DNA from: Gammaproteobacteria bacterium
GTDB lineage: Bacteria; Pseudomonadota; Gammaproteobacteria; Eutrophobiales; Eutrophobiaceae
Reading direction: 5' to 3'
Length of the DNA stretch: 64,000 nt
NCBI GenBank assembly: GCA_965243115.1
Contig: CBDEUD010000003.1
Coordinates: forward strand, 2,474,200 to 2,538,199
Shown here: positions 1 through 64,000 of the stretch, piece by piece
Layout of the letters: each line of letters opens with the position of its first letter
Numbering within the stretch: the first letter of the stretch is position 1
Translations under genes and position numbers: made by a program
The notes under the pieces: generated by a model
The model's input: the letters and a program-made list of their open reading frames with translations, nothing else
Databases searched by the model: none
What the model was told of the DNA's origin: nothing

Positions 1-1282
1 CCGTCACGGTGTAATTCACGTCCACCTGGTCCGCGGAACCCGGCACCGCCGGAGTCTCCACGTTGACCTCCTCGAAAAAGCCCAGCCTCTGCAGCCTGAT
101 CTTGCCTCTTTCCACCTTGGGAGTCGAAATCCAGCCGCCCTCGTGCTGGCGCATTTCCCGCCGCAACACCTCGTCCCTGGTCCTGGTATTCCCGGAAAAA
201 TTCATCCTTCTCACGTAAACCCGTTTGCCGGGGTCCACGAAGAACGTGACTTCCACCGTATTGTCGTCTTCGTTTATATCCGGGATGGAGTTGACGTTGG
301 CAAAAGCGTAGCCGGCGCCTCCCAGGCGTTCCGACATGCGTTCGCTGCTGTCGGTCACCTGCTTGCGCGAGAACAGGCTGCCCCGGGTCACGCTGATCAG
401 GTAAAACAGTTGCTCCTCCGGAAGAATGAACTCACCGGCCAGCTTCACTCCGGACACGGTGTACTGGCCGCCCTCGGTGATGTTGATGGTGATGTATATA
501 TCTTTCTTGTCGGGCGTGATCGATACCTGGGTGGAGTCGATACTGAAATTGACGTAACCCCGGTCCAGGTAAAACGAACGCAGGGTTTCCAGGTCTCCCG
601 ATAATTTCTGGCGCGAGTACTGGTCGTCCTTGGTGAAAAAGGAAAACAGGGTCGGCCTCGATAACTCAAATCCATCCAGCAGGTCATCCTCCTTGAAGGA
701 CTGGTTGCCGACGACGTTGATCTGCTTTATCCGGGCTGCTTTTCCCTCCGAAATATCGATGGTCACGGCAACCCGGTTATTGGCCAGGGGTGTTACCTGG
801 GAGTCGATTTTTACGCCGTATTTACCGGCGGAAAAATACTGCCTGCGCAGTTCCCGCTCCAGTCCGTCCAGTTGCGACTGGTCGAATACCCGCCCCTCGG
901 CAAAGCCGATCTGGTTCAGGCCGTCAAGTAAATCCTCCGTCTTTATGTCCTTGTTGCCGCTGATTTCAATACTGCCGATTGCGGCCCTTTCCTTCAATAC
1001 GATGACCAGGATATTACCGTCCCGTTTCAGTTGCACATCATCGAAGAAACCCGTCTTGAACAGGGCGCTGACCGCTTCCGAGGAAACCGCGGGATTAAAG
1101 GTGTCACCCACTTCCAGCGGCAGGTAGTTGAACACGGTTCCCGGCGTCAGGCGCTGCAGGCCCTCAACCCGGATATCTTCAATGACAAATTCCTGTGCGG
1201 CAGTGGCCTGAGCGAATACGGCAAATACCAGCACAGCAAGAAACAATTTGAATGGATGTGCTTTGAATCTTTCGGACAACAT
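1..1282 (-). CDS. bamA: Outer membrane protein assembly factor BamA, N-terminal part (continues beyond window start)
   Basis: Minus-strand translation from ATG at 1282 gives MLSERFKAHPFKLFLAVLVFAVFAQATAAQEFVIEDIRVEGLQR..., a typical BamA signal peptide and POTRA1 region. Position upstream of rseP matches the conserved bamA-rseP synteny. Not in the ORF track because the ORF runs off the window. Confidence 0.85.
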   Translation of the reverse strand, partial: MLSERFKAHPFKLFLAVLVFAVFAQATAAQEFVIEDIRVEGLQRLTPGTVFNYLPLEVGDTFNPAVSSEAVSALFKTGFFDDVQLKRDGNILVIVLKERAAIGSIEISGNKDIKTEDLLDGLNQIGFAEGRVFDQSQLDGLERELRRQYFSAGKYGVKIDSQVTPLANNRVAVTIDISEGKAARIKQINVVGNQSFKEDDLLDGFELSRPTLFSFFTKDDQYSRQKLSGDLETLRSFYLDRGYVNFSIDSTQVSITPDKKDIYITINITEGGQYTVSGVKLAGEFILPEEQLFYLISVTRGSLFSRKQVTDSSERMSERLGGAGYAFANVNSIPDINEDDNTVEVTFFVDPGKRVYVRRMNFSGNTRTRDEVLRREMRQHEGGWISTPKVERGKIRLQRLGFFEEVNVETPAVPGSADQVDVNYTVT

Positions 1283-1340
1283 GTTCCTAATAATAACACC
1301 TCCATCCGACAAATCCATCACCTTGCCTGCCGTGGAGAGA

Positions 1341-1439
1341 TGGGGGTCTGGAGATGGGGGTCAGGTCGCACATTGCACACATGAAGAAATAACCGGGAAA
1401 CTGTCACAAACCTCAATGTGTGCAATGTGCGACCTGACC
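1341..1439. repeat. REP-like palindromic element, family 1: 32-bp perfect inverted arms GGAGATGGGGGTCAGGTCGCACATTGCACACA with a 35-bp spacer
   Basis: Arms read directly as exact reverse complements. Two further copies lie at 50642-50699 and 51468-51536. Located between the rseP stop and the bamA start. Confidence 0.8.
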
Positions 1440-1458
1440 CCCATCTCCCTATTTCTCA

Positions 1459-2868
1459 TCAGCCGGCAAGCCTGAGAATGTCATTATAGATGGCCAGCGC
1501 CATCAGGCCGAACAGCAATGCGATACCGATGCGCTGGCCCAGCAGTTGTACCGGCATGGACACCGGACTGCCCTTGACAAATTCTATGAAATAATAGAAC
1601 AGGTGACCGCCGTCGAGTAACGGTATCGGCAACAAGTTCAGTACCGCCAGGCTGATGCTGACGATAGCCAGGAACCCCAGAAAGGTCACGATACCCATGC
1701 GCGCCGTCTGCGCCGCGTACTGGGCTATGCTGACCGGACCGCTGAGGTTTTTCAGGGATGCTTCCCCGGTAATCATCCTGCCCAGAATCTGCAGGGTGAC
1801 AAAGGTCATATCAACGGTTTTTCCGACACCTTTCAGCAATGCCGTATGGGCGGGATAGGTTTCTATCGCCAGCAGGGACTGGTCGGTAACGAAGTCCGCT
1901 TTCAGACCGACGCCGATAAAACCGATTGTCTCTCCTTCCCCGGAGAGCTTCTCCCCAGGTGTCAAAGTCAGTTCCATGTCGGCACCGTTGCGGGATATCC
2001 TTACCGCTAACGGAATTCCGGGCGCAGCCCTGATGAGTTCCACCCAGTGCTGCCAGTCTCTCACCGGAGTCCCGTCCACGGCCAGAATCCTGTCACCTGG
2101 CGCCAGGCCGGCCCGCCTGCCGGCGCCCTGGTCGGCAACCTCGCCGATAACGGCCGGCACCACCGGCCGCAACGGTTCTACTCCCAGCAGCCGCAACAGG
2201 TTCCCCTCTGCCATGGCATCTATCGGAATTGACGCGAGGTCGAGTTCCAGCGATCGCTCATATCCCCGGGTATCCTTCACACCGACAACCGCCGCGTCAC
2301 GTTCTATCACCCCGGCAACGAGCAGTTCCATGGCCGTATTCCAGGTCGGCGTTGCCCGCCCGTCGATATCCATGATTTCATCATCCGCCCGAAAACCTGC
2401 CTGCATGGCCACGGAACCCTCTGCCACGGTACCGATTACCGGTTTCAACCCGGTCACCCCGATTACGTAGATGAGCCAGTAAGCCAGGACTGCGAAAATA
2501 AAATTGAACACGGGCCCTGCAGCCACTATGGCCGTGCGCGCACCGAGCGATTTGTTATTGAACGCCCGGGCGCGTTCCTGCTCGGGGACAAAGCCCTCCC
2601 GCTCGTCCAGCATCTTCACGTAACCGCCCAGGGGGAATACGCCGACGACAAATTCAGTGTTGTCACTGGTGAACACCTTGCGCCACAGGGGACGTCCGAA
2701 ACCAACCGAAAAGCACAGGATTTTTACGTTGCATCTCCTGGCTGTCCAGTAATGTCCGAATTCATGGAAGGTGATCAGAATTCCCAGCGCGACAATAAAC
2801 GCACCCAGCGTCTGGATGATGGAGATCATCGCAGCACCTGGTGCGAAGTCCCGGCCGACAACCGGCAT
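1459..2868 (-). CDS. rseP: Regulator of sigma-E protease RseP (site-2 zinc metalloprotease)
   Basis: HEFGHYW zinc motif, PDZ domains and multiple TM segments. The likely true start is the ATG at 2829 ([16 protein letters not shown]..., AGGTG SD 6 nt upstream), which overlaps the dxr stop in an ATGA arrangement. Confidence 0.9.
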
Positions 2869-4028
2869 TGATCGCCTGCGTAATCCCGCGCCCGCCGGTC
2901 CGCGTCCAGGATCTGTTCCAGTGTGTCGGCAGGCTGGTTCGCTACGCCTTCCAGGGTTTGTTTCACGACTTGCGCAATTTCCGTATACCTGATACGGCCC
3001 CCCAGGAATTCATCAACGGCAACTTCATTGGCGGCGTTCAATATCGCCGTAGCCGTTCCGCCCTGCGCCAATGCCTGCCTTGCCAGTCCCAGGCACGGGA
3101 ACCTTTCCGGGTCGGGCTTTGCAAAGTTCAGTTGTGCTATGTCGGACAGGTTCAGCTTCTTTACGCCGGACTCGATGCGGCGCGGCCAGGCCATTGCATG
3201 GGCTATGGGCGTGCGCATATCCGGGTTTCCCAGTTGCGCCAGGACCGAACCGTCGGAATATTCAACCAGGGAGTGGATAACGCTCTCGGGATGGATAACG
3301 ACCTCGACATTCTCTGCGCCGGTATCAAACAGCCAGCAGGCCTCAATAACCTCCAGCCCCTTGTTCATCATGGTGGCTGAATCCACGGATATCTTCTTGC
3401 CCATGTCCCAGTTGGGGTGTGCGCAGGCTTCAGCGGGTGTCACACTGTCCAGTTCCCCCACAGGTCTGGTCAGGAACGGCCCGCCGGATGCGGTCAGCAG
3501 GATGCGCGTGACCCCGGCTACATCCAGTCCGTCGTCAAAGTCCCGCGGCATACACTGGAATATGGCGTTATGCTCACTGTCGATGGGCAGCAGCCGGCCG
3601 CCGTTTTCCCTGACTGCGTCCATAAACAGTTTTCCCGACATGACCAGCGCCTCCTTGTTGGCAAGCAGCACCCGCTTGCCGCTGCGCGCCGCAGTCAGGG
3701 TCGGCAACAGTCCCGCGGCCCCTACGATCGCCGCCATGACATAGTCCGTCTCGGCGCAGCCTGCCACCTCCTGCAATCCCTCCTGCCCCGACAACACCTT
3801 GATATCAGGCGCCTCTTGCCGCAACCTGGCCGTTAACCGGGCGGCGGCCTCAGCGTCCGCCATCACTGCATACCTGGGCCGCCAGGTCAGGCACTGCTCA
3901 TACAGCCCCCTGACATTCGTGTTGGCGGTCAGTGCAACCGGCTCAAACAAGTCCCTGTGCCTGGCGATTACATCCAGGGTGCTTACCCCGATACTTCCGG
4001 TCGATCCCAGTATGGTTACGCCGGTCAC
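2826..4028 (-). CDS. dxr: 1-deoxy-D-xylulose 5-phosphate reductoisomerase
   Basis: GTG start. N-terminus [14 protein letters not shown] and collinear similarity to E. coli Dxr ([19 protein letters not shown] motifs). Confidence 0.9.
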
Positions 4029-4858
4029 GACGTTGCCTCCAGCAGCAGAACACCGGTAAAAAACACCGGCGCCGCGGCCGTCATGCTGTCAATCCGGTCC
4101 AATGCCCCCCCGTGGCCGGGCAACAGTTCACCGCTGTCCTTGAACCCCCCGCTACGCTTTATCATGCTCTCGGTGAGATCGCCCACAACAGAGACGGCAG
4201 TTGTGACCAGACAGACCAGCAGGAACAGGATGGACTCGTACAGCGCCAGTTGCAGCAACAGGGAGCAAATGACTGCGACCAGCAGGCCACAGCCCAGGGC
4301 GCCGTATAAACCCTCCAGGGTTTTGCCCGGGCTGACCTGACTGGCAAGTTGATTCCTGCCCCACCTTTGACCCACGTAATATGCTCCCGTATCCGCGCTC
4401 CAGATCAATACCAGTAAACAGGTTACCAGAACCGGACCGCGTAAATCAGGATCAGCATGCAAAGCGACCAGGGATACCCACGCGGGAACCAGCACGACGA
4501 TGCCGATGCCGGTATGCAACGTCAGCCCCGGACTGAATTCTCTGCCGCGTTGCCGGCGTATGACCAGTACCAGGGCCAGCACCCACCAGGCCAGCGACGA
4601 ACCCACGATAAACAAGGTCACGCTGCTGCCGATATTACGGTAACAGACTGTCAAAAGTAACGCGGTCAGTACCACCGCAAATGCCTTGCGGCGTCTGTCA
4701 TGTATTCCCGCAAGACCCGCCCATTCCCATATTCCGGTCAGGATGATTACGCCGCACAGGCCGGCGAACAGTCCGTGTGTACCGTAAACGGTTACTCCGA
4801 GAACCAGCGGAATCAGCACCAGCGCAGTGCCGATCCTTGTATCAAAGGGCAGTTTCAT
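4025..4858 (-). CDS. cdsA: Phosphatidate cytidylyltransferase (CDP-diglyceride synthase)
   Basis: Multi-TM protein with the CdsA C-terminal signature (SxxKRxxGxKDxxxxxPGHGGxLDRxDS). The ORF extends to 4963, but the ATG at 4858 ([10 protein letters not shown]) is the probable start. GTGA overlap with the dxr start. Confidence 0.85.
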
Positions 4859-5639
4859 TTTGTCCGAGTTGCTCAGAGGTGCGGCCGAAGCGGCGTTGCC
4901 TGCCCACGTAGGATTGCAATGCCTTGTCATACTCCGTATTGGTAAAGTCCGGCCAGTACACATCGGTAAAATACATTTCCGTGTAAGCCAGTTGCCATAG
5001 CAGAAAGTTACTGATGCGAACCTCTCCGCCCGTGCGAATGAACAGATCAGGGTAGTCCGGCAAATCCAGTTGGCGCCTCAATGCCTCTTCCGATACCGCA
5101 TCGCTGCCGCTGTTTTCGCCGGACAGTGCGGAAAAGAGTTTTTTACAAGCCGACACGATCTCCGTACGCCCACCATAATTTATTGCGATAACCAGGTTTA
5201 ACCCGTTGTTTGCCGCGGTTCTTCGTGCTGCATTTTGAGTGGAAAGTTGCAGCTCTTCGGGAAAAACGGAAATATCACCGATAAAAGATAACCTGACGTT
5301 ATTTTTATGCAACTCATCGAGTTCATCATCCAGTGCGGTTACGAACAACTCGATCAATAAAGCCACTTCGGCGTGCGGGCGCTGCCAGTTTTCACTGCTG
5401 AAAACATAAACGGTCAGTGTCTTGACCCCGCGGTAAATACTGTGTTCGACCGTTCCGCGCAAGGCGTCTATACCGGCTTTGTGACCTGCCGCACGTGGCA
5501 AGCCCCTGCTTTTTGCCCACCTGCCGTTACCATCCATGACGATGGCCACGTGCTCCGGCATGTTTTCCATCAGACCGGACGTGGCGTCAGCCTGTGCGAT
5601 GAGCGCGCACGATATTGATCTGTGTCTTTCATCTCGCAC
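4842..5639 (-). CDS. uppS: Ditrans,polycis-undecaprenyl-diphosphate synthase
   Basis: HVAIVMDGNGRWA, FSSENWQRP and RTGGEVRISNFLLWQLAYTE motifs. Start is uncertain: GTG at 5639, or ATG at 5570 or 5561. Confidence 0.85.
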   Translation of the reverse strand: MRDERHRSISCALIAQADATSGLMENMPEHVAIVMDGNGRWAKSRGLPRAAGHKAGIDALRGTVEHSIYRGVKTLTVYVFSSENWQRPHAEVALLIELFVTALDDELDELHKNNVRLSFIGDISVFPEELQLSTQNAARRTAANNGLNLVIAINYGGRTEIVSACKKLFSALSGENSGSDAVSEEALRRQLDLPDYPDLFIRTGGEVRISNFLLWQLAYTEMYFTDVYWPDFTNTEYDKALQSYVGRQRRFGRTSEQLGQNETAL

Positions 5640-5676
5640 GCCCCGAAGGCGTACCCGCTGCCGCGGTTTCCGGGCT

Positions 5677-6234
5677 TCATATCTCCATCAACTCCGCCTC
5701 TTTGTCCTTGAGGATTTCCTCGATGTCCCTGATATGCGCATCGGTCATCTTCTGGATGTTGCCCTCCTCCCTGCGGTCCTCGTCTTCGGTAATCATCTTT
5801 TCCTTCAGCATTTCCTTCATGTGGTGGTTTGCATCGCGGCGGATATTGCGCACGGCAACCCTGGCTTTCTCCGCTTCCGATCTGACTACCCGGGTCAGTT
5901 CCTTCCTGCGTTCCTGTGTCAGGGCCGGTAACGGGACCCGCATCACGCTGCCCGCGGTGACCGGGTTCAAGCCCAGGTCCGAATTCAATATCGCCTTTTC
6001 AATGTCCGTAACCATATTCTTGTCCCACGGCGACACACCCAGTGTACGGGCATCGAGGACGGTAATGTTGGCGGCCTGGTTCAACGGCACCTGGCTGCCA
6101 TAGTAGTTAACGGTGACATGCTCCAGCAGGCTCGGGTGAGCCCGTCCGGTGCGGATTTTCGACAGCTCGCTGCGTAGCGCCTTGAGCGTTTTGTCCATGC
6201 GGCTGTCCGCGTCTTTGAGGATATCTTCAATCAT
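5677..6234 (-). CDS. frr: Ribosome recycling factor
   Basis: 185 aa, collinear with Frr ([32 protein letters not shown]...). Confidence 0.92.
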
Positions 6235-6354
6235 TTTAGTTTCTGGTTTTTAGTTTTTTAGTTGCCAGTTATTGGGTTGTGGATGCTGGTTTTCCCTTTG
6301 TTGTTGAACACCGCCTTGAACAATTACTAAAAACTGACTACTGAAAACCGACAA

Positions 6355-7080
6355 CTATTGAGTAACGAGCGTACCTTCCGCCATGCCCCTGGCAGCGCGC
6401 AACAAGGCGCCGGGCTGCATCATATTCAAAACCCGCAAGGGCATGTTGTTCTCGCGGCACAGCACAATGGCAGTCGTATCCATCACTGCAAGTTTTCTTT
6501 CAATCACTTCATCATAACCCAAAACATCATACCTGATCGCCGTTTTGTCATGTACCGGATCGGCGGAGTAAATGCCGTCCACCTTGGTCGCCTTGATTAA
6601 CAGGTCGGCATTGATCTCCACAGCCCGGAGACTGGCGGCCGAGTCGGTGGTAAAGAACGGGTTACCTGTCCCGGCCGCAAAGATCACCACCCGGCCTTTT
6701 TCCAGGTGACGCACCGCACGCCGCCGGATGTAGTCTTCACAGACCTCGTTGATTTTTATGGCCGACATTACCCTGGCGAAGGCGCCAAGCTGTTCCAGGG
6801 CATCCTGCAAAGCGAGGGAGTTCATGATGGTAGCCAGCATACCCATGTGGTCGGCGGTGACCCGGTCAATCCCTGCTGCGGCAAGTCCCGATCCGCGGAA
6901 AAAATTCCCCGCACCCAGAACCAGTGCGATCTCTGCACCGTTCCGGCTCAGGTCCCGGATCTCATTTGCCAGTCTCTTGATTGTGGCAGGATCAATCCCG
7001 TAAGCGGCTTCGCCCATCAACGCTTCGCCGCTCAGTTTAATCAGAATTCTTCGATATTGCAGTTCCGGGGATTCAGGCAA
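6355..7080 (-). CDS. pyrH: UMP kinase
   Basis: [16 protein letters not shown]-terminus and amino-acid kinase fold motifs. TTG start. Confidence 0.9.
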
Positions 7081-7087
7081 ATCACAC

Positions 7088-7984
7088 CTACTCTTTAGTC
7101 AATCCGGCCTGTTGCATGACGTCAGCGGCAAAATTATCCGCTTTCTTTTCGATACCTTCACCGACTTCATACCTGATAAAACCATTCACCGACGCGTTGT
7201 TTGCCTTTAACAGGGCTGCCACGGAGGTATCGGGGTCCTTGACGAAAGCCTGCCCGGTCAAGGTGTTTTCCCGCAAAAACTTTTTCACCCTGCCGCTGAC
7301 CATTTTCTCGATAATATCATCCGGTTTACCCGATTGCCTGGCCTGGGCAAGCAGGACCTGCCTTTCATTCTCCAATACCTGCGGCGCAACATCCTCTTCA
7401 TTGACGCACAACGGATTACTGGCTGCGATATGCATCGCCAGATCCTTTGCCAGGCCGGGATTATCCGCAGACAGGTCCACTATTACACCTATCCTGATAC
7501 CGTGCACGTAGATACCCAGGGTGCCGCCGGCCGTCTTGTTGAGCCGGGCAAAGCGGCGGATGCTGATGTTCTCCCCCAGCTTGGTCACCAACTCCTGCCT
7601 GGTATCTTCGACCGTTTGCGTTCCCCCATTGTTTAACCGTAATTGCCCCGCGCTATCCGCAGTTGCGCCGGGTTGCCCAAGGAGCGTGTTGGCAAGTTGA
7701 CTGGAGAAACCCTGAAAGTTTTCATCCTTGGCGACAAAGTCCGTTTCACAGTTGACCTCCAGTATCACTGCCTGGTTGCCGGCCTGATCCGGTTTCACAA
7801 CTATGGTCCCTTCGGCCGCGATGCGTCCTGCTTTTTTTGCCGCTTTGGCGATGCCGGATTTTCGCATCACATCGATTGCGGCTTCAATATCGCCGCCGGC
7901 TTCCTGCAGCGCCTTTTTACAATCCATCATCCCGGCACCGGTCCTGTCCCGCAATTCTTTTACCATCGACGCAGTAATTTGCAT
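7088..7984 (-). CDS. tsf: Elongation factor Ts
   Basis: [26 protein letters not shown] matches the EF-Ts N-terminus. The ORF extends to 7996, but the ATG at 7984 aligns with the E. coli start. Confidence 0.9.
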
Positions 7985-7992
7985 TGTACTTC

Positions 7993-9507
7993 TCAATCCT
8001 GTTTCACTTCGGTTTTGTCTTCAGGGACCGCGCTGTCCTGTTTTGCGGCACTTTCTGTTTTTGCCGGGATTTTAGCGGTAGTCTTTGCCGGTGTCTTTGC
8101 CGGGGCTTTAGCGGTGGTTTTTGCCGGCGTCTTTGCCGGGGCTTTAGCGGTAGTCTTTGCCGGCGTCTTTGCCGGGGTTTTAGCGGTGGTCTTTGCCGGT
8201 GTCTTTGCCGGGGCTTTTGCCGTGGTCTTTGCCGGCGTCTTTGCCGGAGCTTTTGCCGCGGTTTTTGCCGGCGTCTTTGCCGGAGCTTTTGCCGCGGTTT
8301 TTGCCGGTGTCTTTGCCGGCGTCTTTGCCGGAGCTTTTGCCGCGGTTTTTGCCGGCGTCTCAGCCGGGGCTTTTGCGGTGGTTTTTGCCGTGGCTTTTTT
8401 CGCCGCACTCCCGGTGCCCGCGGATTTTGTCGCAGCCCGCTTCGGCTTTTCGGTTGCGGCCGGCTTCACGTCCTCGCTTACCGCTTCACCTGCCGGGTCA
8501 TCTTTCTGCGCTTCAGCGGCAGCCCCGTCTTCCTTTTCCCCAGCCTGATCAGCAGCCGTCACAACCTCCGGCTCTTCGGTCTCAGCAGGGCTTTCCGTTT
8601 CCGTTAGCGCCTCGGCAACCTGTGCCTCCGCTTGTACTTCAGAACTTGCTTCATCTTCCTGTGCATTGCCGGCATCGGCTTCCGTTTCAACGGGCTTCCT
8701 GATCTTTTCCCTCACGGTCTTCTTCTTGACCAGGACTTTTTCCTCCTTGGCCTCGACAATAGGCGCCCCCTCGGCGTCAAGCTCCACGAAATCATCCTTG
8801 TCTCCGCCCTCACCAAGATGCGCAACCGAATCCTTGCCCGTTATGATCGCATCGGCCACGGCTTTTGTGTATAACCTGATTGACCTTATGGCATCATCAT
8901 TGCCCGGTATAACGTAATCAACCCCGGCAGGACTGTTGTTGCTGTCGACTATGCCGATAACGGGTATCTTGAGCTTGACCGCTTCGCTGACGGCGATATC
9001 CTCGTAGCCTACATCGATCACGAACAATGCATCCGGCCAGCCGTCCATATCCTTGATCCCTGACAGGTTCCGGTCCAGTTTTTCCAGTTCCCTCTCAAAA
9101 TGCAGTATTTCCTTCTTGCTCATGCGTTCCATGCCGCCGCCGGTTTTCATCTCCTCCAGTTCCTTCAGACGGTTGATCGATTGCTTGACCGTTTTGTAGT
9201 TGGTCAGCAGGCCGCCCAACCAGCGCAGGTTGACATACGGCATGCCGCAACGCTGGGCTTCTTCCTTGATAATCTGTTGTGCGGCGCGTTTTGTCCCCAC
9301 GAACAGGATTGTTCCCTTGTTTGCCGACAACTTGCCGGCAAAGTTCAGGGCTTCCTGGAGCAGGACCTTGGTCTTCTCCAGGTCGATAATGTGTATTTTA
9401 TTACGATGGCCATACAGGTAAGCGGCCATTTTGGGATTCCAGTAACGCGTCTGGTGGCCAAAATGTACACCGGCCTCCAGCATCTCGCGCATGCTGATTT
9501 CAGACAT
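7993..9507 (-). CDS. rpsB: 30S ribosomal protein S2 with a roughly 250-aa low-complexity C-terminal extension (acidic segment followed by [12 protein letters not shown]-type tandem repeats)
   Basis: [27 protein letters not shown]... is collinear with S2 for about 255 aa, with SD caggag 7 nt upstream of the ATG at 9507. The frame then stays open through 8742-7993, encoding an E/A/T-rich acidic stretch followed by K/A/P/T repeats. The stop lies 8 nt before the tsf ATG. Confidence 0.8.
8035..8400. repeat. Tandem 12/36-bp repeats (gccggcgtctttgccggggctttagcggt...) forming the coding minisatellite of the S2 tail
   Basis: Periodicity is directly visible in the sequence. It makes all six frames open, which explains the spurious ORFs on the opposite strand. 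Confidence 0.85.
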
Positions 9508-9654
9508 ATTCAAACTCCTGACAGGGTTAAGCCTCCGCACATCCCGCATTACACCCGGCCGTCTACCGTCGAGCCGGCCAGGACCCCGAAATGCGTTCTG
9601 TAATGTGCGTGTGTTCTAACAACAGTTCTCTTGCTATAACCGGATAATTGGAGT

Positions 9655-9747
9655 CGGGATATTTGGGGTCAGAGTAAAAATACACCCAAGTTGGCGGGTG
9701 TTGCCGTGCAATTTACCAGGTATTTTTACTCTGACCCCAAATATCCC
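9655..9747. repeat. REP-like palindromic element, family 2: arms GGGATATTTGGGGTCAGAGTAAAAATAC with a roughly 37-bp spacer
   Basis: Near-perfect inverted arms. Second copy at 19937-20023. Located in the divergent rpsB/map promoter region. Confidence 0.8.
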
Positions 9748-9832
9748 TCAAATATCCGGTTCTTGCCATAACAGCAGGCGCTTTATAACATAGAAGCACT
9801 GGAGCAACAAACATTATTTCTGCGTTTTTATA

Positions 9833-10600
9833 ATGACGATATCGCTGAAAAGCGCTGATGAGATAGAAAAGATGCGTATCGCCGGCGCGCTGGCCTCCTC
9901 GGTCCTGACCATGATAGAACCCCATGTCAAGGCAGGCGTCACCACGGCCGAACTCGATCGGATCTGCCATGAATTCATCACCGGAGAACTGGATGCAATT
10001 CCTGCGCCGCTGAATTACCGCGGCTTTCCCAAGTCCATATGTACTTCGATCAATCACGTCGTCTGTCATGGCATACCCGGAAATAAACGTCTGAAAAACG
10101 GCGATATCGTCAATATCGACATCACCGTGATTAAAGATGAATTTCACGGCGATACCAGCAAGATGTTCTGCGTCGGCAAACCGTCCGTACGGGCCCGGCG
10201 ACTGATTGAAACGACATACGAGTGCATGTTGCTGGGTATCCGGATGGTTAGGCCCGGGACACGTCTGGGCGATATAGGCCATGCCATACAGTCCTATGCC
10301 GAATCCAGGCGTTTTACGGTTGTACAGGAGTACTGCGGCCATGGCATCGGCAGAAACTTCCACGAAGATCCGCAGGTTCTGCATTACGGCATTCCGGGTA
10401 CAGGCCTGGTGCTTGAACCCGGGATGACGTTTACCATCGAACCGATGATTAATGCCGGCAAGCGCTATGTCAAACTGTTGCCGGACAACTGGACTGTCGT
10501 TACCAAAGACCATTCCCTTTCCGCACAATGGGAACATACCATCCTGGTTACCGGCGACAGCTTCGAAGTATTGACCCGGCGTCCTGAAGAGGACTTTTAA
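9833..10600 (+). CDS. map: Methionine aminopeptidase, type I
   Basis: MTISLKSADEIEKMRIAGALAS... with MetAP metal-binding residues. Divergent from rpsB as in E. coli. Confidence 0.92.
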   Translation: MTISLKSADEIEKMRIAGALASSVLTMIEPHVKAGVTTAELDRICHEFITGELDAIPAPLNYRGFPKSICTSINHVVCHGIPGNKRLKNGDIVNIDITVIKDEFHGDTSKMFCVGKPSVRARRLIETTYECMLLGIRMVRPGTRLGDIGHAIQSYAESRRFTVVQEYCGHGIGRNFHEDPQVLHYGIPGTGLVLEPGMTFTIEPMINAGKRYVKLLPDNWTVVTKDHSLSAQWEHTILVTGDSFEVLTRRPEEDF

Positions 10601-10605
10601 CCCGT

Positions 10606-13239
10606 ATGACCATTGATGAGTCATTGCTGCTGGATAAATCAGCCCTGGCCGGATCCCCTCCTGACGTAACCCGCTTTAAACATGCCCTGGACCGGGGTGA
10701 TCGCTGCCTGAACGAACAGTTTGAAGCAGGCAAACCGATACGTGAGATTATTTACCAGCGCGCCTGGTTAATCGACCAGTTACTCATCAGCGCGTGGCAC
10801 CACCATATTGACAGTGATGCAATGGCGTTGATTGCGGTAGGCGGCTACGGTCGCGGGAATTTATTACCGGCATCCGACGTGGACCTGATGCTGCTCATCA
10901 AACCGCGCAGAAAAAAAATCCTGAAATCCGGCATCGAAACCTTTCTGGCCTTTCTCTGGGACATGGGCCTGGAGGTGGGGCACAGCGTCAGAACAGTCAA
11001 GGACTGTATCCAGGAAGCAAAGTCGGATATCACGGTGGCCACGAACCTCATGGAATCCAGGTTGATAACCGGTAATGCAGCCTTGTATGAAACCATGGTC
11101 GCAATGACGGGGCCGAAAAAGGTATGGCCTTCCAGGAAATTCTTTGCCGCCAAATGGAAAGAACAAACGGCGCGCCACCATAAATTCCACGACAGCGAAA
11201 ACAACCTGGAGCCCAATGTGAAGGAAGGCCCCGGCGGCCTGCGCGATATCCAGATGATCGGCTGGGTCGCGAAAAGACATTTTGACGCAGAGCGGCTCAG
11301 GGACCTGGTCAAACATGATTTCCTGTCCCAGACGGAATACGACAGTCTCGACCGGGGCCACAATTTCCTGTGGCGTGTGCGCTACGCACTCCACGTCATC
11401 TCCGGCAGGAGAGAGGACCGGCTGCTGTTCGATCACCAGAAAAATGTCGCCGCCAAATTCGGTTTTACCTCCGCAGACAATTCCGGCGTCGAGCAGTTCA
11501 TGAGGCTCTATTACCGGACGGTGAAGGAGGTCAGCCGCCTGAATGAAATGCTGCTGCAGCATTTCCAGGAAGAGATCATTTACGCACGCAGAAGAGAAAC
11601 GATTCGGCCGTTGAACAAACGCTTCCAGATACGGAATGATTTCATCGAAGTAAAGAACCGCCAGGTTTTCAAAAAATATCCCATTGCACTGCTTGAGCTG
11701 TTCCTGCTGCTGCAGCAGAACCAGAACATCAAAGGGGTCAGGGCCAGTACGGTCAGGCTGATAAGGGAATCGCTGCACCTGATTGACGACGGCTTCAGGG
11801 CAGACATTAAAAGCCAGAGTCTGTTCCTGGAAATAATCCGCCAGCCGCATCGCGTCGGCCATGAGTTGAGACGCATGCACAAGTACGGAGTGCTGGGGGC
11901 ATACATGCCGGAATTTGCCAAGATCGAAGGGTTGATGCAGTTCGATTTGTTCCACACCTATACGGTTGATGAGCATATTCTGTTCGTAATCAGGAATATG
12001 CGGCGCTTCGGCCTGGACGAATACAGGAAAGAATATCCGCTGTGCCGGCAGGTTCTGGAACAAATTCCCAAGCAGGAGCTGCTTTATTTCGCCGGTATGT
12101 TTCATGATATGGCGAAGGGAAGAGACGGCGACCATTCCGCACTGGGCTCCAGGGACGCGCTGGAGTTCTGCAAGAGACACCACCTCAGTGACTATGATGC
12201 GAAACTGGTGGCGTGGCTGGTGGAACATCACCTGCTGATGTCAAAAACGGCGCAGAGAGAGGATATCAATGATCCTGAAGTAATCAACAAATTCGCCAAA
12301 CAGGTGGGCGACAGTATTCACCTGGATTACCTCTACCTGTTGACGGTTGCCGACATCAACGGCACCAACCCGCGTCTCTGGAACAGTTGGAAGGACGCCT
12401 TGATCGCCGACCTTTACAATAAAACGCTGTCGGCCTTGTGGCGCGGCCTGGAAAATCCGATCAACAAGGAAGAACTGATTAATGACAGTAAAACCCGCTC
12501 CCTGGCCATCATCACCAATGGAGCCAAGGCCGTCACCGCTAGCGGAGAGATTTGGTCGTACCTGAGCGCTGATTATTTCCTGCGCTATTCACCCACGGAA
12601 ATCGCCTGGCACACGCAAGCCATCATGAAATGCGGCGAAGACCGGCTACCCATGATTCTGCTGCGCGAGGAGACCGAGCGCGGGGCAACCGCGCTGTTTA
12701 TCTACATGCACGACCATGACAATATATTTTCGCGTGTCAGCCGCACCCTGGACCTGCTGGACCTGAACGTCGTTGACGCCCGCATAATGAATTCCAATCA
12801 TGGCTATACACTGGATACGTTCAGCATCCTGGAAAAATCCGGGATCACCGTGAAAGGACGCGAGCGGAAAAAGGAGATCATAACCGCGCTGAAACAAAAC
12901 CTGTTGTCGCTGGATAAACCGATAAGGCGCGCGGACCGGCTCCGGTCAAGGAGACTGCGGCATTTTTCCATACCCACCCGCATCAACTTCGACATCGACA
13001 GGAAAAACAAGCGCAATATCATGGAAGTCAGCGCCATGGACAGGCCCGGTTTCCTCTCATCGGTGGGAACGGCGCTGGAATTTTGCGGCACGCGCCTGCA
13101 GGCGGCGAAAATCGCAACCTACGGAGAACGGGTCGAGGACATCTTCTTTATCACCGACCGGAATAACCAGGTCATCACCGACGCCGCCAAACTGCAATGC
13201 CTGACCGACACGATCACCATGTCCCTCAGCATGAACTGA
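10606..13239 (+). CDS. glnD: Bifunctional [protein-PII] uridylyltransferase/uridylyl-removing enzyme
   Basis: 877 aa with an NTase domain, an HD domain (FHDMAKGR) and two C-terminal ACT domains. Sits immediately downstream of map, the conserved map-glnD synteny. Confidence 0.9.
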   Translation: MTIDESLLLDKSALAGSPPDVTRFKHALDRGDRCLNEQFEAGKPIREIIYQRAWLIDQLLISAWHHHIDSDAMALIAVGGYGRGNLLPASDVDLMLLIKPRRKKILKSGIETFLAFLWDMGLEVGHSVRTVKDCIQEAKSDITVATNLMESRLITGNAALYETMVAMTGPKKVWPSRKFFAAKWKEQTARHHKFHDSENNLEPNVKEGPGGLRDIQMIGWVAKRHFDAERLRDLVKHDFLSQTEYDSLDRGHNFLWRVRYALHVISGRREDRLLFDHQKNVAAKFGFTSADNSGVEQFMRLYYRTVKEVSRLNEMLLQHFQEEIIYARRRETIRPLNKRFQIRNDFIEVKNRQVFKKYPIALLELFLLLQQNQNIKGVRASTVRLIRESLHLIDDGFRADIKSQSLFLEIIRQPHRVGHELRRMHKYGVLGAYMPEFAKIEGLMQFDLFHTYTVDEHILFVIRNMRRFGLDEYRKEYPLCRQVLEQIPKQELLYFAGMFHDMAKGRDGDHSALGSRDALEFCKRHHLSDYDAKLVAWLVEHHLLMSKTAQREDINDPEVINKFAKQVGDSIHLDYLYLLTVADINGTNPRLWNSWKDALIADLYNKTLSALWRGLENPINKEELINDSKTRSLAIITNGAKAVTASGEIWSYLSADYFLRYSPTEIAWHTQAIMKCGEDRLPMILLREETERGATALFIYMHDHDNIFSRVSRTLDLLDLNVVDARIMNSNHGYTLDTFSILEKSGITVKGRERKKEIITALKQNLLSLDKPIRRADRLRSRRLRHFSIPTRINFDIDRKNKRNIMEVSAMDRPGFLSSVGTALEFCGTRLQAAKIATYGERVEDIFFITDRNNQVITDAAKLQCLTDTITMSLSMN

Positions 13240-13270
13240 CCCGCCTTGATTCATCCGCAGATAATAATAA

Positions 13271-13951
13271 ATGATCATCCGCATACGGCCGCCTGAGTCA
13301 GAGGAGGAACTGGTGCAGCGCTGCCGGGTACTGGCGGGAAAGTCGCTGGGCCAGGTCGCCGATGAACTGGATATTGCCGTTCCGGCATCCCGCGCCAGGG
13401 CCAAGGGATGGGCCGGGCAACTTATCGAATACTACCTGGGAGCCACTGCGGCCTCCCAGCCGCAACCGGACTTCCTGCACCTCGGTGTCGAACTTAAAAC
13501 CATACCCGTCAACCGGCGCGGCCGGGCCAAGGAGTCGACTTTCGTGTGCATGGCCCCGCTGAAGCCCGGTCCCGGCATGCGCTGGCCTGCTTCTGTCGTC
13601 AAACATAAACTGGAACGGGTCCTGTGGGTTCCCATAGAAGCCGACCCCGGCATACTCCCGGCCAACAGCAGGGTAGGAAACAGCTTCCTGTGGAGCCCGT
13701 CGCGGCAACAACTCCAGGTTCTTGAGCAGGATTGGCAGGAATTGATTGAAATGATATCTTTTGGCGAATTTGACGAGATCAGCGCAAGGCACGGTGAATA
13801 CCTGCAGATAAGGCCCAAGGCGGCCAGTGCAGCCAGCCTGGCCCGGGCCACCCTGGTCGACGGAGAAACCGGGTTGACCCTGCCCAGGGGATTTTACCTC
13901 CGCACCCGCTTTACCAACATGCTGCTTGAAGAACATGCAATTCAGTCATAA
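13271..13951 (+). CDS. mutH: DNA mismatch repair endonuclease MutH
   Basis: Collinear with E. coli MutH (GVELKTIPV, TFVCMAPL, RVLWVP, ARHGEYLQIRPKAA, LTLPRGFYL). Confidence 0.9.
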   Translation: MIIRIRPPESEEELVQRCRVLAGKSLGQVADELDIAVPASRARAKGWAGQLIEYYLGATAASQPQPDFLHLGVELKTIPVNRRGRAKESTFVCMAPLKPGPGMRWPASVVKHKLERVLWVPIEADPGILPANSRVGNSFLWSPSRQQLQVLEQDWQELIEMISFGEFDEISARHGEYLQIRPKAASAASLARATLVDGETGLTLPRGFYLRTRFTNMLLEEHAIQS

Positions 13952-14924
13952 ATTCAGCGTGGCGCCGATGATGACCCATACGGACAGGCATTTTCGCTAC
14001 TTCCTGCGCCTGCTGTCCAGGCATTCCATGCTGTACACGGAAATGCTGACGACCGGCGCCCTGCTGTACGGAGACACGGACAGGTATGCCAGGTTCAACG
14101 ATGCGGAACACCCGGTCGGCATACAACTGGGGGGGAACAACCCCGCCGACCTGGCAAGTTGTGCAGAAATCGCCACGGCATACGGTTACGACGAAATAAA
14201 CCTGAATATAGGTTGTCCCAGCAAACGGGTGAAATCCGGCCGTTTCGGCGCCTGCCTGATGGCCGAACCGGGCCTGGTTGCCGAGTGCGTCGCGGCAATG
14301 GCGGCGGCGGCCGATTGCCCGGTTACTGTCAAAACGCGTATCGGCATAGACGGGCACGACAGTTACGAACACCTGGCCCGGTTTGTTTCGACCGTCTCCG
14401 ATGCCGGCTGCCGTACGTTTATCATCCATGCCCGCAAGGCCTGGCTGAACGGTCTGAGCCCCAGGCAGAACCGGACTGTGCCGCCGCTGCGGTACCCCCT
14501 GGTATACCGGTTGAAACAGGATTTCCCGCACCTGGAAATCATCATTAACGGCGGTATTACCGGTCTTGCGGAGGCGCACGATCATTTGCGCCGTGTTGAC
14601 GGGGTCATGCTCGGCAGGGCCGTGTGCAACAACCCGTATTTACTGGCCGGGGTGGACAAAAACCTTTTCGGCGTGAACAATATAGCAGCTACACGCATGC
14701 AGATACTGCAGAAATACATGCACTACATGGAGACGGAAATTGCACAAGGTGAACATTTGTACGCCATGTCACGGCATATACTGGGTCTGTTTCACGGACA
14801 GTACGGCGCGCGCGCGTACCGGCGCCATCTGACAACAAGCGCCCATGCAGCGAATGCCGGCGTGGAAATTGTCAATGAGGCGCTGGCTCTGACGGAAATC
14901 AACCATCAGCATGCGAGGAACTAA
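13926..14924 (+). CDS. dusA: tRNA-dihydrouridine(20/20a) synthase
   Basis: FSVAPMMTHTDRHFRYFLRLLSRHSMLYTEM, YDEINLNIGCPS and HARKAWLNGLSPRQNR are near-identical to the E. coli DusA motifs. Confidence 0.9.
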   Translation: MKNMQFSHKFSVAPMMTHTDRHFRYFLRLLSRHSMLYTEMLTTGALLYGDTDRYARFNDAEHPVGIQLGGNNPADLASCAEIATAYGYDEINLNIGCPSKRVKSGRFGACLMAEPGLVAECVAAMAAAADCPVTVKTRIGIDGHDSYEHLARFVSTVSDAGCRTFIIHARKAWLNGLSPRQNRTVPPLRYPLVYRLKQDFPHLEIIINGGITGLAEAHDHLRRVDGVMLGRAVCNNPYLLAGVDKNLFGVNNIAATRMQILQKYMHYMETEIAQGEHLYAMSRHILGLFHGQYGARAYRRHLTTSAHAANAGVEIVNEALALTEINHQHARN

Positions 14925-14989
14925 AAACACGAACGGGAATCATAATCCTGCGCATGCGGGCTGAAGGCTGCCCCTATTTGATAAGCTAC

Positions 14990-15655
14990 ATGAAAATTAT
15001 ATTATTAATTGTTGTTTTGTCTATATTATCTTCCCCTATCTATGGGGAAGAAAAGGAAATGACAGAAAAACAGAAACTGAGTTATGCCCTGGGTGTCTTT
15101 TTTGCCCAGAGCGTATCACAGCAGGATATAGATATGGACCCGGACTATTTCCTGGAAGCGGTAAGAGATGTATTGAACAAGAATCAGCCAAAACTGTCGA
15201 TTGAGGAAATACAGACCATCTTTGCAAGATTTCAACAACAGGAGCAGGAAAACAGGGCCGAACAGGCCGCCGCAAACAGTCAGGCAGGTAAGGAGTTTCT
15301 GGAACGGAACAGGACGAAAGAAGGTGTTATCGAACTGGATAACGGCTTGCAATACAAAATCCTGCGGCCCGGAACCGGTGCAAATCCCGAACCTGGCGGA
15401 AATGTTACCGTCCATTACCGAGGGTCGCTGATTAACGGCGTGGAATTCGATAGTTCATACAAGCGCAACCAGCCGGCGAAACTGTCCCTTGGCCGCGTGA
15501 TCAAGGGCTGGCAACAGGCGTTGCCCCTGATGAAGACAGGCGCCCTGTGGCAACTCTATATCCCCGCCGATCTTGCCTACGGGTCAGCCGGACAAGGTGT
15601 TATCGGGCCGGATGAAGCGCTTATCTTCGAGGTCGAATTAATTGAAATTCATTAA
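14990..15655 (+). CDS. FKBP-type peptidyl-prolyl cis-trans isomerase, periplasmic FkpA/Mip-like
   Basis: Signal peptide MKIILLIVVLSILSSPIYG, an N-terminal dimerisation-like helix and a C-terminal FKBP domain (VTVHYRGSLINGVEFDSSY...IKGWQQAL...YGSAG). Confidence 0.85.
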   Translation: MKIILLIVVLSILSSPIYGEEKEMTEKQKLSYALGVFFAQSVSQQDIDMDPDYFLEAVRDVLNKNQPKLSIEEIQTIFARFQQQEQENRAEQAAANSQAGKEFLERNRTKEGVIELDNGLQYKILRPGTGANPEPGGNVTVHYRGSLINGVEFDSSYKRNQPAKLSLGRVIKGWQQALPLMKTGALWQLYIPADLAYGSAGQGVIGPDEALIFEVELIEIH

Positions 15656-16088
15656 CCCCGCAAGGGTTTCCCGCCTGCTGGCTCTGTTCACGTTGTTGGT
15701 GGTCTTCAGCGTCCGCGCCGGCGATAACCAGTCCGCTACCGGTATTGCCGCATACGAGGACGGTAATTACAAACTGGCCATGCAAAGCTTCACGCACGCC
15801 ATACAGGCGGATCCGCAAAACTCGCATCTGCATCACTGGCTGGGCAAGTGTTACGGGAGACTGGCCGAACGGAGCAACTGGTTCAAGTCCATGTCCTACG
15901 CCAGAAAAACCCTGAAACAGTTCCGCAAAGCGGTCGAACTCGATGTCAACAACTATGAAGCCCTGCGCGACCTGGTAGATTTCCTGGAAACGGCGCCGGG
16001 TTTCCTGGGAGGCAGCAGGAAGGAAGCGAAACGCCTGGGACAGCGCCTGGAAAAGTTGCAAAGGCTCCGAACGGCGAGCAATGAATAG
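15642..16088 (+). CDS. Small secreted TPR-like repeat protein (hypothetical)
   Basis: Signal peptide plus TPR-like helices (YEDGNYKLAMQSFTHAIQADPQN...). Overlaps neighbouring genes by a few codons on both sides. Confidence 0.55.
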   Translation: MKFINPARVSRLLALFTLLVVFSVRAGDNQSATGIAAYEDGNYKLAMQSFTHAIQADPQNSHLHHWLGKCYGRLAERSNWFKSMSYARKTLKQFRKAVELDVNNYEALRDLVDFLETAPGFLGGSRKEAKRLGQRLEKLQRLRTASNE

Positions 16089-18195
16089 ACTGATTGCATG
16101 GCTGTTGTTAATGGCGCCGGCGGCAGTTGCCAGTGCCGCTCCGCCGCTCGTTTCCGACGAGGAACTCCAGGCCCGGGAACGCCATGATCGCGCCGCGCTG
16201 ATCATTACCCATATAATGGATAAATACCACTACCGGAAGGAGCCGCTCGATGATACCTTGTCCAGCCGTATACTGGATTCATACCTGGAAAGCCTGGATG
16301 GAAATCGCAGCTTTTTTCTCAAACAAGACATAACGGACTTTGAGCGTTACCGCTACCTGCTCGATGACGCGATTGAACACCCGGACCTTGAGCCCGCATA
16401 CGCTATTTTCAAGGTTTACCGGCAACGAGTCGATGAGCGTTCCGCCTACGCCCGGTCTGTGCTGGAAAGCGGGTTTGATTTCAGTATTGATGAGGACTAC
16501 CTGTTCGACCGGCGCGCCGGCGACTGGGCGCAGACCGAGCGGGAATTGGATGAAATCTGGAGAAAAAAGGTAAAGAACGATTACCTGATGTTGCTGCTTG
16601 CAGACAAGGAGGGCGATGATATAAAGGAAATACTGGGCAAGCGCTATGCACGCTTCAGGACCAGTACCTTCCAGCTCAATTCCAACGACGTGTTCCAGTC
16701 ATTCATCAATGCCTATACCGTCGCCGTGGAGCCTCACACTTTCTATTTCACTCCGCGTTCGTCGGAAAACTTCGATATCACCATGAGGCTTTCGCTGGAA
16801 GGAATCGGTGCGGTGTTGCGGGCGGAACAGGATTACACGGTGGTGCAGAGGATTATCCCGGGAGGTCCGGCCGAACTCGGTGGCCAATTGCAGGCCAATG
16901 ACAGGATCACAGGCGTCGGGCAAGGTGTCCGGGGAGAGATAACGGACGTGATTGGCTGGCGTCTTGACGATGTCGTCGACATGATAAGAGGGCCGAAAGG
17001 CTCCGTAGTCAGGTTGGAAATCCGCTCCGAGAGAGACGGATTTACGGGAAACGGCAGAATTATTTCCATCACCCGGGACGAAATCAGGTTGGAAGAACAG
17101 GCAGCGAAGTCCGAGGTCATCGACCTGGAAAACGGCGGGCAAATAGGCGTCATTACCGTGCCTGCTTTCTACAGCGACTTCCCGGCCCAGGCACAGGGAA
17201 AAAAGGACTATCGCAGCACTACCCGGGACGTAAGGCGTCTGCTTGCGGGGTTAAAGGAAAAAACCCTGGATGGCCTGCTCATAGACCTGCGCGGCAACGG
17301 CGGCGGGTCATTGCTCGAAGCCCTGGAACTGACCGGCTTGTTCATCGAGTCGGGACCAATCATACAAACCAGGGACTATTCCGGCAAAATTGAGATCAAC
17401 AGCGACCCGGACCCGGATCTCGCCTACGGCGGCCCCCTGGCGGTACTGGTTAACCGTAACAGCGCCTCGGCTTCCGAGATATTTGCCGGCGCTATCCAGG
17501 ACTACCGGCGCGGGATCATTATCGGTGAGCCGACTTTCGGCAAAGGCACGGTACAGAATATTATCGATTTAAACCACTTTACCGATGCCTCCCACGAGGA
17601 CCATGGCAGGTTGAAGGCGACTATTGCCCAGTTTTTCCGTATCAGCGGCGGCAGCAACCAGCATCGCGGCGTGATTCCCGACATCATTTTTCCCACTGCG
17701 CGCTACGGTCAGGACTACGGCGAACGGGTCCTGGACAACGCCCTGCCCTGGGATGAAGTCAAACCACTCTATTTCATGCCTGTCAGCGCACCGGTCGAGA
17801 GTTTTGCCCGGGCCAGGAAACTTCACGAACAACGCATAAAGGACAACCGCCTGGTGCGGTTGTTACTTGAAGACATGGAAACGGCACAGGCGCTGGAAAA
17901 CAAAAAGACCGTCAGCCTGCAGCAAAGCAACCGCAAGGCGGAACGGGAACAGCGCCGTCTCGCAACGGCAAAACTGCGCAACGAATACCGTATTACCCTG
18001 GGATTGGAGCCGGTGCCCGCGGATACCGTCGATTTCGAGGACGAAAACGAACTGGAAGACCTCGACCCGTTGCTGGACGAGGCAGCCAGGATATTATTCG
18101 ACCTGGTCGTGCCGGTGCGCCAGGCGATAAACAAGTTTCCGGATAGAGCAAAAACCGCCGGGATAACATCCCGCGCAGGAGGGACGATACAATGA
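16081..18195 (+). CDS. prc: Carboxy-terminal processing (tail-specific) protease, S41 family
   Basis: PDZ domain, DLRGNGGGS S41 motif and FGKGTVQ. 704 aa, collinear with Prc/Tsp. Confidence 0.9.
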   Translation: MNRLIAWLLLMAPAAVASAAPPLVSDEELQARERHDRAALIITHIMDKYHYRKEPLDDTLSSRILDSYLESLDGNRSFFLKQDITDFERYRYLLDDAIEHPDLEPAYAIFKVYRQRVDERSAYARSVLESGFDFSIDEDYLFDRRAGDWAQTERELDEIWRKKVKNDYLMLLLADKEGDDIKEILGKRYARFRTSTFQLNSNDVFQSFINAYTVAVEPHTFYFTPRSSENFDITMRLSLEGIGAVLRAEQDYTVVQRIIPGGPAELGGQLQANDRITGVGQGVRGEITDVIGWRLDDVVDMIRGPKGSVVRLEIRSERDGFTGNGRIISITRDEIRLEEQAAKSEVIDLENGGQIGVITVPAFYSDFPAQAQGKKDYRSTTRDVRRLLAGLKEKTLDGLLIDLRGNGGGSLLEALELTGLFIESGPIIQTRDYSGKIEINSDPDPDLAYGGPLAVLVNRNSASASEIFAGAIQDYRRGIIIGEPTFGKGTVQNIIDLNHFTDASHEDHGRLKATIAQFFRISGGSNQHRGVIPDIIFPTARYGQDYGERVLDNALPWDEVKPLYFMPVSAPVESFARARKLHEQRIKDNRLVRLLLEDMETAQALENKKTVSLQQSNRKAEREQRRLATAKLRNEYRITLGLEPVPADTVDFEDENELEDLDPLLDEAARILFDLVVPVRQAINKFPDRAKTAGITSRAGGTIQ

Positions 18196-18638
18196 CCCTG
18201 AAAAACATCACCATGGCGAGTCTGTTATCAATATGCTGCCTGTTGCCCCAGGCGGCCGCGGAAACTGATGTCAAGGGGACAATTCAGTACCGCCAGAACT
18301 ATATGAATGCCATCAGCGGACACACCGGAGCGATACGGCGGCTCAAGGACGGCCGTTTCAGTGCGGAAGGACACCTGCAAATGCATACGGATGCCCTGGC
18401 TCAACTGACCAGGGATATCGCCCTGTTATTTCCGGAGGGAACGGGAGCGGGGAAAACCGACGCAAAACCGGAGATCTGGGAAAACTGGTCGGACTTTGAA
18501 GCCCGCGCCGGTGAAAGCCAGCAGGCGGCACAAGCCCTGCTGGACGCAGTACAATCCGGAGACGCGGAGGCGATAGATACCCGGTTCGGCGAGTTGACGC
18601 AAACCTGTAAAGCGTGCCATAAACCATTCAGGAAGTAA
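18192..18638 (+). CDS. Cytochrome c' (class II cytochrome c)
   Basis: Signal peptide, four-helix-bundle-sized protein with a C-terminal CKACH heme-binding motif. Confidence 0.75.
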   Translation: MTLKNITMASLLSICCLLPQAAAETDVKGTIQYRQNYMNAISGHTGAIRRLKDGRFSAEGHLQMHTDALAQLTRDIALLFPEGTGAGKTDAKPEIWENWSDFEARAGESQQAAQALLDAVQSGDAEAIDTRFGELTQTCKACHKPFRK

Positions 18639-18749
18639 CGCGGCGACAGGGAACACAAAGTACCGGGAGCGGCTCGATAATTTCTTCATTTTTTCTTTTG
18701 TTCGGTTATAATAATTATTTGGGAGGATGTAAAAACTAAGGAGATTGTT

Positions 18750-19010
18750 ATGAACAAACTGACGGATGTTGCCAGCATCATTATAAGTATTTTCGGGGTG
18801 GGCGCCTTATTGGCGGGATTGCTCCTGACCGGGCAAATTGGGATAAAAGACGAAATAACCGGAATAAAGGGTGAAATAGCTGGAATAAAGGATGATATAG
18901 CCGATTTGCAGCAGCGGACGGCACGCATAGAAGGTCAACTGACGCTCCTGATTGACGCCTGGAATATCGAAATGCCCACCTCCCCGGCAGTCGCCGACAG
19001 ACAGCTGTAA
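18750..19010 (+). CDS. Small membrane-anchored protein with three 7-aa (21-bp) tandem repeats GIKDEIT/GIKGEIA/GIKDDIA
   Basis: Strong SD aaggag 8 nt upstream of the ATG. N-terminal TM helix followed by a repeat/coiled-coil segment. No confident family assignment. Confidence 0.6.
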   Translation: MNKLTDVASIIISIFGVGALLAGLLLTGQIGIKDEITGIKGEIAGIKDDIADLQQRTARIEGQLTLLIDAWNIEMPTSPAVADRQL

Positions 19011-19023
19011 TCCAGGGTTCTCT

Positions 19024-19938
19024 TTGGCTGACGACGGCTGGTTCCGGTTAACTCTCGCCGGCGCTGTTTTTATACTTGCCCTGCTCTGGTGGTCGGCGCA
19101 ACCGGGACCGCTCCCTGCTTTCGCTACCACCGACAACAATCCTGCGGTGACGGATATCAGTCGCGGTGAATACCTGGTAAATATTGCCGGGTGCGTCAGT
19201 TGCCACACGGATGCCGACAACGAGGGGGCACACCTGGCAGGCGGACTTGAACTGGATACCCCGTTCGGCAGTTTTTTTGCCCCGAATATCACCTCACACA
19301 GGGAAGCCGGCATAGGCGCCTGGAGTTTCACGGATTTTGCCCGGGCAATGCACCTGGGCATCGCTCCCTCCGGGGAGCGCTACTACCCGGCCTTTCCCTA
19401 TACGTCCTATACGCAAATTACAACTGACGATCTGCACGCCATGTACGTCTACCTGCAGACAACGCCGCCCGTCGAGACCCGGAACAGGCCGCATGAGACA
19501 CCCTGGTACATCAACCGTCTGCTGATGCCTGTGTGGCAGTCCTTATTTTTCCGACCGGGTGTGTTCCAGCCTGATACCGGCCCCGACGAAACCCTGCGGC
19601 GCGGGGACTACATCGCCAACGCCCTGACCCATTGCAGTGAGTGCCATACCCCCAGGAACCTGTTCGGCGCAGTCCGTCCGGAACTGTTCCTGGCCGGTAC
19701 CGAAGATGGTCCCGACGGAGACCCGGTTCCCAACATCACATCCTCCGAGGCGGACGGCATCGGTGACTGGGACGAGGATGAATTGCTGCTCTACCTGGAG
19801 GAAGGCGAACTGCCCGACGGCGATTATGCCGGCGGCGCCATGGTTGACGTGATTGACAATTCCACCAGTCTTATGGACCCGGCAGACCTGCAGGCCGTGG
19901 TCGCATATATTCTCTCCGTTCCTGCCGTGGATAACTGA
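19024..19938 (+). CDS. Diheme c-type cytochrome (cytochrome c subunit of periplasmic dehydrogenase type)
   Basis: Two CxxCH motifs (CVSCH, CSECH) and an N-terminal TM/signal anchor. The ORF track starts at 18952, overlapping the preceding small gene, but the TTG at 19024 is more plausible. Start is uncertain. Confidence 0.7.
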   Translation: MADDGWFRLTLAGAVFILALLWWSAQPGPLPAFATTDNNPAVTDISRGEYLVNIAGCVSCHTDADNEGAHLAGGLELDTPFGSFFAPNITSHREAGIGAWSFTDFARAMHLGIAPSGERYYPAFPYTSYTQITTDDLHAMYVYLQTTPPVETRNRPHETPWYINRLLMPVWQSLFFRPGVFQPDTGPDETLRRGDYIANALTHCSECHTPRNLFGAVRPELFLAGTEDGPDGDPVPNITSSEADGIGDWDEDELLLYLEEGELPDGDYAGGAMVDVIDNSTSLMDPADLQAVVAYILSVPAVDN

Positions 19939-20023
19939 TATTTGGGGTCAGAGTAAAAATACGGTCAGTTTGATAGTAATGCCGGCTTATAGTTGGGTAT
20001 TTTTACTCTGACCCCACAAATCC
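19937..20023. repeat. REP-like palindromic element, family 2, copy 2
   Basis: Arms GATATTTGGGGTCAGAGTAAAAATAC / GTATTTTTACTCTGACCCCACAAATC lie between the convergent cytochrome c gene and the outer-membrane protein gene. Confidence 0.8.
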
Positions 20024-20101
20024 GCCAGGAGCGGACTTGGACGTCCGAAGGACGCCCGCAGGGTGTGTGCCAGGGAAGGCGCACATCAAATTTGACTGTA
20101 A

Positions 20102-21376
20102 TCAGAAATTGTAAGTCAGGTTCAACTCGATAAAGCTGTCGTTACGCGTAGAGTAGTGGATATCCTCCCTGTCGATGCCGAGCAGGACAATCGCCTCGAG
20201 GTGCAGCGACCATCGGTCTGAGAGACGCCGGTCCAGGCCTACGCCCAGTGCCTGGGTGGACCGCCCCGTATCCGTGATGAAACTGGCGGTTATTTCGGTG
20301 CTCTGAACGTCATTCAGGGCCATACGCGCGGCGACAAAGATTTCTTTTTCAAACACGCCGGGTGAACGACTCGGGGTTGCATCCCGCCCCCGGTCGTCGT
20401 AATGCCATTCACCGAACAGCGTCAATTCAGCTACAGAACCGAATATGGAATAGAGCGTGTACTCGCTGCCAACGACGGTCGCTACGTAATCCTCTTCCTT
20501 ACCCTGAAGGTTCAGCGCGCCGGCGCGTTGAATCGCCTCCAGCTTGAACAGCCAGCCGCCGAGGGTCAACTGGGCGTCCAGACCGAACTGGCGGATCTGG
20601 GTATAGTATTGAACCAGGTTCAATTCGCCCTCAGGCGTTATGTCCAGTTGCGCGGCAGGCTCACGGTTGGTGCCGTCGAAAACACTCAGTCCAAAGTCCA
20701 GCGGTCCGAAACTGTTGCTGTAGCGCAGTGCGTAGTCAAGGTGCCACTCCTCGGCTGCGCTCTCGTAGCGGATGTTATCGTCATCGATGACCAGCGGCAG
20801 GCGCAGGCGGCCACGCCGGCCGGTAAAGGTCCGGGCGCGATGATAGGGCAAGCCGAACAGTTCCAGTACGCCCCAGTCACCGGCCAGGGTGGCATGAGCC
20901 ATGGGTTGTCCCAGCTTGGCCGTCCCATCGGGATGTTCGACAAAATCCACCTGGTTGATGACATCGACCAGGCGCTGCGATTCGACCACGCCCCAGAACA
21001 CCTGGTCGACTCCCAGACGCAGTTCCCATTCGTTATCGCCCATGGAGCCGAACATCAGCAGGTAGGCTTCACGCAGGTCCACGTGGGTACGGCGAGTGTC
21101 TGCGGCATCCAAACGGAAGAAAGGCGCCAGGGTGAAGCTTCTGCCACCGGCGTCCTCGATGTAGAACTCCGGCTCCAGCACAATACCGCCGGCGTAGTCC
21201 CGTTGCCCGGAAAACAGGGGGTCCTCGGGATACCAGCGGCCTTCAATGCTTGCGCTGCCGGTAAATTCGTAGTCGGCTATCTCAATTCCCACACAGGTCA
21301 CCGGCGCGGCGATGAGCAGCAAACACCAGACAACCCGGAAGACCGCTCGGCAATCAGCGGTACTGCGCGGCATCAA
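20102..21376 (-). CDS. Putative outer-membrane beta-barrel protein (DUF1302-like partner of MMPL transporter)
   Basis: Signal peptide, alternating beta-strand pattern and C-terminal ...NLTYNF ending in Phe. Last gene of the MMPL/LolA-like/OMP cluster. Confidence 0.6.
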   Translation of the reverse strand: MMPRSTADCRAVFRVVWCLLLIAAPVTCVGIEIADYEFTGSASIEGRWYPEDPLFSGQRDYAGGIVLEPEFYIEDAGGRSFTLAPFFRLDAADTRRTHVDLREAYLLMFGSMGDNEWELRLGVDQVFWGVVESQRLVDVINQVDFVEHPDGTAKLGQPMAHATLAGDWGVLELFGLPYHRARTFTGRRGRLRLPLVIDDDNIRYESAAEEWHLDYALRYSNSFGPLDFGLSVFDGTNREPAAQLDITPEGELNLVQYYTQIRQFGLDAQLTLGGWLFKLEAIQRAGALNLQGKEEDYVATVVGSEYTLYSIFGSVAELTLFGEWHYDDRGRDATPSRSPGVFEKEIFVAARMALNDVQSTEITASFITDTGRSTQALGVGLDRRLSDRWSLHLEAIVLLGIDREDIHYSTRNDSFIELNLTYNF

Positions 21377-22194
21377 CGCACCCGTTTTAACCCGGTCTGC
21401 GTAAATTCACGATCGTTCAAATCGGTACGGAACTGGTAGTCACTCCAGTTCAGGTCGGTACTCTTGCCGGTGAGATGGTTGATCATGGTCATCTCACCGG
21501 CATACCAGTAACTGTCCAGGTACTGCGCGTAGCCGGTCATGGTAAGCGTCTTCAGGTGCGCATCCTTGCGGTCGTAGTACTCGACTTTCCAGGTGCGCAA
21601 CTCGTCCCGGTCCTGCCACACCACCTGGCGGCTGTAGCCGGACTTCCTGTCCGTGGGGACGCGCTCGATGACCGTGCAGGTCAACTCACCGCACGGTTCA
21701 TCACGCAGGTAGCGATACGTGTACTTCTCCAGTTCCTGGGCGCCCATGTCTTCATAGGAGAACTCACTGCCCATGAATGAACCGGAACGGTTGGCCGAAC
21801 TGATGCGCTTCACCCGTTTCAACGCCGGCAGGTACAGCCACTGGTCATCCGCTTCCACCTTGTGGGCATGTATGAGAAAAGCGGTACCCTCAACGTCGCG
21901 CGGTTCATCGAACACAAACAGACTCTTGTCGCCGTCGCCCTCCACCTCCAGCACCTTGACCCGGAGTGAGCGCGTGCTTTCCTGACCCTGCTTGTTGCGC
22001 AGGACCATGGTCTGGCGCGCCGTGAAATTGCCGTACCCCTGCGCCCGTTCGTCGGTTGCGCGGGCAATGTTCAATCCGATTTCTTCAGGAGTGGCTGCTT
22101 CCGAGGTTGATTTTTGCGGCATACCCAGGGCCAGTAGCGCTAAACAGCATGTAAACAGCACGTACTTCGACCGGACGGAATACGTAGTAGCCAT
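21373..22194 (-). CDS. Outer-membrane lipoprotein-sorting (LolA-like) family protein
   Basis: Signal peptide. Family resemblance (COG2834-like) and genomic coupling to the MMPL transporter. 4-bp overlap with the downstream gene. Confidence 0.55.
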   Translation of the reverse strand: MATTYSVRSKYVLFTCCLALLALGMPQKSTSEAATPEEIGLNIARATDERAQGYGNFTARQTMVLRNKQGQESTRSLRVKVLEVEGDGDKSLFVFDEPRDVEGTAFLIHAHKVEADDQWLYLPALKRVKRISSANRSGSFMGSEFSYEDMGAQELEKYTYRYLRDEPCGELTCTVIERVPTDRKSGYSRQVVWQDRDELRTWKVEYYDRKDAHLKTLTMTGYAQYLDSYWYAGEMTMINHLTGKSTDLNWSDYQFRTDLNDREFTQTGLKRVR

Positions 22195-22293
22195 AAGTTT
22201 CTCCTGTGGATGCAGTATCAGAGACAGCCTGTCAAGATCATATCACGCCGGAGTTGTGGATGACCGGCCGGGAGGATTTGTTGAGTGTATAAA

Positions 22294-24627
22294 TCATAAT
22301 TTTTTCCTGTCGACAGCCATTAACAGCGGAGGCAGCAAGAAAAAATCGGCCAGCAGGGCGAACAGGATCGTGCCTGTCACCATCAGGCCGAGCGACCAGC
22401 TGACCTCGAATCCGGATAACGCGAATACCAGGAAACCGGCAACCAGGACCAGGGTAGTGGTCCACAGTGCCCGACCGACGGTACGAAAAGTGTACAGCAC
22501 GGCTTCCGGCGCAGGGTGCCCGGCGCGCCGGGCTTTCAGGTATTTGCTCAGGAAATGAGTGGTATCGTCCACGATGATGCCGAACGCGATCGCGGTCATC
22601 ACGGACCCGGCCAGGCCCACCTGGCCGACCAGGTAGCCCCACAGACCAAAACTCATGGCCGCGGGCACAAAATTGGGCACCAGGCTGATTACACCCAGGC
22701 GCACGCTTTTGAAGACCAGTATAAAAATCAGTGAAATCAGGCTCATCGCTATAACAGTGGCGCGTAACATGCTGTTGATGTTGCGTTGGGACAGGTGGGC
22801 AAAGGTGATACTGACGCCGGTTGCCGCGGTGACCATGCCGGGGGTGTTTGCGCGCAGCCAGTCCTGCGCGCGCGCATCGAGTTCGCGCAACTGTTGAGAG
22901 GAAGTGTGGCCGTCGACCACGGCGGTCATGCGGGTGGCGGACTTGGCAACGTCGATACGGTTGTTGAGGTCACTGCCGAACGGCAGCGAGAATTCATAGA
23001 GCAACAGGTATTGCGCGGCGAGTTCCGCGTTGTCAGGCAGCCGGTAAAAGGCCGGGTCGTCTCCATGCATGTTCCTGTTCAGACGTTTCATGATGTCCGG
23101 GAAGGCCTGTACATGAAACACCTCGGGTTGCTCCCGGAACCATGCGGCAAAGGCATCGACGTCGCGCAGGTAGCCGGGTTCCGTGATGCCGCCTTCAGCT
23201 CCCGCCTCAAGCGAGTATTCCAGCGTTTCCATACCGGTCAGGTTTTCGAGCACGAAGTCCGTATCACGCCTGAACTGGTAACGCTCGTCAAAATACTGCG
23301 TCCAGTTATCGGTCAATTCATTGCGGGTGATGCCGGCGATCAGGACAACCGTCAGGAGGGTAAAGGACCAGAGCAGGATGGTACTGCGGGCAGTGACAAA
23401 CGCACCCAAGCGATCGAAGAATCCGGGCTGGTCAGCCGGGACCGGGCGAGCGCGCAGCGGCAGGACCGACAGCAGCGCCGGCAAAAGAGTCATGGAGTAT
23501 ATGAATGCGCACAGTACTCCGAACGCCACCAGATTGCCCAGCACATGGAACGGCGGTGAATCAGAGGAGTTCAAGGTGAGGAACCCGCCGGCAGTCGTGG
23601 CCGAGGTAAGAAACACCGGCCAGGCATTGCTGCGCAACGATTCGATAATTGCCTTATTTTTATCCAGGCCCCGGGCCACGCCTGCCAGCGCGGCCGTGAC
23701 GATGTGGATGGAATCGGCCACTGCAATCGTCATGATGATGAGCGGCACGCCCGCATTGACCGGGTTGAACACGATGCCAATCCAGCCGGCGAACCCCATG
23801 GTCGTGTTGACGGTGAACATGACCACGAGAATGGAGACCAGGGTACCGGTTACGGAACGCAGCAACAGGGCAGTTGCGACCAGTATGATGAGGAACACTA
23901 CCGGAGTCAGTTTCTCCATGTCGTCCTTGGTGGCGTCCGCGAAAGCGCGGTTCAGGACGACATCACCGGTGAGATAATAGGCCAGGTCCGGACGGCTTGT
24001 GCGCGCCTCATCCAGCAGCGCGTTGAGATGGTCGGTTATCTCAACCACTGCAGCGTCCGGGTTTTCCGGCAGGGAGAAGGTTATCGCCATGCCGGCCACA
24101 CGGCCGTCGCGGGCGACCAGGCGTCCGGCAATTTCGGTCGCGTTCAGCGCGATCTCTTCTACCCTCTGCAAGTCGGCATCGCTCAGGGACTGTGCGTCAT
24201 CGACCAGCGGTTCAACTACCAGGTCATCGCCGAATGCCTCGCTGTGGTTGTAGTTGGTCAATGAATCGACCCGGGTGGAATAAGGCGCAAGCCATGCGGC
24301 TTCGGTCAACTCCTCAACCGCTCCCAGGGTTTCCCGGGTAAACACCGAGCCCTGCCCGGGGCTGATCGCGATCAGCGCGGTATTGGATTCGGTGTACGTG
24401 GCTTCCAGGGCATCGAACGCGGCCAGTTGCGGGTTTCCTTCGTCAAACAGGCTGCGGTAGTCATTGGTGACGCCGATGAAGGGAACGCCCCCGGTCATGG
24501 CCAGCATGATCAGCGCTGCAAACGTAATAACCAGCCAGCGGCGGCCCAGGATGATATCGATGTAGCGGTCCAGCAGCAAGGGTATCTTCGTATCAGCCAT
24601 CATGCACAAATTCGGGGACAGATGCAC
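22294..24627 (-). CDS. MMPL/RND-superfamily membrane transporter (HpnN-like lipid exporter type)
   Basis: 777 aa with two 6-TM bundles separated by periplasmic loops, an RND/MMPL signature. GTG at 24627, or ATG ATG at 24603/24600. Confidence 0.75.
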   Translation of the reverse strand: MHLSPNLCMMADTKIPLLLDRYIDIILGRRWLVITFAALIMLAMTGGVPFIGVTNDYRSLFDEGNPQLAAFDALEATYTESNTALIAISPGQGSVFTRETLGAVEELTEAAWLAPYSTRVDSLTNYNHSEAFGDDLVVEPLVDDAQSLSDADLQRVEEIALNATEIAGRLVARDGRVAGMAITFSLPENPDAAVVEITDHLNALLDEARTSRPDLAYYLTGDVVLNRAFADATKDDMEKLTPVVFLIILVATALLLRSVTGTLVSILVVMFTVNTTMGFAGWIGIVFNPVNAGVPLIIMTIAVADSIHIVTAALAGVARGLDKNKAIIESLRSNAWPVFLTSATTAGGFLTLNSSDSPPFHVLGNLVAFGVLCAFIYSMTLLPALLSVLPLRARPVPADQPGFFDRLGAFVTARSTILLWSFTLLTVVLIAGITRNELTDNWTQYFDERYQFRRDTDFVLENLTGMETLEYSLEAGAEGGITEPGYLRDVDAFAAWFREQPEVFHVQAFPDIMKRLNRNMHGDDPAFYRLPDNAELAAQYLLLYEFSLPFGSDLNNRIDVAKSATRMTAVVDGHTSSQQLRELDARAQDWLRANTPGMVTAATGVSITFAHLSQRNINSMLRATVIAMSLISLIFILVFKSVRLGVISLVPNFVPAAMSFGLWGYLVGQVGLAGSVMTAIAFGIIVDDTTHFLSKYLKARRAGHPAPEAVLYTFRTVGRALWTTTLVLVAGFLVFALSGFEVSWSLGLMVTGTILFALLADFFLLPPLLMAVDRKKL

Positions 24628-24651
24628 ATCTGTCCCCGTTATTCACCATTG

Positions 24652-25818
24652 TCACCATTTTTTCGATAATTCCGAATGGGCGCTATCCGGAAGTTTGTAA
24701 CTGATGCCCTGCTTTTCATAATTGGAAATCTGGGTCATCAACTCGAAAGCATCCGGTATGTTCCCTTTGAAAAGTCTATTGTAAAGGGCTTTCCCCCGCT
24801 GCTCCAGGGCAAAGAAGAACAGGGAGCCCCAGGTATTCAGTCTGGGGTATTGAAGCTGGTCAGCGAGTTCATTCCCGATCAGCGCACGCGACAAACGGTA
24901 CACCCTGCGCACCAGCTTCTCGGAATCCGGGCCTTCCATGTTCACCAGCGTCGGCGCGGCGTTGATCAGGGTATTGGCCATGGCGATCGACTCCATGGGC
25001 GGCGGCGGTTCGCACATCAAGCCGATATTGAACAGGTGATTTGCCTGCTCTTCGGTGTGGGCAACCAGCACGTCGGGTATGCCCATCAGGTAACCTTGAT
25101 AACGCCAGATATGCATGAAACCATCCCGCTCTTCTGCGCTGATCTTCAGCAACAGCAAACGCCGGATATAGTGTAACACCCGCGCGGAGAATACCGTATT
25201 GGCCAGGCCCAGGTGCGCGGCGCTGATGGGCACCCCCCAGGCGTCGGTGTCCCAATCCGGCTGGCTGCTTATCAGCCGCCGGATTTGCGCATGCACCAGG
25301 CGCAGACGCACCGTCAGCTTCCAGCCCTCACCCTGGCGTTCGAGACCGCCGGGCAGGAACAGCTCCACCTGGTGCCGGTTGTTCTGCTTCAGCCTGCGCA
25401 CTCCCTGGTTTCCGTCGAACAGGCGACCCGTGTACAGGAACGATTTGGCGATGCCGCTGCTGAACCCTTCAATGAGGCCGGCGCCGACCAGCGATGCGGT
25501 AAACACATAAGGGAAACGGTAGAAGAGCCTTGAACCGTGCAAGCTTGCTTCCGGGTCGAACCAGTCCGGCGCAGTGTCCAGCCGCGCGAAAAACGCCCTG
25601 AGCGACTCCGGCGCGTCGCGCATTACAGTCTCGTTCTGCTCCATGGCGGCCTTTATATAGCCGGCTGATTCATCCTGACTCAAGGAGGCCATATCTTCGA
25701 CTACCGCATCAGCGTCGGGATCGCCCACAAACAGGTGAGAAACGTAAGTGGCCGCTACCTCAGGATCACGCAGCCGGGCTTTTTCATAACCTTCAACAAA
25801 ATCCGAGGGTATTTGCAT
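24652..25818 (-). CDS. DUF2236 (MpaB/rubber-oxygenase-like) family protein, putative oxygenase
   Basis: Family-level resemblance only (HxxR-rich helical protein of about 390 aa). Low confidence in function. Confidence 0.45.
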   Translation of the reverse strand: MQIPSDFVEGYEKARLRDPEVAATYVSHLFVGDPDADAVVEDMASLSQDESAGYIKAAMEQNETVMRDAPESLRAFFARLDTAPDWFDPEASLHGSRLFYRFPYVFTASLVGAGLIEGFSSGIAKSFLYTGRLFDGNQGVRRLKQNNRHQVELFLPGGLERQGEGWKLTVRLRLVHAQIRRLISSQPDWDTDAWGVPISAAHLGLANTVFSARVLHYIRRLLLLKISAEERDGFMHIWRYQGYLMGIPDVLVAHTEEQANHLFNIGLMCEPPPPMESIAMANTLINAAPTLVNMEGPDSEKLVRRVYRLSRALIGNELADQLQYPRLNTWGSLFFFALEQRGKALYNRLFKGNIPDAFELMTQISNYEKQGISYKLPDSAHSELSKKW

Positions 25819-25898
25819 TACCCTGTGCTCCCCATTTCACGCTATGTGTAAAGGCTGAACGGTTATTACCTGTTGCGAACTATACTAAAATTCAGAAA

Positions 25899-26858
25899 TC
25901 AAACCCGCCCTTCTCCAGACTTGCCGCTATAAAGTTCGCGGGGCAGTGAAAATACCACGCTTTCCCGTATGCCGGGCGCCTCCACGACATTTTCAACACC
26001 CCACTTCTCCAGTTGGTCAATGACTTCTTCGACCAGGACTTCGGGCGCCGAAGCGCCCGCGGTCACGCCGATATTGGTCTTGCCCTCCAGCCACCCCTGC
26101 TGTATTTCCGTGACATTATCTATCAGGTAGGCAGGGACGCCTTTCTTCTGGGAGATTTCCATCAGGCGGGTGGAGTTGGAGCTGTTCTGCGAACCCACGA
26201 CCAGGATCAGATCACACTCGCCGGTCAGTTTCTTGACCGCGTCCTGGCGGTTTTGCGTGGCATAACAGATATCCTCTTTTTTGGGCCCGACGATCTTCGG
26301 AAAGCGCAGGCGCAAGGCATCGATCACCTCGGAGGTGTCGTCCACGGACAGGGTGGTCTGTGTCACGAACGCGAGAAATTCGGGATTTTTAACATCCAGG
26401 TTATTAACATCCTCGACGGATTCCACCAGGTACATGGCGCCGCCGTTGCGGGGGCGGTACTGGCCCAGGGTGCCTTCCACCTCGGGGTGTCCCGCATGGC
26501 CGATGAGGATACATTCCCTGCCCTCATCCTGGTAGCGGCCCACTTCCATGTGCACTTTCGTGACCAGTGGACAGATCGCATCAAACACCCGCAATTTCCT
26601 GCGTACGGCCTCTTCCCGCACTGCCTTGGAAACCCCGTGGGCGCTGAAGATGACCACCGAATTATCCGGCACCTCATCCAGTTCATTCACGAATACCGCG
26701 CCTTTATCCCGCAAGGTTTCAACCACGTATTTATTATGCACCACTTCGTGGCGCACATAGACCGGCATACCGAACAGACCCAGCGCGCGTTCAACTATTT
26801 CGATTGCCCGGTCGACGCCGGCACAGAAGCCCCGGGGGTTGGCAAGAGTAATTTGCAT
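25899..26858 (-). CDS. ispH: 4-hydroxy-3-methylbut-2-enyl diphosphate reductase
   Basis: [23 protein letters not shown]... and the three conserved Cys of IspH/LytB. Confidence 0.92.
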
Positions 26859-27011
26859 TTGACACCAGTTGGCAGTTAAAATACCCGGGTATTATATACC
26901 GTTATCGCCCCTGATTACTAAACTCATATTTTTTCTTACTTTCAGGCATATCCCTTCAGCAGAGAAGAACAGAAACACACACCTCCTGTAAACCCTGCGT
27001 ATCCATGTGAA

Positions 27012-27500
27012 TCAGGGTTTTTTGAATGCATCCAGGATCAATAACAAAGCGCCGGCGGTGATGGCGGAATCCGCGATATTGAATACCGGCCACGACCACT
27101 GGTCATAATACACTTCAATAAAATCAATCACGTAGCCGTATTGCAGCCGGTCCCACAGGTTGCCGATGGCGCCGCCGATGATCAAGGCCAGGGCACAGGC
27201 CAGCGCTGCGCGCCTGGCGGGCAAGCGTAGCAGCCAGATGAACAGCACGACACTGATGCAGGTCGTCAGAACAATAAAGAAGTAACGTTGCCAGCCGCCT
27301 GCGTCCCGGAGAAAACTGAATGCCGCGCCGCTGTTATGGACCAGGGTCAGGTTGAATCCGGGGAATACCGGATGGGCGTGGTTGAACGTCAACCACTGGC
27401 TCGCCGCGAACTTTGTAACCTGGTCGAGGATAACGATGATCAGGGTCAGCCAGAGCCAGCGTAAATTTGCGGTTTTCATCAAACAGGGCTTAACATTCAA
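27012..27500 (-). CDS. lspA: Lipoprotein signal peptidase (signal peptidase II)
   Basis: 162 aa, 4 TM, conserved LspA Asn/Asp boxes (FNIAD). Abuts the ileS stop. Confidence 0.9.
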   Translation of the reverse strand: MNVKPCLMKTANLRWLWLTLIIVILDQVTKFAASQWLTFNHAHPVFPGFNLTLVHNSGAAFSFLRDAGGWQRYFFIVLTTCISVVLFIWLLRLPARRAALACALALIIGGAIGNLWDRLQYGYVIDFIEVYYDQWSWPVFNIADSAITAGALLLILDAFKKP

Positions 27501-30314
27501 TCAGGCAAACCTGCGTGTTTCGCCGGCGCCGTCCACGTTGAGCACGCAGCGGCCGCACAGTTCCGGATGTGCCGGGTCAACGCCGATATCCTCACAGTGG
27601 TGCCAGCAGCGCACACATTTTCCGAATGGCGAGGCCGTCACTCTAATCCAAAGTCCGTCCAGCTCGCTTTGACGGGCGTCGTCCGGCCTGTGCGCGGCCC
27701 CGCAAACATCCACGCGCGAGGTAATGAACACAAAGCGCAATTCATCACCGAGGTAATCCAGGGCGGTCCTGAGGGGGGCGTCACAATATATTTCCACTTC
27801 CGCATCCAGGGATGAACCGATTGCGCCTGCCGTGCGCAGGCGCTCCAGGTCACGGCTGGCTTCCTCGCGTACTTTTATGACCCTTGGCCAGTGCTCCTCT
27901 ATGGTTACCGCCGGGAAGTCCCGGTACCACTCCTCCAGGAAAACCGACTCGGCGCGCGGGCCGGGCAAATGACGCCAGATTTCATCGGCTGTGAAGCTCA
28001 GCACAGGCGCCAGCCAGCGCACCAGGGCCTCGGCGATATGATACATGGCCGTCTGTGCCGAACGCCTTGCCGGGCTGCGGCGTTGCAGGGTATACATGCG
28101 ATCCTTGATAATATCCAGGTAGAAACTGCCCAGGGTCACGACACAGAAGTGATGCAGTTTCTGGTAGATCAGATGGAACTGGAATTCGCCGTATGCCCGG
28201 ACGATCTGTTCCTGCAGCCTGACTGTCTCCAGCAACACCCACTTGTCCAGTTCCAGCATATCACCGGCCGGGACGCAATCGGTATCAGGATCAAACCGGT
28301 CCAGGTTTGCCAGCAGGTAGCGCGCGGTATTCCTGATCCTTCGGTACGCGTCAGACATACGCTTGAGGATTTCATCGGACACGTTCATCTCACCCCGGTA
28401 GTCCGTGGCGGAAACCCATAACCGCAGAATGTCGGCGCCGAGGGTTTGCATCACTTGTTGCGGCGCTATCACGTTCCCGAGCGATTTGGACATTTTCATG
28501 CCCTTTGCATCGACAGTGAAGCCGTGGGTAAGCACACCGCGGTAAGGCGCCTGCTTTCTGATGCCTACCGAGGTCAGCAATGATGACTGGAACCAGCCCC
28601 GGTGCTGGTCCGACCCTTCCAGGTAGAGGTCGGCAGGGAACGCCAGTCTTTCATCAGCTTCCAGCACGGTGGCGTGGGTAACGCCTGAATCAAACCACAC
28701 ATCCAGGATGTCCGTCACTTTCTCGTAACGGCCGCCCTCCTCTCCGAGCAACTCCCCGGCATCGAGGTCGAACCATCCATCTATCCCGGTCTGTTCAATC
28801 TTCTGCGCAACCGCCTCCACCAGGCGTGTGCTGTCCGGATGCAGATCCCCCGACTGCCGGTCGATAAACACCGCTATCGGCACTCCCCAGGTGCGTTGCC
28901 GGGAAATACACCAGTCGGTACGCTCGTTCACCATGTCATGTATGCGCTGGCGGCCCCAGTCGGGTGTCCAGCGCACCTGGTCGATCGCCGCCAGGGCGCC
29001 GGCCCGCAGCTCCCGGGCATCCATGCTGAAAAACCACTGCGGCGTCGCCCGGAAGATAACCGGGGATTTATGCCGCCAGCAATGCGGATAACTGTGCAGC
29101 ACCGTTGTTTCCACCAGCAGGTGCATCCTGTCGATAAGGACTTCGATGATATGGGAATTTGCCTTGAACACGTGTTCGCCGGCAAACAATTCCGTGTCAT
29201 CACGGAAACAGCCGTTATCGGCTACCGGGTTGCTGACAGGCAGGCCGTATTTCCGGCCTACGTTGAAATCGTCCACCCCGTGCCCCGGTGAGGTATGCAC
29301 GGCGCCGGTGCCGGTCTCCAGGGTGACGTGATCTCCCAGTATCACCGGTACGTGATAAGCATAAAACGGGTGTTGCAGTTGCAGGCCTTCCAGGTCCGTC
29401 CCCTTGAGTGAAGCCACTATCCGGTAATCCTCAATGCCGTAGCGATGCAAAGCGGAAGTAGCCAGCTTTTCGGCGAGAATCAGCCGCTCCCTGCCGCGTT
29501 GCGACTCACACTGCACGACGACGTATTCGAACTCCGGGTTAAACGCCACACCCCGGTTACCCGGCAGGGTCCAGGGTGTCGTCGTCCAGATCACCACGAA
29601 AACCTGTCCTTCGCCCCGGTCTTTACACTGTCCCGGCACCCTGCCGAACAGGTCGTCTTCATTGACTACCGGAAAACACACATCGATGGCCGGAGACTGC
29701 TTGTCCAGGTACTCTACCTCCGCTTCCGCCAGTGCCGAAGCGCAATCCAGGCACCAGTACACAGGCTTGAAACCCCGGACCAGGTGCCCTGCCTCAATCA
29801 TCCTGCCCAGGGCGCGCACGATATCGGCTTCGGTGCGGTAATTCATGGTCAGGTATGGATTATCCCAGTCTCCCAGTACTCCTAGCCGCTGGAAATCGGA
29901 ATTCTGCCGGGCAATCTGTTTGCGGGCATACTCGCGGCAGGCATCGCGAAACGTGCGCGCATCAACCCGTACGCCGGCTTTACCGATTTTCTTCTCCACC
30001 TGGTGCTCGATCGGAAGTCCATGGCAATCCCAGCCGGGCACATACGGGCAATCCAGCCCGTCCAGACCGTGCGACTTGACGATGATGTCTTTCAGGATTT
30101 TATTGACGGCATGCCCCAGGTGGATGTCGCCGTTGGCGTAGGGAGGGCCGTCATGCAGTATATACTTCTTGCGGCCTGCCCTGTGTTGCCGGATGCGTGA
30201 ATAAATATCCTGCTCCTGCCAGCGCCGCAGCATTTCCGGTTCCCGCCGGGCCAGGTTCCCCTTCATGGGGAAGTCCGTTTTCGGCAGTGTCAGGGTATCT
30301 TTATAGTCAGTCAT
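27501..30314 (-). CDS. ileS: Isoleucine--tRNA ligase
   Basis: 937 aa with HLGH and KMSKS motifs and C-terminal zinc-finger cysteines. Confidence 0.95.
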
Positions 30315-31255
30315 GACTTCGCAAGGTCGATATCCGTGAAGTATTCCCTGGCTGTCTCTATGTCCGTTGCAATCTGCGCCACCAGTTCATCGATGGAAGA
30401 GAATTTGCGTTCATCACGCAGCCGTTTGAAAAATTCGACGCTGATATGCCTGCCGTAAATCATCTTGTCAAAGTCAAACAAATGGGCTTCCAGCAACAGC
30501 TTTTTTTCATCGAATACCGGGCGCGTACCGAGGTTGGCGACTCCCAGGTGCGTCATGTCGTCGGCCCCTTTCACACTCACGGCAAATACGCCCCGCAACG
30601 GAACGTAGCGTTTGCTGAGGTTGATATTTGCCGTTGGAAACCCCAGCTGGCGGCCCCGTTTGGCGCCGTGTACGACACGCCCGCTGATACTGAAATAACG
30701 GCCCAGCAACAACTGTGCCTCCTCAAACCGGCTCTCCTGCAACCGGTCACGGATAATGCTGCTGCTGACCCGGTCGCCGTCAAGCCTGTGCGTTTCCGTG
30801 AGAATGACGTCAAAGCCCAGCCGTTTGCCGAAATCCCGCAGCATCCTGAAGTCACCCCGGCGGTTTTTACCGAACTTGAAATCATCACCGATAATCAGGC
30901 GTTTTATGGACAGGTCGCCCACCAGGACCTGTTCGATAAACTGTTCCGCAGACAGCTCGGCGATGCTCTGCTGAAACCGCAGGCAGAGCACGCGGTCAAT
31001 GTCCTGCTGCTTGAGAATCTCCAGTTTTTCCCTGAAACTCGTGATCCGGGTGGGGGCATCCCCCGCCTTGAAAAACTCCTGGGGATGGGGCTCGAAGGTT
31101 ATCACCAGTGCCGGCAAACCCATCACCTCTGCATGGCGTTTGAGCTGCCTGAGCACGGCCTGGTGTCCCAGGTGAATCCCGTCATAGTTGCCGATGGTGG
31201 CAACGCACCCACGGTGACGCGACTTGAGATTGTATGAATATCTGATCAGTTCCAT
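30311..31255 (-). CDS. ribF: Bifunctional riboflavin kinase / FAD synthetase
   Basis: 314 aa with an N-terminal FAD synthetase ([11 protein letters not shown]) and a C-terminal riboflavin kinase. Confidence 0.9.
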
Positions 31256-31260
31256 TGGGG

Positions 31261-32802
31261 CTAATGTAACGCCATTCTATGCAGTCTGATACCGGCCAGC
31301 CACATAACGGCAAAGTAGGCCAGGGCGCCGGCAAGCGTGCATAATACTACATTAACGGCGCGCTCATACATATCCCATTGGAACCAGAAAATCTGGTCAG
31401 GGACAAAGTAAACCAGACCCGCAGCCATAACCGCCAGCGCCAGAACAATCCTGGCCAGGAAACCGGGCCAGCCCGGGCCCGTATCAAACTCTTTTTCCTT
31501 GCGTAAGATCCGGTACAGCAGCGCCGCATTGATACAGGCTGACAGCGACGTTGCCAGGGCCAGCCCCGCGTGCGCCAGCGGAACAACCAGCAGCAGGTTC
31601 AGAACGATATTGGCCAGCATCGCAATCACTGCGACTTTTACCGGTGTTTTTGTATCCTGTTTGGAAAAAAATCCCGAGGACAGCACTTTTATCAGGATAA
31701 AGGCCGGCAGTCCGACCGCGTAGGCAACCAGGCTGCGACCCGCCATCCGGACATCATATTGAGAGAATTCATTATATTGAAACAGGGTTGTCAACAGGGG
31801 CGACCCCAGCAGGATCAGACCCGCTGCCGCGGGTAGAGAGACGATGAATACCCAGCGCAAGGCCCAGTCCAGGGTTTTGTTGAAGGCGCTGCTGTCACTC
31901 CCGGTATGCTCGGCCGACAGGCTGGGCAAGATCACCGTTGCCAGCGCGATGCCGAATACCCCCAGGGGAAACTCGACCAGCCTGTCGGAGAAATACAGCC
32001 AGGAGATACTGCCGGTCTGCAGGAACGAGGCGATGACGGTATCGACCAGCAGGTTTACCTGGGTAACGGAGGCGGCGAACAGGGTCGGGATCATCAGGGT
32101 AATGATCCTGCCTACCCCCTCCCGGTCCCGGTTGAACCTGGGAAGCGGCAGCAACCTGAGTCTGAACAGGAACGGAAACTGGAACAGCAGTTGCGCCAGG
32201 CCCGCCAGGAACACCCCCCAGGCCAGGGCAACGACCCTTTGTTCTGCCGGGAAATAAGGCGTCAACCACAATGCACAGCCGATCAGCGACAGGTTGAGCA
32301 ATACCGGAGTAAATGCAGGCACCGCAAACTGCCGGTAGGTATTCAGAATCCCTCCGGCCATCGCGGTCAGGGAGATAAACAGGATGTAAGGAAAAGTAAT
32401 GCGCAACATCTGCGCCGCCAGGGCCTGCTTCTCCAGGTCCTGGGCAAAACCGGGAGCGAAGATCCATATCAATACCGGCGCGGCCAGCACGCCCGCGACC
32501 GTGGTCAGGCAAAGGCAGGTGCCCAGGACCGCAGCGGTATGTTCTACCAGTGCATTGACTTCCTCCCGGTCACGGCGTTCCCGGTATTCGGACAGGACCG
32601 GCACGAATGCCTGGGAGAACCCGCCTTCCGCAAAAATACGACGTAAAAAATTCGGGATACGAAAAGCAACGATAAACGCATCGACGCTCGCCCCGGGACC
32701 AAACATGGCGCCGATGATGACATCCCGGAGCAATCCGAGAATCCGGGACAGCGACGTCATGGAGCCGACTACCAGGGTCGATTTCAGCAACCTTTCTTTC
32801 AC
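31261..32802 (-). CDS. murJ: Lipid II flippase MurJ (MviN)
   Basis: 14-TM MOP-family protein. Alignment to the E. coli MurJ N-terminus (LLKS...SMT.FSR.LG..RD) suggests a start near the GTG at 32802 rather than the ORF-track start at 32892. Start is uncertain. Confidence 0.8.
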   Translation of the reverse strand: MKERLLKSTLVVGSMTSLSRILGLLRDVIIGAMFGPGASVDAFIVAFRIPNFLRRIFAEGGFSQAFVPVLSEYRERRDREEVNALVEHTAAVLGTCLCLTTVAGVLAAPVLIWIFAPGFAQDLEKQALAAQMLRITFPYILFISLTAMAGGILNTYRQFAVPAFTPVLLNLSLIGCALWLTPYFPAEQRVVALAWGVFLAGLAQLLFQFPFLFRLRLLPLPRFNRDREGVGRIITLMIPTLFAASVTQVNLLVDTVIASFLQTGSISWLYFSDRLVEFPLGVFGIALATVILPSLSAEHTGSDSSAFNKTLDWALRWVFIVSLPAAAGLILLGSPLLTTLFQYNEFSQYDVRMAGRSLVAYAVGLPAFILIKVLSSGFFSKQDTKTPVKVAVIAMLANIVLNLLLVVPLAHAGLALATSLSACINAALLYRILRKEKEFDTGPGWPGFLARIVLALAVMAAGLVYFVPDQIFWFQWDMYERAVNVVLCTLAGALAYFAVMWLAGIRLHRMALH

Positions 32803-32803
32803 T

Positions 32804-32876
32804 ACACAAAAATTACGAATCAGGAATTTAGAATTACGAATGGGAGTATACAGTTTAATTCCTGATTCCTGATTCG
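32804..32876. repeat. Inverted repeat AAATTACGAATCAGGAAT ... ATTCCTGATTCGTAATTT with internal direct sub-repeats
   Basis: Read directly from the sequence. Lies just upstream of murJ and within the divergent murJ/rpsT promoter region. Confidence 0.7.
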
Positions 32877-32953
32877 TAATTTTGATTGACAAACCGCCGG
32901 TGTGTACGCATAGTATGCCGTCTTTTGAAATAATCGATTGTCAGGAGTTACAT

Positions 32954-33220
32954 TTGGCCAATATTGCATCAGCAAAGAAACGCGCCCGGCAGGCCGCCAG
33001 GCGGCGCCTGCACAATAATTCGCGCCGCTCCATGTTGCGATCTTCCATAAGGAAGGTGCTTGATTTCATAGCGAAGGGCGACAAGACAGGAGCGACCACT
33101 GCCTACCAGGCGGCAGTCCCCATCATCGACAGGATGGCGAACAAAGGCTTGATCCACAAAAACAAGGCGGCCCGGCACAAGAGTCGCCTGAACGCCATGA
33201 TCCGCGCACTCGGTGAGTAA
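32954..33220 (+). CDS. rpsT: 30S ribosomal protein S20
   Basis: TTG start with SD caggag 6 nt upstream. [30 protein letters not shown]...[16 protein letters not shown] is collinear with E. coli S20. The ORF-track start at 32882 is too long. Confidence 0.88.
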
Positions 33221-34351
33221 TCAGGAATCAAGAACTACCATGTTGTCCCGGTGGATCAGTTCCGCCTCATCGACGTAACCCAGCAACTGCTCAATCATAT
33301 CGCTCGGCTTTCCCATGATTTTACGGGCCTCGTCGGCGCTGTAGTTGACCAGGCCCCGGGCAACCTCCCTGCCGTCCAGGGCAACGCAACTGACGATCTC
33401 ACCCCGGCTGAACTCGCCGTGCACGGCTACCACCCCGACGGCCAGCAGACTCTTGCCGTGCCCGGCCAGTACGCTGCAGGCGCCGTCATCCAGCACCAGG
33501 CTGCCGTCCGGACGTTTGTGCCCCGCCAGCCATTGCTTGCGCGCGGCCAAACGCGAACGCGGCACGCTGAGCAGGGTTCCAACCTGTTCATTCTGCGCAA
33601 TTTTCAACAACACATCCGCCTCAAAACCCGAGCAGATGACGGTGTCGGTCCCGGATTTTGCGGCAGTCTCGGCGGCCTTGAGTTTGGTCAGCATGCCGCC
33701 GCGTCCCAACGCGCCCCCGGGACCGGCATAATCCAGCAAGGCCGGGTCACCGGCACGGCCCGTGCTGATCAATCTGGCATCGGGGGCCTGACGCGGGTCG
33801 CGGTCATATAATCCATCCTGGTCGGTCAGGATGACCAGCCGGTTCGCTTCCGCCAGGTTCGCCACCAGACCTGCCAGCGAGTCGTTATCTCCGAAGCGTA
33901 TCTCGTCGGTAGCTACGCTGTCATTCTCGTTGATTATGGGCACGACATCCAATGCCAGCAGGGTGCGCAAGGTGGACCGGGCATTCAGGTAACGCCTCCG
34001 GTCAGCTATATCATCATGTGTCAGGAGTATCTGGGCAGTGCGGATTTCATACTCATTGAATGCCGATTCATAGGCCTGTACCAGCCCCATCTGGCCAACG
34101 GCTGCCGCAGCCTGCTGCTCATGCAGGCTGACGGGCAGCATGCCCCACCCCAACCGCGCCCTGCCCTCCGCAATCGCGCCGGACGAGACAACGATAAACC
34201 GATACCCGCGGCTGCGTAATTCGGCCATCTGACCCACCCAGGCGGCGATGGCTTGCGTACGCAATCCGCAACCGTTGTCGGTCAGCAGGGCGCTGCCTGT
34301 CTTGACGACCCAGCACTGCTCCCGGTCATGTTTGGACTCTGTTTCGGACAT
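33221..34351 (-). CDS. proB: Glutamate 5-kinase
   Basis: Amino-acid kinase domain plus a C-terminal PUA domain. [12 protein letters not shown]-terminus. Confidence 0.9.
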
Positions 34352-34354
34352 GGA

Positions 34355-35380
<1,026 letters not shown>

Positions 35381-35423
35381 TCATTAATTAGGCCGGAAAG
35401 GGCCCGGGGAAGGTTATGCGGGG

Positions 35424-35684
35424 CTAGTCTGCAGCCCGGACGCTGACAAAAGTCCTGTTTCTTGGCCCCTTTTGTTCAAACACAACCGTGCCGTCAGCCG
35501 TTGCAAACAAGGTATGGTCTCTGCCGCAACCTACATTGACGCCGGGATGGAAGCGTGTGCCCCGTTGTCTGACGATAATATTTCCTGCCTTGACCGTTTC
35601 ACTGCCATAACGTTTGATTCCCAGGCGCTTCGATTGTGAATCCCGGCCGTTGCGTGTGCTGCCACCTGCTTTTTTATGCGCCAT
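35424..35684 (-). CDS. rpmA: 50S ribosomal protein L27
   Basis: [25 protein letters not shown]... Confidence 0.93.
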
Positions 35685-35701
35685 AATCCTGCTCCCGGTA
35701 A

Positions 35702-36016
35702 CTATTGCGTATTAATGCCGGTAATCTCCAGTTCGGTGTAGTCCTGGCGATGACCCATCTGCTTGCGGTGATGTTTGCGGCGTCTGAACTTGACCACCTT
35801 GATCTTGGCGCCCCGGCCATGGGATTTCACGGTTGCCGCGACTGCAGCGCCGTCCACCACGGGAGTGCCGAACGAAATATCATCGCCATCCGCAACCATC
35901 AGGACGTCATCCAGACTGATTTCACCGCCTTCCCCGGTATTGATTTTCTCAACCCGGATGGTATCGCCTTCCCGTACCTTGTACTGCTTGCCCCCGGATT
36001 TTATGACCGCATACAT
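35702..36016 (-). CDS. rplU: 50S ribosomal protein L21
   Basis: [25 protein letters not shown]... Confidence 0.93.
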
Positions 36017-36205
36017 AACAGTTTCACCTATCAGAGTAAAATTCGATCCGGTACAGATACCCGATCACATCAAACATGGAATTATATATAACAAATCAAA
36101 CTCAGACAAGTACCGTACTCAATCAGGGAGCCGGCACCCGGACACGCGCGCAAACCCCGCATCATGGTATTATCATTCCATGTTGCCGAAGAATATTGGA
36201 CGGTT

Positions 36206-37198
36206 ATGAGTGCAGTGCCGCAAAGCGACTCCGGCCTTGAGGCAATCCAGGAACTGATCAGGGACGACATGTCCCTGGTAAACGCGCTGATTGAGGAAAA
36301 ACTGCATTCCGAAATCGGACTTATAGACCAGTTAAGCCATTACATCGTCAACAGCGGAGGTAAAAGACTGCGGCCGGCACTGGTGCTGCTGAGCGCCAAC
36401 AGTTTTGGCTACAGTGGGAGCCTGCACGTCAAACTTGCCGCCGTCATAGAATTTATCCATACCGCTACCCTGCTGCACGACGACGTGGTCGATGCCTCCA
36501 TGCTGCGGCGGGGTCAAGCCACCGCCAACCAGCGCTGGGGCAATGAAGCCAGCGTCCTGGTCGGTGATTTTCTCTATTCCCGCGCCTTCCAGATGATGGT
36601 GGAAGCAGGTTCGATGCACGTCATGAAAATCATGGCTGACGCAACCAATACCATAGCCGAAGGTGAGGTACAACAACTCATCAACCGGCATGACCCGGAT
36701 ACAACAGAGCAACGTTATCTGCAGGTCATACACAATAAAACGGCAAAATTGTTCGAGGCCGCCGCCCGCGTCGGCGCCGTTATCGCCGGGCAGGAAGAAA
36801 AAACGGAACTGGCCATGTCCGACTACGGCAGGCACCTGGGCATTGCCTACCAACTCATTGACGATGCCCTTGACTACAGCGCCTCCAGCGAGAACCTGGG
36901 CAAAAATATCGGTGACGACCTGGCCGAAGGCAAACCCACCCTGCCCCTGCTGTATGCCCTCTGGCATTGCCCCGATGAGCAGGCAATCCTGATCAGGCGC
37001 GCCGTAAAACAGGGCAGCCTGGAGGATATGGAGCAAATCAGCGCAGCCATTGCGGCAACCGGAGCGATCCAGTATACACGCGAACGCGCCCGCCAGGAGG
37101 CCGCTCTCGCCATGCGTGCCCTCGAACGCCTGCCCCGGTCAAGATACCTGGACGCCCTGTACACGCTGGCCCATTTTGCTACCGAGCGGAATTACTGA
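36206..37198 (+). CDS. ispB: Octaprenyl diphosphate synthase (polyprenyl synthetase)
   Basis: Two DDxxD motifs (LLHDDVVD, LIDDALD). Divergent from rplU as in E. coli. ATG at 36206 is the probable start. Confidence 0.88.
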   Translation: MSAVPQSDSGLEAIQELIRDDMSLVNALIEEKLHSEIGLIDQLSHYIVNSGGKRLRPALVLLSANSFGYSGSLHVKLAAVIEFIHTATLLHDDVVDASMLRRGQATANQRWGNEASVLVGDFLYSRAFQMMVEAGSMHVMKIMADATNTIAEGEVQQLINRHDPDTTEQRYLQVIHNKTAKLFEAAARVGAVIAGQEEKTELAMSDYGRHLGIAYQLIDDALDYSASSENLGKNIGDDLAEGKPTLPLLYALWHCPDEQAILIRRAVKQGSLEDMEQISAAIAATGAIQYTRERARQEAALAMRALERLPRSRYLDALYTLAHFATERNY

Positions 37199-37333
37199 AT
37201 AGAAAGCTATTGAAGCAGAACCTGCCCCGGCATCCCACCAGGTTGTAGACGCAAGGTCTGTTGTAAGGTAGAGTTCGCATTGGCAAACGGCAGGTGGGTA
37301 TTTGCAGCATGCCGGTTGCCATTATTTTCGTAT

Positions 37334-37410
37334 CGGGGTGTAGCTCAGCCTGGTAGAGCACTGCCTTCGGGAGGCAGGGGCCGGAGGTTCAAATCCTCTC
37401 ACCCCGACCA
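37334..37410 (+). tRNA. tRNA-Pro (anticodon CGG)
   Basis: Cloverleaf folded by hand: 7-bp acceptor CGGGGUG/CACCCCG, D-arm GCUC/GAGC, anticodon stem CUGCC/GGCAG with loop UUCGGGA, T-arm GGAGG-UUCAAAU-CCUCU, discriminator A and encoded CCA. Strong similarity to E. coli tRNA-Pro. Confidence 0.85.
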
Positions 37411-37480
37411 ACAACTTCATAAGCCAGAGGCCTCCGAAGAAGCCTCATCGAAACTACGACAGGCTTGGCGTCACCATCAG

Positions 37481-38020
37481 CTATGACGAATCGGCCACGA
37501 GCTGCTGTTCAACGACAGTCATCCGCTCACGAATAGCCGCCTGGCCCTCCTGCAGACCGTTAAACTGCTGCGTCAGGTCGCTGCGGACTTCGTTGGTCTG
37601 CTGCGTCAGGTCGCTGCGGACTTCGTTGATCTGCTGTGTCAGGTCGCTGCGGACTTCGTTGATCTGCTGTGTCAGGTCGCTGCGGACTTCGTTGATCTGC
37701 TGTGTCAGGTCGCTACGGACTTCGTTGATCTGCTGTGTCAGGTCGCTGCGGACCTGGTTGATCTGCTTTATCAGGTCGCTGCGGAGTTCACGGATCTCAC
37801 CACGGATTTCGCGCATCTCACCACGAACTTCGCTGAGCTGTTGAGTCAGGTCGCTACGGACCCCGCTGATTTGCTGGGAAAGGAAAGTGAGGTAAGCAAA
37901 CATCATGGTAACCACGATGGCCGCGCCCCACTTCAGTACGCGCACTTCCCCGGACAGACGCCCCAACTCACGTGCGCCCTCGAGGTCCTGCACTGTCATA
38001 ACCGTGTTTTCCGTATTCAT
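37481..38020 (-). CDS. Membrane-anchored protein with about 10 tandem 11-aa repeats (SDLTQQINEVR; 33-bp minisatellite), paralog A1
   Basis: The N-terminus MNTENTVMTVQDLEGARELGRLSGEVRVLKWGAAIVVTMMFAYLTFLSQQ is identical to the paralog at 39309-39773. One TM helix, then 11-residue repeats, and a conserved C-terminus ...QFNGLQEGQAAIRERMTVVEQ. The ORF track extends it to 38086. Confidence 0.65.
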   Translation of the reverse strand: MNTENTVMTVQDLEGARELGRLSGEVRVLKWGAAIVVTMMFAYLTFLSQQISGVRSDLTQQLSEVRGEMREIRGEIRELRSDLIKQINQVRSDLTQQINEVRSDLTQQINEVRSDLTQQINEVRSDLTQQINEVRSDLTQQTNEVRSDLTQQFNGLQEGQAAIRERMTVVEQQLVADSS

Positions 38021-38143
38021 AATACTTCTCCTTCTGACGTTTCCATCACAGGTCGTATGGCCAGGACAGGGTATGATGCCCGACAACGCCTGTCAAGGGG
38101 CCCTGAGGGGTCAGACCAGTTCAGATCGCCACGAATTTAGAGG

Positions 38144-39256
38144 TCAGGACCACATCTCACCAGCTTTCTTGCGGGAATCAAGCTCATCCAAAGCCAGTTC
38201 GGCGCGCATGGCCTCGGTTGCCGTCGCCTTGGCATCCTCCAGCGGGATGCCCGTCGCATCGGCAACGCGCGGGTAGCAGTTAAATGCTGCAATGACCGCC
38301 GCGGCATCAACCATCGCCGCCTCACCCATTGCTCTTATGATTTGTTGCCGGACTGTTGCCGTGCGCGCTGCATCATCTGCGCAGACAGCCTCGACAAAGT
38401 CATTGAGAAGCTCTCCCCGGGGCAGACCGCTATCACCCGAGCCTTTACCGATTGCATCCTCAAGCGCGTACTTGTCGCCGGTATGTTTGCCGCTCAAACT
38501 GAGCCGCATTGCATGGCTGGCAGTTCAATAAAAACAGTCGAGATAGGCCGAGGTGCGAGTCGCAATGAATTCCATCTGCGCCCGTGAGATTGCTCGCTCG
38601 ACGCCCTCGAGTTCAACTCTTAACGGATTACCCAGGTAAAGCTGGTTCAACAGCGGCCAAAACCGGTTTGCTTCGTCGGGTACCAGGGTCAGCGCGCGTC
38701 GAATATAGGCGGCGGGGCCTGTCTCATAAAAATCACCGAGTTCGTGGCCGGCATCTTCCGGAGCAACCGTCGGCGCCCATCCCGGCCCTGTCTTGGCACC
38801 GGCCGGCCGCCTGCGCGGCGGTATGCCTTGCTCTCCTGTTGCGGACAACGCCAAAGGCGGGAGCCCGATACCGCGCATGAAGGTGTCCGCACCAGTGACA
38901 ATGGTAACGAGGCTCAGCAGCTCGATGAATTCGTCTTCAGCGATACCGGCAGCGATGGTTGAATCGTACCAGCTCTCAGTGATGCGGCCGGAGTCGGTAA
39001 CTATCCGGTGCACCGCCTCGACCCAGGCATCGGGGAGCGCGCCGAGGTGCTCATGATCACCCTGTACGGTATAGGGCGACAAGGCTTCCTTGCGCCGTTT
39101 GCAGAGTTCGCATTGCCATGCGTTGCGGGCTTCGTTTGCAATTGCAAGACGTTGTTCGCCGCTCAGCCAGGCGCCGGTCTGAGCCACTTCCGACCAGGCC
39201 TGGGTCAAGGCCGATTTGAGATTATCCCGTACGGTGAGTGGTGATGTATCTATCAT
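38144..39256 (-). CDS. Candidate selenoprotein of the AhpD/carboxymuconolactone-decarboxylase (CMD) family; in-frame TGA at 38525-38527 read as Sec (two ORF-track ORFs joined)
   Basis: ORFs 38525-39256 and 38144-38509 are in the same frame, separated only by one TGA. Readthrough gives ...AYLDCFY-U-TASHAM..., a C-x-x-U-x-x-x-H motif matching the AhpD C-x-x-C-x-x-x-H active site. A hairpin lies 16 nt downstream of the UGA. Confidence 0.6.
38488..38508 (-). ncRNA. SECIS-like hairpin (mRNA: UGCGGCUCA-GUU-UGAGCGGCA)
   Basis: 9-bp stem with one G.G mismatch and an apical loop containing GU. Starts 17 nt after the in-frame UGA, within the typical bacterial SECIS distance window. Confidence 0.45.
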
Positions 39257-39308
39257 ATCAGTATCCCTGTTCTGTAACAGGCAACACTTGCTCTCCTCCC
39301 TTTGTCAG

Positions 39309-39773
39309 CTATGACGAATCGGCCACGAGCCGTTGTTCAACGACAGTCATCCGCTCACGAATAGCCGCCTGGCCCTCCTGCAGACCGTTAAATTGGTGCG
39401 TCAGGTCGCTACGGACTTCGTTGGTCTGTTGCGTCAGGTCGCTACGGACTTCGTTGATCTGCTGTGTCAGGTCGCTACGGACTTGGTCAATTCGCTGTGT
39501 CAGGTCGCTATGGACTTGGTCGATTCGCTGTGTCAGGTCGCTATGGACTTGGTCGATTCGCTGTGTCAGGTCGCTATGGACTTGGTCGATCTGCTGTGTC
39601 AGGTCGCTACGGACCCCGCTGATTTGCTGGGAAAGGAAAGTGAGGTACGCAAACATCATGGTAACCACGATGGCCGCGCCCCACTTGAGTACGCGCACTT
39701 CCCCGGACAGACGCCCCAACTCACGTGCGCCTTCGAGGTCCTGCACTGTCATAACCGTGTTTTCCGTATTCAC
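39309..39773 (-). CDS. Membrane-anchored protein with about 8 tandem 11-aa repeats (SDLTQ[QR]IDQV[HR]), paralog A2
   Basis: Same N- and C-termini as A1, with a different repeat number and sequence. Its upstream about 80 bp is near-identical to the A1 upstream region. Confidence 0.65.
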   Translation of the reverse strand: MNTENTVMTVQDLEGARELGRLSGEVRVLKWGAAIVVTMMFAYLTFLSQQISGVRSDLTQQIDQVHSDLTQRIDQVHSDLTQRIDQVHSDLTQRIDQVRSDLTQQINEVRSDLTQQTNEVRSDLTHQFNGLQEGQAAIRERMTVVEQRLVADSS

Positions 39774-40041
39774 AAATATTCTCCTTCTGACGTTTCCATC
39801 ACAGGTCGTATGGCAAGGTCAGGGTATGATGCCTGACAATGCCTGTCAAGAATAATTGCCGCCCCCGCCAATAGGGTACCGGGTATTGTTGACGGAGGCC
39901 GGCGCAACCACTGACAGGAGTTGCTACTGGAGACAAATAATTGATAAAAATCATAATGATATAATAAATATTCAACATGTCTTCTAGATATATGATAAAA
40001 TCGGTGGTCGTTGATACTCAGCCATTGACAACCCCCATTCC

Positions 40042-41097
40042 ATGAATATCGCCGAAGCACTCCCGCCGTTTCCGGAAGGGTGGTATTTCATCGCCGACCG
40101 AAAAACCGTTCTCAAGAAAAAACTCACCCGGAAAACCTGGATGGGTGAGGAGATCATCGCCTGGTGTGACGCGGAAGGCCGGATCTGCGTGGCCGATGCG
40201 GTATGCCCGCACATGGGTTCCAGCCTGGGTCCGGAGGTGGGGGCCCGGGTACGCGACGGTTGCCTGGTTTGCCCCTTTCACGGATTTGAGTACGATGCAA
40301 GCGGCCAGTGCGTTGCCACCCCGAATGCCCCCGCGCCCAAATCAGCCAGGTTGAAAACGTACGAAACAAGAGAAATACTCGGTCTGGTGTTTGCCTGGTG
40401 GGGGAGCGGCGGACGGCTGCCGCAATGGCAGCTGCCGGAACAGCCGCACACCGGCCCGGACTGGAGCGATCTGGCGCTGGGCTTCTTCAGCTTCCCCGGG
40501 CATCCCCAGGAAACTTCTGAAAACTCCGTGGATCTGGCGCACCTGCGTTATATACACGGCTACGACAACGTACACCCGGTCGGCGATGTGTCGGTTAACG
40601 GCGCCCACCTTGTGTCCCGTTTCGACTTCAGGCGCAACCGGAAATTTGCCGGGTTGATTGACAACATCTACGATGTATCAGCCGTTACACATCTTTACGG
40701 CGTAGGCTACTCCTATGTTGAAATTCACGAGAAAACCATCGGTATGGATGCCAGATTATGGGTACTCTCAACACCCATAGACGGTACACATATTGAACTT
40801 GTGCTGGTGAGCCAGGTCAGGGAACTGCGCAAACCGAAACGGCCCATCGTGGGTTTGCGCTTTATCCCGGTGCATCTGCGCCACAGGTTACTGAACCGCA
40901 TTATACTGCGGGCGCAGATACAGGATGTCCGGCAGGACGTGATTATCTGGGGGAAAAAACAATATCGGCCACGCCCCCGCCTGAGTCAGGCGGATGGCGA
41001 GGTAATGACATACCGGCACTATTGCCGCCAGTTCTATCCGGAAACTTATCCGGAGACGGGCCGTGATGAGTTCCAGCTGAGTTCCGTTTCAGGTTAG
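40042..41097 (+). CDS. Rieske [2Fe-2S] non-heme-iron oxygenase (KshA/Neverland/SdmA-like)
   Basis: Rieske motif CPHMG...(17)...CPFHG and mononuclear-iron motif DLAHLRYIH (DxxHxxxxH). AT-rich promoter-like region upstream (39900-40020). Confidence 0.8.
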   Translation: MNIAEALPPFPEGWYFIADRKTVLKKKLTRKTWMGEEIIAWCDAEGRICVADAVCPHMGSSLGPEVGARVRDGCLVCPFHGFEYDASGQCVATPNAPAPKSARLKTYETREILGLVFAWWGSGGRLPQWQLPEQPHTGPDWSDLALGFFSFPGHPQETSENSVDLAHLRYIHGYDNVHPVGDVSVNGAHLVSRFDFRRNRKFAGLIDNIYDVSAVTHLYGVGYSYVEIHEKTIGMDARLWVLSTPIDGTHIELVLVSQVRELRKPKRPIVGLRFIPVHLRHRLLNRIILRAQIQDVRQDVIIWGKKQYRPRPRLSQADGEVMTYRHYCRQFYPETYPETGRDEFQLSSVSG

Positions 41098-41194
41098 TCC
41101 GCGCAACGCATACGTTATATTACATTAACACGAGTTTTTTGGGACAGTATTGGAGTCTCATATATATCTGAACCCCTGCATGGGAGAATACGGC

Positions 41195-42229
41195 ATGAAA
41201 CTAGGCAAACTACCCAATGCTCTGAAACGTGCGTACCGGGGGTCAGATGTCACCCGTCGAATAAAACATTTCGATGGCTGGAGCGGTCGAGCGGCGCAGG
41301 ATGGCGTCGGAGCGGACAGCTACGACCACAGCGAAACGGTGAAAGAATACTATGAGCTTTGCAACGAGTTCATGGTGTTCGGTTGGAATGAATCCCTGCA
41401 TTTTGCTCCCTTGACGCCCAATGAGACTCTGGAGGACTCCATCATCCGGCATCAGCGGTTGATGATCGCCAACCTGGAGCTGCAACAGGGCATGACAGTT
41501 GTTGATATCGGCTGTGGGATAGGCGGCCCGATGCGCCGCATCGTGCGTGAGTCCGGTGTCCGGGTTGTCGGGGTCAACAACAATGAGGTCCAGATGGAAA
41601 AGGCAAAAATGCTGAATATCGAGGCCGGGGTCGACCACATGGTTGAGTACGTTGCGTGCAGCTTTATGGACATGAGTGTCATCGGAGACAACACTTTCGA
41701 CGCAGGTTATGCAATCGAGTCGACGTGCCATGCGCCGGACAAGGCAGGCGCATTCGCGGAGATATTCCGCGTGCTGAAACCCGGGGCCCTGTTCTGGGGT
41801 CAGGAAATGTGCATGACGGACAAGTTCAATCCGAATGACGCAAGCCACCGGGCCATCCAGCAGGAACTTATGCACTATATTGCGCTGAATGAAATTGCGA
41901 CGCCGGGGGAAGTGAACCAAACGCTTGAAGCGGCGGGCTTCAGCGTCCTCAAAGGGATGGACCTGGGCGTCAGTGAGGATCAATCCACACCCTGGTACCA
42001 ACCCATGGAGACTCAGCATGGAACCCTGGACAAAGCCGTGCGTAGAATTCCATGGGGCCGCAGGGCGCTCATCGTGGCATTGAAGCTGGCCGAAACGGTC
42101 GGACTGTTCCCGAAGGGATCCACGGAAGTAGTCCGGCTCATGGACCGCACGGCACAGGCTTATGTCGCGGGCGGCAGAGCAGCCATATTCACGCCGTTGT
42201 ACTGTTTCCTGGCTCGCAAACCCCTTTAG
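41195..42229 (+). CDS. Sterol 24-C-methyltransferase (ERG6/SMT family)
   Basis: Collinear with yeast ERG6 across the protein: YYELCNEFMVFGWNESLHF (SMT motif I, YEYGWGxSFHF), VVDIGCGIGGP (SAM motif), YAIESTCHAP, VLKPGALF and the C-terminal GGRAAIFTPLYCFLARKP. SD gggagaa before the ATG at 41195. Confidence 0.85.
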   Translation: MKLGKLPNALKRAYRGSDVTRRIKHFDGWSGRAAQDGVGADSYDHSETVKEYYELCNEFMVFGWNESLHFAPLTPNETLEDSIIRHQRLMIANLELQQGMTVVDIGCGIGGPMRRIVRESGVRVVGVNNNEVQMEKAKMLNIEAGVDHMVEYVACSFMDMSVIGDNTFDAGYAIESTCHAPDKAGAFAEIFRVLKPGALFWGQEMCMTDKFNPNDASHRAIQQELMHYIALNEIATPGEVNQTLEAAGFSVLKGMDLGVSEDQSTPWYQPMETQHGTLDKAVRRIPWGRRALIVALKLAETVGLFPKGSTEVVRLMDRTAQAYVAGGRAAIFTPLYCFLARKPL

Positions 42230-42501
42230 ACCCCGATAGGGCCGGTTGGCCCTATACATGACGCCCGGTAGTTTCGGCTGCTATCTCCCTGACTGCACGT
42301 TGCGTAGAGGGGGATGCCGGATAACTGACCCGACGCCATGAGTCCAAAGCACTTGGCTTGATTGAAATTCATTCCATCGAGTGGTATAATGCGCGCGGTC
42401 AACACCTGTTTTTTTATGGCTTCCAATACCCTTGAGATTGAGTTCGGCGCAGGCAAAGGGGCGTTTTCCGATTCCCGGTTTATTAAGTCTAACGCACTGA
42501 A

Positions 42502-44496
42502 ATGATAAGTTTAGTTGACGAACTGGTACTGTTCCTCATCAACGAAGAAAGCGGTTACTTTCACCAGGTTTCAGGCTGGAAACTGCACTGCGCCCTCGCC
42601 GGCGCCGTGCTTGCGGACCTGTCAATGATCTCACGTATCGACACAGACCTGGAGTCTCTTTTTGTTGTCGACTCCACGGAAACAGGCGACCCCGTCCTGG
42701 ATTCCGCCTTGAGGAAAATCGGGGAAGAACCAACGCAACGAAGTACCCAATTCTGGATTGAACGGCTGAGCCCGCGCGCGGAATCGATCATCGATACGAC
42801 TCTGGAACGACTGGCGGAGCGTGGAATAGTGACGGAACATCAAGGCGGGTTTTGGACTATCTCGCGTACTACCTGGCAGACCCATTCCTATTCTTCTGAC
42901 GATGGAGATGAGACGGAGTTCGTCAAGACGCGACTTAGTAAGGTCATTTTCGATAACGAAATCCCTGACCCGAGAGATATTTTCCTCATCTCTCTCATCC
43001 ACACGTGCGATGTCTTTCGCTTTGTCTTCACCCTCGACGAAGCGGCGGAGGAACGTATTGCGGCCATTTCCAGCATGGACGTTCTGGGCCGCGCCATCGC
43101 GGAAGCCATCAGCCAGACCCTTGCAGGTCCGGCGCTGCAACGTGCGATTAAGTCCCGACCGATTCCGACCGTCCCGATACGCGACCTGCTGTTCAGCCCG
43201 CATATCCGCACCGGCAACATATCTGCGCTGTTTGCCGGGCTTGCTGAAAAACACGGGCCCGTGTTCAAGATTAAAGCGCCGTTTATGAAGGAAGACATGG
43301 TAATTCTCGCCGGCCTCGAGGCAAACAAATGGACGCATCGCTCCGGCCGCAACTACCTGAGAGCCAAGGACTATCTTGAAGGTTTCGTGAAGGTCTACGG
43401 CGCCGGGCGGTTGCTGCCCGCGATGGACGGCGCCGACCATTTCCGTTTGCGCAAAACCTATGGTTCGATGAATTCGCGCAAAAAACTTGAAAACCGCCTG
43501 GATGAACTATACGGGCCCGCCCGCGGCTACCTGGCGGGTTGGCAGGTCGGCGACGTCCTGACGGCGGTGGCGACTTTCCCCGAATTGATCAACTCGCAAT
43601 TCTCACCGATCAACATCGGCATCAACACCCAGGACTGTATCAAGGAAGTGATCGAATTCAAGAAGCGGGCGCTCGCCATTCACCTGTTGCGGATGCTGCC
43701 GGAATTCATGCTGTATACCCCGGGCATGAAACGCAGGAAGAAGCACTTTGCCAGGCTGGTCGAGCGGGTGCAGGCTGTGCATACACCAGCCCAGCGGGCG
43801 GGCTGTCCCCGGAATCTTGCGGACGATTTACTGAGCCTGCACGCAAGCGACCCGCAGTTTTTGCCGGAAACGGATTTGCCTTTTGCTTTTGTGTCATCGC
43901 TGCTTGCCGCCTTTTACCTCGGCAGCGCGTTGAGCTTCGCGGTGTACGCCATGGTGTCGCAGCCGGCCCTGTATCGCAGGATACAGGCGGAAGCCGCAAC
44001 GTTCTTTGCCAACGGCGAACCGGTAGGCGAGGAAGTCCAGGAATTCAATTTAGATGTCACCCACCGCCTCATCATGGAGTGCCAGCGTATGTACCCGGTC
44101 GTGCCGATGCAGGTCAGGAACGTAATGAATGCCTTCACGCTCGAAGGATATTCACCTCCTGTAGGAACGCGGCTTTTCATTGCCCAGACAGCCACGCATT
44201 ATATGGATGACGTCTTCCCGGACCCCTTTTCGTTCGATATCGACCGCTACCTCCCGGAACGCAAGGAACAAGTCGGCCACGGCTACGCGCCGTACGGGCT
44301 GGGCACCCACACTTGCCTCGGTCAGAACTGGGTAGAGTTGCAACTGGCGCTTAACCTGCTGCTGATTGCGCACTATTTCAACCTTGAGTTGTCCCCCGAA
44401 AACTACCAGCTGCGTTTCAACCCGATCCCGTCGCTGGCGCCGAGGAAGAGTCTCAAGTTCGTCGTCGCAGAAAAGCGGCGCGAACTGCCTGCCTGA
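42502..44496 (+). CDS. Fusion protein: N-terminal GPP34/GOLPH3-like domain (about 220 aa) + C-terminal cytochrome P450
   Basis: N-terminus MISLVDELVLFLINEESGYF...WKLHCALAGAVLADL matches the GPP34 family pattern (ELLLLALDDE...ALAGAVLAEL). C-terminus has P450 EXXR (ECQR), PERF-like PDPFSFDIDRY and heme ligand YGLGTHTCLG. It is a single 664-aa ORF. Confidence 0.75.
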   Translation: MISLVDELVLFLINEESGYFHQVSGWKLHCALAGAVLADLSMISRIDTDLESLFVVDSTETGDPVLDSALRKIGEEPTQRSTQFWIERLSPRAESIIDTTLERLAERGIVTEHQGGFWTISRTTWQTHSYSSDDGDETEFVKTRLSKVIFDNEIPDPRDIFLISLIHTCDVFRFVFTLDEAAEERIAAISSMDVLGRAIAEAISQTLAGPALQRAIKSRPIPTVPIRDLLFSPHIRTGNISALFAGLAEKHGPVFKIKAPFMKEDMVILAGLEANKWTHRSGRNYLRAKDYLEGFVKVYGAGRLLPAMDGADHFRLRKTYGSMNSRKKLENRLDELYGPARGYLAGWQVGDVLTAVATFPELINSQFSPINIGINTQDCIKEVIEFKKRALAIHLLRMLPEFMLYTPGMKRRKKHFARLVERVQAVHTPAQRAGCPRNLADDLLSLHASDPQFLPETDLPFAFVSSLLAAFYLGSALSFAVYAMVSQPALYRRIQAEAATFFANGEPVGEEVQEFNLDVTHRLIMECQRMYPVVPMQVRNVMNAFTLEGYSPPVGTRLFIAQTATHYMDDVFPDPFSFDIDRYLPERKEQVGHGYAPYGLGTHTCLGQNWVELQLALNLLLIAHYFNLELSPENYQLRFNPIPSLAPRKSLKFVVAEKRRELPA

Positions 44497-44580
44497 GACG
44501 GCAGGGATTCCCTGTCAGCATTTCCCGGGCGCCGGCAGGCAGCGCGGCTGCATTGGTTCCCGCTGGAGAAGCCAAACGCA

Positions 44581-47500
44581 TCAGGTCCCGCGCAGCCGGT
44601 TGACGCGCAGGTAGATTGCCAACAGGGCAGGCACACAGATCATGAGAATCGCTGTCGTAATCAGGATGCCGACCCCAAGCGTGGCCGCGAAGGGGGCCAG
44701 GAACTGGGCCTGGATGGCCCGTTCGAGAATGAGAGGCGTGAAGCCGAGAAAGGTGGTCACGGAGGTCAGCATGATGGGTCGAAAACGTTCCTTTGCGCCA
44801 TCGATAATCGCGCTCCGTGGGGGAGCGCCTTCGCTGAGTCGCTGATCGACGAAATCTATCATTACCAGGGAGTCGTTCACGACGACTCCGCTCAAGCCGA
44901 AGAAGCCGATCATGGACGTCGCGCTCACGGGCACACCCAGCACCCAATGCCCCAGGATCGTGCCGATGATGCCAAACGGAATGATGGCCATGACAATGAT
45001 CGGCTTGCTGTAGGAGCGCAGGGGAATGGCCAGCATGGCAAACATAAACAGCAACACGAGTATAAAACTGCGGAACAGCGCGCCCAGCGATTCAATCTGC
45101 TGTTGCTGTTCACCCCCGTATATGTAGGTCAGGCCGGGATTGGCGGCTGACAGGTCAGCGAGGATGGAATCCGCCAGGATGCTGTTTGCTTCATTAGCGG
45201 AAATCACAGCCGGGTCCACTTCAGCGATCACGGTGACGACGCGCTGGCCGTCCCTGCGCCGAATTTCCGGAGGGGAAAAACCCGTGTTCAAGCGCGCGAC
45301 CTGGGTAAGCGGCACTTCCGCCCCGCCCGGGGTGCGGATCAGGTATGCCTCAACGTCGGTCATGGCGTCGCGTTCATCCTTGGGCAGGCGGACATAGACC
45401 CGGACTTCTTCCCGGTCTCGCTGCACCCGCAGGGCTTCGGCGCCGAAGAATGCCGCGCGTGCTTGCACGGCCAGGTCTTCCAGCGTGAGTCCGAGTGTGC
45501 GCGCCTCCTCCCTCAACTCCAGTTGTATCTCCCTGACACCCGGCGCGTGGTCGGAGCGTATGTCATACACGCCCTCCAGTCCGCGCAATTCGCTGACCAC
45601 CGAACCTGCTATTTGGACGAGACGGTCCGGGTCCGGATGAGAAAGCACCGCCTCAACGGGACTGCCGAAGTCGACGACATCTCCGCTGATGGCAATGCTG
45701 CGCACGTAGGGCAGGATACCCACCTCCTCCCTCCAGGCTTGCGCGACATCTACCGTGGAGATATCTCGTTGCTGCGCGCTCACGAGCTTGAATTCGATGC
45801 CGGCAACGTTGGCTTCAGGGTTCAGCGTGAGTTTCGGTAACAATCCCCCACCCTCAACGCGAGGTTCCCGGCCAACGGTGACGACGACTCCCGAGAGCAG
45901 GGGGGGCGCTCCATCAGCCTGGGTCCCAGAGAACCGGGCAACGACGCGTCGCCCCGCCTTCTCCAGTTCCCTGGCCACCTCGTGCGTCCTGCTCGCGGTA
46001 GTCCCATCCGGCATCTCAAGGCTCGCGTTCACGAAGTCGCCTTCGATCACGTCGGCGTAAGTAGTCATCACGATACCTGCCGGCAACAGGGAGATGCTCA
46101 GGACGAGCATGCCGACCGCGACCGCCATCACCACTGCCGGCTGTTGTGTTGCAAATCGGAGCGATCGGTCCAGAGGTCCTTCCACGAACCTGTTCAATAC
46201 GCGATCAACGTAGCGCTGGGTGCGCCAGAAAAACCGCTCAACCGGACTGGTGGGCGTCCAGTCCGGACCGTGCAGGTGAGAGAGGTGGTTGGGAAGTATG
46301 AAGAAAGCATCGACGAGGGAGATCAACAGCATGGCGATGACGACTATCGGCAGCGCCTTCCATATTTCACCGATGCCCCCGGGCACGAAGAGTACGGGCG
46401 TAAACGCGGCGATGGACGTGAGCACGGCAAACGTCAGGGGCTTCTTGATCCGCCGAACGCCGCGGATTGCGGCCGCGACTCCCGGTATGCCCTGCTGCCG
46501 CTCGTGATGGATGTGCTCGGCCACGACGATGGCGTCGTCGACAATGATACCGATGGCAAGGACGAACACGAACAGGGAGACGTTGTTGAGTGAGAGGTCA
46601 AATGCCAGCATGACGGCCAGGGCGCCGATCCCCGCAGTGGCGAGTCCGACCGCGACCCATAACGCCAGCCGTATTTCGAGGAACAGCGCCAGGGCGATAA
46701 GGACGAGCATGAGCCCCAACGAGCCGTTCTTAAGCAACATGTCGACCCGCTCCGAATAAGTCTGGGTATCGTCGTTCCAGATAGAGATTTCCACGCCTTC
46801 GGGCAGGGATGGCGCAATGACGTTTGCCACGTGTTCGTGCACCGCCGCGGCGACAGCCATCACCGGTTCACCTTCCGCCCGGAAGACCTCGACAAAGGCT
46901 GCCGGCTTACCGTCGTAGCGCACAATCAGGTCATTGTCGCGAAAGCCATCGTGCACTTCTGCAATATCGCTGAGGCGCACCACGGTCCCGTCATTGCGAC
47001 TGAGAACGACAAGATTCTCAAAGTCCTGCTGATCATATCGCCGGCCGAGGGTGCGCACGCGCACTTCGGTATCCCGCGTCTTGATACTGCCGGCCGACAG
47101 GTCGAGGGAACCGCGACGCACCGCGTCGGCGACATCATCCAGTGTGAGTCCCAGGGCGCGCAGACGGCGCAGCGGTACTTCAATCGATATCTCGTAGTCC
47201 GACGTGCCGCTCGTCTCGACGTTCGATACTGCGGGCAGCGCAGCAAGATCATCCTCAATCTGGTAAGCCAGTTCCTTCAGCGATCGCCTTGGGATATCGC
47301 CATACACGACAAGACGGATGATGCTCGTGCGGGTGGACAATTTGGTAATCTCGGGACGCTCGGCCGCGCCGGGAAAGGACTGGATACGGCTGACTGCTGA
47401 CTCTACCTGGTCCAATGCCTGGTCAATATCCGTACCCGACCTCATTTCAACGCTGATGGATGCTATCCCGGGGGCAGCCACCGAGCGAATCGATTTAACG

Positions 47501-47760
47501 TCGTCCAGGGCTTCGACCTGTTCCTCAATCTTGACGACAATCGAATCTTCCACCTCCTCCGGGCTGGCGCCCGGATAGGCCATCGACACTTCAATCATGT
47601 TGAAGGGGATAGGCGGCCAGGCCTCCCGCTCAAGGCCGGTCAGCGATACCAGCCCCGCGGCGATGATGGCCAACATCAACAGGTTGGCGGCAACGCCATT
47701 GCCGGCCATGTAGGCGATCGGTCCCGGCCGTTCGCCGCCGATAAGATCCCTGGAATTCAC
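44581..47760 (-). CDS. Efflux RND transporter permease subunit
   Basis: 1059 aa, 12 TM with two large periplasmic loops, GIIVDDAIVVAEHI motif. ATGA overlap with the upstream adaptor gene. Confidence 0.9.
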   Translation of the reverse strand: MNSRDLIGGERPGPIAYMAGNGVAANLLMLAIIAAGLVSLTGLEREAWPPIPFNMIEVSMAYPGASPEEVEDSIVVKIEEQVEALDDVKSIRSVAAPGIASISVEMRSGTDIDQALDQVESAVSRIQSFPGAAERPEITKLSTRTSIIRLVVYGDIPRRSLKELAYQIEDDLAALPAVSNVETSGTSDYEISIEVPLRRLRALGLTLDDVADAVRRGSLDLSAGSIKTRDTEVRVRTLGRRYDQQDFENLVVLSRNDGTVVRLSDIAEVHDGFRDNDLIVRYDGKPAAFVEVFRAEGEPVMAVAAAVHEHVANVIAPSLPEGVEISIWNDDTQTYSERVDMLLKNGSLGLMLVLIALALFLEIRLALWVAVGLATAGIGALAVMLAFDLSLNNVSLFVFVLAIGIIVDDAIVVAEHIHHERQQGIPGVAAAIRGVRRIKKPLTFAVLTSIAAFTPVLFVPGGIGEIWKALPIVVIAMLLISLVDAFFILPNHLSHLHGPDWTPTSPVERFFWRTQRYVDRVLNRFVEGPLDRSLRFATQQPAVVMAVAVGMLVLSISLLPAGIVMTTYADVIEGDFVNASLEMPDGTTASRTHEVARELEKAGRRVVARFSGTQADGAPPLLSGVVVTVGREPRVEGGGLLPKLTLNPEANVAGIEFKLVSAQQRDISTVDVAQAWREEVGILPYVRSIAISGDVVDFGSPVEAVLSHPDPDRLVQIAGSVVSELRGLEGVYDIRSDHAPGVREIQLELREEARTLGLTLEDLAVQARAAFFGAEALRVQRDREEVRVYVRLPKDERDAMTDVEAYLIRTPGGAEVPLTQVARLNTGFSPPEIRRRDGQRVVTVIAEVDPAVISANEANSILADSILADLSAANPGLTYIYGGEQQQQIESLGALFRSFILVLLFMFAMLAIPLRSYSKPIIVMAIIPFGIIGTILGHWVLGVPVSATSMIGFFGLSGVVVNDSLVMIDFVDQRLSEGAPPRSAIIDGAKERFRPIMLTSVTTFLGFTPLILERAIQAQFLAPFAATLGVGILITTAILMICVPALLAIYLRVNRLRGT

Positions 47761-48971
47761 TTTACCGGGCCAGCCTTGGTGCTGACCAGCATGTCTTCCA
47801 CGGCAAACTGGATACCGCCGGTGATTACCGCCTGCCCGCTTTCCAGGCCGCCGGTCACGAATACCTCGTCATCGGCGCGCTGCAGCACCTGTACCGGGAC
47901 GATACCTACCCTGCCGCCGGGGTTCACCACCCACAGTTCATTGCCGGGCTGCAATGCGGCGCGCGGCGCCCGGAAGTAATTCTCCGGCGCAGCTCCCGTA
48001 ATCTCCACCTCCACGAACTCACCCAGCAACAGCGGCGGACCGGCGCCGGCCGCGGCGGAAACGCCAACCGGGATGCCGGCGCTGAACGGATCCGGCACGC
48101 GTACCACCACGTCTATGGTACGCGTCAGTTCATCTACGGAGGTCTCGCCCCGGTCAACATAGCCTTTCCAGGCATATTTCCCTGCGCCGTAACGGACCGC
48201 CACCAGCGCCTGCACCCGCTGCTCCCCGTCGCCCGCCTGAAGTTCCCACAAGCCGGGGATCAGGGCCGCATCGCTGTCGGACAGGGGCACGACCACTTCC
48301 ACGGCAGCGGATGCAAACAGCCGGCCGACGGTCTGGCCCGCCATCACGATCTGCCCGGCGTCCACGGATTCCTCGCGCACATGGCCGTCGAAGGGCGCAG
48401 CCACCCGGGTCCTGGACAGCGCCAGCCTGGCGTCGGCCAGCAGGGCTTCGGCGCGTTTCAGTTCGGCGCGCGCGGCTTCCAGTTGCGGTTCTCTCAGGGT
48501 AAGGGGACTGACACCGGCCTGACCGGCCCCATCCCCCTGCCGGCCGGAGTAACGTTCGTACTCGGCGCGGGCGATGGCCGCCTGTTCCTGTTCCTCCAGC
48601 AAGGCCACCTTGCGCGCCGCGAGATTGGCCTCCGCTTCCTGTACCCGGTACAGGTAGTCCGCTTCTTCGATACGGAACAGCGTCTGGCCCGCGTGTACCC
48701 GTCCTCCGCTCTGGAACCCGGCGTCCACCCAGACGATCCTGCCGCCGACCTGCGGCGCGACATCGACCTCGGCGCCCGCCCTGACCGTGCCGGCGCCATA
48801 TACCGGGATGGCGCCTGAACCTGCCAGCACCGTTCCGGTCTGCGCATACGGGATTTGCGGTGGCGGTTCGACGCGCTCCGGTTCCGGCGCACGTGAAACC
48901 AGGAAAGACGCCAAAGCCACGGAACCGGCGATAATGACAACGGCGATGAGGAAACTGGATATGCGGGACAT
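47757..48971 (-). CDS. Efflux RND transporter periplasmic adaptor (membrane fusion protein)
   Basis: N-terminal TM anchor, coiled-coil hairpin, and lipoyl/beta-barrel domains. Position between the OMF and the RND permease. Confidence 0.85.
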   Translation of the reverse strand: MSRISSFLIAVVIIAGSVALASFLVSRAPEPERVEPPPQIPYAQTGTVLAGSGAIPVYGAGTVRAGAEVDVAPQVGGRIVWVDAGFQSGGRVHAGQTLFRIEEADYLYRVQEAEANLAARKVALLEEQEQAAIARAEYERYSGRQGDGAGQAGVSPLTLREPQLEAARAELKRAEALLADARLALSRTRVAAPFDGHVREESVDAGQIVMAGQTVGRLFASAAVEVVVPLSDSDAALIPGLWELQAGDGEQRVQALVAVRYGAGKYAWKGYVDRGETSVDELTRTIDVVVRVPDPFSAGIPVGVSAAAGAGPPLLLGEFVEVEITGAAPENYFRAPRAALQPGNELWVVNPGGRVGIVPVQVLQRADDEVFVTGGLESGQAVITGGIQFAVEDMLVSTKAGPVK

Positions 48972-48977
48972 GTGGGT

Positions 48978-50558
48978 CTACTCCGTGGTGTTGGCAAGCA
49001 TACGCTCAGGTTCTGTATGGGTTGCGTTACTCTGCTTGGCAGCACCCCGGTCCCGGGCGGTCCACGCGCCTCCCAGGGCGCGGTGCAACGCCAGACGGGC
49101 GTAACCCAGGTCGCGCTCCGCCGCCGCCAGGCCGGATTGCGCACCCAGCAGGTTTTGCGCCGCGGTCAGGAAAGCTTCATATTCGCCCACGCCGGAAACA
49201 TAGCGCTGCTCCTGCAACGCGTTTTCAGCCTCGGCCTCTTCTGCCAGCGAGGCCAGCAGGGAATGGCGGCGGTGGCTGGCCTCCAGCCGCGCCAGGGCGG
49301 CCTCAACCTCCTTGACCGCAGTAACGACGCTGCGCCCGTAGGCGGCGGCGGCCTCGTCCAGCCTGGCCTCGGCGAGTTCGACATTGCTGCGCAACCGTGC
49401 TCCCTGGAATACCGGACCCAGCAGGTTGAAGCTCAGGTTGCGGAACCATTGGTCCGGGTCGAACCATTCACCGCCTTCCGTGCTCTGCAATCCGATGGAA
49501 CCGTACAGGGACAGGCTCGGAAACATATCGGCGCGGCGGGCGCCGACCGTGTAGCGCGCCGCTTGCATCCGCTTTCTTGCCGCGCTGACATCCGGACGCT
49601 GGACCAGCAGGTCGGCCGGAATACCGGCCGGTACCGGTTCCAAGGCAGCGGCAGGAGTCAGGGTATCGGGCAGCATGTCCTTGAGATCCGAACGGTAACC
49701 ACCCAGGAGCACCCAGAGTCTGCCCTGCGCATCCGCCAGCAGCGCTTCAATCTGCGGCAGCTCGGCTTGCGCGTTACGCAGGTTCTGGCGGGCAGAGTAG
49801 AGAGCGAGCGTGTCGATCCGGCCCCGGTCGTAACGAAATTCCGCCAGCGACTCGCGTTGCTTGAAAATTTCCACGTTTTCGCCTGCCAGCTTCTGCTGCC
49901 GGCGCAAATCGACGATTTCCAGGTAGGTCCGCACGGTTTCCGCCAGCACCCCCATGCGGGCAGTCAGGAAATCCGCTTCGGAAGCCGACCGCTCCGCCCC
50001 CGCGGCAAGCGCATCGTTGCGGTTGCGGCCCCAGAAATCGAGTTCGTAGGAAAAGTCCACTCCCAGGGTGTAGGTAGTCAGGTCAAGCCGGTCCGGCAGT
50101 TCGATGCCGAAGTCGCTGTACACGTCGGGACCCAGCCCCACCTCATCCAGTTGCGCGGCGATGCCGGCGTTGGTCGGTACATCAATGTCGGTGATGTCAG
50201 CCGAAGGCTGCAGCAAGGGAAACGCCGGGGCCTTGACGATGCGTTCCCGCGCCCTGGCCTGGTCGACACGGGCAACCGCTTCGGCCAGGTCGAAGTTCGA
50301 TTCCAGCGCCGTCTCGATCACACGGTCGAGAACCGGATCGGCGAACGACTTCCACCACTCCAGCGGCTCGTATGCCCCGCCGGTTTCACTTCCGGCGTAC
50401 GCGTCAGGCAGGTCCGCAAACGTTTCGTCAGCTTCGGGAGCCAGGTCGATGAGGTTCGTTTTCAGGGCGCAGGCGGAAAAGAGGCAGCAGGCGACGACAG
50501 CAAACAGCATCACCGGAACCCGCCTGGATAAGGTCGACCTGACTGACACCTGTCTCAT
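48978..50558 (-). CDS. Efflux outer-membrane factor lipoprotein (NodT/OprM family)
   Basis: Lipobox LFSAC, two TolC-like repeats, 526 aa. First gene of an OMF-MFP-RND operon (CzcCBA-like order). Confidence 0.85.
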   Translation of the reverse strand: MRQVSVRSTLSRRVPVMLFAVVACCLFSACALKTNLIDLAPEADETFADLPDAYAGSETGGAYEPLEWWKSFADPVLDRVIETALESNFDLAEAVARVDQARARERIVKAPAFPLLQPSADITDIDVPTNAGIAAQLDEVGLGPDVYSDFGIELPDRLDLTTYTLGVDFSYELDFWGRNRNDALAAGAERSASEADFLTARMGVLAETVRTYLEIVDLRRQQKLAGENVEIFKQRESLAEFRYDRGRIDTLALYSARQNLRNAQAELPQIEALLADAQGRLWVLLGGYRSDLKDMLPDTLTPAAALEPVPAGIPADLLVQRPDVSAARKRMQAARYTVGARRADMFPSLSLYGSIGLQSTEGGEWFDPDQWFRNLSFNLLGPVFQGARLRSNVELAEARLDEAAAAYGRSVVTAVKEVEAALARLEASHRRHSLLASLAEEAEAENALQEQRYVSGVGEYEAFLTAAQNLLGAQSGLAAAERDLGYARLALHRALGGAWTARDRGAAKQSNATHTEPERMLANTTE

Positions 50559-50641
50559 CTTGTTTAGCCCTGTCGGTTAGACTCCCCTGGAAGGGTGCCG
50601 ATTATACCATACTCCTGATTTTCAAGTAGAATGTCGGGAAT

Positions 50642-50699
50642 AATGGGGTCAGGTCGCACATTGCACATATCAATGTGCAATGTGCGACCTGACCCCATT
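50642..50699. repeat. REP-like palindromic element, family 1, copy 2 (short 6-bp spacer)
   Basis: AATGGGGTCAGGTCGCACATTGCACA-tatcaa-TGTGCAATGTGCGACCTGACCCCATT. Confidence 0.8.
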
Positions 50700-50716
50700 A
50701 TTCAACAATAACAACC

Positions 50717-51460
50717 ATGAGTCGCAAACCCGTCATAGCCGTCACGGCCGATCACATCATGGTCCGGGACATCATGCCGGCCGCGGTGGTTTATAACGTT
50801 TACACCGATGCCGTTATCCACGCCGCGGACGCCCTGCCCTGGATCGTGCCGCCGGTTGCCGGGTCCCTGGATATCGATGCCCTGCTCGGCAGGGTGGACG
50901 GCATCATCTTTACCGGCGCGCGTTCCAATATCCAGCCGCACCGTTACCGGGGTGAAGCCGCGCCGGAAAATACCGTGCAGGACGCGCAGCGGGACGCAAC
51001 CACTCTACCGTTAATTCCGAGAGTGATCGGCGCGGGCATTCCCATGCTATGCATCTGCCGCGGTATCCAGGAACTCAACGTGGCCCTGGGCGGCACCCTG
51101 CACCAGGACGTACCCGGCCTGCCGGACAAACTGGACCATTTCCCACCCGAGGACTGGAGCATCGAACAGCGTTTTGCCCATTCCCACGAGGTTGTGCTTG
51201 AAGCCGGCGGCGACCTGGCAAAATTGACCGCAATGAAGACAGTCAGGGTCAACAGCGTGCATGAACAGGGTATCGACCGGCTGGCCGACGGCCTGACCAT
51301 CGAGGCCCGCGCCCCGGACGGGCTCATTGAAGCAGTCCGGGTCAGGGACAGCAAGGCGTTTGCCGCCGGCGTGCAGTGGCATCCCGAGTGGGACTGGCGC
51401 AACCATTCCCTGAACGCAAAGATCTGGGCGGTTTTCGGCGCGGCCTGCCGGGGAGAATAA
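50717..51460 (+). CDS. Gamma-glutamyl-gamma-aminobutyrate hydrolase family protein (class I glutamine amidotransferase-like, peptidase C26)
   Basis: ICRGIQELNVALGGTL (catalytic Cys), HxE near the C-terminus (WHPEW). PuuD-like. Confidence 0.8.
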   Translation: MSRKPVIAVTADHIMVRDIMPAAVVYNVYTDAVIHAADALPWIVPPVAGSLDIDALLGRVDGIIFTGARSNIQPHRYRGEAAPENTVQDAQRDATTLPLIPRVIGAGIPMLCICRGIQELNVALGGTLHQDVPGLPDKLDHFPPEDWSIEQRFAHSHEVVLEAGGDLAKLTAMKTVRVNSVHEQGIDRLADGLTIEARAPDGLIEAVRVRDSKAFAAGVQWHPEWDWRNHSLNAKIWAVFGAACRGE

Positions 51461-51467
51461 TGTTGGG

Positions 51468-51536
51468 AATAACGGGGTCAGGTCGCACATTGCACATATA
51501 AAATGTATGTGCAATGTGCGACCTGACCCCGTTATT
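51468..51536. repeat. REP-like palindromic element, family 1, copy 3
   Basis: AATAACGGGGTCAGGTCGCACATTGCACATA-taaaatg-TATGTGCAATGTGCGACCTGACCCCGTTATT. Confidence 0.8.
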
Positions 51537-51548
51537 CTGGAGAATGCG

Positions 51549-52979
51549 TTGAGCTTATCGGTGATTTTGAGGAATCTTTTTGTTTTCATCCTCGCCCTGT
51601 GGTGCGCATGGGCCGGCGCCGCAGAGTTGCCCAAGCCCATAGCGTTCGTTGTCAAGGGCCATAAAATCCCGTCCGACGCCTATGCCCTGTACGTCAGGGA
51701 GGTGGGGCAACAGGACCCCATACTGTCGGTGAACGCGACGAGTCCGTACAACCCTGCGTCCGTCATCAAAATCATCCCGACTCTTGCTGCTCTGGAACTG
51801 CTGGGTCCCGCCTACCGCTGGAAAACCGAGGTTTACACCCTGGGGAGCATCAGGGACGGGGTGTTGCAGGGAGATATCCTGTTCAAGGGCTACGGCGACC
51901 CGTACCTCGTCACCGCGGAGTTCCGTAAAATACTCCAGGAACTGAGACGGCGGGGGATCAGGGAAATAACAGGCGACCTGCTCATCGATCACTCCTATTT
52001 TGATGTTGCGCACGAGGACCCGGGCGCTTTCGATAATGACCCCTACCGGACCTATAACGTCACGCCGAACGCCTTTCTGGTTAATTTCAAGGCGGTCTAT
52101 TTCCACTTTTATCCCCACGCAAACGGCAGGGATGTACGGGTATTTCCCGAACCCGAACTGGCCGGACTGAAAATCGACAACCGGTTGCGCCTGCGCAAAC
52201 GCTATTGCGGCGGTTTTCAGCGGGGGATTGCCGTGACCGTGCCGGACGGGGCAACGGCCGACCACGTCATTTTTTCCGGGAGATTCCCGACCGGCTGCAG
52301 CCAGTACGCCCTGGCCCGTTCGCTGCTGACCCATGAAACCTATGCCTTCGGTGCATTCAAGCCCATCTGGCGGCAACTGGGCGGGAGCATTGCGGGAGAG
52401 GTCAGGTCGGCCACGGCGCCGGAGACGGGCAAACCCTTCCTGGTGCACCATTCCCGGCCCCTTTCCGACATCATCAAACTCATCAATAAATTCAGCAACA
52501 ATGTCATGACCAGGCAACTGCTGCTGACCCTGGGCGCGGAACAGGGAGAACAGCCCGGCACGGTTGAACAAGGTATCCGGGTCATCGACGGCTACCTGGC
52601 GGACCGGGGCCTGGATACCCGGACCCTGAACATCGATAACGGGGCCGGTCTGTCAAGGGCAGCGCGCACGTCGGCGAAATTACTGGCGGATGTCCTGGAA
52701 CATGCCTGGACCATCCCCCACCGCCCGGAGTTTATCTCATCGCTATCCATCACCGGGATGGACGGCACCGCAAAGAACCGCCTGAAATACAAACCGGCAT
52801 CGGGCTATGCGCATATCAAGACCGGCACCATAGACGATGTCTCCGCCATCGCGGGTTACGTCCACGCCCGGTCCGGGCGGGAATATGTCGTTGCCGGCAT
52901 GATGAACCGCACACAGGCCCACAAGGGACACGGCAAGGAACTGATGAATGCCCTGGTTGCCTGGGTCTACGGGCTGTAG
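51549..52979 (+). CDS. dacB: D-alanyl-D-alanine carboxypeptidase/endopeptidase (PBP4)
   Basis: SVIK (SxxK), FSNN (SxN) and KTGT motifs, plus a signal peptide. The ORF-track start at 51507 lies inside the REP element. TTG at 51549 (SD ggagaa) or GTG at 51561 is more likely. Start is uncertain. Confidence 0.8.
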   Translation: MSLSVILRNLFVFILALWCAWAGAAELPKPIAFVVKGHKIPSDAYALYVREVGQQDPILSVNATSPYNPASVIKIIPTLAALELLGPAYRWKTEVYTLGSIRDGVLQGDILFKGYGDPYLVTAEFRKILQELRRRGIREITGDLLIDHSYFDVAHEDPGAFDNDPYRTYNVTPNAFLVNFKAVYFHFYPHANGRDVRVFPEPELAGLKIDNRLRLRKRYCGGFQRGIAVTVPDGATADHVIFSGRFPTGCSQYALARSLLTHETYAFGAFKPIWRQLGGSIAGEVRSATAPETGKPFLVHHSRPLSDIIKLINKFSNNVMTRQLLLTLGAEQGEQPGTVEQGIRVIDGYLADRGLDTRTLNIDNGAGLSRAARTSAKLLADVLEHAWTIPHRPEFISSLSITGMDGTAKNRLKYKPASGYAHIKTGTIDDVSAIAGYVHARSGREYVVAGMMNRTQAHKGHGKELMNALVAWVYGL

Positions 52980-53018
52980 GAACAGATCCGTCATTCCCGC
53001 TTGCGCGTGGATGACGAA

Positions 53019-53768
53019 TCAGCGGAACGACGAATTAGCGCGCCAGAGCCGGAAATTACAGGCGGGACGATCAATAGCCAAGGCGGCAACGTGAGTATCC
53101 GGTACGGGTATGTTTTTTACCAGCCAGCGGGATGCGTCTTCCTCCTTGCGGCGTATGGTCAATGCCGCATAGGCTTCATCCGGGTCGATGCTGACGTCAA
53201 ACTCCTTCAGACCGTAGGAAAGCCCGCCGCCCAGCGCCTTGACGAAGGCTTCCTTGCGGGTCCAGCAGGTAAAAAATGCTTTCAGGCCGGTCGCGCCGGG
53301 ATACCCGTCCAGGGCCCTGACTTCAACCGCAGAAAAATAATGTTGCGCCAGGGAGCGCCACTCCAGCTTCGGCCTGATTTTCTCCAGGTCCACGCCCAGC
53401 CGGCCGCCGAGGGTAAGCGCCACCAGGACAACGCCATGTGAATGGGAAACGTTGAACGCGACGTTTTCGCCGCCTGCATGACCCGCGAGAGACGGCTTTC
53501 CATGCTCGCAGTAATCAAATTCAACCCCGGCAATGTCCAGCCCGGCCATTTTCGTCAAAACCTGCCTTAGCAACCCGCGGGTAACGATATATTCCCTCGA
53601 CTTGAATTCCATCCTGAACTTTTTCAGGCGCGCAATTTCTGCGGGAGATAACAGCGCCTTGTATGCCCGTAGTTGCCGTTCTGCCGGATCAGTTGACGCC
53701 AACCAGATATCGACGTGGTCCCCGGAGATTTCAAGAACGTCCGGCGCCGTTTGCCAGGTATTGTCCAT
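53019..53768 (-). CDS. 4'-phosphopantetheinyl transferase (Sfp/EntD type)
   Basis: FNVSHSHG and WTRKEAFVKALGGG (W/KEA) motifs. Confidence 0.8.
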   Translation of the reverse strand: MDNTWQTAPDVLEISGDHVDIWLASTDPAERQLRAYKALLSPAEIARLKKFRMEFKSREYIVTRGLLRQVLTKMAGLDIAGVEFDYCEHGKPSLAGHAGGENVAFNVSHSHGVVLVALTLGGRLGVDLEKIRPKLEWRSLAQHYFSAVEVRALDGYPGATGLKAFFTCWTRKEAFVKALGGGLSYGLKEFDVSIDPDEAYAALTIRRKEEDASRWLVKNIPVPDTHVAALAIDRPACNFRLWRANSSFR

Positions 53769-53872
53769 GACCCCGGATTGTATCCCTTTTTCGGCTTTGA
53801 AGGTGACCGGAGCAGGAGATTTGCGTATTATTGAAATTCCTCAATAACAGAGACAAATAGCAAAGGTGACAG

Positions 53873-54499
53873 ATGCTGCAATTATATAATTTCCCTAAAA
53901 CCCGCGGTTTCAGGGTGACCTGGATGCTGGAGGAACTGGAGGCGGACTATGAGTTCAAGCTGGTGCCTTACGGGGCCAACGGTTTTGCCTCGGAGGACTA
54001 CCTGAAGATCAACCCGGCGGGGAAAGTGCCGGCACTGCGCGACGGTGACCTGGTACTCACCGAATCGGCCGCCATCGTCACCTACCTGGGTGATAAATTC
54101 CCGGAAAAACAACTGGTCCCGGCCGCAGGAACGGCCGCACGGGCAAAATACGACCAGTGGTGCTACTTCGTGCTCACGGAACTCGAACAGCCCTTGTGGA
54201 CCAAGGGGAAACATACCTTTATATTTCCCCCGGACAAACGCGTGCCGGCGGTAATCGACACCGCCCAATGGGAATTCCAGAAGGCATTGAACATACTCAG
54301 CAAGGGACTGGAGGGAAACAAATATATCCTGGGAGACTCATTCAGCGCCGCGGATATCCTGATAGGCCATACCCTGACCTGGGCACGGACCGCAAAACAA
54401 CCCGTTGAGTTTCAGAACGTAACAGACTACGCCGAACTGATCCTGGGCCGGGAAGCCTTGCAACGCGCCAGGGACAGGGAAGCAGCCGCGCAGGGCTGA
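53873..54499 (+). CDS. Glutathione S-transferase
   Basis: N-terminal thioredoxin-like GST domain (PAGKVPAL...ESAAI) and a C-terminal helical domain. Confidence 0.8.
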   Translation: MLQLYNFPKTRGFRVTWMLEELEADYEFKLVPYGANGFASEDYLKINPAGKVPALRDGDLVLTESAAIVTYLGDKFPEKQLVPAAGTAARAKYDQWCYFVLTELEQPLWTKGKHTFIFPPDKRVPAVIDTAQWEFQKALNILSKGLEGNKYILGDSFSAADILIGHTLTWARTAKQPVEFQNVTDYAELILGREALQRARDREAAAQG

Positions 54500-54523
54500 A
54501 AGGAGGGATCAAACTACCTGACG

Positions 54524-55969
54524 ATGAACCTGGACCATTACCAGACAGAAGGATTATACGATGAACTGTTGACGCCGCGGTTACAGGCACGGGACGGCCT
54601 CGGCAGTATGCTCGATACGCTTGAACGGCTGAGCTACAAGGAACTGGACAGGCGCAGGCGGGATGCCGAACACGCCATCTCGACCATGGGCATTACCTTT
54701 ACCATCTATAGTGAGGCCGGCAATATCGACAGGGAGTGGCCTTATGACGTGATCCCCCGGATCATCCTCGATAATGAATGGCAACGGATAGAAAAAGGCC
54801 TGGTCCAGCGCCTGCGAGCGCTCAACCTGTTTGTCTCGGATGTCTATAACGAACAAAAGATCGTAAAGGACGGAGTATTTCCCGCATCCATCCTCAAATC
54901 TTCAAAGAATTATCGCCGTGAATGCGAGGGGATGAAGCCGCCCCTGGGGGTATGGGCGCATATCTGCGGCACCGACCTGGTGCGGGACGACGACGGCGTC
55001 ATGTACGTGCTGGAAGATAACCTGCGCATCCCCTCCGGGGTGTCCTACATGCTGGAGAACCGCAGGTTGACCAAGCTCACATTTCCGGAACTGTTCGAGG
55101 ATTATTCCATCGGGCACATGGACGGTTACACCATGCAGTTGTTTGAAACCCTGGGTTCCGTCTCGCCGCGTCCGCTGGATTACCCCGAAGTCGCCGTGCT
55201 GACACCTGGTATTTATAATTCGGCCTATTTTGAGCATTCATTCCTGGCCCGCCAACTGGGCGCCGAACTGGTCGAAGGCACGGACCTGGTGGTTGCCGAA
55301 GACGACTGCGTGTACATGAAAACCATTTCCGGCCTGGACCGTGTCGATGTGGTATACCGGCGGGTCGACGACCTGTTCCTTGACCCGGAGGTGTTTCGCA
55401 AGGACTCCCTGCTGGGAGTGGCCGGCATCATGCGCGCCTGGAGAAAAGGCAAGGTCGGGCTTGCCAATGCCCCGGGGGTGGGTGTCGCGGACGATAAACT
55501 GGTTTATACCTATGTGCCGGAAATGATCCGATATTACCTGGGTGAAGAACCGTTGCTGCCGAACGTTCCAAGTTACCGTTGCAGTGACGACAAGCAGCGG
55601 CGCCACGTCCTGGCCAACCTGGACCAGCTGGTGCTCAAACCGGTCAACGAATCCGGCGGTTACGGCATCGTCATCGGACCGGGAGCAAGCAGGCGCGAGC
55701 TGGCGCAGGCGGCGGACCGGGTCAAGGCAGACCCCCGGAATTACATCGCCCAGCCGGTCGTCAACTTGTCCACGGTACCCACTTTATGCGGCAAGCGCAT
55801 CGAACCCCGCCACGTCGACCTCAGGCCGTTTATCCTGCAGGGAGGTCATTCCTACGTGACTGCCGGCGGGCTCACCCGGGTGGCCCTGGTACGCGGCTCC
55901 CTGGTGGTAAACTCATCACAGGGAGGCGGCAGCAAGGACACCTGGGTAATCGCCGGAAGGGGGCAGTGA
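54524..55969 (+). CDS. Circularly permuted type-2 ATP-grasp protein (DUF404/DUF407)
   Basis: 481 aa. Family resemblance, and the canonical coupling to a downstream alpha-E domain gene with a TGATG overlap. Confidence 0.7.
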   Translation: MNLDHYQTEGLYDELLTPRLQARDGLGSMLDTLERLSYKELDRRRRDAEHAISTMGITFTIYSEAGNIDREWPYDVIPRIILDNEWQRIEKGLVQRLRALNLFVSDVYNEQKIVKDGVFPASILKSSKNYRRECEGMKPPLGVWAHICGTDLVRDDDGVMYVLEDNLRIPSGVSYMLENRRLTKLTFPELFEDYSIGHMDGYTMQLFETLGSVSPRPLDYPEVAVLTPGIYNSAYFEHSFLARQLGAELVEGTDLVVAEDDCVYMKTISGLDRVDVVYRRVDDLFLDPEVFRKDSLLGVAGIMRAWRKGKVGLANAPGVGVADDKLVYTYVPEMIRYYLGEEPLLPNVPSYRCSDDKQRRHVLANLDQLVLKPVNESGGYGIVIGPGASRRELAQAADRVKADPRNYIAQPVVNLSTVPTLCGKRIEPRHVDLRPFILQGGHSYVTAGGLTRVALVRGSLVVNSSQGGGSKDTWVIAGRGQ

Positions 55970-56898
55970 TGCTGTCCCGGGTCGCGGAGCAATTGTACTG
56001 GTACGGGCGCCACGTGGAGCGGGCGGAGAATACCGCTCGTCTCGTCAATGTCAACGCCAACCTGCTCATGGACCTGCCGCGCCCGTTCAAACGCACCTGG
56101 GCGAACCTGATTGACATGACCGGGAGCAATGACGCGTTTTACCGGGCCTACGAGGCAGCCGACGAGAAAAGCGTCCTGCAGTTCATGCTGGCCGATGAGG
56201 CCAACCCTTCCTCGATGGCCTGTTGCGTGCGTATGGCCCGCGAGAACGCCCGCAGTTCCCGGGAGATCCTCCCGGTAGAGGCATGGGAGACGATCAACGA
56301 ATTTTACCTGTACGTGAAAAAGAATCTGGCATCGGACCTGAGACCGGGCGAACGCCATAAATACCTTAACAGCGTGATCGGCTATTGCAGGCAGATTATG
56401 GGAATGCTGTTCAGCGGCATGAGCCGCGGCAGCGCCTACCGCTTCGTGCGCATCGGCAGGAACCTGGAACGGGCCGATATGAGCTCCCGCATCATCGACG
56501 TGGGTTGCGTCAACCTCCTGCCCGTGGAAGGCGACACCGGTGCGGCCTTTGCCGAATTGTTGTGGCTGAACGTCCTGAACTCCCTGAGCAGCTACCAGAT
56601 CTACCGGCAACACGTCAAGGTGCGCCCCAATGGCGAAGACGTGGTCGATTTCCTGCTGAAATACGTGGACGCGCCGCGCAGCGTCTCCCATTGCCTGGAA
56701 GAAATCCACGCCCACCTGGTGCGCCTGCCCGGCAATGACCTGCCTTTGCAGACACTTGAGCGTACCCGGGACATGGTCAGGGAAGCTGACACCATCAACT
56801 TGATGGAACAGAGCGGATTACATGAATTCATCGACAGGATACAGCTTGGCCTGAATGAAATACATGCACAGGTGGAACAGACCTGGTTCAGGTATTGA
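55969..56898 (+). CDS. Alpha-E domain protein (DUF403)
   Basis: MLSRVAEQLYWYGRHVERAENTARL... is a characteristic alpha-E N-terminus. The ORF track starts it 61 codons earlier, overlapping the upstream gene. Confidence 0.7.
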   Translation: MLSRVAEQLYWYGRHVERAENTARLVNVNANLLMDLPRPFKRTWANLIDMTGSNDAFYRAYEAADEKSVLQFMLADEANPSSMACCVRMARENARSSREILPVEAWETINEFYLYVKKNLASDLRPGERHKYLNSVIGYCRQIMGMLFSGMSRGSAYRFVRIGRNLERADMSSRIIDVGCVNLLPVEGDTGAAFAELLWLNVLNSLSSYQIYRQHVKVRPNGEDVVDFLLKYVDAPRSVSHCLEEIHAHLVRLPGNDLPLQTLERTRDMVREADTINLMEQSGLHEFIDRIQLGLNEIHAQVEQTWFRY

Positions 56899-56954
56899 CT
56901 GCAGAGGGGCTAGGGGTTAGGGAATATAGATTCTAGCCCCTAGTCCCTAGCCCC

Positions 56955-57710
56955 TTACTGCGTATTCTGTTGCTCGTCCCAGTTGGAGGCCCAGGCGATG
57001 GGCGGCAGGTTGTTGAACGCCTCCTTCAGGTTCCTGTCCCAGCTTCTCCTCAGTTCCCTCAGATATTCGCTGTGTTCGTCGAAACAGTAATACCGTTCCA
57101 GGGAGTAACTGTCGGCAGGGTAGATGGCAACTTCGATGGGGGGACCCACCGACATATTGCTGTTCATGGTTGAATCCATCGAAACCATGGCGCACAAGGT
57201 GGCCGTCTCGAGGTTCAGGTCCGGCGCCAGGATCCGGTCCAGGATGGTCTTGCCGTATTTGCCTTCGCCGATCTGCAGGTACGGCGTGTACGTTGACGTA
57301 GTGATGTAGTTGCCCTGGGGATAGACCAGGTAGATTTCAGGGACGGAACCGGCAATCTGGCCGCCGATAATGAAGTTGGCCTCATAATTGATGTCCGTGT
57401 CGGTGTGTTTTCCCTGCTGCAGGACGCTGACATGGCCGATATAGTCGGCGGCGTCGGTCATGCTCGCAACCGTCATCAGGTTCAACGGCATCGATTGCTG
57501 TATTTCCCTGTTCAACTGCTGGACCACCCTCTGGGTGGTCGCGAGATTGCCCGCGGACAGCAACACGAACCTGCGGTCGGCGCCGGAATCAAACCGGTGC
57601 ATCTTGCTGTACGAACTGACGTTGTCGACACCTGCATTCGTGCGCGAATCCGACACGAACACCAGCCCTTTTTCAGTTGTTATGGCTACGCAATAGGTCA
57701 CTGTGATCAC
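56955..57710 (-). CDS. Proteasome-type (Ntn-hydrolase) protease, Anbu-like
   Basis: Start of the mature chain ...TYCVAITTEKGLVFVSDSRTNAG, a proteasome beta-subunit-like fold signature. Classic partner of cpATP-grasp/alpha-E genes. Confidence 0.6.
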   Translation of the reverse strand: MITVTYCVAITTEKGLVFVSDSRTNAGVDNVSSYSKMHRFDSGADRRFVLLSAGNLATTQRVVQQLNREIQQSMPLNLMTVASMTDAADYIGHVSVLQQGKHTDTDINYEANFIIGGQIAGSVPEIYLVYPQGNYITTSTYTPYLQIGEGKYGKTILDRILAPDLNLETATLCAMVSMDSTMNSNMSVGPPIEVAIYPADSYSLERYYCFDEHSEYLRELRRSWDRNLKEAFNNLPPIAWASNWDEQQNTQ

Positions 57711-57783
57711 CTGCCTGGCGTATTCCCCTCATGTTGACTTTAGCTGCCCTGACCGGTTCAGGTCAAGGAAAAACCGCACCGTT

Positions 57784-58731
57784 TCAGAAATGCAGGTAAC
57801 CCTGGCTGTGCGGAATATATTCGGAACCGTCCGTGCGGATACACCGTATCCCCCCCTCTGCCGTGACCGTGCCGATACGGTAGACCGGGTGGCCGGTGCG
57901 TTCGAGTTCCCGTTTATTTGCCGGCGGAACGGTAAAGCATAACTCGTAATCATCGCCGCCGCTGAGTACGTGGCGCCACTTCTCGGGAGGAGTGCAGTTC
58001 CTGTCCAAATATGTATCGACCGGGATGGTATCTATGCCGATCACGGCGCCCAGGCGACCGGCTTCCAGCAGGTGGCCCAGGTCCGCGAGCAACCCGTCCG
58101 AAATGTCGATCATGGCGCTTGCAATTCCGCGCAGGGAAACGCCTAATTCGACCTGCGGTAGCGGACGCAGCAGGCGCTTGGCACAATCCGGCTGGGGCTC
58201 CTGCCCGGATTTGAACATGGCCAGGGCCAGTGACGCGCTGCCCAACGGGCCGCTGACGTAGACCAGGTCGCCCGCGCCGACCCCGCTACGCCGGATTTCC
58301 CGCCCTTTCGGGCACTCGCCGATCACCTGTATCGTCACCGCCGGCGGGCCTTTGCACAGGTCCCCCCCGACCAGCGATACGCCATGATCTTTTGCCAGTT
58401 CCCCCAGGCCGCGGGCGAACCCGTCCAGCCAGTCATGGTTCAGTTCCGCTTCGGACAGGGTCAGCGCCAGGGTGATCCAGCGCGGCTCGGCGCCCATGGC
58501 GGCCATATCGCTGAGGTTTACGGCCAGGGCCTTGTAACCGATATCGGCCGGGTCTGCATCAGGGAAGAAATGTACCCCTGAAACCAGGCTGTCAGTCGTT
58601 ACGACGAGATGAGAGTCCGCTGCGGCGGCCAGCAGCGCCGCATCGTCGCCCACCCCGAGCATGACACCGCGGCCTGCGGGGGTCAGCCCGGCAAAATATT
58701 TTTCGATGACGCCAAATTCAGTCAATGACAT
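57784..58731 (-). CDS. thiL: Thiamine-monophosphate kinase
   Basis: AIR synthase-related fold. MSLTEFGVIEKYFA...GDDAAL N-terminus. Confidence 0.88.
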   Translation of the reverse strand: MSLTEFGVIEKYFAGLTPAGRGVMLGVGDDAALLAAAADSHLVVTTDSLVSGVHFFPDADPADIGYKALAVNLSDMAAMGAEPRWITLALTLSEAELNHDWLDGFARGLGELAKDHGVSLVGGDLCKGPPAVTIQVIGECPKGREIRRSGVGAGDLVYVSGPLGSASLALAMFKSGQEPQPDCAKRLLRPLPQVELGVSLRGIASAMIDISDGLLADLGHLLEAGRLGAVIGIDTIPVDTYLDRNCTPPEKWRHVLSGGDDYELCFTVPPANKRELERTGHPVYRIGTVTAEGGIRCIRTDGSEYIPHSQGYLHF

Positions 58732-58809
58732 GACACCCCGGCGGATTGCCGCCCTGCCCTGGTACGGAATATCCCGGGCACCGGCCCCGGGACATATCGC
58801 GGCGGGTCA

Positions 58810-59256
58810 TCACCGGCCTTCCGGACGGAGTTGCTGCGCAGCCTTGTCCAGTACCCCGTTGATATATTTGTAGGAATCCTCTGCCCCGAACATCCTCGCC
58901 AGTTCAACGGACTCATTCAAGACCACGCGCAGCGGCAGTCCCGGCTGATACTTGAGTTCATACACGCCCAGGTACAGTACGGCCCTGGTGACAGGGTCCA
59001 GTTCATGCATGGCCCGGTCCAGGAACGGCGCCAGGGAGTCCCTGATTGCGGCTGAATTCCCGGTGCTGCCGTTCAGAATATCACGGAAATAACCTGCATC
59101 GGCCTTCTTCAATTCTTTCCTGTCACGTTCAAACTCATCGATGATCTCCGTCACCGGCTGTTCCGTCAAAAACCACTGGTACAAGGCCTGTACCGCTGCG
59201 CGCCTGGCCCTGACCCGGGCAGCCACGGAACGGCCTGTTTTGACAGGATCAGCCAT
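58810..59256 (-). CDS. nusB: Transcription antitermination factor NusB
   Basis: 148 aa. RRAAVQALYQW...NGVLD NusB signature. Confidence 0.9.
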   Translation of the reverse strand: MADPVKTGRSVAARVRARRAAVQALYQWFLTEQPVTEIIDEFERDRKELKKADAGYFRDILNGSTGNSAAIRDSLAPFLDRAMHELDPVTRAVLYLGVYELKYQPGLPLRVVLNESVELARMFGAEDSYKYINGVLDKAAQQLRPEGR

Positions 59257-59809
59257 CGTTCCGTGTATCCAGCGAGTCGAGAGTTGCTTCCGGTGTTGTC
59301 TCCACGATTAACCTGTTGCGCTGCTCAGACTGCAAAAACCGCTCCGCTACCGCGTGGTCCAGCAAATTCAGCAGCGGGTCGAAATAGCCGTTCACGTTTA
59401 ATACGGCACAGGGTTTATCATGCAATCCAAGCTGTCTCCAGGTTACTATTTCCAGAAATTCTTCCAGGGTCCCGAAACCTCCGGGAAGGGCGATAAAGCC
59501 GGCAGACAATTCGAACATCAAGCCTTTGCGTTCATGCATTGAGCCGACTACATGAAGTTCGGTAAGTCGATCATGTATCATTTCCCGGCTTTTGTTCATC
59601 AGAAACTTCGGGACGACCCCGATCACCTCGCCGCCATGACCCAGCGCCGCATCGGCCACCGCGCCCATCAGCCCCGTTGCGCCTCCCCCGAATACCATAC
59701 CGGTTCCCCGCTTCGCCAATTCAACGCCCAGGTTGGCAGCGGCACTGGTATATCCTGAAAAACTGCCGGGGCTGGAACCGGCAAATACGCATATCCTGTT
59801 ATCCTTCAT
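59249..59809 (-). CDS. LOG-family protein (cytokinin riboside 5'-monophosphate phosphoribohydrolase-like, TIGR00730)
   Basis: GGGxGxMG and PGGxGTxEE motifs (VFGGGATGLMG, LPGGFGTLEE). Confidence 0.8.
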   Translation of the reverse strand: MKDNRICVFAGSSPGSFSGYTSAAANLGVELAKRGTGMVFGGGATGLMGAVADAALGHGGEVIGVVPKFLMNKSREMIHDRLTELHVVGSMHERKGLMFELSAGFIALPGGFGTLEEFLEIVTWRQLGLHDKPCAVLNVNGYFDPLLNLLDHAVAERFLQSEQRNRLIVETTPEATLDSLDTRNDG

Positions 59810-59830
59810 ATCAGGTTTCCATGATATGCG

Positions 59831-60928
59831 TCAGCAGCGCGGTTTGAAAACAAAGCGCCAATCCTCATCAAAGCGACGAAAATCCACCAATTCCAGTTCA
59901 TATCGATCATTCATATCCGTAATGGCGGCAGTTTCCATCATATTAACGGCCCCGGCGCCCAGTATGACCGGCGCCTGGTACACGACCAGTTCATCGAGCA
60001 GTCTTCGCTTGAGCATAGCGCCTGACAGCTTCGCTCCCGCTTCCACCAGCAGGTCGTTGACTTCATATGCCGATGCCAGTTCCCGTAACACGGAGTCCAG
60101 GAATTCGTCCTCATCCCCGCCGACAAAGCGGATACTGGCGCCGGCTCGCTCAAGGACGGCATGAATCCGTTCATCCGCGTTCCTGGTGAACAGGATGGTG
60201 GTACCGTCCTCGCCGAGCATTCTAGCGCTATCGGGGAACCTCAGGTTCCGGTCAAGCACTATCCTCAGGGGTTGCCTCCCCGCGGTATCGACGGTGCGTA
60301 CGTTCAGGCGCGGGTCATCGGCCAGCACGGTATTGATACCGGTCATGACGGCTGAACTCGCCGCCCTCAGTTCCTGCACGTCCTGCCTGGAAGCAGCGCC
60401 GGTGATCCAGCGGCTGGCCCCTCCTGCCAGCGCCGTCTTGCCGTCAACACTGACCGCGCTCTTACAGCGTACGTAAGGCCGTGCGCGCGTCATCCGGCAA
60501 ATAAACCCCTTGTTCAGTTCGTTTGCCGGTTCCGCCATCAGACCGGTTTCCACGCTGATACCGGCTTCTTTCAACGCCTTTATCCCTGCGCCAGATACCT
60601 GCGGATTCGGATCAGGCGCGGCTATCACGACCCGGCTTATTCCGGACTCGATGATGGCATCGGTACAAGGCGGCGTCCTGCCGTGATGGGAACAGGGCTC
60701 AAGCGAGACATACGCAGTGGCGCCGCGCAGATCGCAGGAAGCATCGTTCAGCGCGTTGATCTCGGCATGGGGACTCCCGGCTTTCACATGCCAGCCCGTA
60801 CCCAGAACCTTGTCATTCCTGGTGATGACGCATCCTACCCGGGGATTGGGATGGGTGGTAAACCTGCCTTTCTCTGCCAGTTCCAGGGCGTGCGACATCC
60901 AGGAGGAATCAGCCGCCGTCCACCTCAC
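59831..60928 (-). CDS. ribD: Bifunctional riboflavin biosynthesis protein RibD (deaminase/reductase)
   Basis: HAE...PCxxC deaminase zinc motif followed by a reductase domain. Confidence 0.9.
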   Translation of the reverse strand: MRWTAADSSWMSHALELAEKGRFTTHPNPRVGCVITRNDKVLGTGWHVKAGSPHAEINALNDASCDLRGATAYVSLEPCSHHGRTPPCTDAIIESGISRVVIAAPDPNPQVSGAGIKALKEAGISVETGLMAEPANELNKGFICRMTRARPYVRCKSAVSVDGKTALAGGASRWITGAASRQDVQELRAASSAVMTGINTVLADDPRLNVRTVDTAGRQPLRIVLDRNLRFPDSARMLGEDGTTILFTRNADERIHAVLERAGASIRFVGGDEDEFLDSVLRELASAYEVNDLLVEAGAKLSGAMLKRRLLDELVVYQAPVILGAGAVNMMETAAITDMNDRYELELVDFRRFDEDWRFVFKPRC

Positions 60929-60929
60929 A

Positions 60930-61427
60930 TCACTCGTCCAGCAGGTCCATCTGAGCCTCCTTCAGTTCGGCAGGCACTTCGTCTTCAAGCCTCTCAATCT
61001 CTTCGAGGAATGCCCTGACATCCGCGAAACTCTGGTACACGGAAGCGAACCGGAGATAGCCTACCTGGTCCACGGACTTTAATTCTTCCATGACCCAGTC
61101 CCCTACTTTCCTTGATTTCACTTCCCTCTCACCCAGGGACCGCAGTTTGTGCTTGAGACGGGAAATGGCGATCTCCACCTTCTCCATTGCAACCGGTCTC
61201 TTTTCCAGGGCTCGCAAGATGCCGGAACGCAGCTTGTCGTCGATAAACTGTTCGCGCCGGCCATCGGATTTGATAATCCTGGGATAATTGAATTCGGCAG
61301 ACTCGTAAGTGGTAAAACGCTCCCTGCACTCCATGCACTCACGCCGGCGCCTGACCTGATCACCCTCATCGGCCAGCCTGGAGTCTATGACCCTGGTATC
61401 TTCGAACGAACAAAACGGACAGCGCAT
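60930..61427 (-). CDS. nrdR: Transcriptional repressor NrdR
   Basis: [22 protein letters not shown]...RRRECMEC zinc ribbon plus ATP-cone. Confidence 0.93.
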
Positions 61428-61487
61428 AACGCTGATTATATGCTAAACCGCGTGAATACGTCCTGTGGTTGCAGGCTGAAATGGCAT

Positions 61488-61620
61488 TTCACCTTAATTT
61501 GGGACAACCATAACCTAATTTGGGACAACCATAAATTGTGACCAATTTGGGAAGCCTAATTCAGGACCACCATAAATCAAACAAATGTTTAAATTTATGG
61601 TTGTCCTGAATTTAGCCGCA
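61488..61620. promoter_or_regulatory. Array of direct repeats TAATTTGGGACAACCATAA (x2, with a third degenerate copy) plus a 19-bp inverted repeat AATTCAGGACCACCATAAA/TTTATGGTTGTCCTGAATT
   Basis: Read directly. Located between the glyA stop and the nrdR start, so it is a candidate nrdR-operon operator and/or the glyA terminator. Confidence 0.5.
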
Positions 61621-61628
61621 CAACAGCT

Positions 61629-62882
61629 TCAGGCATACATGGGATATTGTTTACACAATGCCATTACTTCACTTTTAGTTGTTTTAATCAGCACTTCGTC
61701 TCCCATGTTGTCTATGATGTCGCATATCCAGGTAGCGACCTGTGCGGCCTGTTCTTCCCGGAAACCGCGGGTGGTGATAGACGGGGTGCCGATGCGTATG
61801 CCGCTGGTGACGAAAGGCGATTGCGGGTCGTTGGGCACCGCGTTTTTGTTCACCGTGATGTTGGCCCGATCCAGGGCCGCGTCGAGGTCCTTGCCCGTAA
61901 TGCCCTTGCTGATAAGACTGACCAGGAACAGGTGGTTGTCGGTCCCGCCGGATACGATGTCTACACCCCGTTGGATAAATACCCCGGCCATGGTGCGCGC
62001 ATTATTGATTACCTGGTGCTGGTAATCCTTGAAACCGGGCTCCATGGCTTCCTTGAAGGCAACCGCTTTAGCGGCTATCACGTGCATCAGCGGGCCGCCC
62101 TGGTAGGAAGGAAACACCGTAAAATTCAGCTTCTTTTCCAGATCCGGGTTGGCTTTCGCCAGTATCAGGCCGGAACGCGGGCCGCGCAAGGTCTTGTGGG
62201 TCGTGGTAGTCGTCACGTCCGCGATCCGGACCGGGCTGGGATACAGTCCGGTAGCAATCAGGCCGGCCACGTGGGCGATGTCCGCCACCAGATAGGCATC
62301 AACTTTATCGGCAATATCCCTGAACCGCTGCCAGTCCACCCTGCGGGAGTACGCAGAAAAACCGGTCATGATCAGTTTCGGCTTGTGCTCCAGGGCAAGA
62401 CGTTCCGCTGCGTCGTAATCAATTTCACCCGTATCCGCGTTCAGCCCGTACTGTACCGCGTTGTACAACCTGCCCGAGACGCTGACCGACGCGCCATGGG
62501 TCAGGTGGCCGCCGTGGGCAAGACTCATTCCCATGATGGTATCGCCCGGCTGGCACAGCGCCAGGTAAACCGCACCGTTGGCCTGGGACCCGGAATGGGG
62601 CTGGACGTTGGCATAGTCCGCGCCGAACAACTCTTTTGCGCGATCGATGGCAAGCTGCTCGGCAACGTCGACGAATTCACAACCGCCGTAATAGCGTTTG
62701 CCCGGGTAGCCTTCGGCATACTTGTTGGTCAGTACCGAGCCCTGGGCCTCGAGCACCCTGGGGCTGACGTTGTTCTCCGAGGCGATCAATTCGATATGTT
62801 CTTCCTGCCTGGTCCGCTCACCCTGCATGGCCTGGTAAAGCACGTCATCGTACCCGGCAATCTTCATGTCTCTGTCAAACAT
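61629..62882 (-). CDS. glyA: Serine hydroxymethyltransferase
   Basis: 417 aa, collinear with GlyA (PLP-lysine region [14 protein letters not shown]). Confidence 0.95.
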
Positions 62883-62988
62883 TCCTCACCTTTCCGGCTG
62901 CAAAATAGAAACGGTATTATAAAGATGACACATATAATTACATCCGGATTTTTTCAAAAAAGCCGGAATCCGTGCATCTCGGCGTATA

Positions 62989-63873
62989 ATGGCGGCATTC
63001 AATAACAGAAACACCATGACGGATACGGATACACGGCTCGGTTCACTGCTGGGCCGTCTGAAATTCACAAAGCCGGCCGGGCAACCGGGACGGGCCGCCC
63101 CTCTTATGCGCTGGCGTCGTACCGGCGCCGCGCCCCGCCTGGAGGAAATCAGGCATTCCAGGGATATCGGGCTGGATGACCTGCTTTGCATCGACAGGCA
63201 AAAAAACTCGCTGTGCTCGAACACCGAACAGTTCATCAGCGGTTATCCCGCCAACAACGTCCTGTTGTGGGGACCGCGCGGCACCGGCAAGTCATCCCTG
63301 GTAAAGGCCATCTTCAGCGAGTACCGGGACCGGGGGCTGTACCTGGTGGAAGTCACGCGGGACAACCTCACCGACCTGACGGATATCTGTGACGAACTGA
63401 GCCGTTTTTCCGGCAAGTTCGTCATTTACTGTGACGACCTGTCATTCGACGTGAACGACCCCAGTTACAAGACGCTGAAAGTCATGCTGGACGGTTCGGT
63501 GAGCGACATTCCGGACAATATCCTGATCTACGCCACCTCCAACCGCCGCCACCTGATACCGGAATTCAGTTCGGAGAACCTGGAGTCCAGGATGGTCGAC
63601 GGCGAAATCCACCATGGCGAAGCCGTGGAAGAGAAACTCTCGCTGTCGGAACGCTTCGGCATCTGGCTGTCGTTCCACCCGTTCAACCAGGAACAATACC
63701 TGCAGATTGCATTTCACTGGCTGGACAGGACCGGCGTACCAATAGACGATCGCGAGACGGTCAGGAAGGCCGCCCTGCAGTGGGCGCTGGAAAAAGGCAC
63801 CCGCAGCGGCAGGAGCGCGGCCCAGTTCGCGCGCAACTGGGCGGGGATGACATTACTGGCCGGCAACCGCTGA
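62989..63873 (+). CDS. AAA+ ATPase, DUF815 family
   Basis: Walker A GPRGTGKSS and Walker B IYCDDLSF. Start possibly at the ATG at 63016. Confidence 0.7.
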   Translation: MAAFNNRNTMTDTDTRLGSLLGRLKFTKPAGQPGRAAPLMRWRRTGAAPRLEEIRHSRDIGLDDLLCIDRQKNSLCSNTEQFISGYPANNVLLWGPRGTGKSSLVKAIFSEYRDRGLYLVEVTRDNLTDLTDICDELSRFSGKFVIYCDDLSFDVNDPSYKTLKVMLDGSVSDIPDNILIYATSNRRHLIPEFSSENLESRMVDGEIHHGEAVEEKLSLSERFGIWLSFHPFNQEQYLQIAFHWLDRTGVPIDDRETVRKAALQWALEKGTRSGRSAAQFARNWAGMTLLAGNR

Positions 63874-64000
63874 TTACGACGGTCCGGGCGTATTCCCGGG
63901 TTCCAGCCGTCTGACCTGGATAATCACGCCAAACAAGGGGTGGTCAAAATAGTGCAGCTCGTCCGGTTTTATCCTCCTGCTCTCCGTTAACCTGACATAA

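Follow-up and report, generated by a model that had tools for sequence, protein, structure and literature searches.

Does the ERG6-like gene at positions 41195–42229 (+ strand) of this gammaproteobacterial chromosome encode a canonical sterol C-24 methyltransferase (SMT), as the first-pass annotation proposed, or a methyltransferase of another type? The gene lies within the 64,000-nucleotide stretch that we analyzed (hereafter, the window), whose chromosomal setting is ordinary for Gammaproteobacteria (rpsB, tsf, dxr, ileS, murJ, proB, obg, ispB). Bacterial SMTs were already known before the present finding. The first-pass annotation called them rare, a description at odds with the 7,966 SMT homologues found in JGI metagenomes and with the many bacterial SMTs reported as functional in 2023 (PMC10070321). 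The question here is one of type.

Identity of the gene at 41195–42229

The open reading frame spans 41150–42229 (+), with an ATG at 41195 and the stop codon included in 42229. Since GGGAGAA, a good ribosome-binding site, precedes this ATG and the resulting 344 aa is the length of nearly all homologues, 41195 can be taken as the correct start, and the coordinates given in the first-pass annotation were right. The gene is intact. No identical protein is on record in public assemblies; the closest relative (P0001) is 99% identical.

By BLASTP, the protein aligns with yeast ERG6 (our reference sequence matches NP_013706.1 exactly) over 326 residues, with 36% identity (35.6%) and an E value of 8e-72, inside the limits that Brown et al. 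used to search for SMTs (E ≤1e-50, ≥30% identity). The two proteins are collinear from YY..GW..HF through DIGCGIGGP to FTPLYCFLARKP, which bears out the collinearity claimed earlier, from the YY..GW..HF stretch through GCGxGGP to the C-terminus. Pfam places Methyltransf_11 (60.4 bits) N-terminal to Sterol_MT_C (E 2.2e-16; 60.1 bits, cut-off 21.7), the same class I methyltransferase plus Sterol_MT_C architecture as in yeast ERG6 and plant SMT1/SMT2, with a faint CMAS overlap. Judged by alignment, the resemblance to ERG6 is far above chance level, and membership in the SMT/ERG6 superfamily is confirmed.

An NCBIfam search with the protein returned no SMT-specific match, and the top-scoring model, sarcosine/dimethylglycine N-methyltransferase, was rejected (83 bits versus a cut-off of 550). 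A PDB search found no true SMT structure; the best matches were MitM and other small-molecule methyltransferases. NCBI names the family 'class I SAM-dependent methyltransferase' and the canonical bacterial SMTs 'sterol 24-C-methyltransferase family protein'.

Phylogenetic position and substrate pocket

The first-pass annotation had suggested a phylogeny as a check on its claim. In a neighbor-joining tree with 200 bootstraps, the window protein falls outside the canonical SMTs, within a tight, long-branched and separate clade with 100% bootstrap support. Its distance to every canonical SMT is at least 1.05, versus ∼0.8 between yeast ERG6 and the bacterial canonical SMTs. We call this clade SMTb, defined in the present analysis by placement in the 100%-bootstrap clade together with a residue signature (M81, L89, A218, L219, Q223, I249 and A250 in ERG6 numbering, used below unless stated). 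SMTa denotes the functional bacterial SMTs of Brown et al. 2023, such as the propylating 'A. aerophoba 10000835 1 of 2' type. SMTb homologues are 67–72% identical across Chloroflexota, Nitrospirota, Dadabacteria, Gemmatimonadota, Binatia, Actinobacteriota and Proteobacteria, and the window protein belongs to a gammaproteobacterial sub-branch with 79–99% internal identity.

The window protein carries the full signature (M60, L68, A198, L199, Q203, I229 and A230 in its own numbering). M81, L89, L219, Q223, I249 and A250 are invariant or nearly so in 120/120 homologues, L89 strictly so, and they are missing from ∼100 representatives of other SMT clusters. Several of these are changes at sterol-pocket positions that are invariant in SMTb, namely Y81M, F89L, T219L, Y223Q and D249I. 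In the window protein, the substituted pocket residues are N57, M60, N65, L68, A198, L199, Q203, I229 and A230, of which N65 (ERG6 G86), along with Y228 (G248), is a minority state within SMTb. Published docking models put positions 81 and 249 no more than 5 Å from 24-methylenecholesterol (preprint 10.64898/2025.12.19.695621, section 7), and mutations of Y81, G218, T219 and Y223 in yeast ERG6 alter the number of methyl transfers (same preprint, Introduction).

As a yardstick, we used the 25 residues common to every functional SMT (preprint 10.64898/2025.12.19.695621, section 9). SMTa proteins have all 25 and are 39–43% identical to ERG6, whereas the window protein has 21, with 35.6% identity to ERG6 and only 39% to SMTa. 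The four lost are T78N, G86N, F89L and L341M. Relative to ERG6, the window protein also differs by Y81M, G218A, T219L, Y223Q and D249I, and by a 6-residue deletion after W286. Region I reads GWNESLHF rather than 84-GWGxxFHF-91. The GWxxSxHF pattern reported earlier is present, but it is degenerate enough to mask the replacement of G86 and F89. In contrast to these differences, the SAM site is intact (D104, G106, G108, G111 and P112 of the Region II motif DxGxGxxGP), as are the catalytic-type residues H69 (ERG6 H90) and E175 (E195, Region III), G197 (G217, Region IV), W286 and the C-terminal GG..FTP.

On these positions, the protein is best described not as a canonical C-24 SMT but as a divergent bacterial paralogue with an apparently remodelled sterol pocket. 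The earlier label, 'ERG6-type sterol C-24 methyltransferase', holds for the superfamily (Sterol_MT_C, 36% identity) but not for the canonical type, given the separate clade, the distances of at least 1.05 and the 21/25 residues.

Published assays bear directly on this point. The first-pass annotation had proposed an assay with desmosterol, zymosterol or lanosterol, and for desmosterol others have in effect run it. Brown & Welander 2025 place two SMTb members in their 'No activity' group for desmosterol and 24-methylenecholesterol, in the rows 'A. aerophoba ...10000835 2 of 2' and 'Nitrospira 2 of 2' (coral reef MAG). The 25-mers printed in these rows are exact substrings of two proteins in our set (L084-SMTb/P0060 and P0031), both of the same clade as the window protein and 71% identical to it; the extent of the 'No activity' group is inferred from the row count (11) in an OCR-read supplement table and agrees with the paper's text. 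The SMTb signature also appears in the 'No activity' rows 'T. swinhoei Chromatiales MAG 2 of 2' and 'P. ficiformis LXNJ01004423', and on that signature these two homologues are probably of the same clade. One caveat here is that inactivity in E. coli lysate could reflect weak expression or an absent partner rather than another substrate. The window protein differs from the inactive homologues in its gammaproteobacterial sub-branch and its minority residues N65 and Y228.

We consider it quite unlikely that the window protein is nonetheless a canonical ERG6-type enzyme acting on delta-24 sterols, and that the negative results with its relatives were technical failures. Full collinearity with ERG6 at 36% identity, Sterol_MT_C, the retained H90, E195 and SAM motif, and the location of relatives in sterol clusters (below) are all consistent with such an enzyme. 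They are outweighed by the separate, long-branched clade, by the replacement of T78 and F89 in 120/120 SMTb members (with Y81, T219, Y223 and D/G249 replaced too), by the two inactive members, and by the two further inactive rows, whose membership is presumed from the signature. Additionally, a canonical SMT with 25/25 residues occurs near SMTb in Nitrospira (L081–L086), in Binatia (L038) and in a gammaproteobacterial relative (L003). Because both types reside together in three phyla, SMTb and the canonical SMT are evidently non-redundant, which argues that they do different jobs.

Could SMTb instead have lost catalysis altogether, serving as a pseudo-enzyme or as a regulator that at most binds sterol? 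The lack of activity in the published assays and the altered Region I would fit, yet we regard this as highly improbable. Neither the SAM-binding and C-terminal motifs nor H90, E195, D189 and G217 vary among the 120 homologues, the window gene is intact and preceded by a good ribosome-binding site, and the 67–72% cross-phylum identity, typical of enzymes under catalytic constraint, points to purifying selection on a working enzyme. Together with the 21/25 canonical residues, these features make SMTb likely to be an active enzyme.

Neighbouring oxygenases, transporters and sterol pathways

The SMTb gene is flanked by two oxygenase genes on the same strand. At 40042–41097 (+) is a Rieske non-haem-iron oxygenase of 351 aa with Pfam Rieske and KshA_C domains. 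Its best solved relatives are KshA (3-ketosteroid 9-alpha-hydroxylase) structures 4qdc and 2zyl, although the match scores just ∼74 bits (E ∼1e-19). At 42502–44496 (+) is a 664-aa fusion of an N-terminal GPP34 domain (E 5e-36) and a C-terminal cytochrome P450 (E 4e-31) with the haem-Cys motif PYGLGTHTCLG. Its architecture is identical to that of GPP34_L (PMC11706023), and the best solved relatives of its P450 part are CYP51 structures 7jj1, 6mi0 and 6mcw (E 5e-20, ∼74 bits).

A small sterol-synthesis cluster, with the Rieske protein as SdmA (4-beta-methylsterol monooxygenase, a C-4 demethylase Rieske) and the P450 as CYP51, was rejected on both scores. The Rieske protein scores 31.8 bits with the NCBIfam SdmA model, whose cut-off is 600, and has KshA_C rather than VanA_C; SdmA proteins of the Nitrospira clusters have VanA_C and are 23% identical to the KshA-like Rieske. 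For the P450, the match to CYP51 is ∼74 bits, and GPP34-P450s of related loci are 23–25% identical to the CYP51 of the Nitrospira cluster.

Convergent on these genes is a tripartite efflux system identified by Pfam at 44581–50558 (–), comprising an AcrB-type RND protein (44581–47760, –), a membrane-fusion protein (47757–48971, –) and an outer-membrane factor (48978–50558, –). It is possibly the exporter of the cassette product. The RND system adjoins the cassette in four related loci (L001, L002, L089 and L090), and it has stayed there in L003 even though that locus is rearranged. By consensus match only, a sigma-70-like promoter (TTGAAA-17-TATAAT, 11/12, extended –10) lies at 42362–42390 (+), upstream of the GPP34-P450 gene, with poorer matches upstream of the Rieske gene (39928–40001). 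A genomic island anchored at tRNA-Pro was considered and rejected: the window has no copy of the tRNA 3' end and no compositional anomaly, and synteny is stable in relatives.

The association recurs in relatives. A GPP34-P450 gene lies within 1.5 kb of SMTb in 64/86 loci and also follows the deepest SMTb member (P0144), and a KshA-like Rieske oxygenase accompanies SMTb in 59/80. Viewed from the GPP34-P450 side, SMTb adjoins in only 4 of 15 metagenome loci, plus two remnants, and on that account SMTb would be an optional module. Mirror-tree correlations (SMT versus P450, r = 0.55; versus Rieske, r = 0.65; Mantel p = 0.001) weigh little here because they are inseparable from shared organismal phylogeny. 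In Chloroflexota, an MMPL transporter with a sterol-sensing domain takes the place equivalent to that of the RND system, and these cassettes also encode an LppX-type lipid-carrier lipoprotein. In total, a sterol-sensing-domain transporter is next to SMTb in 56 loci. The linkage of SMTb to GPP34-P450 appears to be previously undescribed.

Sterol-synthesis genes themselves are close by in some relatives. In Nitrospira and Binatia, the cassette adjoins a complete sterol cluster (SdmB, SdmA, ERG24, CYP51 and an SMO-OSC fusion), with SMTa and SMTb in one gene cluster, and six SMTb contigs of Nitrospira type are identical in size to SMO-OSC contigs. Among the best 120 SMO-OSC matches (≥72% identity), none matched the contigs of the gammaproteobacterial SMTb relatives in length. 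No cyclase or other sterol gene was found in the 64-kb window, and at most carrier loci (Chloroflexota) no sterol-synthesis gene was found within ±10 kb.

These last observations, like the generic NCBI family name and the faint CMAS overlap, would be compatible with an enzyme that methylates a lipid other than a sterol, for instance squalene, some further isoprenoid (linear or cyclic) or an unsaturated acyl chain. There is precedent in the triterpene methyltransferases of Botryococcus, which have the SMT fold and act on squalene and botryococcene. We find this reading unlikely, as it sits poorly with the retained Sterol_MT_C domain, the position of SMTb inside the complete sterol clusters of Nitrospira and Binatia, the resemblance of its partners to KshA and CYP51, and the sterol-sensing-domain transporters.

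Alternatively, the cassette might serve host manipulation, with SMTb and the oxygenases making or altering a lipid signal (oxysterol-like) rather than bulk membrane sterol. The paper describing the GPP34-P450 fusion reports it only from sponge symbionts, of many phyla, and suggests that it binds PI4P of the host and keeps phagosomes from maturing (PMC11706023). All nameable metagenome matches in our searches are likewise from sponge metagenomes, and export machinery adjoins the cassette. We rate this reading as decidedly unlikely: no N-terminal signal peptide is evident in the sequence, and P450s require cytoplasmic redox partners. Furthermore, R90, R171 and R174, which we take to be three of the four PI4P-contact residues of GOLPH3, are not conserved in what is a low-confidence alignment. 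The published account of GPP34_L proposes modulation of phagocytosis, with no mention of a methyltransferase (PMC11706023); in the loci described here, unlike in that account, the fusion is tied to SMTb, a KshA-like Rieske oxygenase and sterol-type transporters.

Proposed function and significance

SMTb is most likely a sterol-tailoring methyltransferase with a non-canonical substrate or regiochemistry. We give about even chances to the full explanation, in which an active SAM-dependent C-methyltransferase of a distinct paralogue clade, with a rebuilt pocket, forms part of a cassette that tailors a sterol and then exports it. SMTb would be a module in a lipid-tailoring cassette that has spread horizontally and belongs to sponge-associated bacteria, SMTa being likewise found in uncultured, largely sponge-associated bacteria. 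Its partners would be the KshA-type Rieske oxygenase and the P450, the latter presumably anchored to the membrane by GPP34. The cassette may act on sterol from the cell's own oxidosqualene-cyclase pathway where there is one, as in the Nitrospira and Binatia relatives, and otherwise on sterol drawn from the host. The substrate of SMTb would be something other than a plain delta-24(25) or delta-24(28) sterol; candidates include a sterol whose side chain is already alkylated, or an intermediate on which the partner oxygenases have first carried out an oxidation or desaturation. The product could then pass to the adjoining RND or MMPL exporter.

In a more specific proposal, which we regard as a long shot, SMTb would methylate away from C-24 and C-28, for example at C-26/C-27 of an alkylated side chain or on the ring, after the GPP34-P450 and Rieske oxygenases have acted, and symbionts would thereby make or complete unconventional sponge sterols. 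Enzymes of the first kind, 26-SMTs, have been named as undiscovered (Brown et al. 2023). If the proposal is true, bacteria and not the sponge supply aplysterol-type 26-methyl sterols and the precursors of 26-methylstigmastane.

Steranes with alkylated side chains (24-isopropylcholestane and 26-methylstigmastane) serve as the oldest chemical evidence of animals, and bacterial SMTs already complicate their interpretation. Were the window gene canonical, it would simply be one more ordinary bacterial SMT of the kind described in 2023. SMTb is instead a large, strongly conserved, cross-phylum clade, two members of which are inactive in standard C-24 assays, and it is kept beside steroid-type oxygenases and sterol-type transporters, with a complete sterol pathway alongside in some phyla. 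Sterol tailoring would give a concrete biochemical context to the GPP34-P450 fusion, which recently drew attention as a marker of sponge symbiosis and was read only as a possible phagocytosis effector. If SMTb methylates sterols at another position or stage, the bacterial supply of sterols to sponges and to the rock record would be broader.

The ERG6-like gene and its substrate pocket

The gene at 41195–42229 (+) is intact (344 codons), carries GGGAGAA just 5′ of its ATG and encodes a protein of the same length as nearly all of its homologues. In its product, Pfam places Sterol_MT_C (E 2e-16, 60 bits, cut-off 21.7) after a class I methyltransferase domain, and BLASTP aligns it collinearly, end to end, with yeast ERG6 (a sequence identical to NP_013706.1; 36% identity over 326 residues, E 8e-72). 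These data bear out the first-pass annotation in its observation of an ERG6-like gene. Its further claim, that the product is an ERG6-type sterol C-24 methyltransferase (SMT), fared less well, given an incomplete set of active-SMT residues, an altered Region I and placement in a separate clade.

Twenty-five residues are common to every active SMT, including the Region I motif 84-GWGxxFHF-91 (Brown & Welander, bioRxiv 10.64898/2025.12.19.695621, section 9). Whereas functional SMTs conserve all 25, the window protein retains 21, deviating at T78N, G86N, F89L and L341M (yeast ERG6 numbering). In an alignment of the best 120 homologues, L89 is invariant and T78 is absent throughout; M81, L219, Q223, I249 and A250 vary little or not at all. 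Yeast mutations at positions 81, 218, 219 and 223 alter methyl-transfer number, and the docked sterol lies ≤5 Å from positions 81 and 249 in published models (10.64898/2025.12.19.695621). Since F89 is present in all functional SMTs, according to the text of the same study, every member of the window family falls outside the functional set. A rival, and unlikely, explanation is that the protein is a pseudo-enzyme. Against this, at the level of sequence, it preserves the SAM-binding Region II, H90, E195, G217, W286 and the C-terminal motif, as would be expected if the enzyme were active and only its substrate pocket had been rebuilt.

When 1.84 billion cluster representatives were searched exhaustively with HMMER, 247 clusters resembling SMTs passed E ≤1e-30. 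Of ∼100 full-length representatives compared, only the window family and the outliers closest to it (homologues P0140 and P0142) bear the M81/L89 signature, which P0144 shares in part; most others have Y81/F89. Neighbour joining (294 columns, 200 bootstraps) groups the family in a clade, here SMTb, with 100% support and a distance of at least 1.05 to every canonical SMT, compared to only ∼0.8 between yeast ERG6 and the canonical bacterial SMTs (SMTa). NCBI names agree with this split, SMTa being 'sterol 24-C-methyltransferase family protein' and SMTb only 'class I SAM-dependent methyltransferase'. Identity to ERG6 is likewise bimodal (39–43% for SMTa, 35–35.7% for SMTb), in line with Brown et al. 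2023, whose Supplementary Data 1 likewise has two classes of SMT.

In the available part of the 2025 supplementary alignment (10.64898/2025.12.19.695621), the 'No activity' block has 11 rows, the number of inactive SMTs also given in the text. Printed 25-residue segments of two of these rows, 'A. aerophoba ...10000835 2 of 2' and 'Nitrospira coral reef MAG 2 of 2', are exact substrings of the SMTb family members L084-SMTb/P0060 and P0031, respectively, each 71% identical to the window protein. Hence, as far as this part of the source goes, the desmosterol assay proposed in the first-pass annotation has in effect been run on two clade members, with a negative outcome; 24-methylenecholesterol, the other substrate covered, likewise gave no activity. 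Two further rows, 'P. ficiformis LXNJ01004423' and 'T. swinhoei Chromatiales MAG 2 of 2', bear the clade signature YDH(T/A)ETV and are candidate members only. That SMTb is a canonical C-24 SMT, the assays of its relatives having failed for technical reasons, is a rival explanation compatible with the overall likeness to ERG6 and harder to reconcile with the altered pocket. The authors suggest that inactive SMT homologues may require other substrates (10.64898/2025.12.19.695621).

The SMTb cassette and its links to sterol synthesis

The 64-kb window is ordinary gammaproteobacterial chromosome (rseP, dxr, cdsA, pyrH, tsf, rpsB, glnD, mutH, ileS, ribF, murJ, proB, obg, ispB), and the genomes closest to it, Gammaproteobacteria MAGs, share its synteny. 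SMTb belongs to a core trio with a Rieske oxygenase (40042–41097) and a GPP34-P450 fusion (42502–44496). Next comes a convergent tripartite pump of the AcrB type, which relatives retain beside the cassette even where rearrangement has occurred.

Scanning one genome per species gave 80 SMTb loci, three of them in Gammaproteobacteria (79–87% identity). The others, 67–72% identical, are in MAGs of Dehalococcoidia/SAR202, other Chloroflexota, Binatia, Dadabacteria, Acidimicrobiales and Rhodospirillaceae; Nitrospira and Gemmatimonadota members were found by protein search. Several carriers have the names of published sponge-microbiome bins. The GPP34-P450 fusion lies ≤1.5 kb from SMTb in 64 of 86 loci, mostly convergent with it and co-directional in the window's lineage; it also follows the gene for P0144, the deepest clade member (41% identity). 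A Rieske/KshA_C oxygenase occurs in 59/80 loci. Immediately upstream in 56 Chloroflexota loci lies an MMPL transporter carrying a sterol-sensing domain (MMPL/SSD); an MFS transporter and a lipoprotein of LppX/LprAFG type also occur in this phylum. A FAD amine-oxidase-like protein of 462 aa, absent from the window, is present in 36 loci and, at 74–87% identity across phyla, is better conserved than SMTb.

Reciprocally, JGI metagenomes were scanned with the fusion protein as query. This yielded 15 loci; wherever the source of the contig is known, it is a metagenome of Aplysina, Petrosia or Sarcotragus. SMTb neighbours the fusion in 4/15, MMPL/SSD is present in eight and a Rieske oxygenase in seven; 40-residue SMTb remnants stand beside the fusion in two further sponge-metagenome contigs (L098 7992–8111, L099 5713–5832). 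The cassette is thus modular, with SMTb a frequent but optional module.

Other variation was seen among relatives. Compared with L001, the closest species-representative genome, the region 40042–47760 is a mosaic (GPP34-P450 96%, RND 95%, SMTb 87%, Rieske 83% identical; IspB 83%), which suggests recombination within the cassette. Nitrospira loci carry ∼97-aa KshA_C fragments 5′ of SMTb (L085 9615–9908, L086 7687–7986), and in a 91%-identical relative (L090 11208–13201) GPP34 and P450 are called as separate genes, possibly through a frameshift or assembly error. The fragments and the split gene call, like the remnants in L098 and L099, are signs of cassette decay or remodelling. Some Nitrospira cassettes (L081–L083, 13625–16183(−)) have an extra FAD monooxygenase and a fatty-acid-desaturase-family protein.

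That SMTb acts on a non-sterol lipid is a rival view. In relatives, the genomic context points to sterols. In two Nitrospira lineages (L081–L086) and a Binatia MAG (L038), the SMTb/GPP34-P450 pair directly adjoins a complete bacterial sterol cluster: SdmB, SdmA, ERG24, CYP51, an SMO-OSC fusion and a second, canonical SMT with 25/25 residues. Six SMTb-bearing contigs are exactly equal in size to contigs with SMO-OSC homologues. In the gammaproteobacterial relative L003, a canonical 25/25 SMT (2832–3869(−)) sits a few kb from SMTb, flanked by a C26 peptidase and the RND operon's outer-membrane factor; the equivalent site in the window (50558–50717) consists of just 159 bp of intergenic sequence. 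Among solved proteins, both partner enzymes come closest to steroid enzymes, though distantly: the Rieske protein to KshA (E ∼1e-19), the P450 domain to CYP51 (E 5e-20). SdmA is excluded for the Rieske protein (31.8 bits, cut-off 600), as, at that distance, is CYP51 for the P450 domain.

The GPP34-P450 fusion has been reported as exclusive to sponge symbionts of many phyla and proposed to modulate phagocytosis via PI4P binding; the report nowhere mentions a methyltransferase (PMC11706023, 2025, Microbiome). A host-manipulation system is accordingly a further rival explanation. In the window GPP34, a low-confidence alignment shows GOLPH3 W81 kept and R90, R171 and R174, which we take to be the PI4P contacts, replaced by A, E and I. 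No N-terminal signal peptide was seen in the fusion sequence. A simpler role for GPP34 may be that of a peripheral membrane anchor, keeping the P450 at its substrate's membrane.

Other features of the window

Upstream of the cassette, an AhpD-related gene (38171–39256(−); NCBIfam 'AhpD_rel_CFYUT', 279 bits) has an open frame that stops at ...LDCFY, and in-frame translation past the TGA at about 38525–38527 adds ∼117 residues (CFY-U-TASH...); this TGA most likely encodes selenocysteine, giving a predicted gene of ∼361 codons. On either side lie two paralogous small proteins (37481–38086(−), 39309–39773(−)) with a common N-terminus, one predicted membrane helix and 6–7 tandem 11-residue repeats (SDLTQQINEVR), which come from 33-bp DNA arrays (37558–37789 and 39400–39614, 92% matches); their apolipoprotein-like Pfam matches are weak and sub-threshold. 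A tRNA-Pro(CGG) (37334–37410(+)) separates ispB from this block and the cassette. Its 3′ end has no direct repeat elsewhere in the 64-kb window, so nothing here points to an integrated island.

A second lipid-transport-looking cluster (20102–25818) encodes, all on the minus strand, an MpaB/Lcp-type oxygenase (24652–25818), an MMPL/RND protein with a sterol-sensing domain (22294–24627), a LolA-like protein (21373–22194) and a DUF1302-like outer-membrane protein (20102–21376). It gave no tblastn match at E<1e-3 to the MMPL transporter of Chloroflexota cassettes. Ribosomal protein S2 (7993–9549(−), 518 aa), preceded by a t44 RNA leader (9526–9631, Rfam RF00127), has a normal S2 domain at residues 23–238; its C-terminal extension is an acidic stretch followed by ∼20 histone-H1-tail-like AKTPAKT(T/A)AKAP-type repeats, coinciding with strong AT skew (−0.28) at 8–10 kb. 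An arrangement resembling the known Anbu-type operon occurs at 54524–57710, where a proteasome-like subunit (Pfam Proteasome, 38.8 bits) sits with a circularly permuted ATP-grasp protein and an Alpha-E domain protein.

Significance of the SMTb cassette

Bacterial SMTs as such are already known, and the SMTb clade has been sampled in earlier work without an assigned function. Its linkage to GPP34-P450 appears undescribed so far, and the literature searched contained no paper with both 'GPP34' and 'sterol methyltransferase'. In the best-supported reading, which we give about an even chance of being right, SMTb would alkylate a sterol as a tailoring step with non-canonical specificity, partnered by two oxygenases and an exporter in a cassette that may have spread horizontally among sponge-associated bacteria.

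Follow-up and report, generated by a model that had tools for sequence, protein, structure and literature searches.

The window examined here, a 64,000-nucleotide stretch of a gammaproteobacterial contig, encodes a single polypeptide in which an N-terminal GPP34 domain is joined to a complete cytochrome P450, directly downstream of genes for a sterol C-24 methyltransferase homolog (SMT) and a KshA-type Rieske oxygenase. The fusion stays linked to these SMT and Rieske genes in different phyla, as seen in each of two independent collections, and the gene set has been exchanged horizontally. On balance, we favor the view that the fusion supplies the P450 of a horizontally mobile cassette for the tailoring and trafficking of sterols, and that it acts in the cytoplasm while tethered to the membrane or to a transporter. 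The first-pass annotation of this DNA knew of no characterization of the architecture. It had in fact been published in January 2025 by Ferreira et al. in Microbiome as GPP34_L (GPP34 and cytP450 in one polypeptide), a family of 656 proteins (PMC11706023). What we add to that description is the cassette linkage, a split of the family into I-helix clades, and the acidic charge of the GPP34 domain. A summary of all features can be found in Table 1.

Table 1. Features of the fusion gene and its surroundings in the window
Feature	Position	Strand	Remarks
GPP34-P450 fusion gene (GPP34_L family)	42502..44496	+	one open frame, 664 aa
GPP34 domain (residues 4-205), strongly acidic, non-catalytic	42511..43116	+	PF05719, E=5.4e-36
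Beta-hairpin (residues 110-120), predicted hydrophobic tip G115-x-F117-W118-T119-L/I120	42829..42861	+	DSSP on AlphaFold2 model
Interdomain linker (residues 206-221)	43117..43164	+	without secondary structure in AlphaFold2 model
Complete P450 domain (residues 222-664), CYP51/CYP120-related	43165..44493	+	begins at invariant P222
I-helix segment (residues 465-476, SSLLAAFYLGSA) without acid-alcohol pair	43894..43929	+	clade consensus A-S-V-Y-L-G-D
ExxR motif E526-C-Q-R529	44077..44088	+	E526 and R529 invariant (29 family sequences; 78/78 clade sequences)
Heme-thiolate loop P-Y-G-L-G-T-H-T-C605-L-G	44290..44322	+	clade alignment
Sigma-70-type promoter-like site TTGAAA-17-(TG)TATAAT	42362..42390	+	~110 nt upstream of fusion ATG
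Sterol C-24 methyltransferase homolog (ERG6 family, SMT)	41150..42229	+	Sterol_MT_C + Methyltransf_11
KshA-type Rieske non-heme-iron oxygenase	40042..41097	+	Rieske + KshA_C
AcrB-type RND permease	44581..47760	-	ACR_tran, E=5e-168; convergent with fusion gene
Membrane-fusion (HlyD-type) protein of RND pump	47757..48971	-	HlyD_3, HlyD_D23
Outer-membrane efflux protein (OEP) of RND pump	48978..50558	-	OEP, E=5.6e-43
MMPL/Patched/sterol-sensing-domain RND transporter, possible distal part	22294..24627	-	18 kb away; MMPL, Sterol-sensing, Patched domains
DUF1302-like (weak match) and LolA-like periplasmic lipid-carrier genes, possible distal part	20102..22194	-	downstream of MMPL gene; LolA_like E=1.7e-63, DUF1302 E=1.4e-5 (weak)
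mpaB/Lcp-type oxygenase, possible distal part	24652..25818	-	MPAB_Lcp_cat, E=3.7e-16; upstream of MMPL gene

A continuous two-domain polypeptide

The Pfam GPP34 match (125 bits, above the gathering cutoff of 29.1) covers positions 1-200 of the 201 in the profile, and PF00067 (p450) was matched at residues 414-638 (108.7 bits, E=4.2e-31). Since a family profile aligned residues 224-655 to residues 9-445 of the Methylococcus CYP51 (McCYP51) chain, with the Pro-rich motif at the P450 start falling on residue 9, the P450 domain is complete. The GPP34-like region at residues 1 to ~220 and the complete P450 at ~230-664, both claimed in the first-pass annotation, were thus recovered by profile. With both Pfam domains in one polypeptide, the window protein is a genuine GPP34_L member, identical to that family in architecture, of the same length class, and without structural difference from it. 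It is 96% identical to proteins from sponge-associated Gammaproteobacteria MAGs, including SB0675_bin_28 of the SB06xx series (locus L003), and one bin of this series is a symbiont of Ircinia ramosa (PMC11706023).

PF05719 together with PF00067 was present in all of more than 120 clusters (90% identity clustering) of 654-686 aa and with 57-96% identity to the fusion, many of them on Mb-scale contigs. End-to-end alignment with the fusion was also obtained for about 50 cluster representatives (50% identity clustering), at identities down to 26%. The AlphaFold2 model of the whole chain had a mean pLDDT of 89.8 and a pTM of 0.87, with the linker as its weakest block (pLDDT 67 at residues 211-220). 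Although variable in sequence, the linker is traversed without a break by the 29-sequence family alignment. It is highly improbable that a frameshift error joined adjacent GPP34 and P450 genes, for instance at ~43170-43200, where the earlier reading as one fused gene holds: the frame is open, the two-domain model is confident, and the same architecture recurs in all these clusters, many of the sequences lying on independent long-read chromosomes of Mb scale that belong to several phyla. A split GPP34/P450 pair does exist at one locus (L089), and cytP450 genes near short GPP34 genes were reported by Ferreira et al. (PMC11706023), but the contig with the split pair has a coverage of only 7x, and this pair is more likely to be the artefact than are the continuous fusions.

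Sequence analysis of the fusion revealed no signal peptide, Tat motif or transmembrane (TM) helix, and the first GPP34 helix begins at residue 4. Nor did Pfam and NCBIfam detect a flavodoxin, FAD/NAD or ferredoxin domain in residues 1-221, and to our knowledge the GPP34 fold binds no redox cofactor. The fusion is therefore not of the electron-transfer type, and we rejected it as a P450-redox-partner fusion. The parallel with such fusions was drawn by Ferreira et al. (PMC11706023), and P450 BM3/CYP102 and the CYP51-ferredoxin protein do likewise combine a P450 with a second domain in a single polypeptide. In McCYP51, however, the additional domain is a C-terminal ferredoxin, whereas in GPP34-P450 it is N-terminal and cofactor-free.

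Properties of the P450 and GPP34 domains

The heme-binding core of the P450 is intact. E526, R529, G599, H603, C605 and the Arg of the PERF region (R582) were invariant in the 29-sequence alignment, and P597, G599, G601, H603, C605, L606 and G607 were each present in 78/78 sequences of the window's clade; the ECQR and YGLGTHTCLG motifs noted previously are both there, and the stretch Y598-G-L-G-T-H-T-C605-L-G satisfies the FxxGxxxCxG signature. When the family profile was compared with the PDB, the best-scoring solved family was CYP51 (sterol 14-alpha-demethylase), represented by McCYP51, the CYP51-ferredoxin fusion (PDB 6mcw, 7jj1, 7snm; 228 bits, E=2e-66), with a match spanning the whole P450 domain; CYP120A1 followed with 199 bits, so that CYP120 lies only 30 bits below. 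A single-sequence phmmer comparison of the P450 with CYP51 gave E=5e-20. Judged from these scores, the P450 appears closest to CYP51 and then to CYP120. Foldseek gave a TM score of 0.81 to both CYP184A1 and McCYP51, and CYP51 was not separable from BM3 or CYP184.

In P450 nomenclature, CYP51 membership corresponds to an identity of at least 40% to a named CYP51, and the family carries the signatures YxxF/LxxPxFGxxVxF/YD in the B'/C-loop and G(Q/H)HT/SS in the I-helix. Foldseek alignments to CYP51 structures showed 19-20% identity. In the B'/C-loop the window protein has YLEGFVKVYGAGRLLPA where McCYP51 has AYRIMTPIFGRGVVFDA, retaining only the F, a Y for F, and two Gly, and in the I-helix A469-A470-F471-Y472-L473-G474-S475 (AAFYLGS) takes the place of AGHHTSS. 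With an identity of ~20% and both signatures lost, CYP51 membership was rejected. The first-pass annotation had reasoned that a P450 lacking AGxDTT is not CYP51-like. The motif is indeed absent and the protein is not a CYP51, but the inference was wrong because CYP51, the best-scoring family, likewise departs from the canonical I-helix. McCYP51 and GPP34-P450 are alike in this respect, and both are bacterial P450s with an additional fused domain. The acid-alcohol pair of A/G-G-x-D/E-T-T/S, which is not obligatory for P450 membership, was not present in the window P450. Within the clade, Y472 (77/78), L473 (74/78) and G474 (77/78) are nearly fixed, and in the 29-sequence alignment the distant fusion members retain an AGxD/ET I-helix. 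As a sequence feature, the fixed Y-L-G implies an unusual mode of oxygen activation or proton delivery and would set apart a large group of P450s whose oxygen chemistry is probably unusual.

The GPP34 domain was matched by the GOLPH3 structures 3kn1 and 9qpq (E=4e-5 to 6e-5) and has in common with GOLPH3/Vps74 the PF05719 profile and a predicted helical fold with a beta-hairpin. We take the phosphatidylinositol-4-phosphate (PI4P) pocket of human GOLPH3 to consist of W81, R90, R171 and R174. The W81 equivalent, W26, is kept in 75/78 clade members. The other three are not, their positions carrying non-basic residues across the 78 members: R90 corresponds to A33 (V/A/I in 73/78, with no Arg or Lys among the residues listed), R171 to E94 (E/D in 77/78), and R174 to I97 (I/V in 75/78), the last two being assigned by sequence alignment in a region that follows a 10-residue indel, as the 10-residue loop before the R171 helix of GOLPH3 is missing. 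In addition, the domain, which is fused to an enzyme, has a net charge of -19 (clade median -20) compared to +1 for human GOLPH3. These results do not support the lipid-headgroup-binding function previously ascribed to the N-terminal domain. The charge of about -20 also argues against simple electrostatic attachment to anionic bacterial membranes, which makes an anchoring mechanism uncertain.

Other features of the domain are strongly conserved among the 78 clade sequences. These include W26, W85, R88, R92 and R144, of which the three Arg residues could form an alternative anion site. DSSP analysis of the AlphaFold2 model placed hairpin strands at residues 110-113 and 117-120, aligned to the GOLPH3 hairpin region, and the tip is conserved as G115 (78/78), F117 (73/78), W118 (74/78) and T119 (74/78), with L120 near-invariant. 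The model predicts a solvent-exposed hydrophobic hairpin of the kind proposed, for the GOLPH3 fold, to insert into the membrane. In eukaryotic microsomal P450s, the Pro-rich motif comes after an N-terminal transmembrane anchor. The GPP34 domain likewise lies directly N-terminal to a Pro-rich IPxxxGLPxLGN motif. The likeness would be one of functional analogy only; the microsomal anchor is a hydrophobic helix, GPP34 a soluble, acidic, folded domain of 200 residues.

Conserved linkage and horizontal exchange of the gene set

The two same-strand genes directly upstream of the fusion have clear family relationships. The SMT scored 60 bits against Sterol_MT_C (E=2.5e-16, cutoff 21.7) and aligned end to end (36% identity, 326 aa) with what we take to be the yeast ERG6 sequence. 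It keeps LDVGCG(V/I)GGP and YAIE(A/S)TCHAP, and its Region I reads FGWNES, presumably YGWGSS in ERG6. From the SAM-methyltransferase core, Sterol_MT_C and these conserved regions we assign it to the ERG6/SMT family. The best PDB matches of the Rieske oxygenase were structures of the steroid 9-alpha-hydroxylase KshA, 4qdc and 2zyl (E ~1e-19), and its ligands CPHMG..CPFHG and ENSVDLAHLRYIH are intact. On the other side of the fusion, the AcrB-type permease scored best against multidrug efflux permease models, the HlyD-type protein has a 67% homolog in L060, and the OEP gene also adjoins the fusion locus in L084, L086 and L089.

In an unbiased neighbor census of 80 fusion loci, only four families recurred: SMT (59 loci), Rieske-KshA_C (54), MMPL/Patched/sterol-sensing-domain RND (52) and a FAD amine-oxidase-like family (34), with a fifth present in 12 loci; no ferredoxin or reductase dedicated to the cassette was recurrent in this census. 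Among the 60 loci with complete 10-kb flanks, an SMT was found within 10 kb in 47, a Rieske gene in 53, any RND gene in 48, and none of the three in 3. Gene order varied between phyla, and the distance from SMT to fusion had a median of 46 bp. Reciprocally, when sponge-metagenome loci of at least 12 kb were anchored on the SMT, the fusion lay within 10 kb in 11/18, and roughly a third of cassette-type SMT loci were without it. The earlier suggestion that the SMT and Rieske neighbors point to sterol chemistry is supported by this conserved linkage.

Fusion identity across phyla equaled or exceeded that within a class, and the identity matrices of fusion, SMT and Rieske protein co-varied (rho 0.63-0.69). 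Moreover, the same AcrB ortholog (59-69% identity) adjoins the fusion in Gemmatimonadota (L060) and Thermoanaerobaculia (L080), and in L084 and L086, even beside fusions that are only 37-42% identical. The cassette transporter of Chloroflexota is of the Patched/sterol-sensing/HpnN-like type, not the multidrug type. Those distant members of the family whose I-helix is canonical occur in other contexts, namely next to a sulfotransferase and an acyltransferase, an EcKL/APH kinase, or MacB/FtsX.

Bacteria have other sterol gene sets, including SdmA/SdmB for C-4 demethylation and the BstABC sterol transporters. The cassette contains no SdmB; its Rieske protein was rejected as an SdmA equivalog (NF052579, 31.8 bits versus a cutoff of 600, with the Rieske domain alone matching), and the transporter, at 30 versus 1400 bits, does not qualify as a BstA equivalog. 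OSC-CYP51-ERG24 (CSG) core sterol-synthesis clusters were described by Kelly et al. 2022 in Ircinia symbionts, in the same symbiont classes as the cassette (PMC9531527), and of the 10 SMTs from sponge symbionts that Brown et al. 2023 tested, 8 methylated desmosterol (PMC10070321); neither paper mentions GPP34-P450. The known sets and the cassette share hosts, bacterial classes and horizontal transfer, as well as an ERG6-family SMT, a Rieske oxygenase and an RND-type transporter, whereas OSC, true CYP51 and ERG24 are, like SdmB, missing from the cassette.

GPP34_L itself was described from sponge symbionts only, in many phyla, where 65% of the gammaproteobacterial symbiont genomes and 80% of those from Dehalococcoidia encode it (PMC11706023). 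In our analysis, 30/30 cassette-type SMT relatives in JGI/GenBank metagenomes had sponge-metagenome accessions; some distant fusion-family members came from TARA samples for which the substrate is not stated.

Possible functions of the cassette

The reading that we favor takes the cassette to consist of the fusion, the ERG6-type SMT, the KshA-type Rieske protein and, for transport, an RND protein of either the AcrB or the MMPL/sterol-sensing-domain type. A FAD CrtI/HpnE-like oxidoreductase is often present as well. Its substrate would be a sterol, because the SMT carries Sterol_MT_C, the P450 is nearest to CYP51, and the Rieske protein is nearest to KshA with intact ligands; family resemblance and synteny both point this way. 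The sterol, from the symbiont's own OSC-CYP51-ERG24 cluster or from the host, would be oxidized by the P450 at the cytoplasmic face of the inner membrane, methylated in its side chain by the neighboring SMT, and moved by the RND pump. A cytoplasmic location is suggested by the lack of a signal peptide, Tat motif or TM helix and by the other published GPP34 fusion partners, a Rieske protein and an ABC ATPase, which are both cytoplasmic and cofactor-dependent (PMC11706023). GPP34 would be a non-catalytic targeting module at the site of the microsomal N-terminal anchor, and it probably tethers the P450 to the membrane through the conserved hydrophobic hairpin, binding to a membrane protein, or both, rather than by way of a PI4P pocket as in GOLPH3. 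Against a sterol cassette count the SMT loci that lack the fusion, the generic nature of AcrB-type pumps as efflux machines, structural neighbors that do not single out CYP51, the lack of a cassette ferredoxin or reductase, and the non-sterol-cassette contexts of distant canonical-I-helix members.

The only published interpretation of GPP34_L is that of Ferreira et al., in which GPP34 proteins, the long form among them, act as secreted effectors that bind host PI4P on phagosomes and block phagolysosome maturation, the P450 being accessory. It draws on the presence of GPP34 in 604/780 sponge-symbiont genomes versus 0/85 free-living relatives, on expression in situ and on PI4P binding by eukaryotic GOLPH3; flanks were analyzed for the short form only, sterols and methyltransferases were never mentioned, and no biochemical function was given (PMC11706023). 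The conserved W81-equivalent Trp also fits an effector. Nevertheless, we find this quite unlikely, as the fusion carries no secretion signal, three of the four pocket residues and the charge differ from GOLPH3, and a heme protein dependent on cytoplasmic reductants would be an odd secreted effector. It is also in tight synteny with membrane pumps and with cytoplasmic SAM-, NAD(P)H- and Fe-S-dependent enzymes, and it occurs in Chloroflexota and Actinobacteriota, neither of which is known for systems that translocate effectors.

Generic detoxification is a further possibility: the P450 (phase I) and RND efflux would act on lipophilic sponge metabolites (terpenoids, alkaloids or sterol-like toxins), with SMT and Rieske adding modifications, and nothing in the set would be dedicated to sterol biosynthesis. 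Among the neighbors it is the RND pump that persists furthest, including beside the fusions of 37-42% identity, its AcrB type resembles multidrug permeases, and the sulfotransferase, EcKL/APH-type kinase and MacB-type exporter beside distant members recall xenobiotic phases II and III. Detoxification is nonetheless unlikely in view of the specific Sterol_MT_C domain and the end-to-end alignment to the presumed ERG6 sequence, the non-multidrug transporter of Chloroflexota, the KshA-like Rieske protein, and the long-term co-inheritance of the cassette. Co-occurrence of the KshA-like Rieske protein with a P450 and a lipid transporter would also fit import of host sterol and the start of its breakdown as a carbon source, like actinobacterial cholesterol degradation (CYP125 with KshA/KshB). 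This is very unlikely, since a SAM-consuming C-methyltransferase would make no sense there, AcrB/OEP pumps export and do not import, and nothing like KstD, HsaA-D, KshB or side-chain beta-oxidation recurred among the 80 loci. Finally, the acidic GPP34 domain might be a protein adaptor and not a reader of lipid headgroups. It would dock oxygenases (the P450, rarely a Rieske protein) or an ABC ATPase to lipid transporters of the AcrB, MMPL/sterol-sensing-domain or MacB/ABC type, on their cytoplasmic side, giving a transport-coupled sterol-oxidizing metabolon. This rather doubtful scenario would echo, by analogy, how eukaryotic GOLPH3/Vps74 binds Golgi membrane enzymes by their basic cytosolic tails. 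If it were true, a bacterial cassette shared horizontally among most lineages of demosponge symbionts would reshape the common sterol pool of host and symbionts, which could explain part of the "unconventional" side-chain-alkylated and oxidized sponge sterols, among them those behind the animal biomarker 24-isopropylcholestane.

The sterol-tailoring reading gives a different and directly testable hypothesis for genes that are among the most prevalent symbiosis-associated ones of demosponge microbiomes (PMC11706023). The cassette joins two separately reported features of sponge symbionts, namely their GPP34 proteins and the sterol genes spread by horizontal transfer. It would name candidate enzymes for unexplained oxidative and alkylating steps in sponge sterol chemistry, and this bears on the question of whether sponges or their bacteria are recorded by biomarkers of the 24-isopropylcholestane type.

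Some genes further away in the window may be distal parts of the cassette. The MMPL gene has 61-63% homologs directly upstream of Rieske and fusion genes in Binatia (L062, L074) and, in Paracoccaceae (L077), a 48% homolog at a distance of 2 kb from the fusion, in a locus that also has a 59% homolog of the LolA-like gene; at 24-26% identity the MMPL gene of the window was rejected as an ortholog of the Chloroflexota cassette MMPL. Homologs of the mpaB/Lcp-type gene occur in the fusion loci L010 and L075 (45-48%) and in L118 (46%). The leader of the fusion gene is unstructured and gave no Rfam match. The promoter-like site upstream agrees with the consensus at 11/12 positions plus the TG, and its -35 and extended -10 elements are unchanged across the window, L001 and L002 though indels surround both.

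Reality and family membership of the GPP34-P450 protein

The first-pass annotation had pointed to a GPP34/GOLPH3-like domain and a cytochrome P450 in one open reading frame, and profile searches confirmed this observation. In the fusion protein, Pfam placed GPP34 (PF05719) at residues 4-205 (125 bits, E=5.4e-36) and p450 (PF00067) at residues 414-638 (E=4.2e-31), and NCBIfam P450 models took the latter match back to residue 307. Since positions 224-655 of a 29-member family profile align with residues 9-445 of Methylococcus capsulatus CYP51, the P450 domain is complete. A word-indexed search of 5.8 billion proteins gave 1,947 matches to the fusion, and the best 120 of these all carried both PF05719 and PF00067 (57-96% identity, 654-686 aa), many of them on Mb-scale contigs. 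When 1.84 billion representatives were scanned exhaustively with HMMER, 356 proteins matched at E<1e-30, of which about 50 were 50%-identity cluster representatives, with end-to-end alignment to the fusion down to 26% identity. AlphaFold2 modeling with the family alignment resulted in a mean pLDDT of 89.8 (dropping to 67 only in linker residues 211-220) and a pTM of 0.87. Because a pTM of at most ~0.66 would be expected if only the 440-residue P450 were confidently placed, we infer that the model also places the two domains with confidence in a fixed arrangement. A frameshift artefact joining two genes, which had been raised as a concern, is ruled out by the single frame, the shared architecture of the best 120 homologues, the Mb-scale contigs, the unbroken alignment and the AlphaFold2 model. 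Public annotation of the family reads merely 'cytochrome P450'. Variants also occur, namely an 872-aa GPP34-GPP34-P450 database protein (P0129) and a GPP34-GPP34 protein (P0186).

At first pass, no characterisation of the architecture was known. It was, however, published in January 2025 by Ferreira et al. (Microbiome 13:4; PMC11706023), who defined GPP34_L as GPP34 plus cytochrome P450; the fusion is therefore a member of a described, biochemically uncharacterised family. These authors counted 656 GPP34_L proteins (98.9% of long GPP34 proteins) and found the long form in 14 of the 16 symbiont phyla that carry GPP34. All genomes with GPP34_L were those of sponge symbionts, for instance 65% of the gammaproteobacterial symbionts and 80% of those in the Dehalococcoidia, and they reported its expression in situ. 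In rare cases they saw GPP34 joined to other partners, a Rieske domain in 2 genomes and an ABC ATPase in 5. Their analysis of flanking genes was confined to the short form, and the text has none of the terms 'sterol', 'methyltransferase' and 'signal peptide'. In the literature searched we found no paper linking GPP34-P450 to sterols, and the conserved sterol-gene synteny around the fusion is unreported in it. The loci nearest to that of the window (96%) come from Gammaproteobacteria MAGs, including SB0675_bin_28, and Ferreira et al. name a bin of this series as a symbiont of Ircinia ramosa. The window lineage is probably a sponge-associated gammaproteobacterium.

A conserved cassette around the fusion gene

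The idea that the SMT and Rieske neighbours indicate a sterol context, based at first on this one locus, is backed by conserved synteny across fusion loci. We sampled 80 fusion loci with ±10 kb from GTDB species representatives, spanning Gammaproteobacteria, many Dehalococcoidia, Acidimicrobiales, Gemmatimonadota, Binatia, Paracoccaceae and Thermoanaerobaculia, and ran an unbiased neighbour census (greedy ORFs, all-against-all BLASTP, single linkage). Only four neighbour families were recurrent: the SMT (59 of 80 loci), the Rieske-KshA_C oxygenase (54), a ~827-aa MMPL/Patched/sterol-sensing-domain RND transporter of the HAE3/HpnN type (52), and an FAD amine-oxidase/CrtI/HpnE-like oxidoreductase (34). 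The next commonest family was present in just 12 loci. Of the 60 loci whose flanks were complete, 47 had the SMT, 53 the Rieske gene and 48 some RND transporter, with none of the three in 3. The median distance between SMT and fusion was 46 bp, though gene order and strand vary by phylum.

Features of the window and of other fusion loci (blank cells, not given)
Feature	Sequence	Positions	Strand	Remark
Ribosomal protein S2	window	7993-9549	-	518 aa
36-nt tandem repeat	window	8060-8397		in S2 tail
t44 leader RNA (RF00127)	window	9526-9631	-	directly upstream of S2
Lipid-trafficking-like gene set	window	20102-25818	-	four genes
Second-type MMPL/SSD transporter	window	22294-24627	-	18 kb from fusion
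tRNA-Pro(CGG)	window	37334-37410	+	
Apolipoprotein-like protein	window	37481-38086	-	200 aa
AhpD-related putative (seleno)protein	window	38183-39256	-	
In-frame stop of AhpD-related gene	window	38525-38527		in C-F-Y-*-T
Rieske + KshA_C oxygenase	window	40042-41097	+	upstream of fusion, same strand
Methyltransferase with Sterol_MT_C (SMT)	window	41150-42229	+	upstream of fusion, same strand
GPP34-P450 fusion	window	42502-44496	+	single uninterrupted frame, 664 aa
AcrB-MFP-OEP tripartite RND pump	window	44581-50558	-	downstream of fusion, opposite strand
ATP-grasp/alpha-E/proteasome-like genes	window	54524-57710		
Second Rieske oxygenase (LigXa_C type)	L004	5590-6876	-	Dehalococcoidia locus
LppX/LprAFG-like lipoprotein	L016	18290-19093	-	one of 12 such loci
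Distant fusion locus	L081	8360-12439		canonical I-helix
Distant fusion locus	L082	1962-5205		canonical I-helix
Distant fusion locus	L083	535-1584, 10001-14485		canonical I-helix
Paralogous fusion copies	L086	572-11998		

In diderm loci, the Chloroflexota-type MMPL is swapped for an AcrB-type ortholog or for a second MMPL/SSD type. Orthologs of the window's AcrB were 68-69% identical in one Gemmatimonadota (L060) and two Thermoanaerobaculia loci (L080 and L084) and 59% in L086, despite the fusions of L084 and L086 being just 42% and 37% identical to that of the window. The second MMPL/SSD type is directly between the SMT and the Rieske plus fusion genes in Binatia, and it is also encoded in the window. 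This distal copy is not an ortholog of the Chloroflexota cassette MMPL (24-26% identity), and matches the Binatia/Paracoccaceae-type cassette transporter instead. It is part of a gene set, with a DUF1302-like protein (weak match), a LolA-like periplasmic carrier and an mpaB/Lcp-type oxygenase, that resembles an envelope-spanning lipid-trafficking system; homologs of its MMPL and mpaB genes adjoin GPP34-P450 in other phyla.

Fusion identity across phyla equals or exceeds that within a class, as for a Dehalococcoidia fusion (L004) with 74% identity to a Binatia, 71% to a Gemmatimonadota and 69% to another Dehalococcoidia sequence (L079). In addition, the three proteins (fusion, SMT and Rieske) co-vary in their matrices of pairwise identity (Spearman 0.63-0.69, with non-independent pairs that make p-values meaningless). 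Together, these comparisons indicate that the cassette was horizontally exchanged and co-inherited. A reciprocal test anchored on the SMT, in the JGI/GenBank metagenome collection, gave 30 cassette-type relatives, every one with a sponge-metagenome accession, and the fusion was located at most 10 kb from the SMT in 11 of the 18 metagenome loci of at least 12 kb. About one third of cassette-type SMT genes had no nearby fusion and were set among unrelated housekeeping genes, with no core sterol genes beside them, which agrees with the 'scattered' SMT copies of Kelly et al. 2022 (PMC9531527).

The linkage does not extend to the whole GPP34-P450 family. Since the neighbours differ for distant members whose I-helix is canonical, the cassette claim is confined to the clade of the window protein and its 37-42% relatives. 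Those distant fusions are directly upstream of a sulfotransferase plus acyltransferase_3, an EcKL/APH-type kinase (EcKL being Pfam's ecdysteroid-kinase-like family), or a MacB/FtsX permease, hinting at steroid or lipid conjugation in other family branches.

Some further features of fusion loci were seen. Paralogous fusion copies, tandem or nearby, occur within single loci (L049, L063 and L086), and in L086 two copies bracket an OEP-MFP-AcrB operon. Twelve loci share an LppX/LprAFG-like lipoprotein, of a family of mycobacterial lipid carriers, so that the Chloroflexota form of the neighbourhood has a further component for handling lipids. Several Dehalococcoidia loci have a second Rieske gene of the LigXa_C type ~3 kb upstream of the fusion and beside an amidohydrolase, 28-29% identical to the KshA-type one.

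Enzymatic core, GPP34 domain and possible roles

The motifs quoted for the P450 are real. The family alignment shows no variation at E526 and R529 (ECQR), at G599 and H603, or at C605, the thiolate ligand; C605, E526 and R529 are present in 78 of 78 proteins of the window's clade, and the heme core is functional-looking. The nearest solved family by sequence profile was CYP51 (228 bits and E=2e-66 for the Methylococcus enzyme, 168-184 bits for other CYP51s), CYP120A1 scored 199 bits against the fusion family profile, and among named standalone proteins of free-living organisms the closest relatives are those called 'Cytochrome P450 120' in Herpetosiphon. Foldseek could not separate P450 families, with CYP184A1, McCYP51, BM3, CYP725A4 and CYP120 all at ~1e-16 to 1e-15 and a TM of ~0.8. 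The first-pass conclusion that the enzyme is not a CYP51 holds, in view of ~20% identity, a B'/C-loop signature that is mostly gone, and 'AAFYLGS' where CYP51 has 'AGHHTSS'; its derivation from a missing AGxDTT was a non sequitur. The I-helix clade consensus is A-S-V-Y-L-G-D, with Y472 in 77, L473 in 74 and G474 in 77 of 78 proteins from more than five phyla, and the more distant fusion proteins retain the canonical AGxD/ET. The unusual I-helix is a fixed clade character and not decay, which implies non-standard proton delivery or oxygen activation and does not indicate the reaction itself.

In the Rieske protein, the [2Fe-2S] ligands (CPHMG...CPFHG) are intact, as are the non-heme iron ligands of the KshA type (ENSVDLAHLRYIH, QDVIIW), and its best solved relatives are KshA 3-ketosteroid 9-alpha-hydroxylases (E ~1e-19). 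It was rejected as an SdmA equivalog (31.8 bits against a cutoff of 600). The SMT aligned end to end with yeast ERG6 (36%, E=2e-71), a match to be taken as a lead only; it retains the SAM-binding motif and the 'YAIE(A/S)TCHAP' region, and its Region I reads FGWNES against YGWGSS in ERG6. Eight of ten sponge-symbiont SMTs methylated desmosterol in the work of Brown et al. 2023 (PMC10070321), where two Aplysina aerophoba SMTs, one of them outside a de novo sterol cluster, made the 24-isopropyl side chain. A pattern-limited scan of the metagenomes did not recover the contigs Ga0209021_1000146, LXNJ01000389 and LXNJ01004423 of SMTs assayed in that work. OSC-CYP51-ERG24 clusters were present in 115 of 537 Ircinia symbiont MAGs of ten phyla, including Dehalococcoidia, Gammaproteobacteria, Binatia, Gemmatimonadetes and Nitrospiria (PMC9531527). 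Because these phyla overlap with the fusion carriers, the enzyme may act on a sterol made by the bacteria themselves as well as on one from the host. No OSC, CYP51 or ERG24 was found among the ORFs scanned in the window, which were all but ~15 smaller ones and include MEP-pathway and polyprenyl synthase genes, and no dedicated redox partner recurred in the 80-locus census.

PF05719 membership of the N-domain is secure. Binding of PI4P or lipid headgroups by it, as assumed at first pass, was not supported. We mapped the pocket by alignment to human GOLPH3 (9qpq/3kn1), taking W81, R90, R171 and R174 as the PI4P-pocket residues of the structure literature. W81 corresponds to W26, kept in 75 of 78 clade proteins; the other three positions are non-conserved, R90 being A33 (V/A/I/T in the clade), R171 being E94 (E/D) and R174 being I97 (I/V). 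Loss of the pocket is thus probable, and not certain because a 10-residue indel precedes the region aligned to R171/R174 and because the conserved R88, R92 and R144 might form an alternative anion site. Independently of this alignment, the domain is strongly acidic, with a net charge of -19 in the window protein and between -24 and -12 across the clade (median -20), compared to a median of +5 for the attached P450 domain and +1 for the same region of human GOLPH3. The clade shows hardly any variation in a hydrophobic hairpin tip (G115-x-F117-W118-T119-L120). The fusion sequence contains no signal peptide, twin-arginine motif or transmembrane helix, and its hydropathy peaks fall in buried core helices, the I-helix among them. 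The GPP34 domain ends ~15 residues before a Pro-rich 'IPxxxGLPxLGN' that aligns with McCYP51 residue 9. In eukaryotic microsomal P450s, the transmembrane anchor is located before the Pro-rich motif, which is the position taken by GPP34 in the fusion.

Our favoured reading of these data is that the fusion would be a cytoplasmic, membrane-proximal P450 that tailors sterols, with GPP34 as its targeting or adaptor module. A role of GPP34 as membrane anchor is weakened by its acidity. GOLPH3 and Vps74 bind the basic tails of Golgi enzymes, and by analogy the domain could instead dock on a basic protein surface, for which the transporter, its most persistent neighbour, would be a candidate; this fits the RND/MMPL/MacB neighbours and the published fusion of GPP34 to an ABC ATPase. 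Ferreira et al. proposed a role for GPP34 proteins as secreted effectors, which would bind host PI4P and stop phagosome maturation (PMC11706023). For the long form we disfavour this model, since a heme enzyme would need export without any signal, PI4P would have to be bound by a -20 domain without the pocket arginines, and the cassette would be left unexplained. A generic role in detoxification and efflux stands as a rival to sterol tailoring, as does sterol catabolism, with which a SAM-dependent C-methyltransferase is hard to reconcile and for which the census gave no recurrent neighbours able to supply KstD, Hsa or beta-oxidation functions. The importance of the sterol-tailoring proposal comes from the cassette and not from the fusion itself, as it offers a testable alternative function for a gene that is among the most prevalent in sponge symbiosis and puts forward candidate enzymes that bear on the debate over sponge-sterol biomarkers.

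Regulation and other features of the window

The 272-nt gap between SMT and fusion contains a near-consensus extended -10 promoter-like site (TTGAAA-17-TGGTATAAT, 11 of 12 positions), whose hexamers are invariant in two gammaproteobacterial relatives (L001 and L002), even though one of these carries an 80-nt deletion and the other an insertion of 30 nt. The conserved 110-nt leader gave no structure (z=+2.3) and no Rfam match that would indicate a regulatory RNA, and no terminator-like sites were found in 39700-44800. Across 44001-50000, the RND pump operon has a G+C of 0.61-0.66 versus 0.56 for the Rieske-SMT-fusion block, also above the window average, which suggests that the two have a different history. 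A horizontally acquired cassette may have integrated at the tRNA-Pro(CGG) gene, which separates a polyprenyl synthase gene from the AhpD-like/Rieske/SMT/fusion/RND block.

The AhpD-related gene (NCBIfam NF041238 'AhpD_rel_CFYUT', E=6e-83) has an in-frame stop exactly within the motif C-F-Y-*-T and its frame runs on for ~113 codons; it is probably a selenocysteine read-through gene of ~357 aa that ORF callers would split. The apolipoprotein-like protein adjoins the cassette and has apolipoprotein A1/A4/E-like and apolipophorin-III-like amphipathic coiled-coil matches below curated cutoffs, with a homolog seen in the closest relative (L001) only; it could be a lipid-droplet or lipid-binding protein. 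Further away, circularly permuted ATP-grasp and alpha-E domain genes lie beside a proteasome-subunit homolog on the opposite strand (PF00227, E=1e-9), an arrangement that we take to resemble the bacterial 'Anbu' proteasome-like operon. Finally, ribosomal protein S2, preceded by its t44 leader (49.5 bits), is twice the usual length; its S2 domain (residues 22-237) is followed by an acidic stretch and ~20 AKTPAKT(A/T)AKAP repeats, histone-H1/AlgP-like, which cause the extreme AT skew there.
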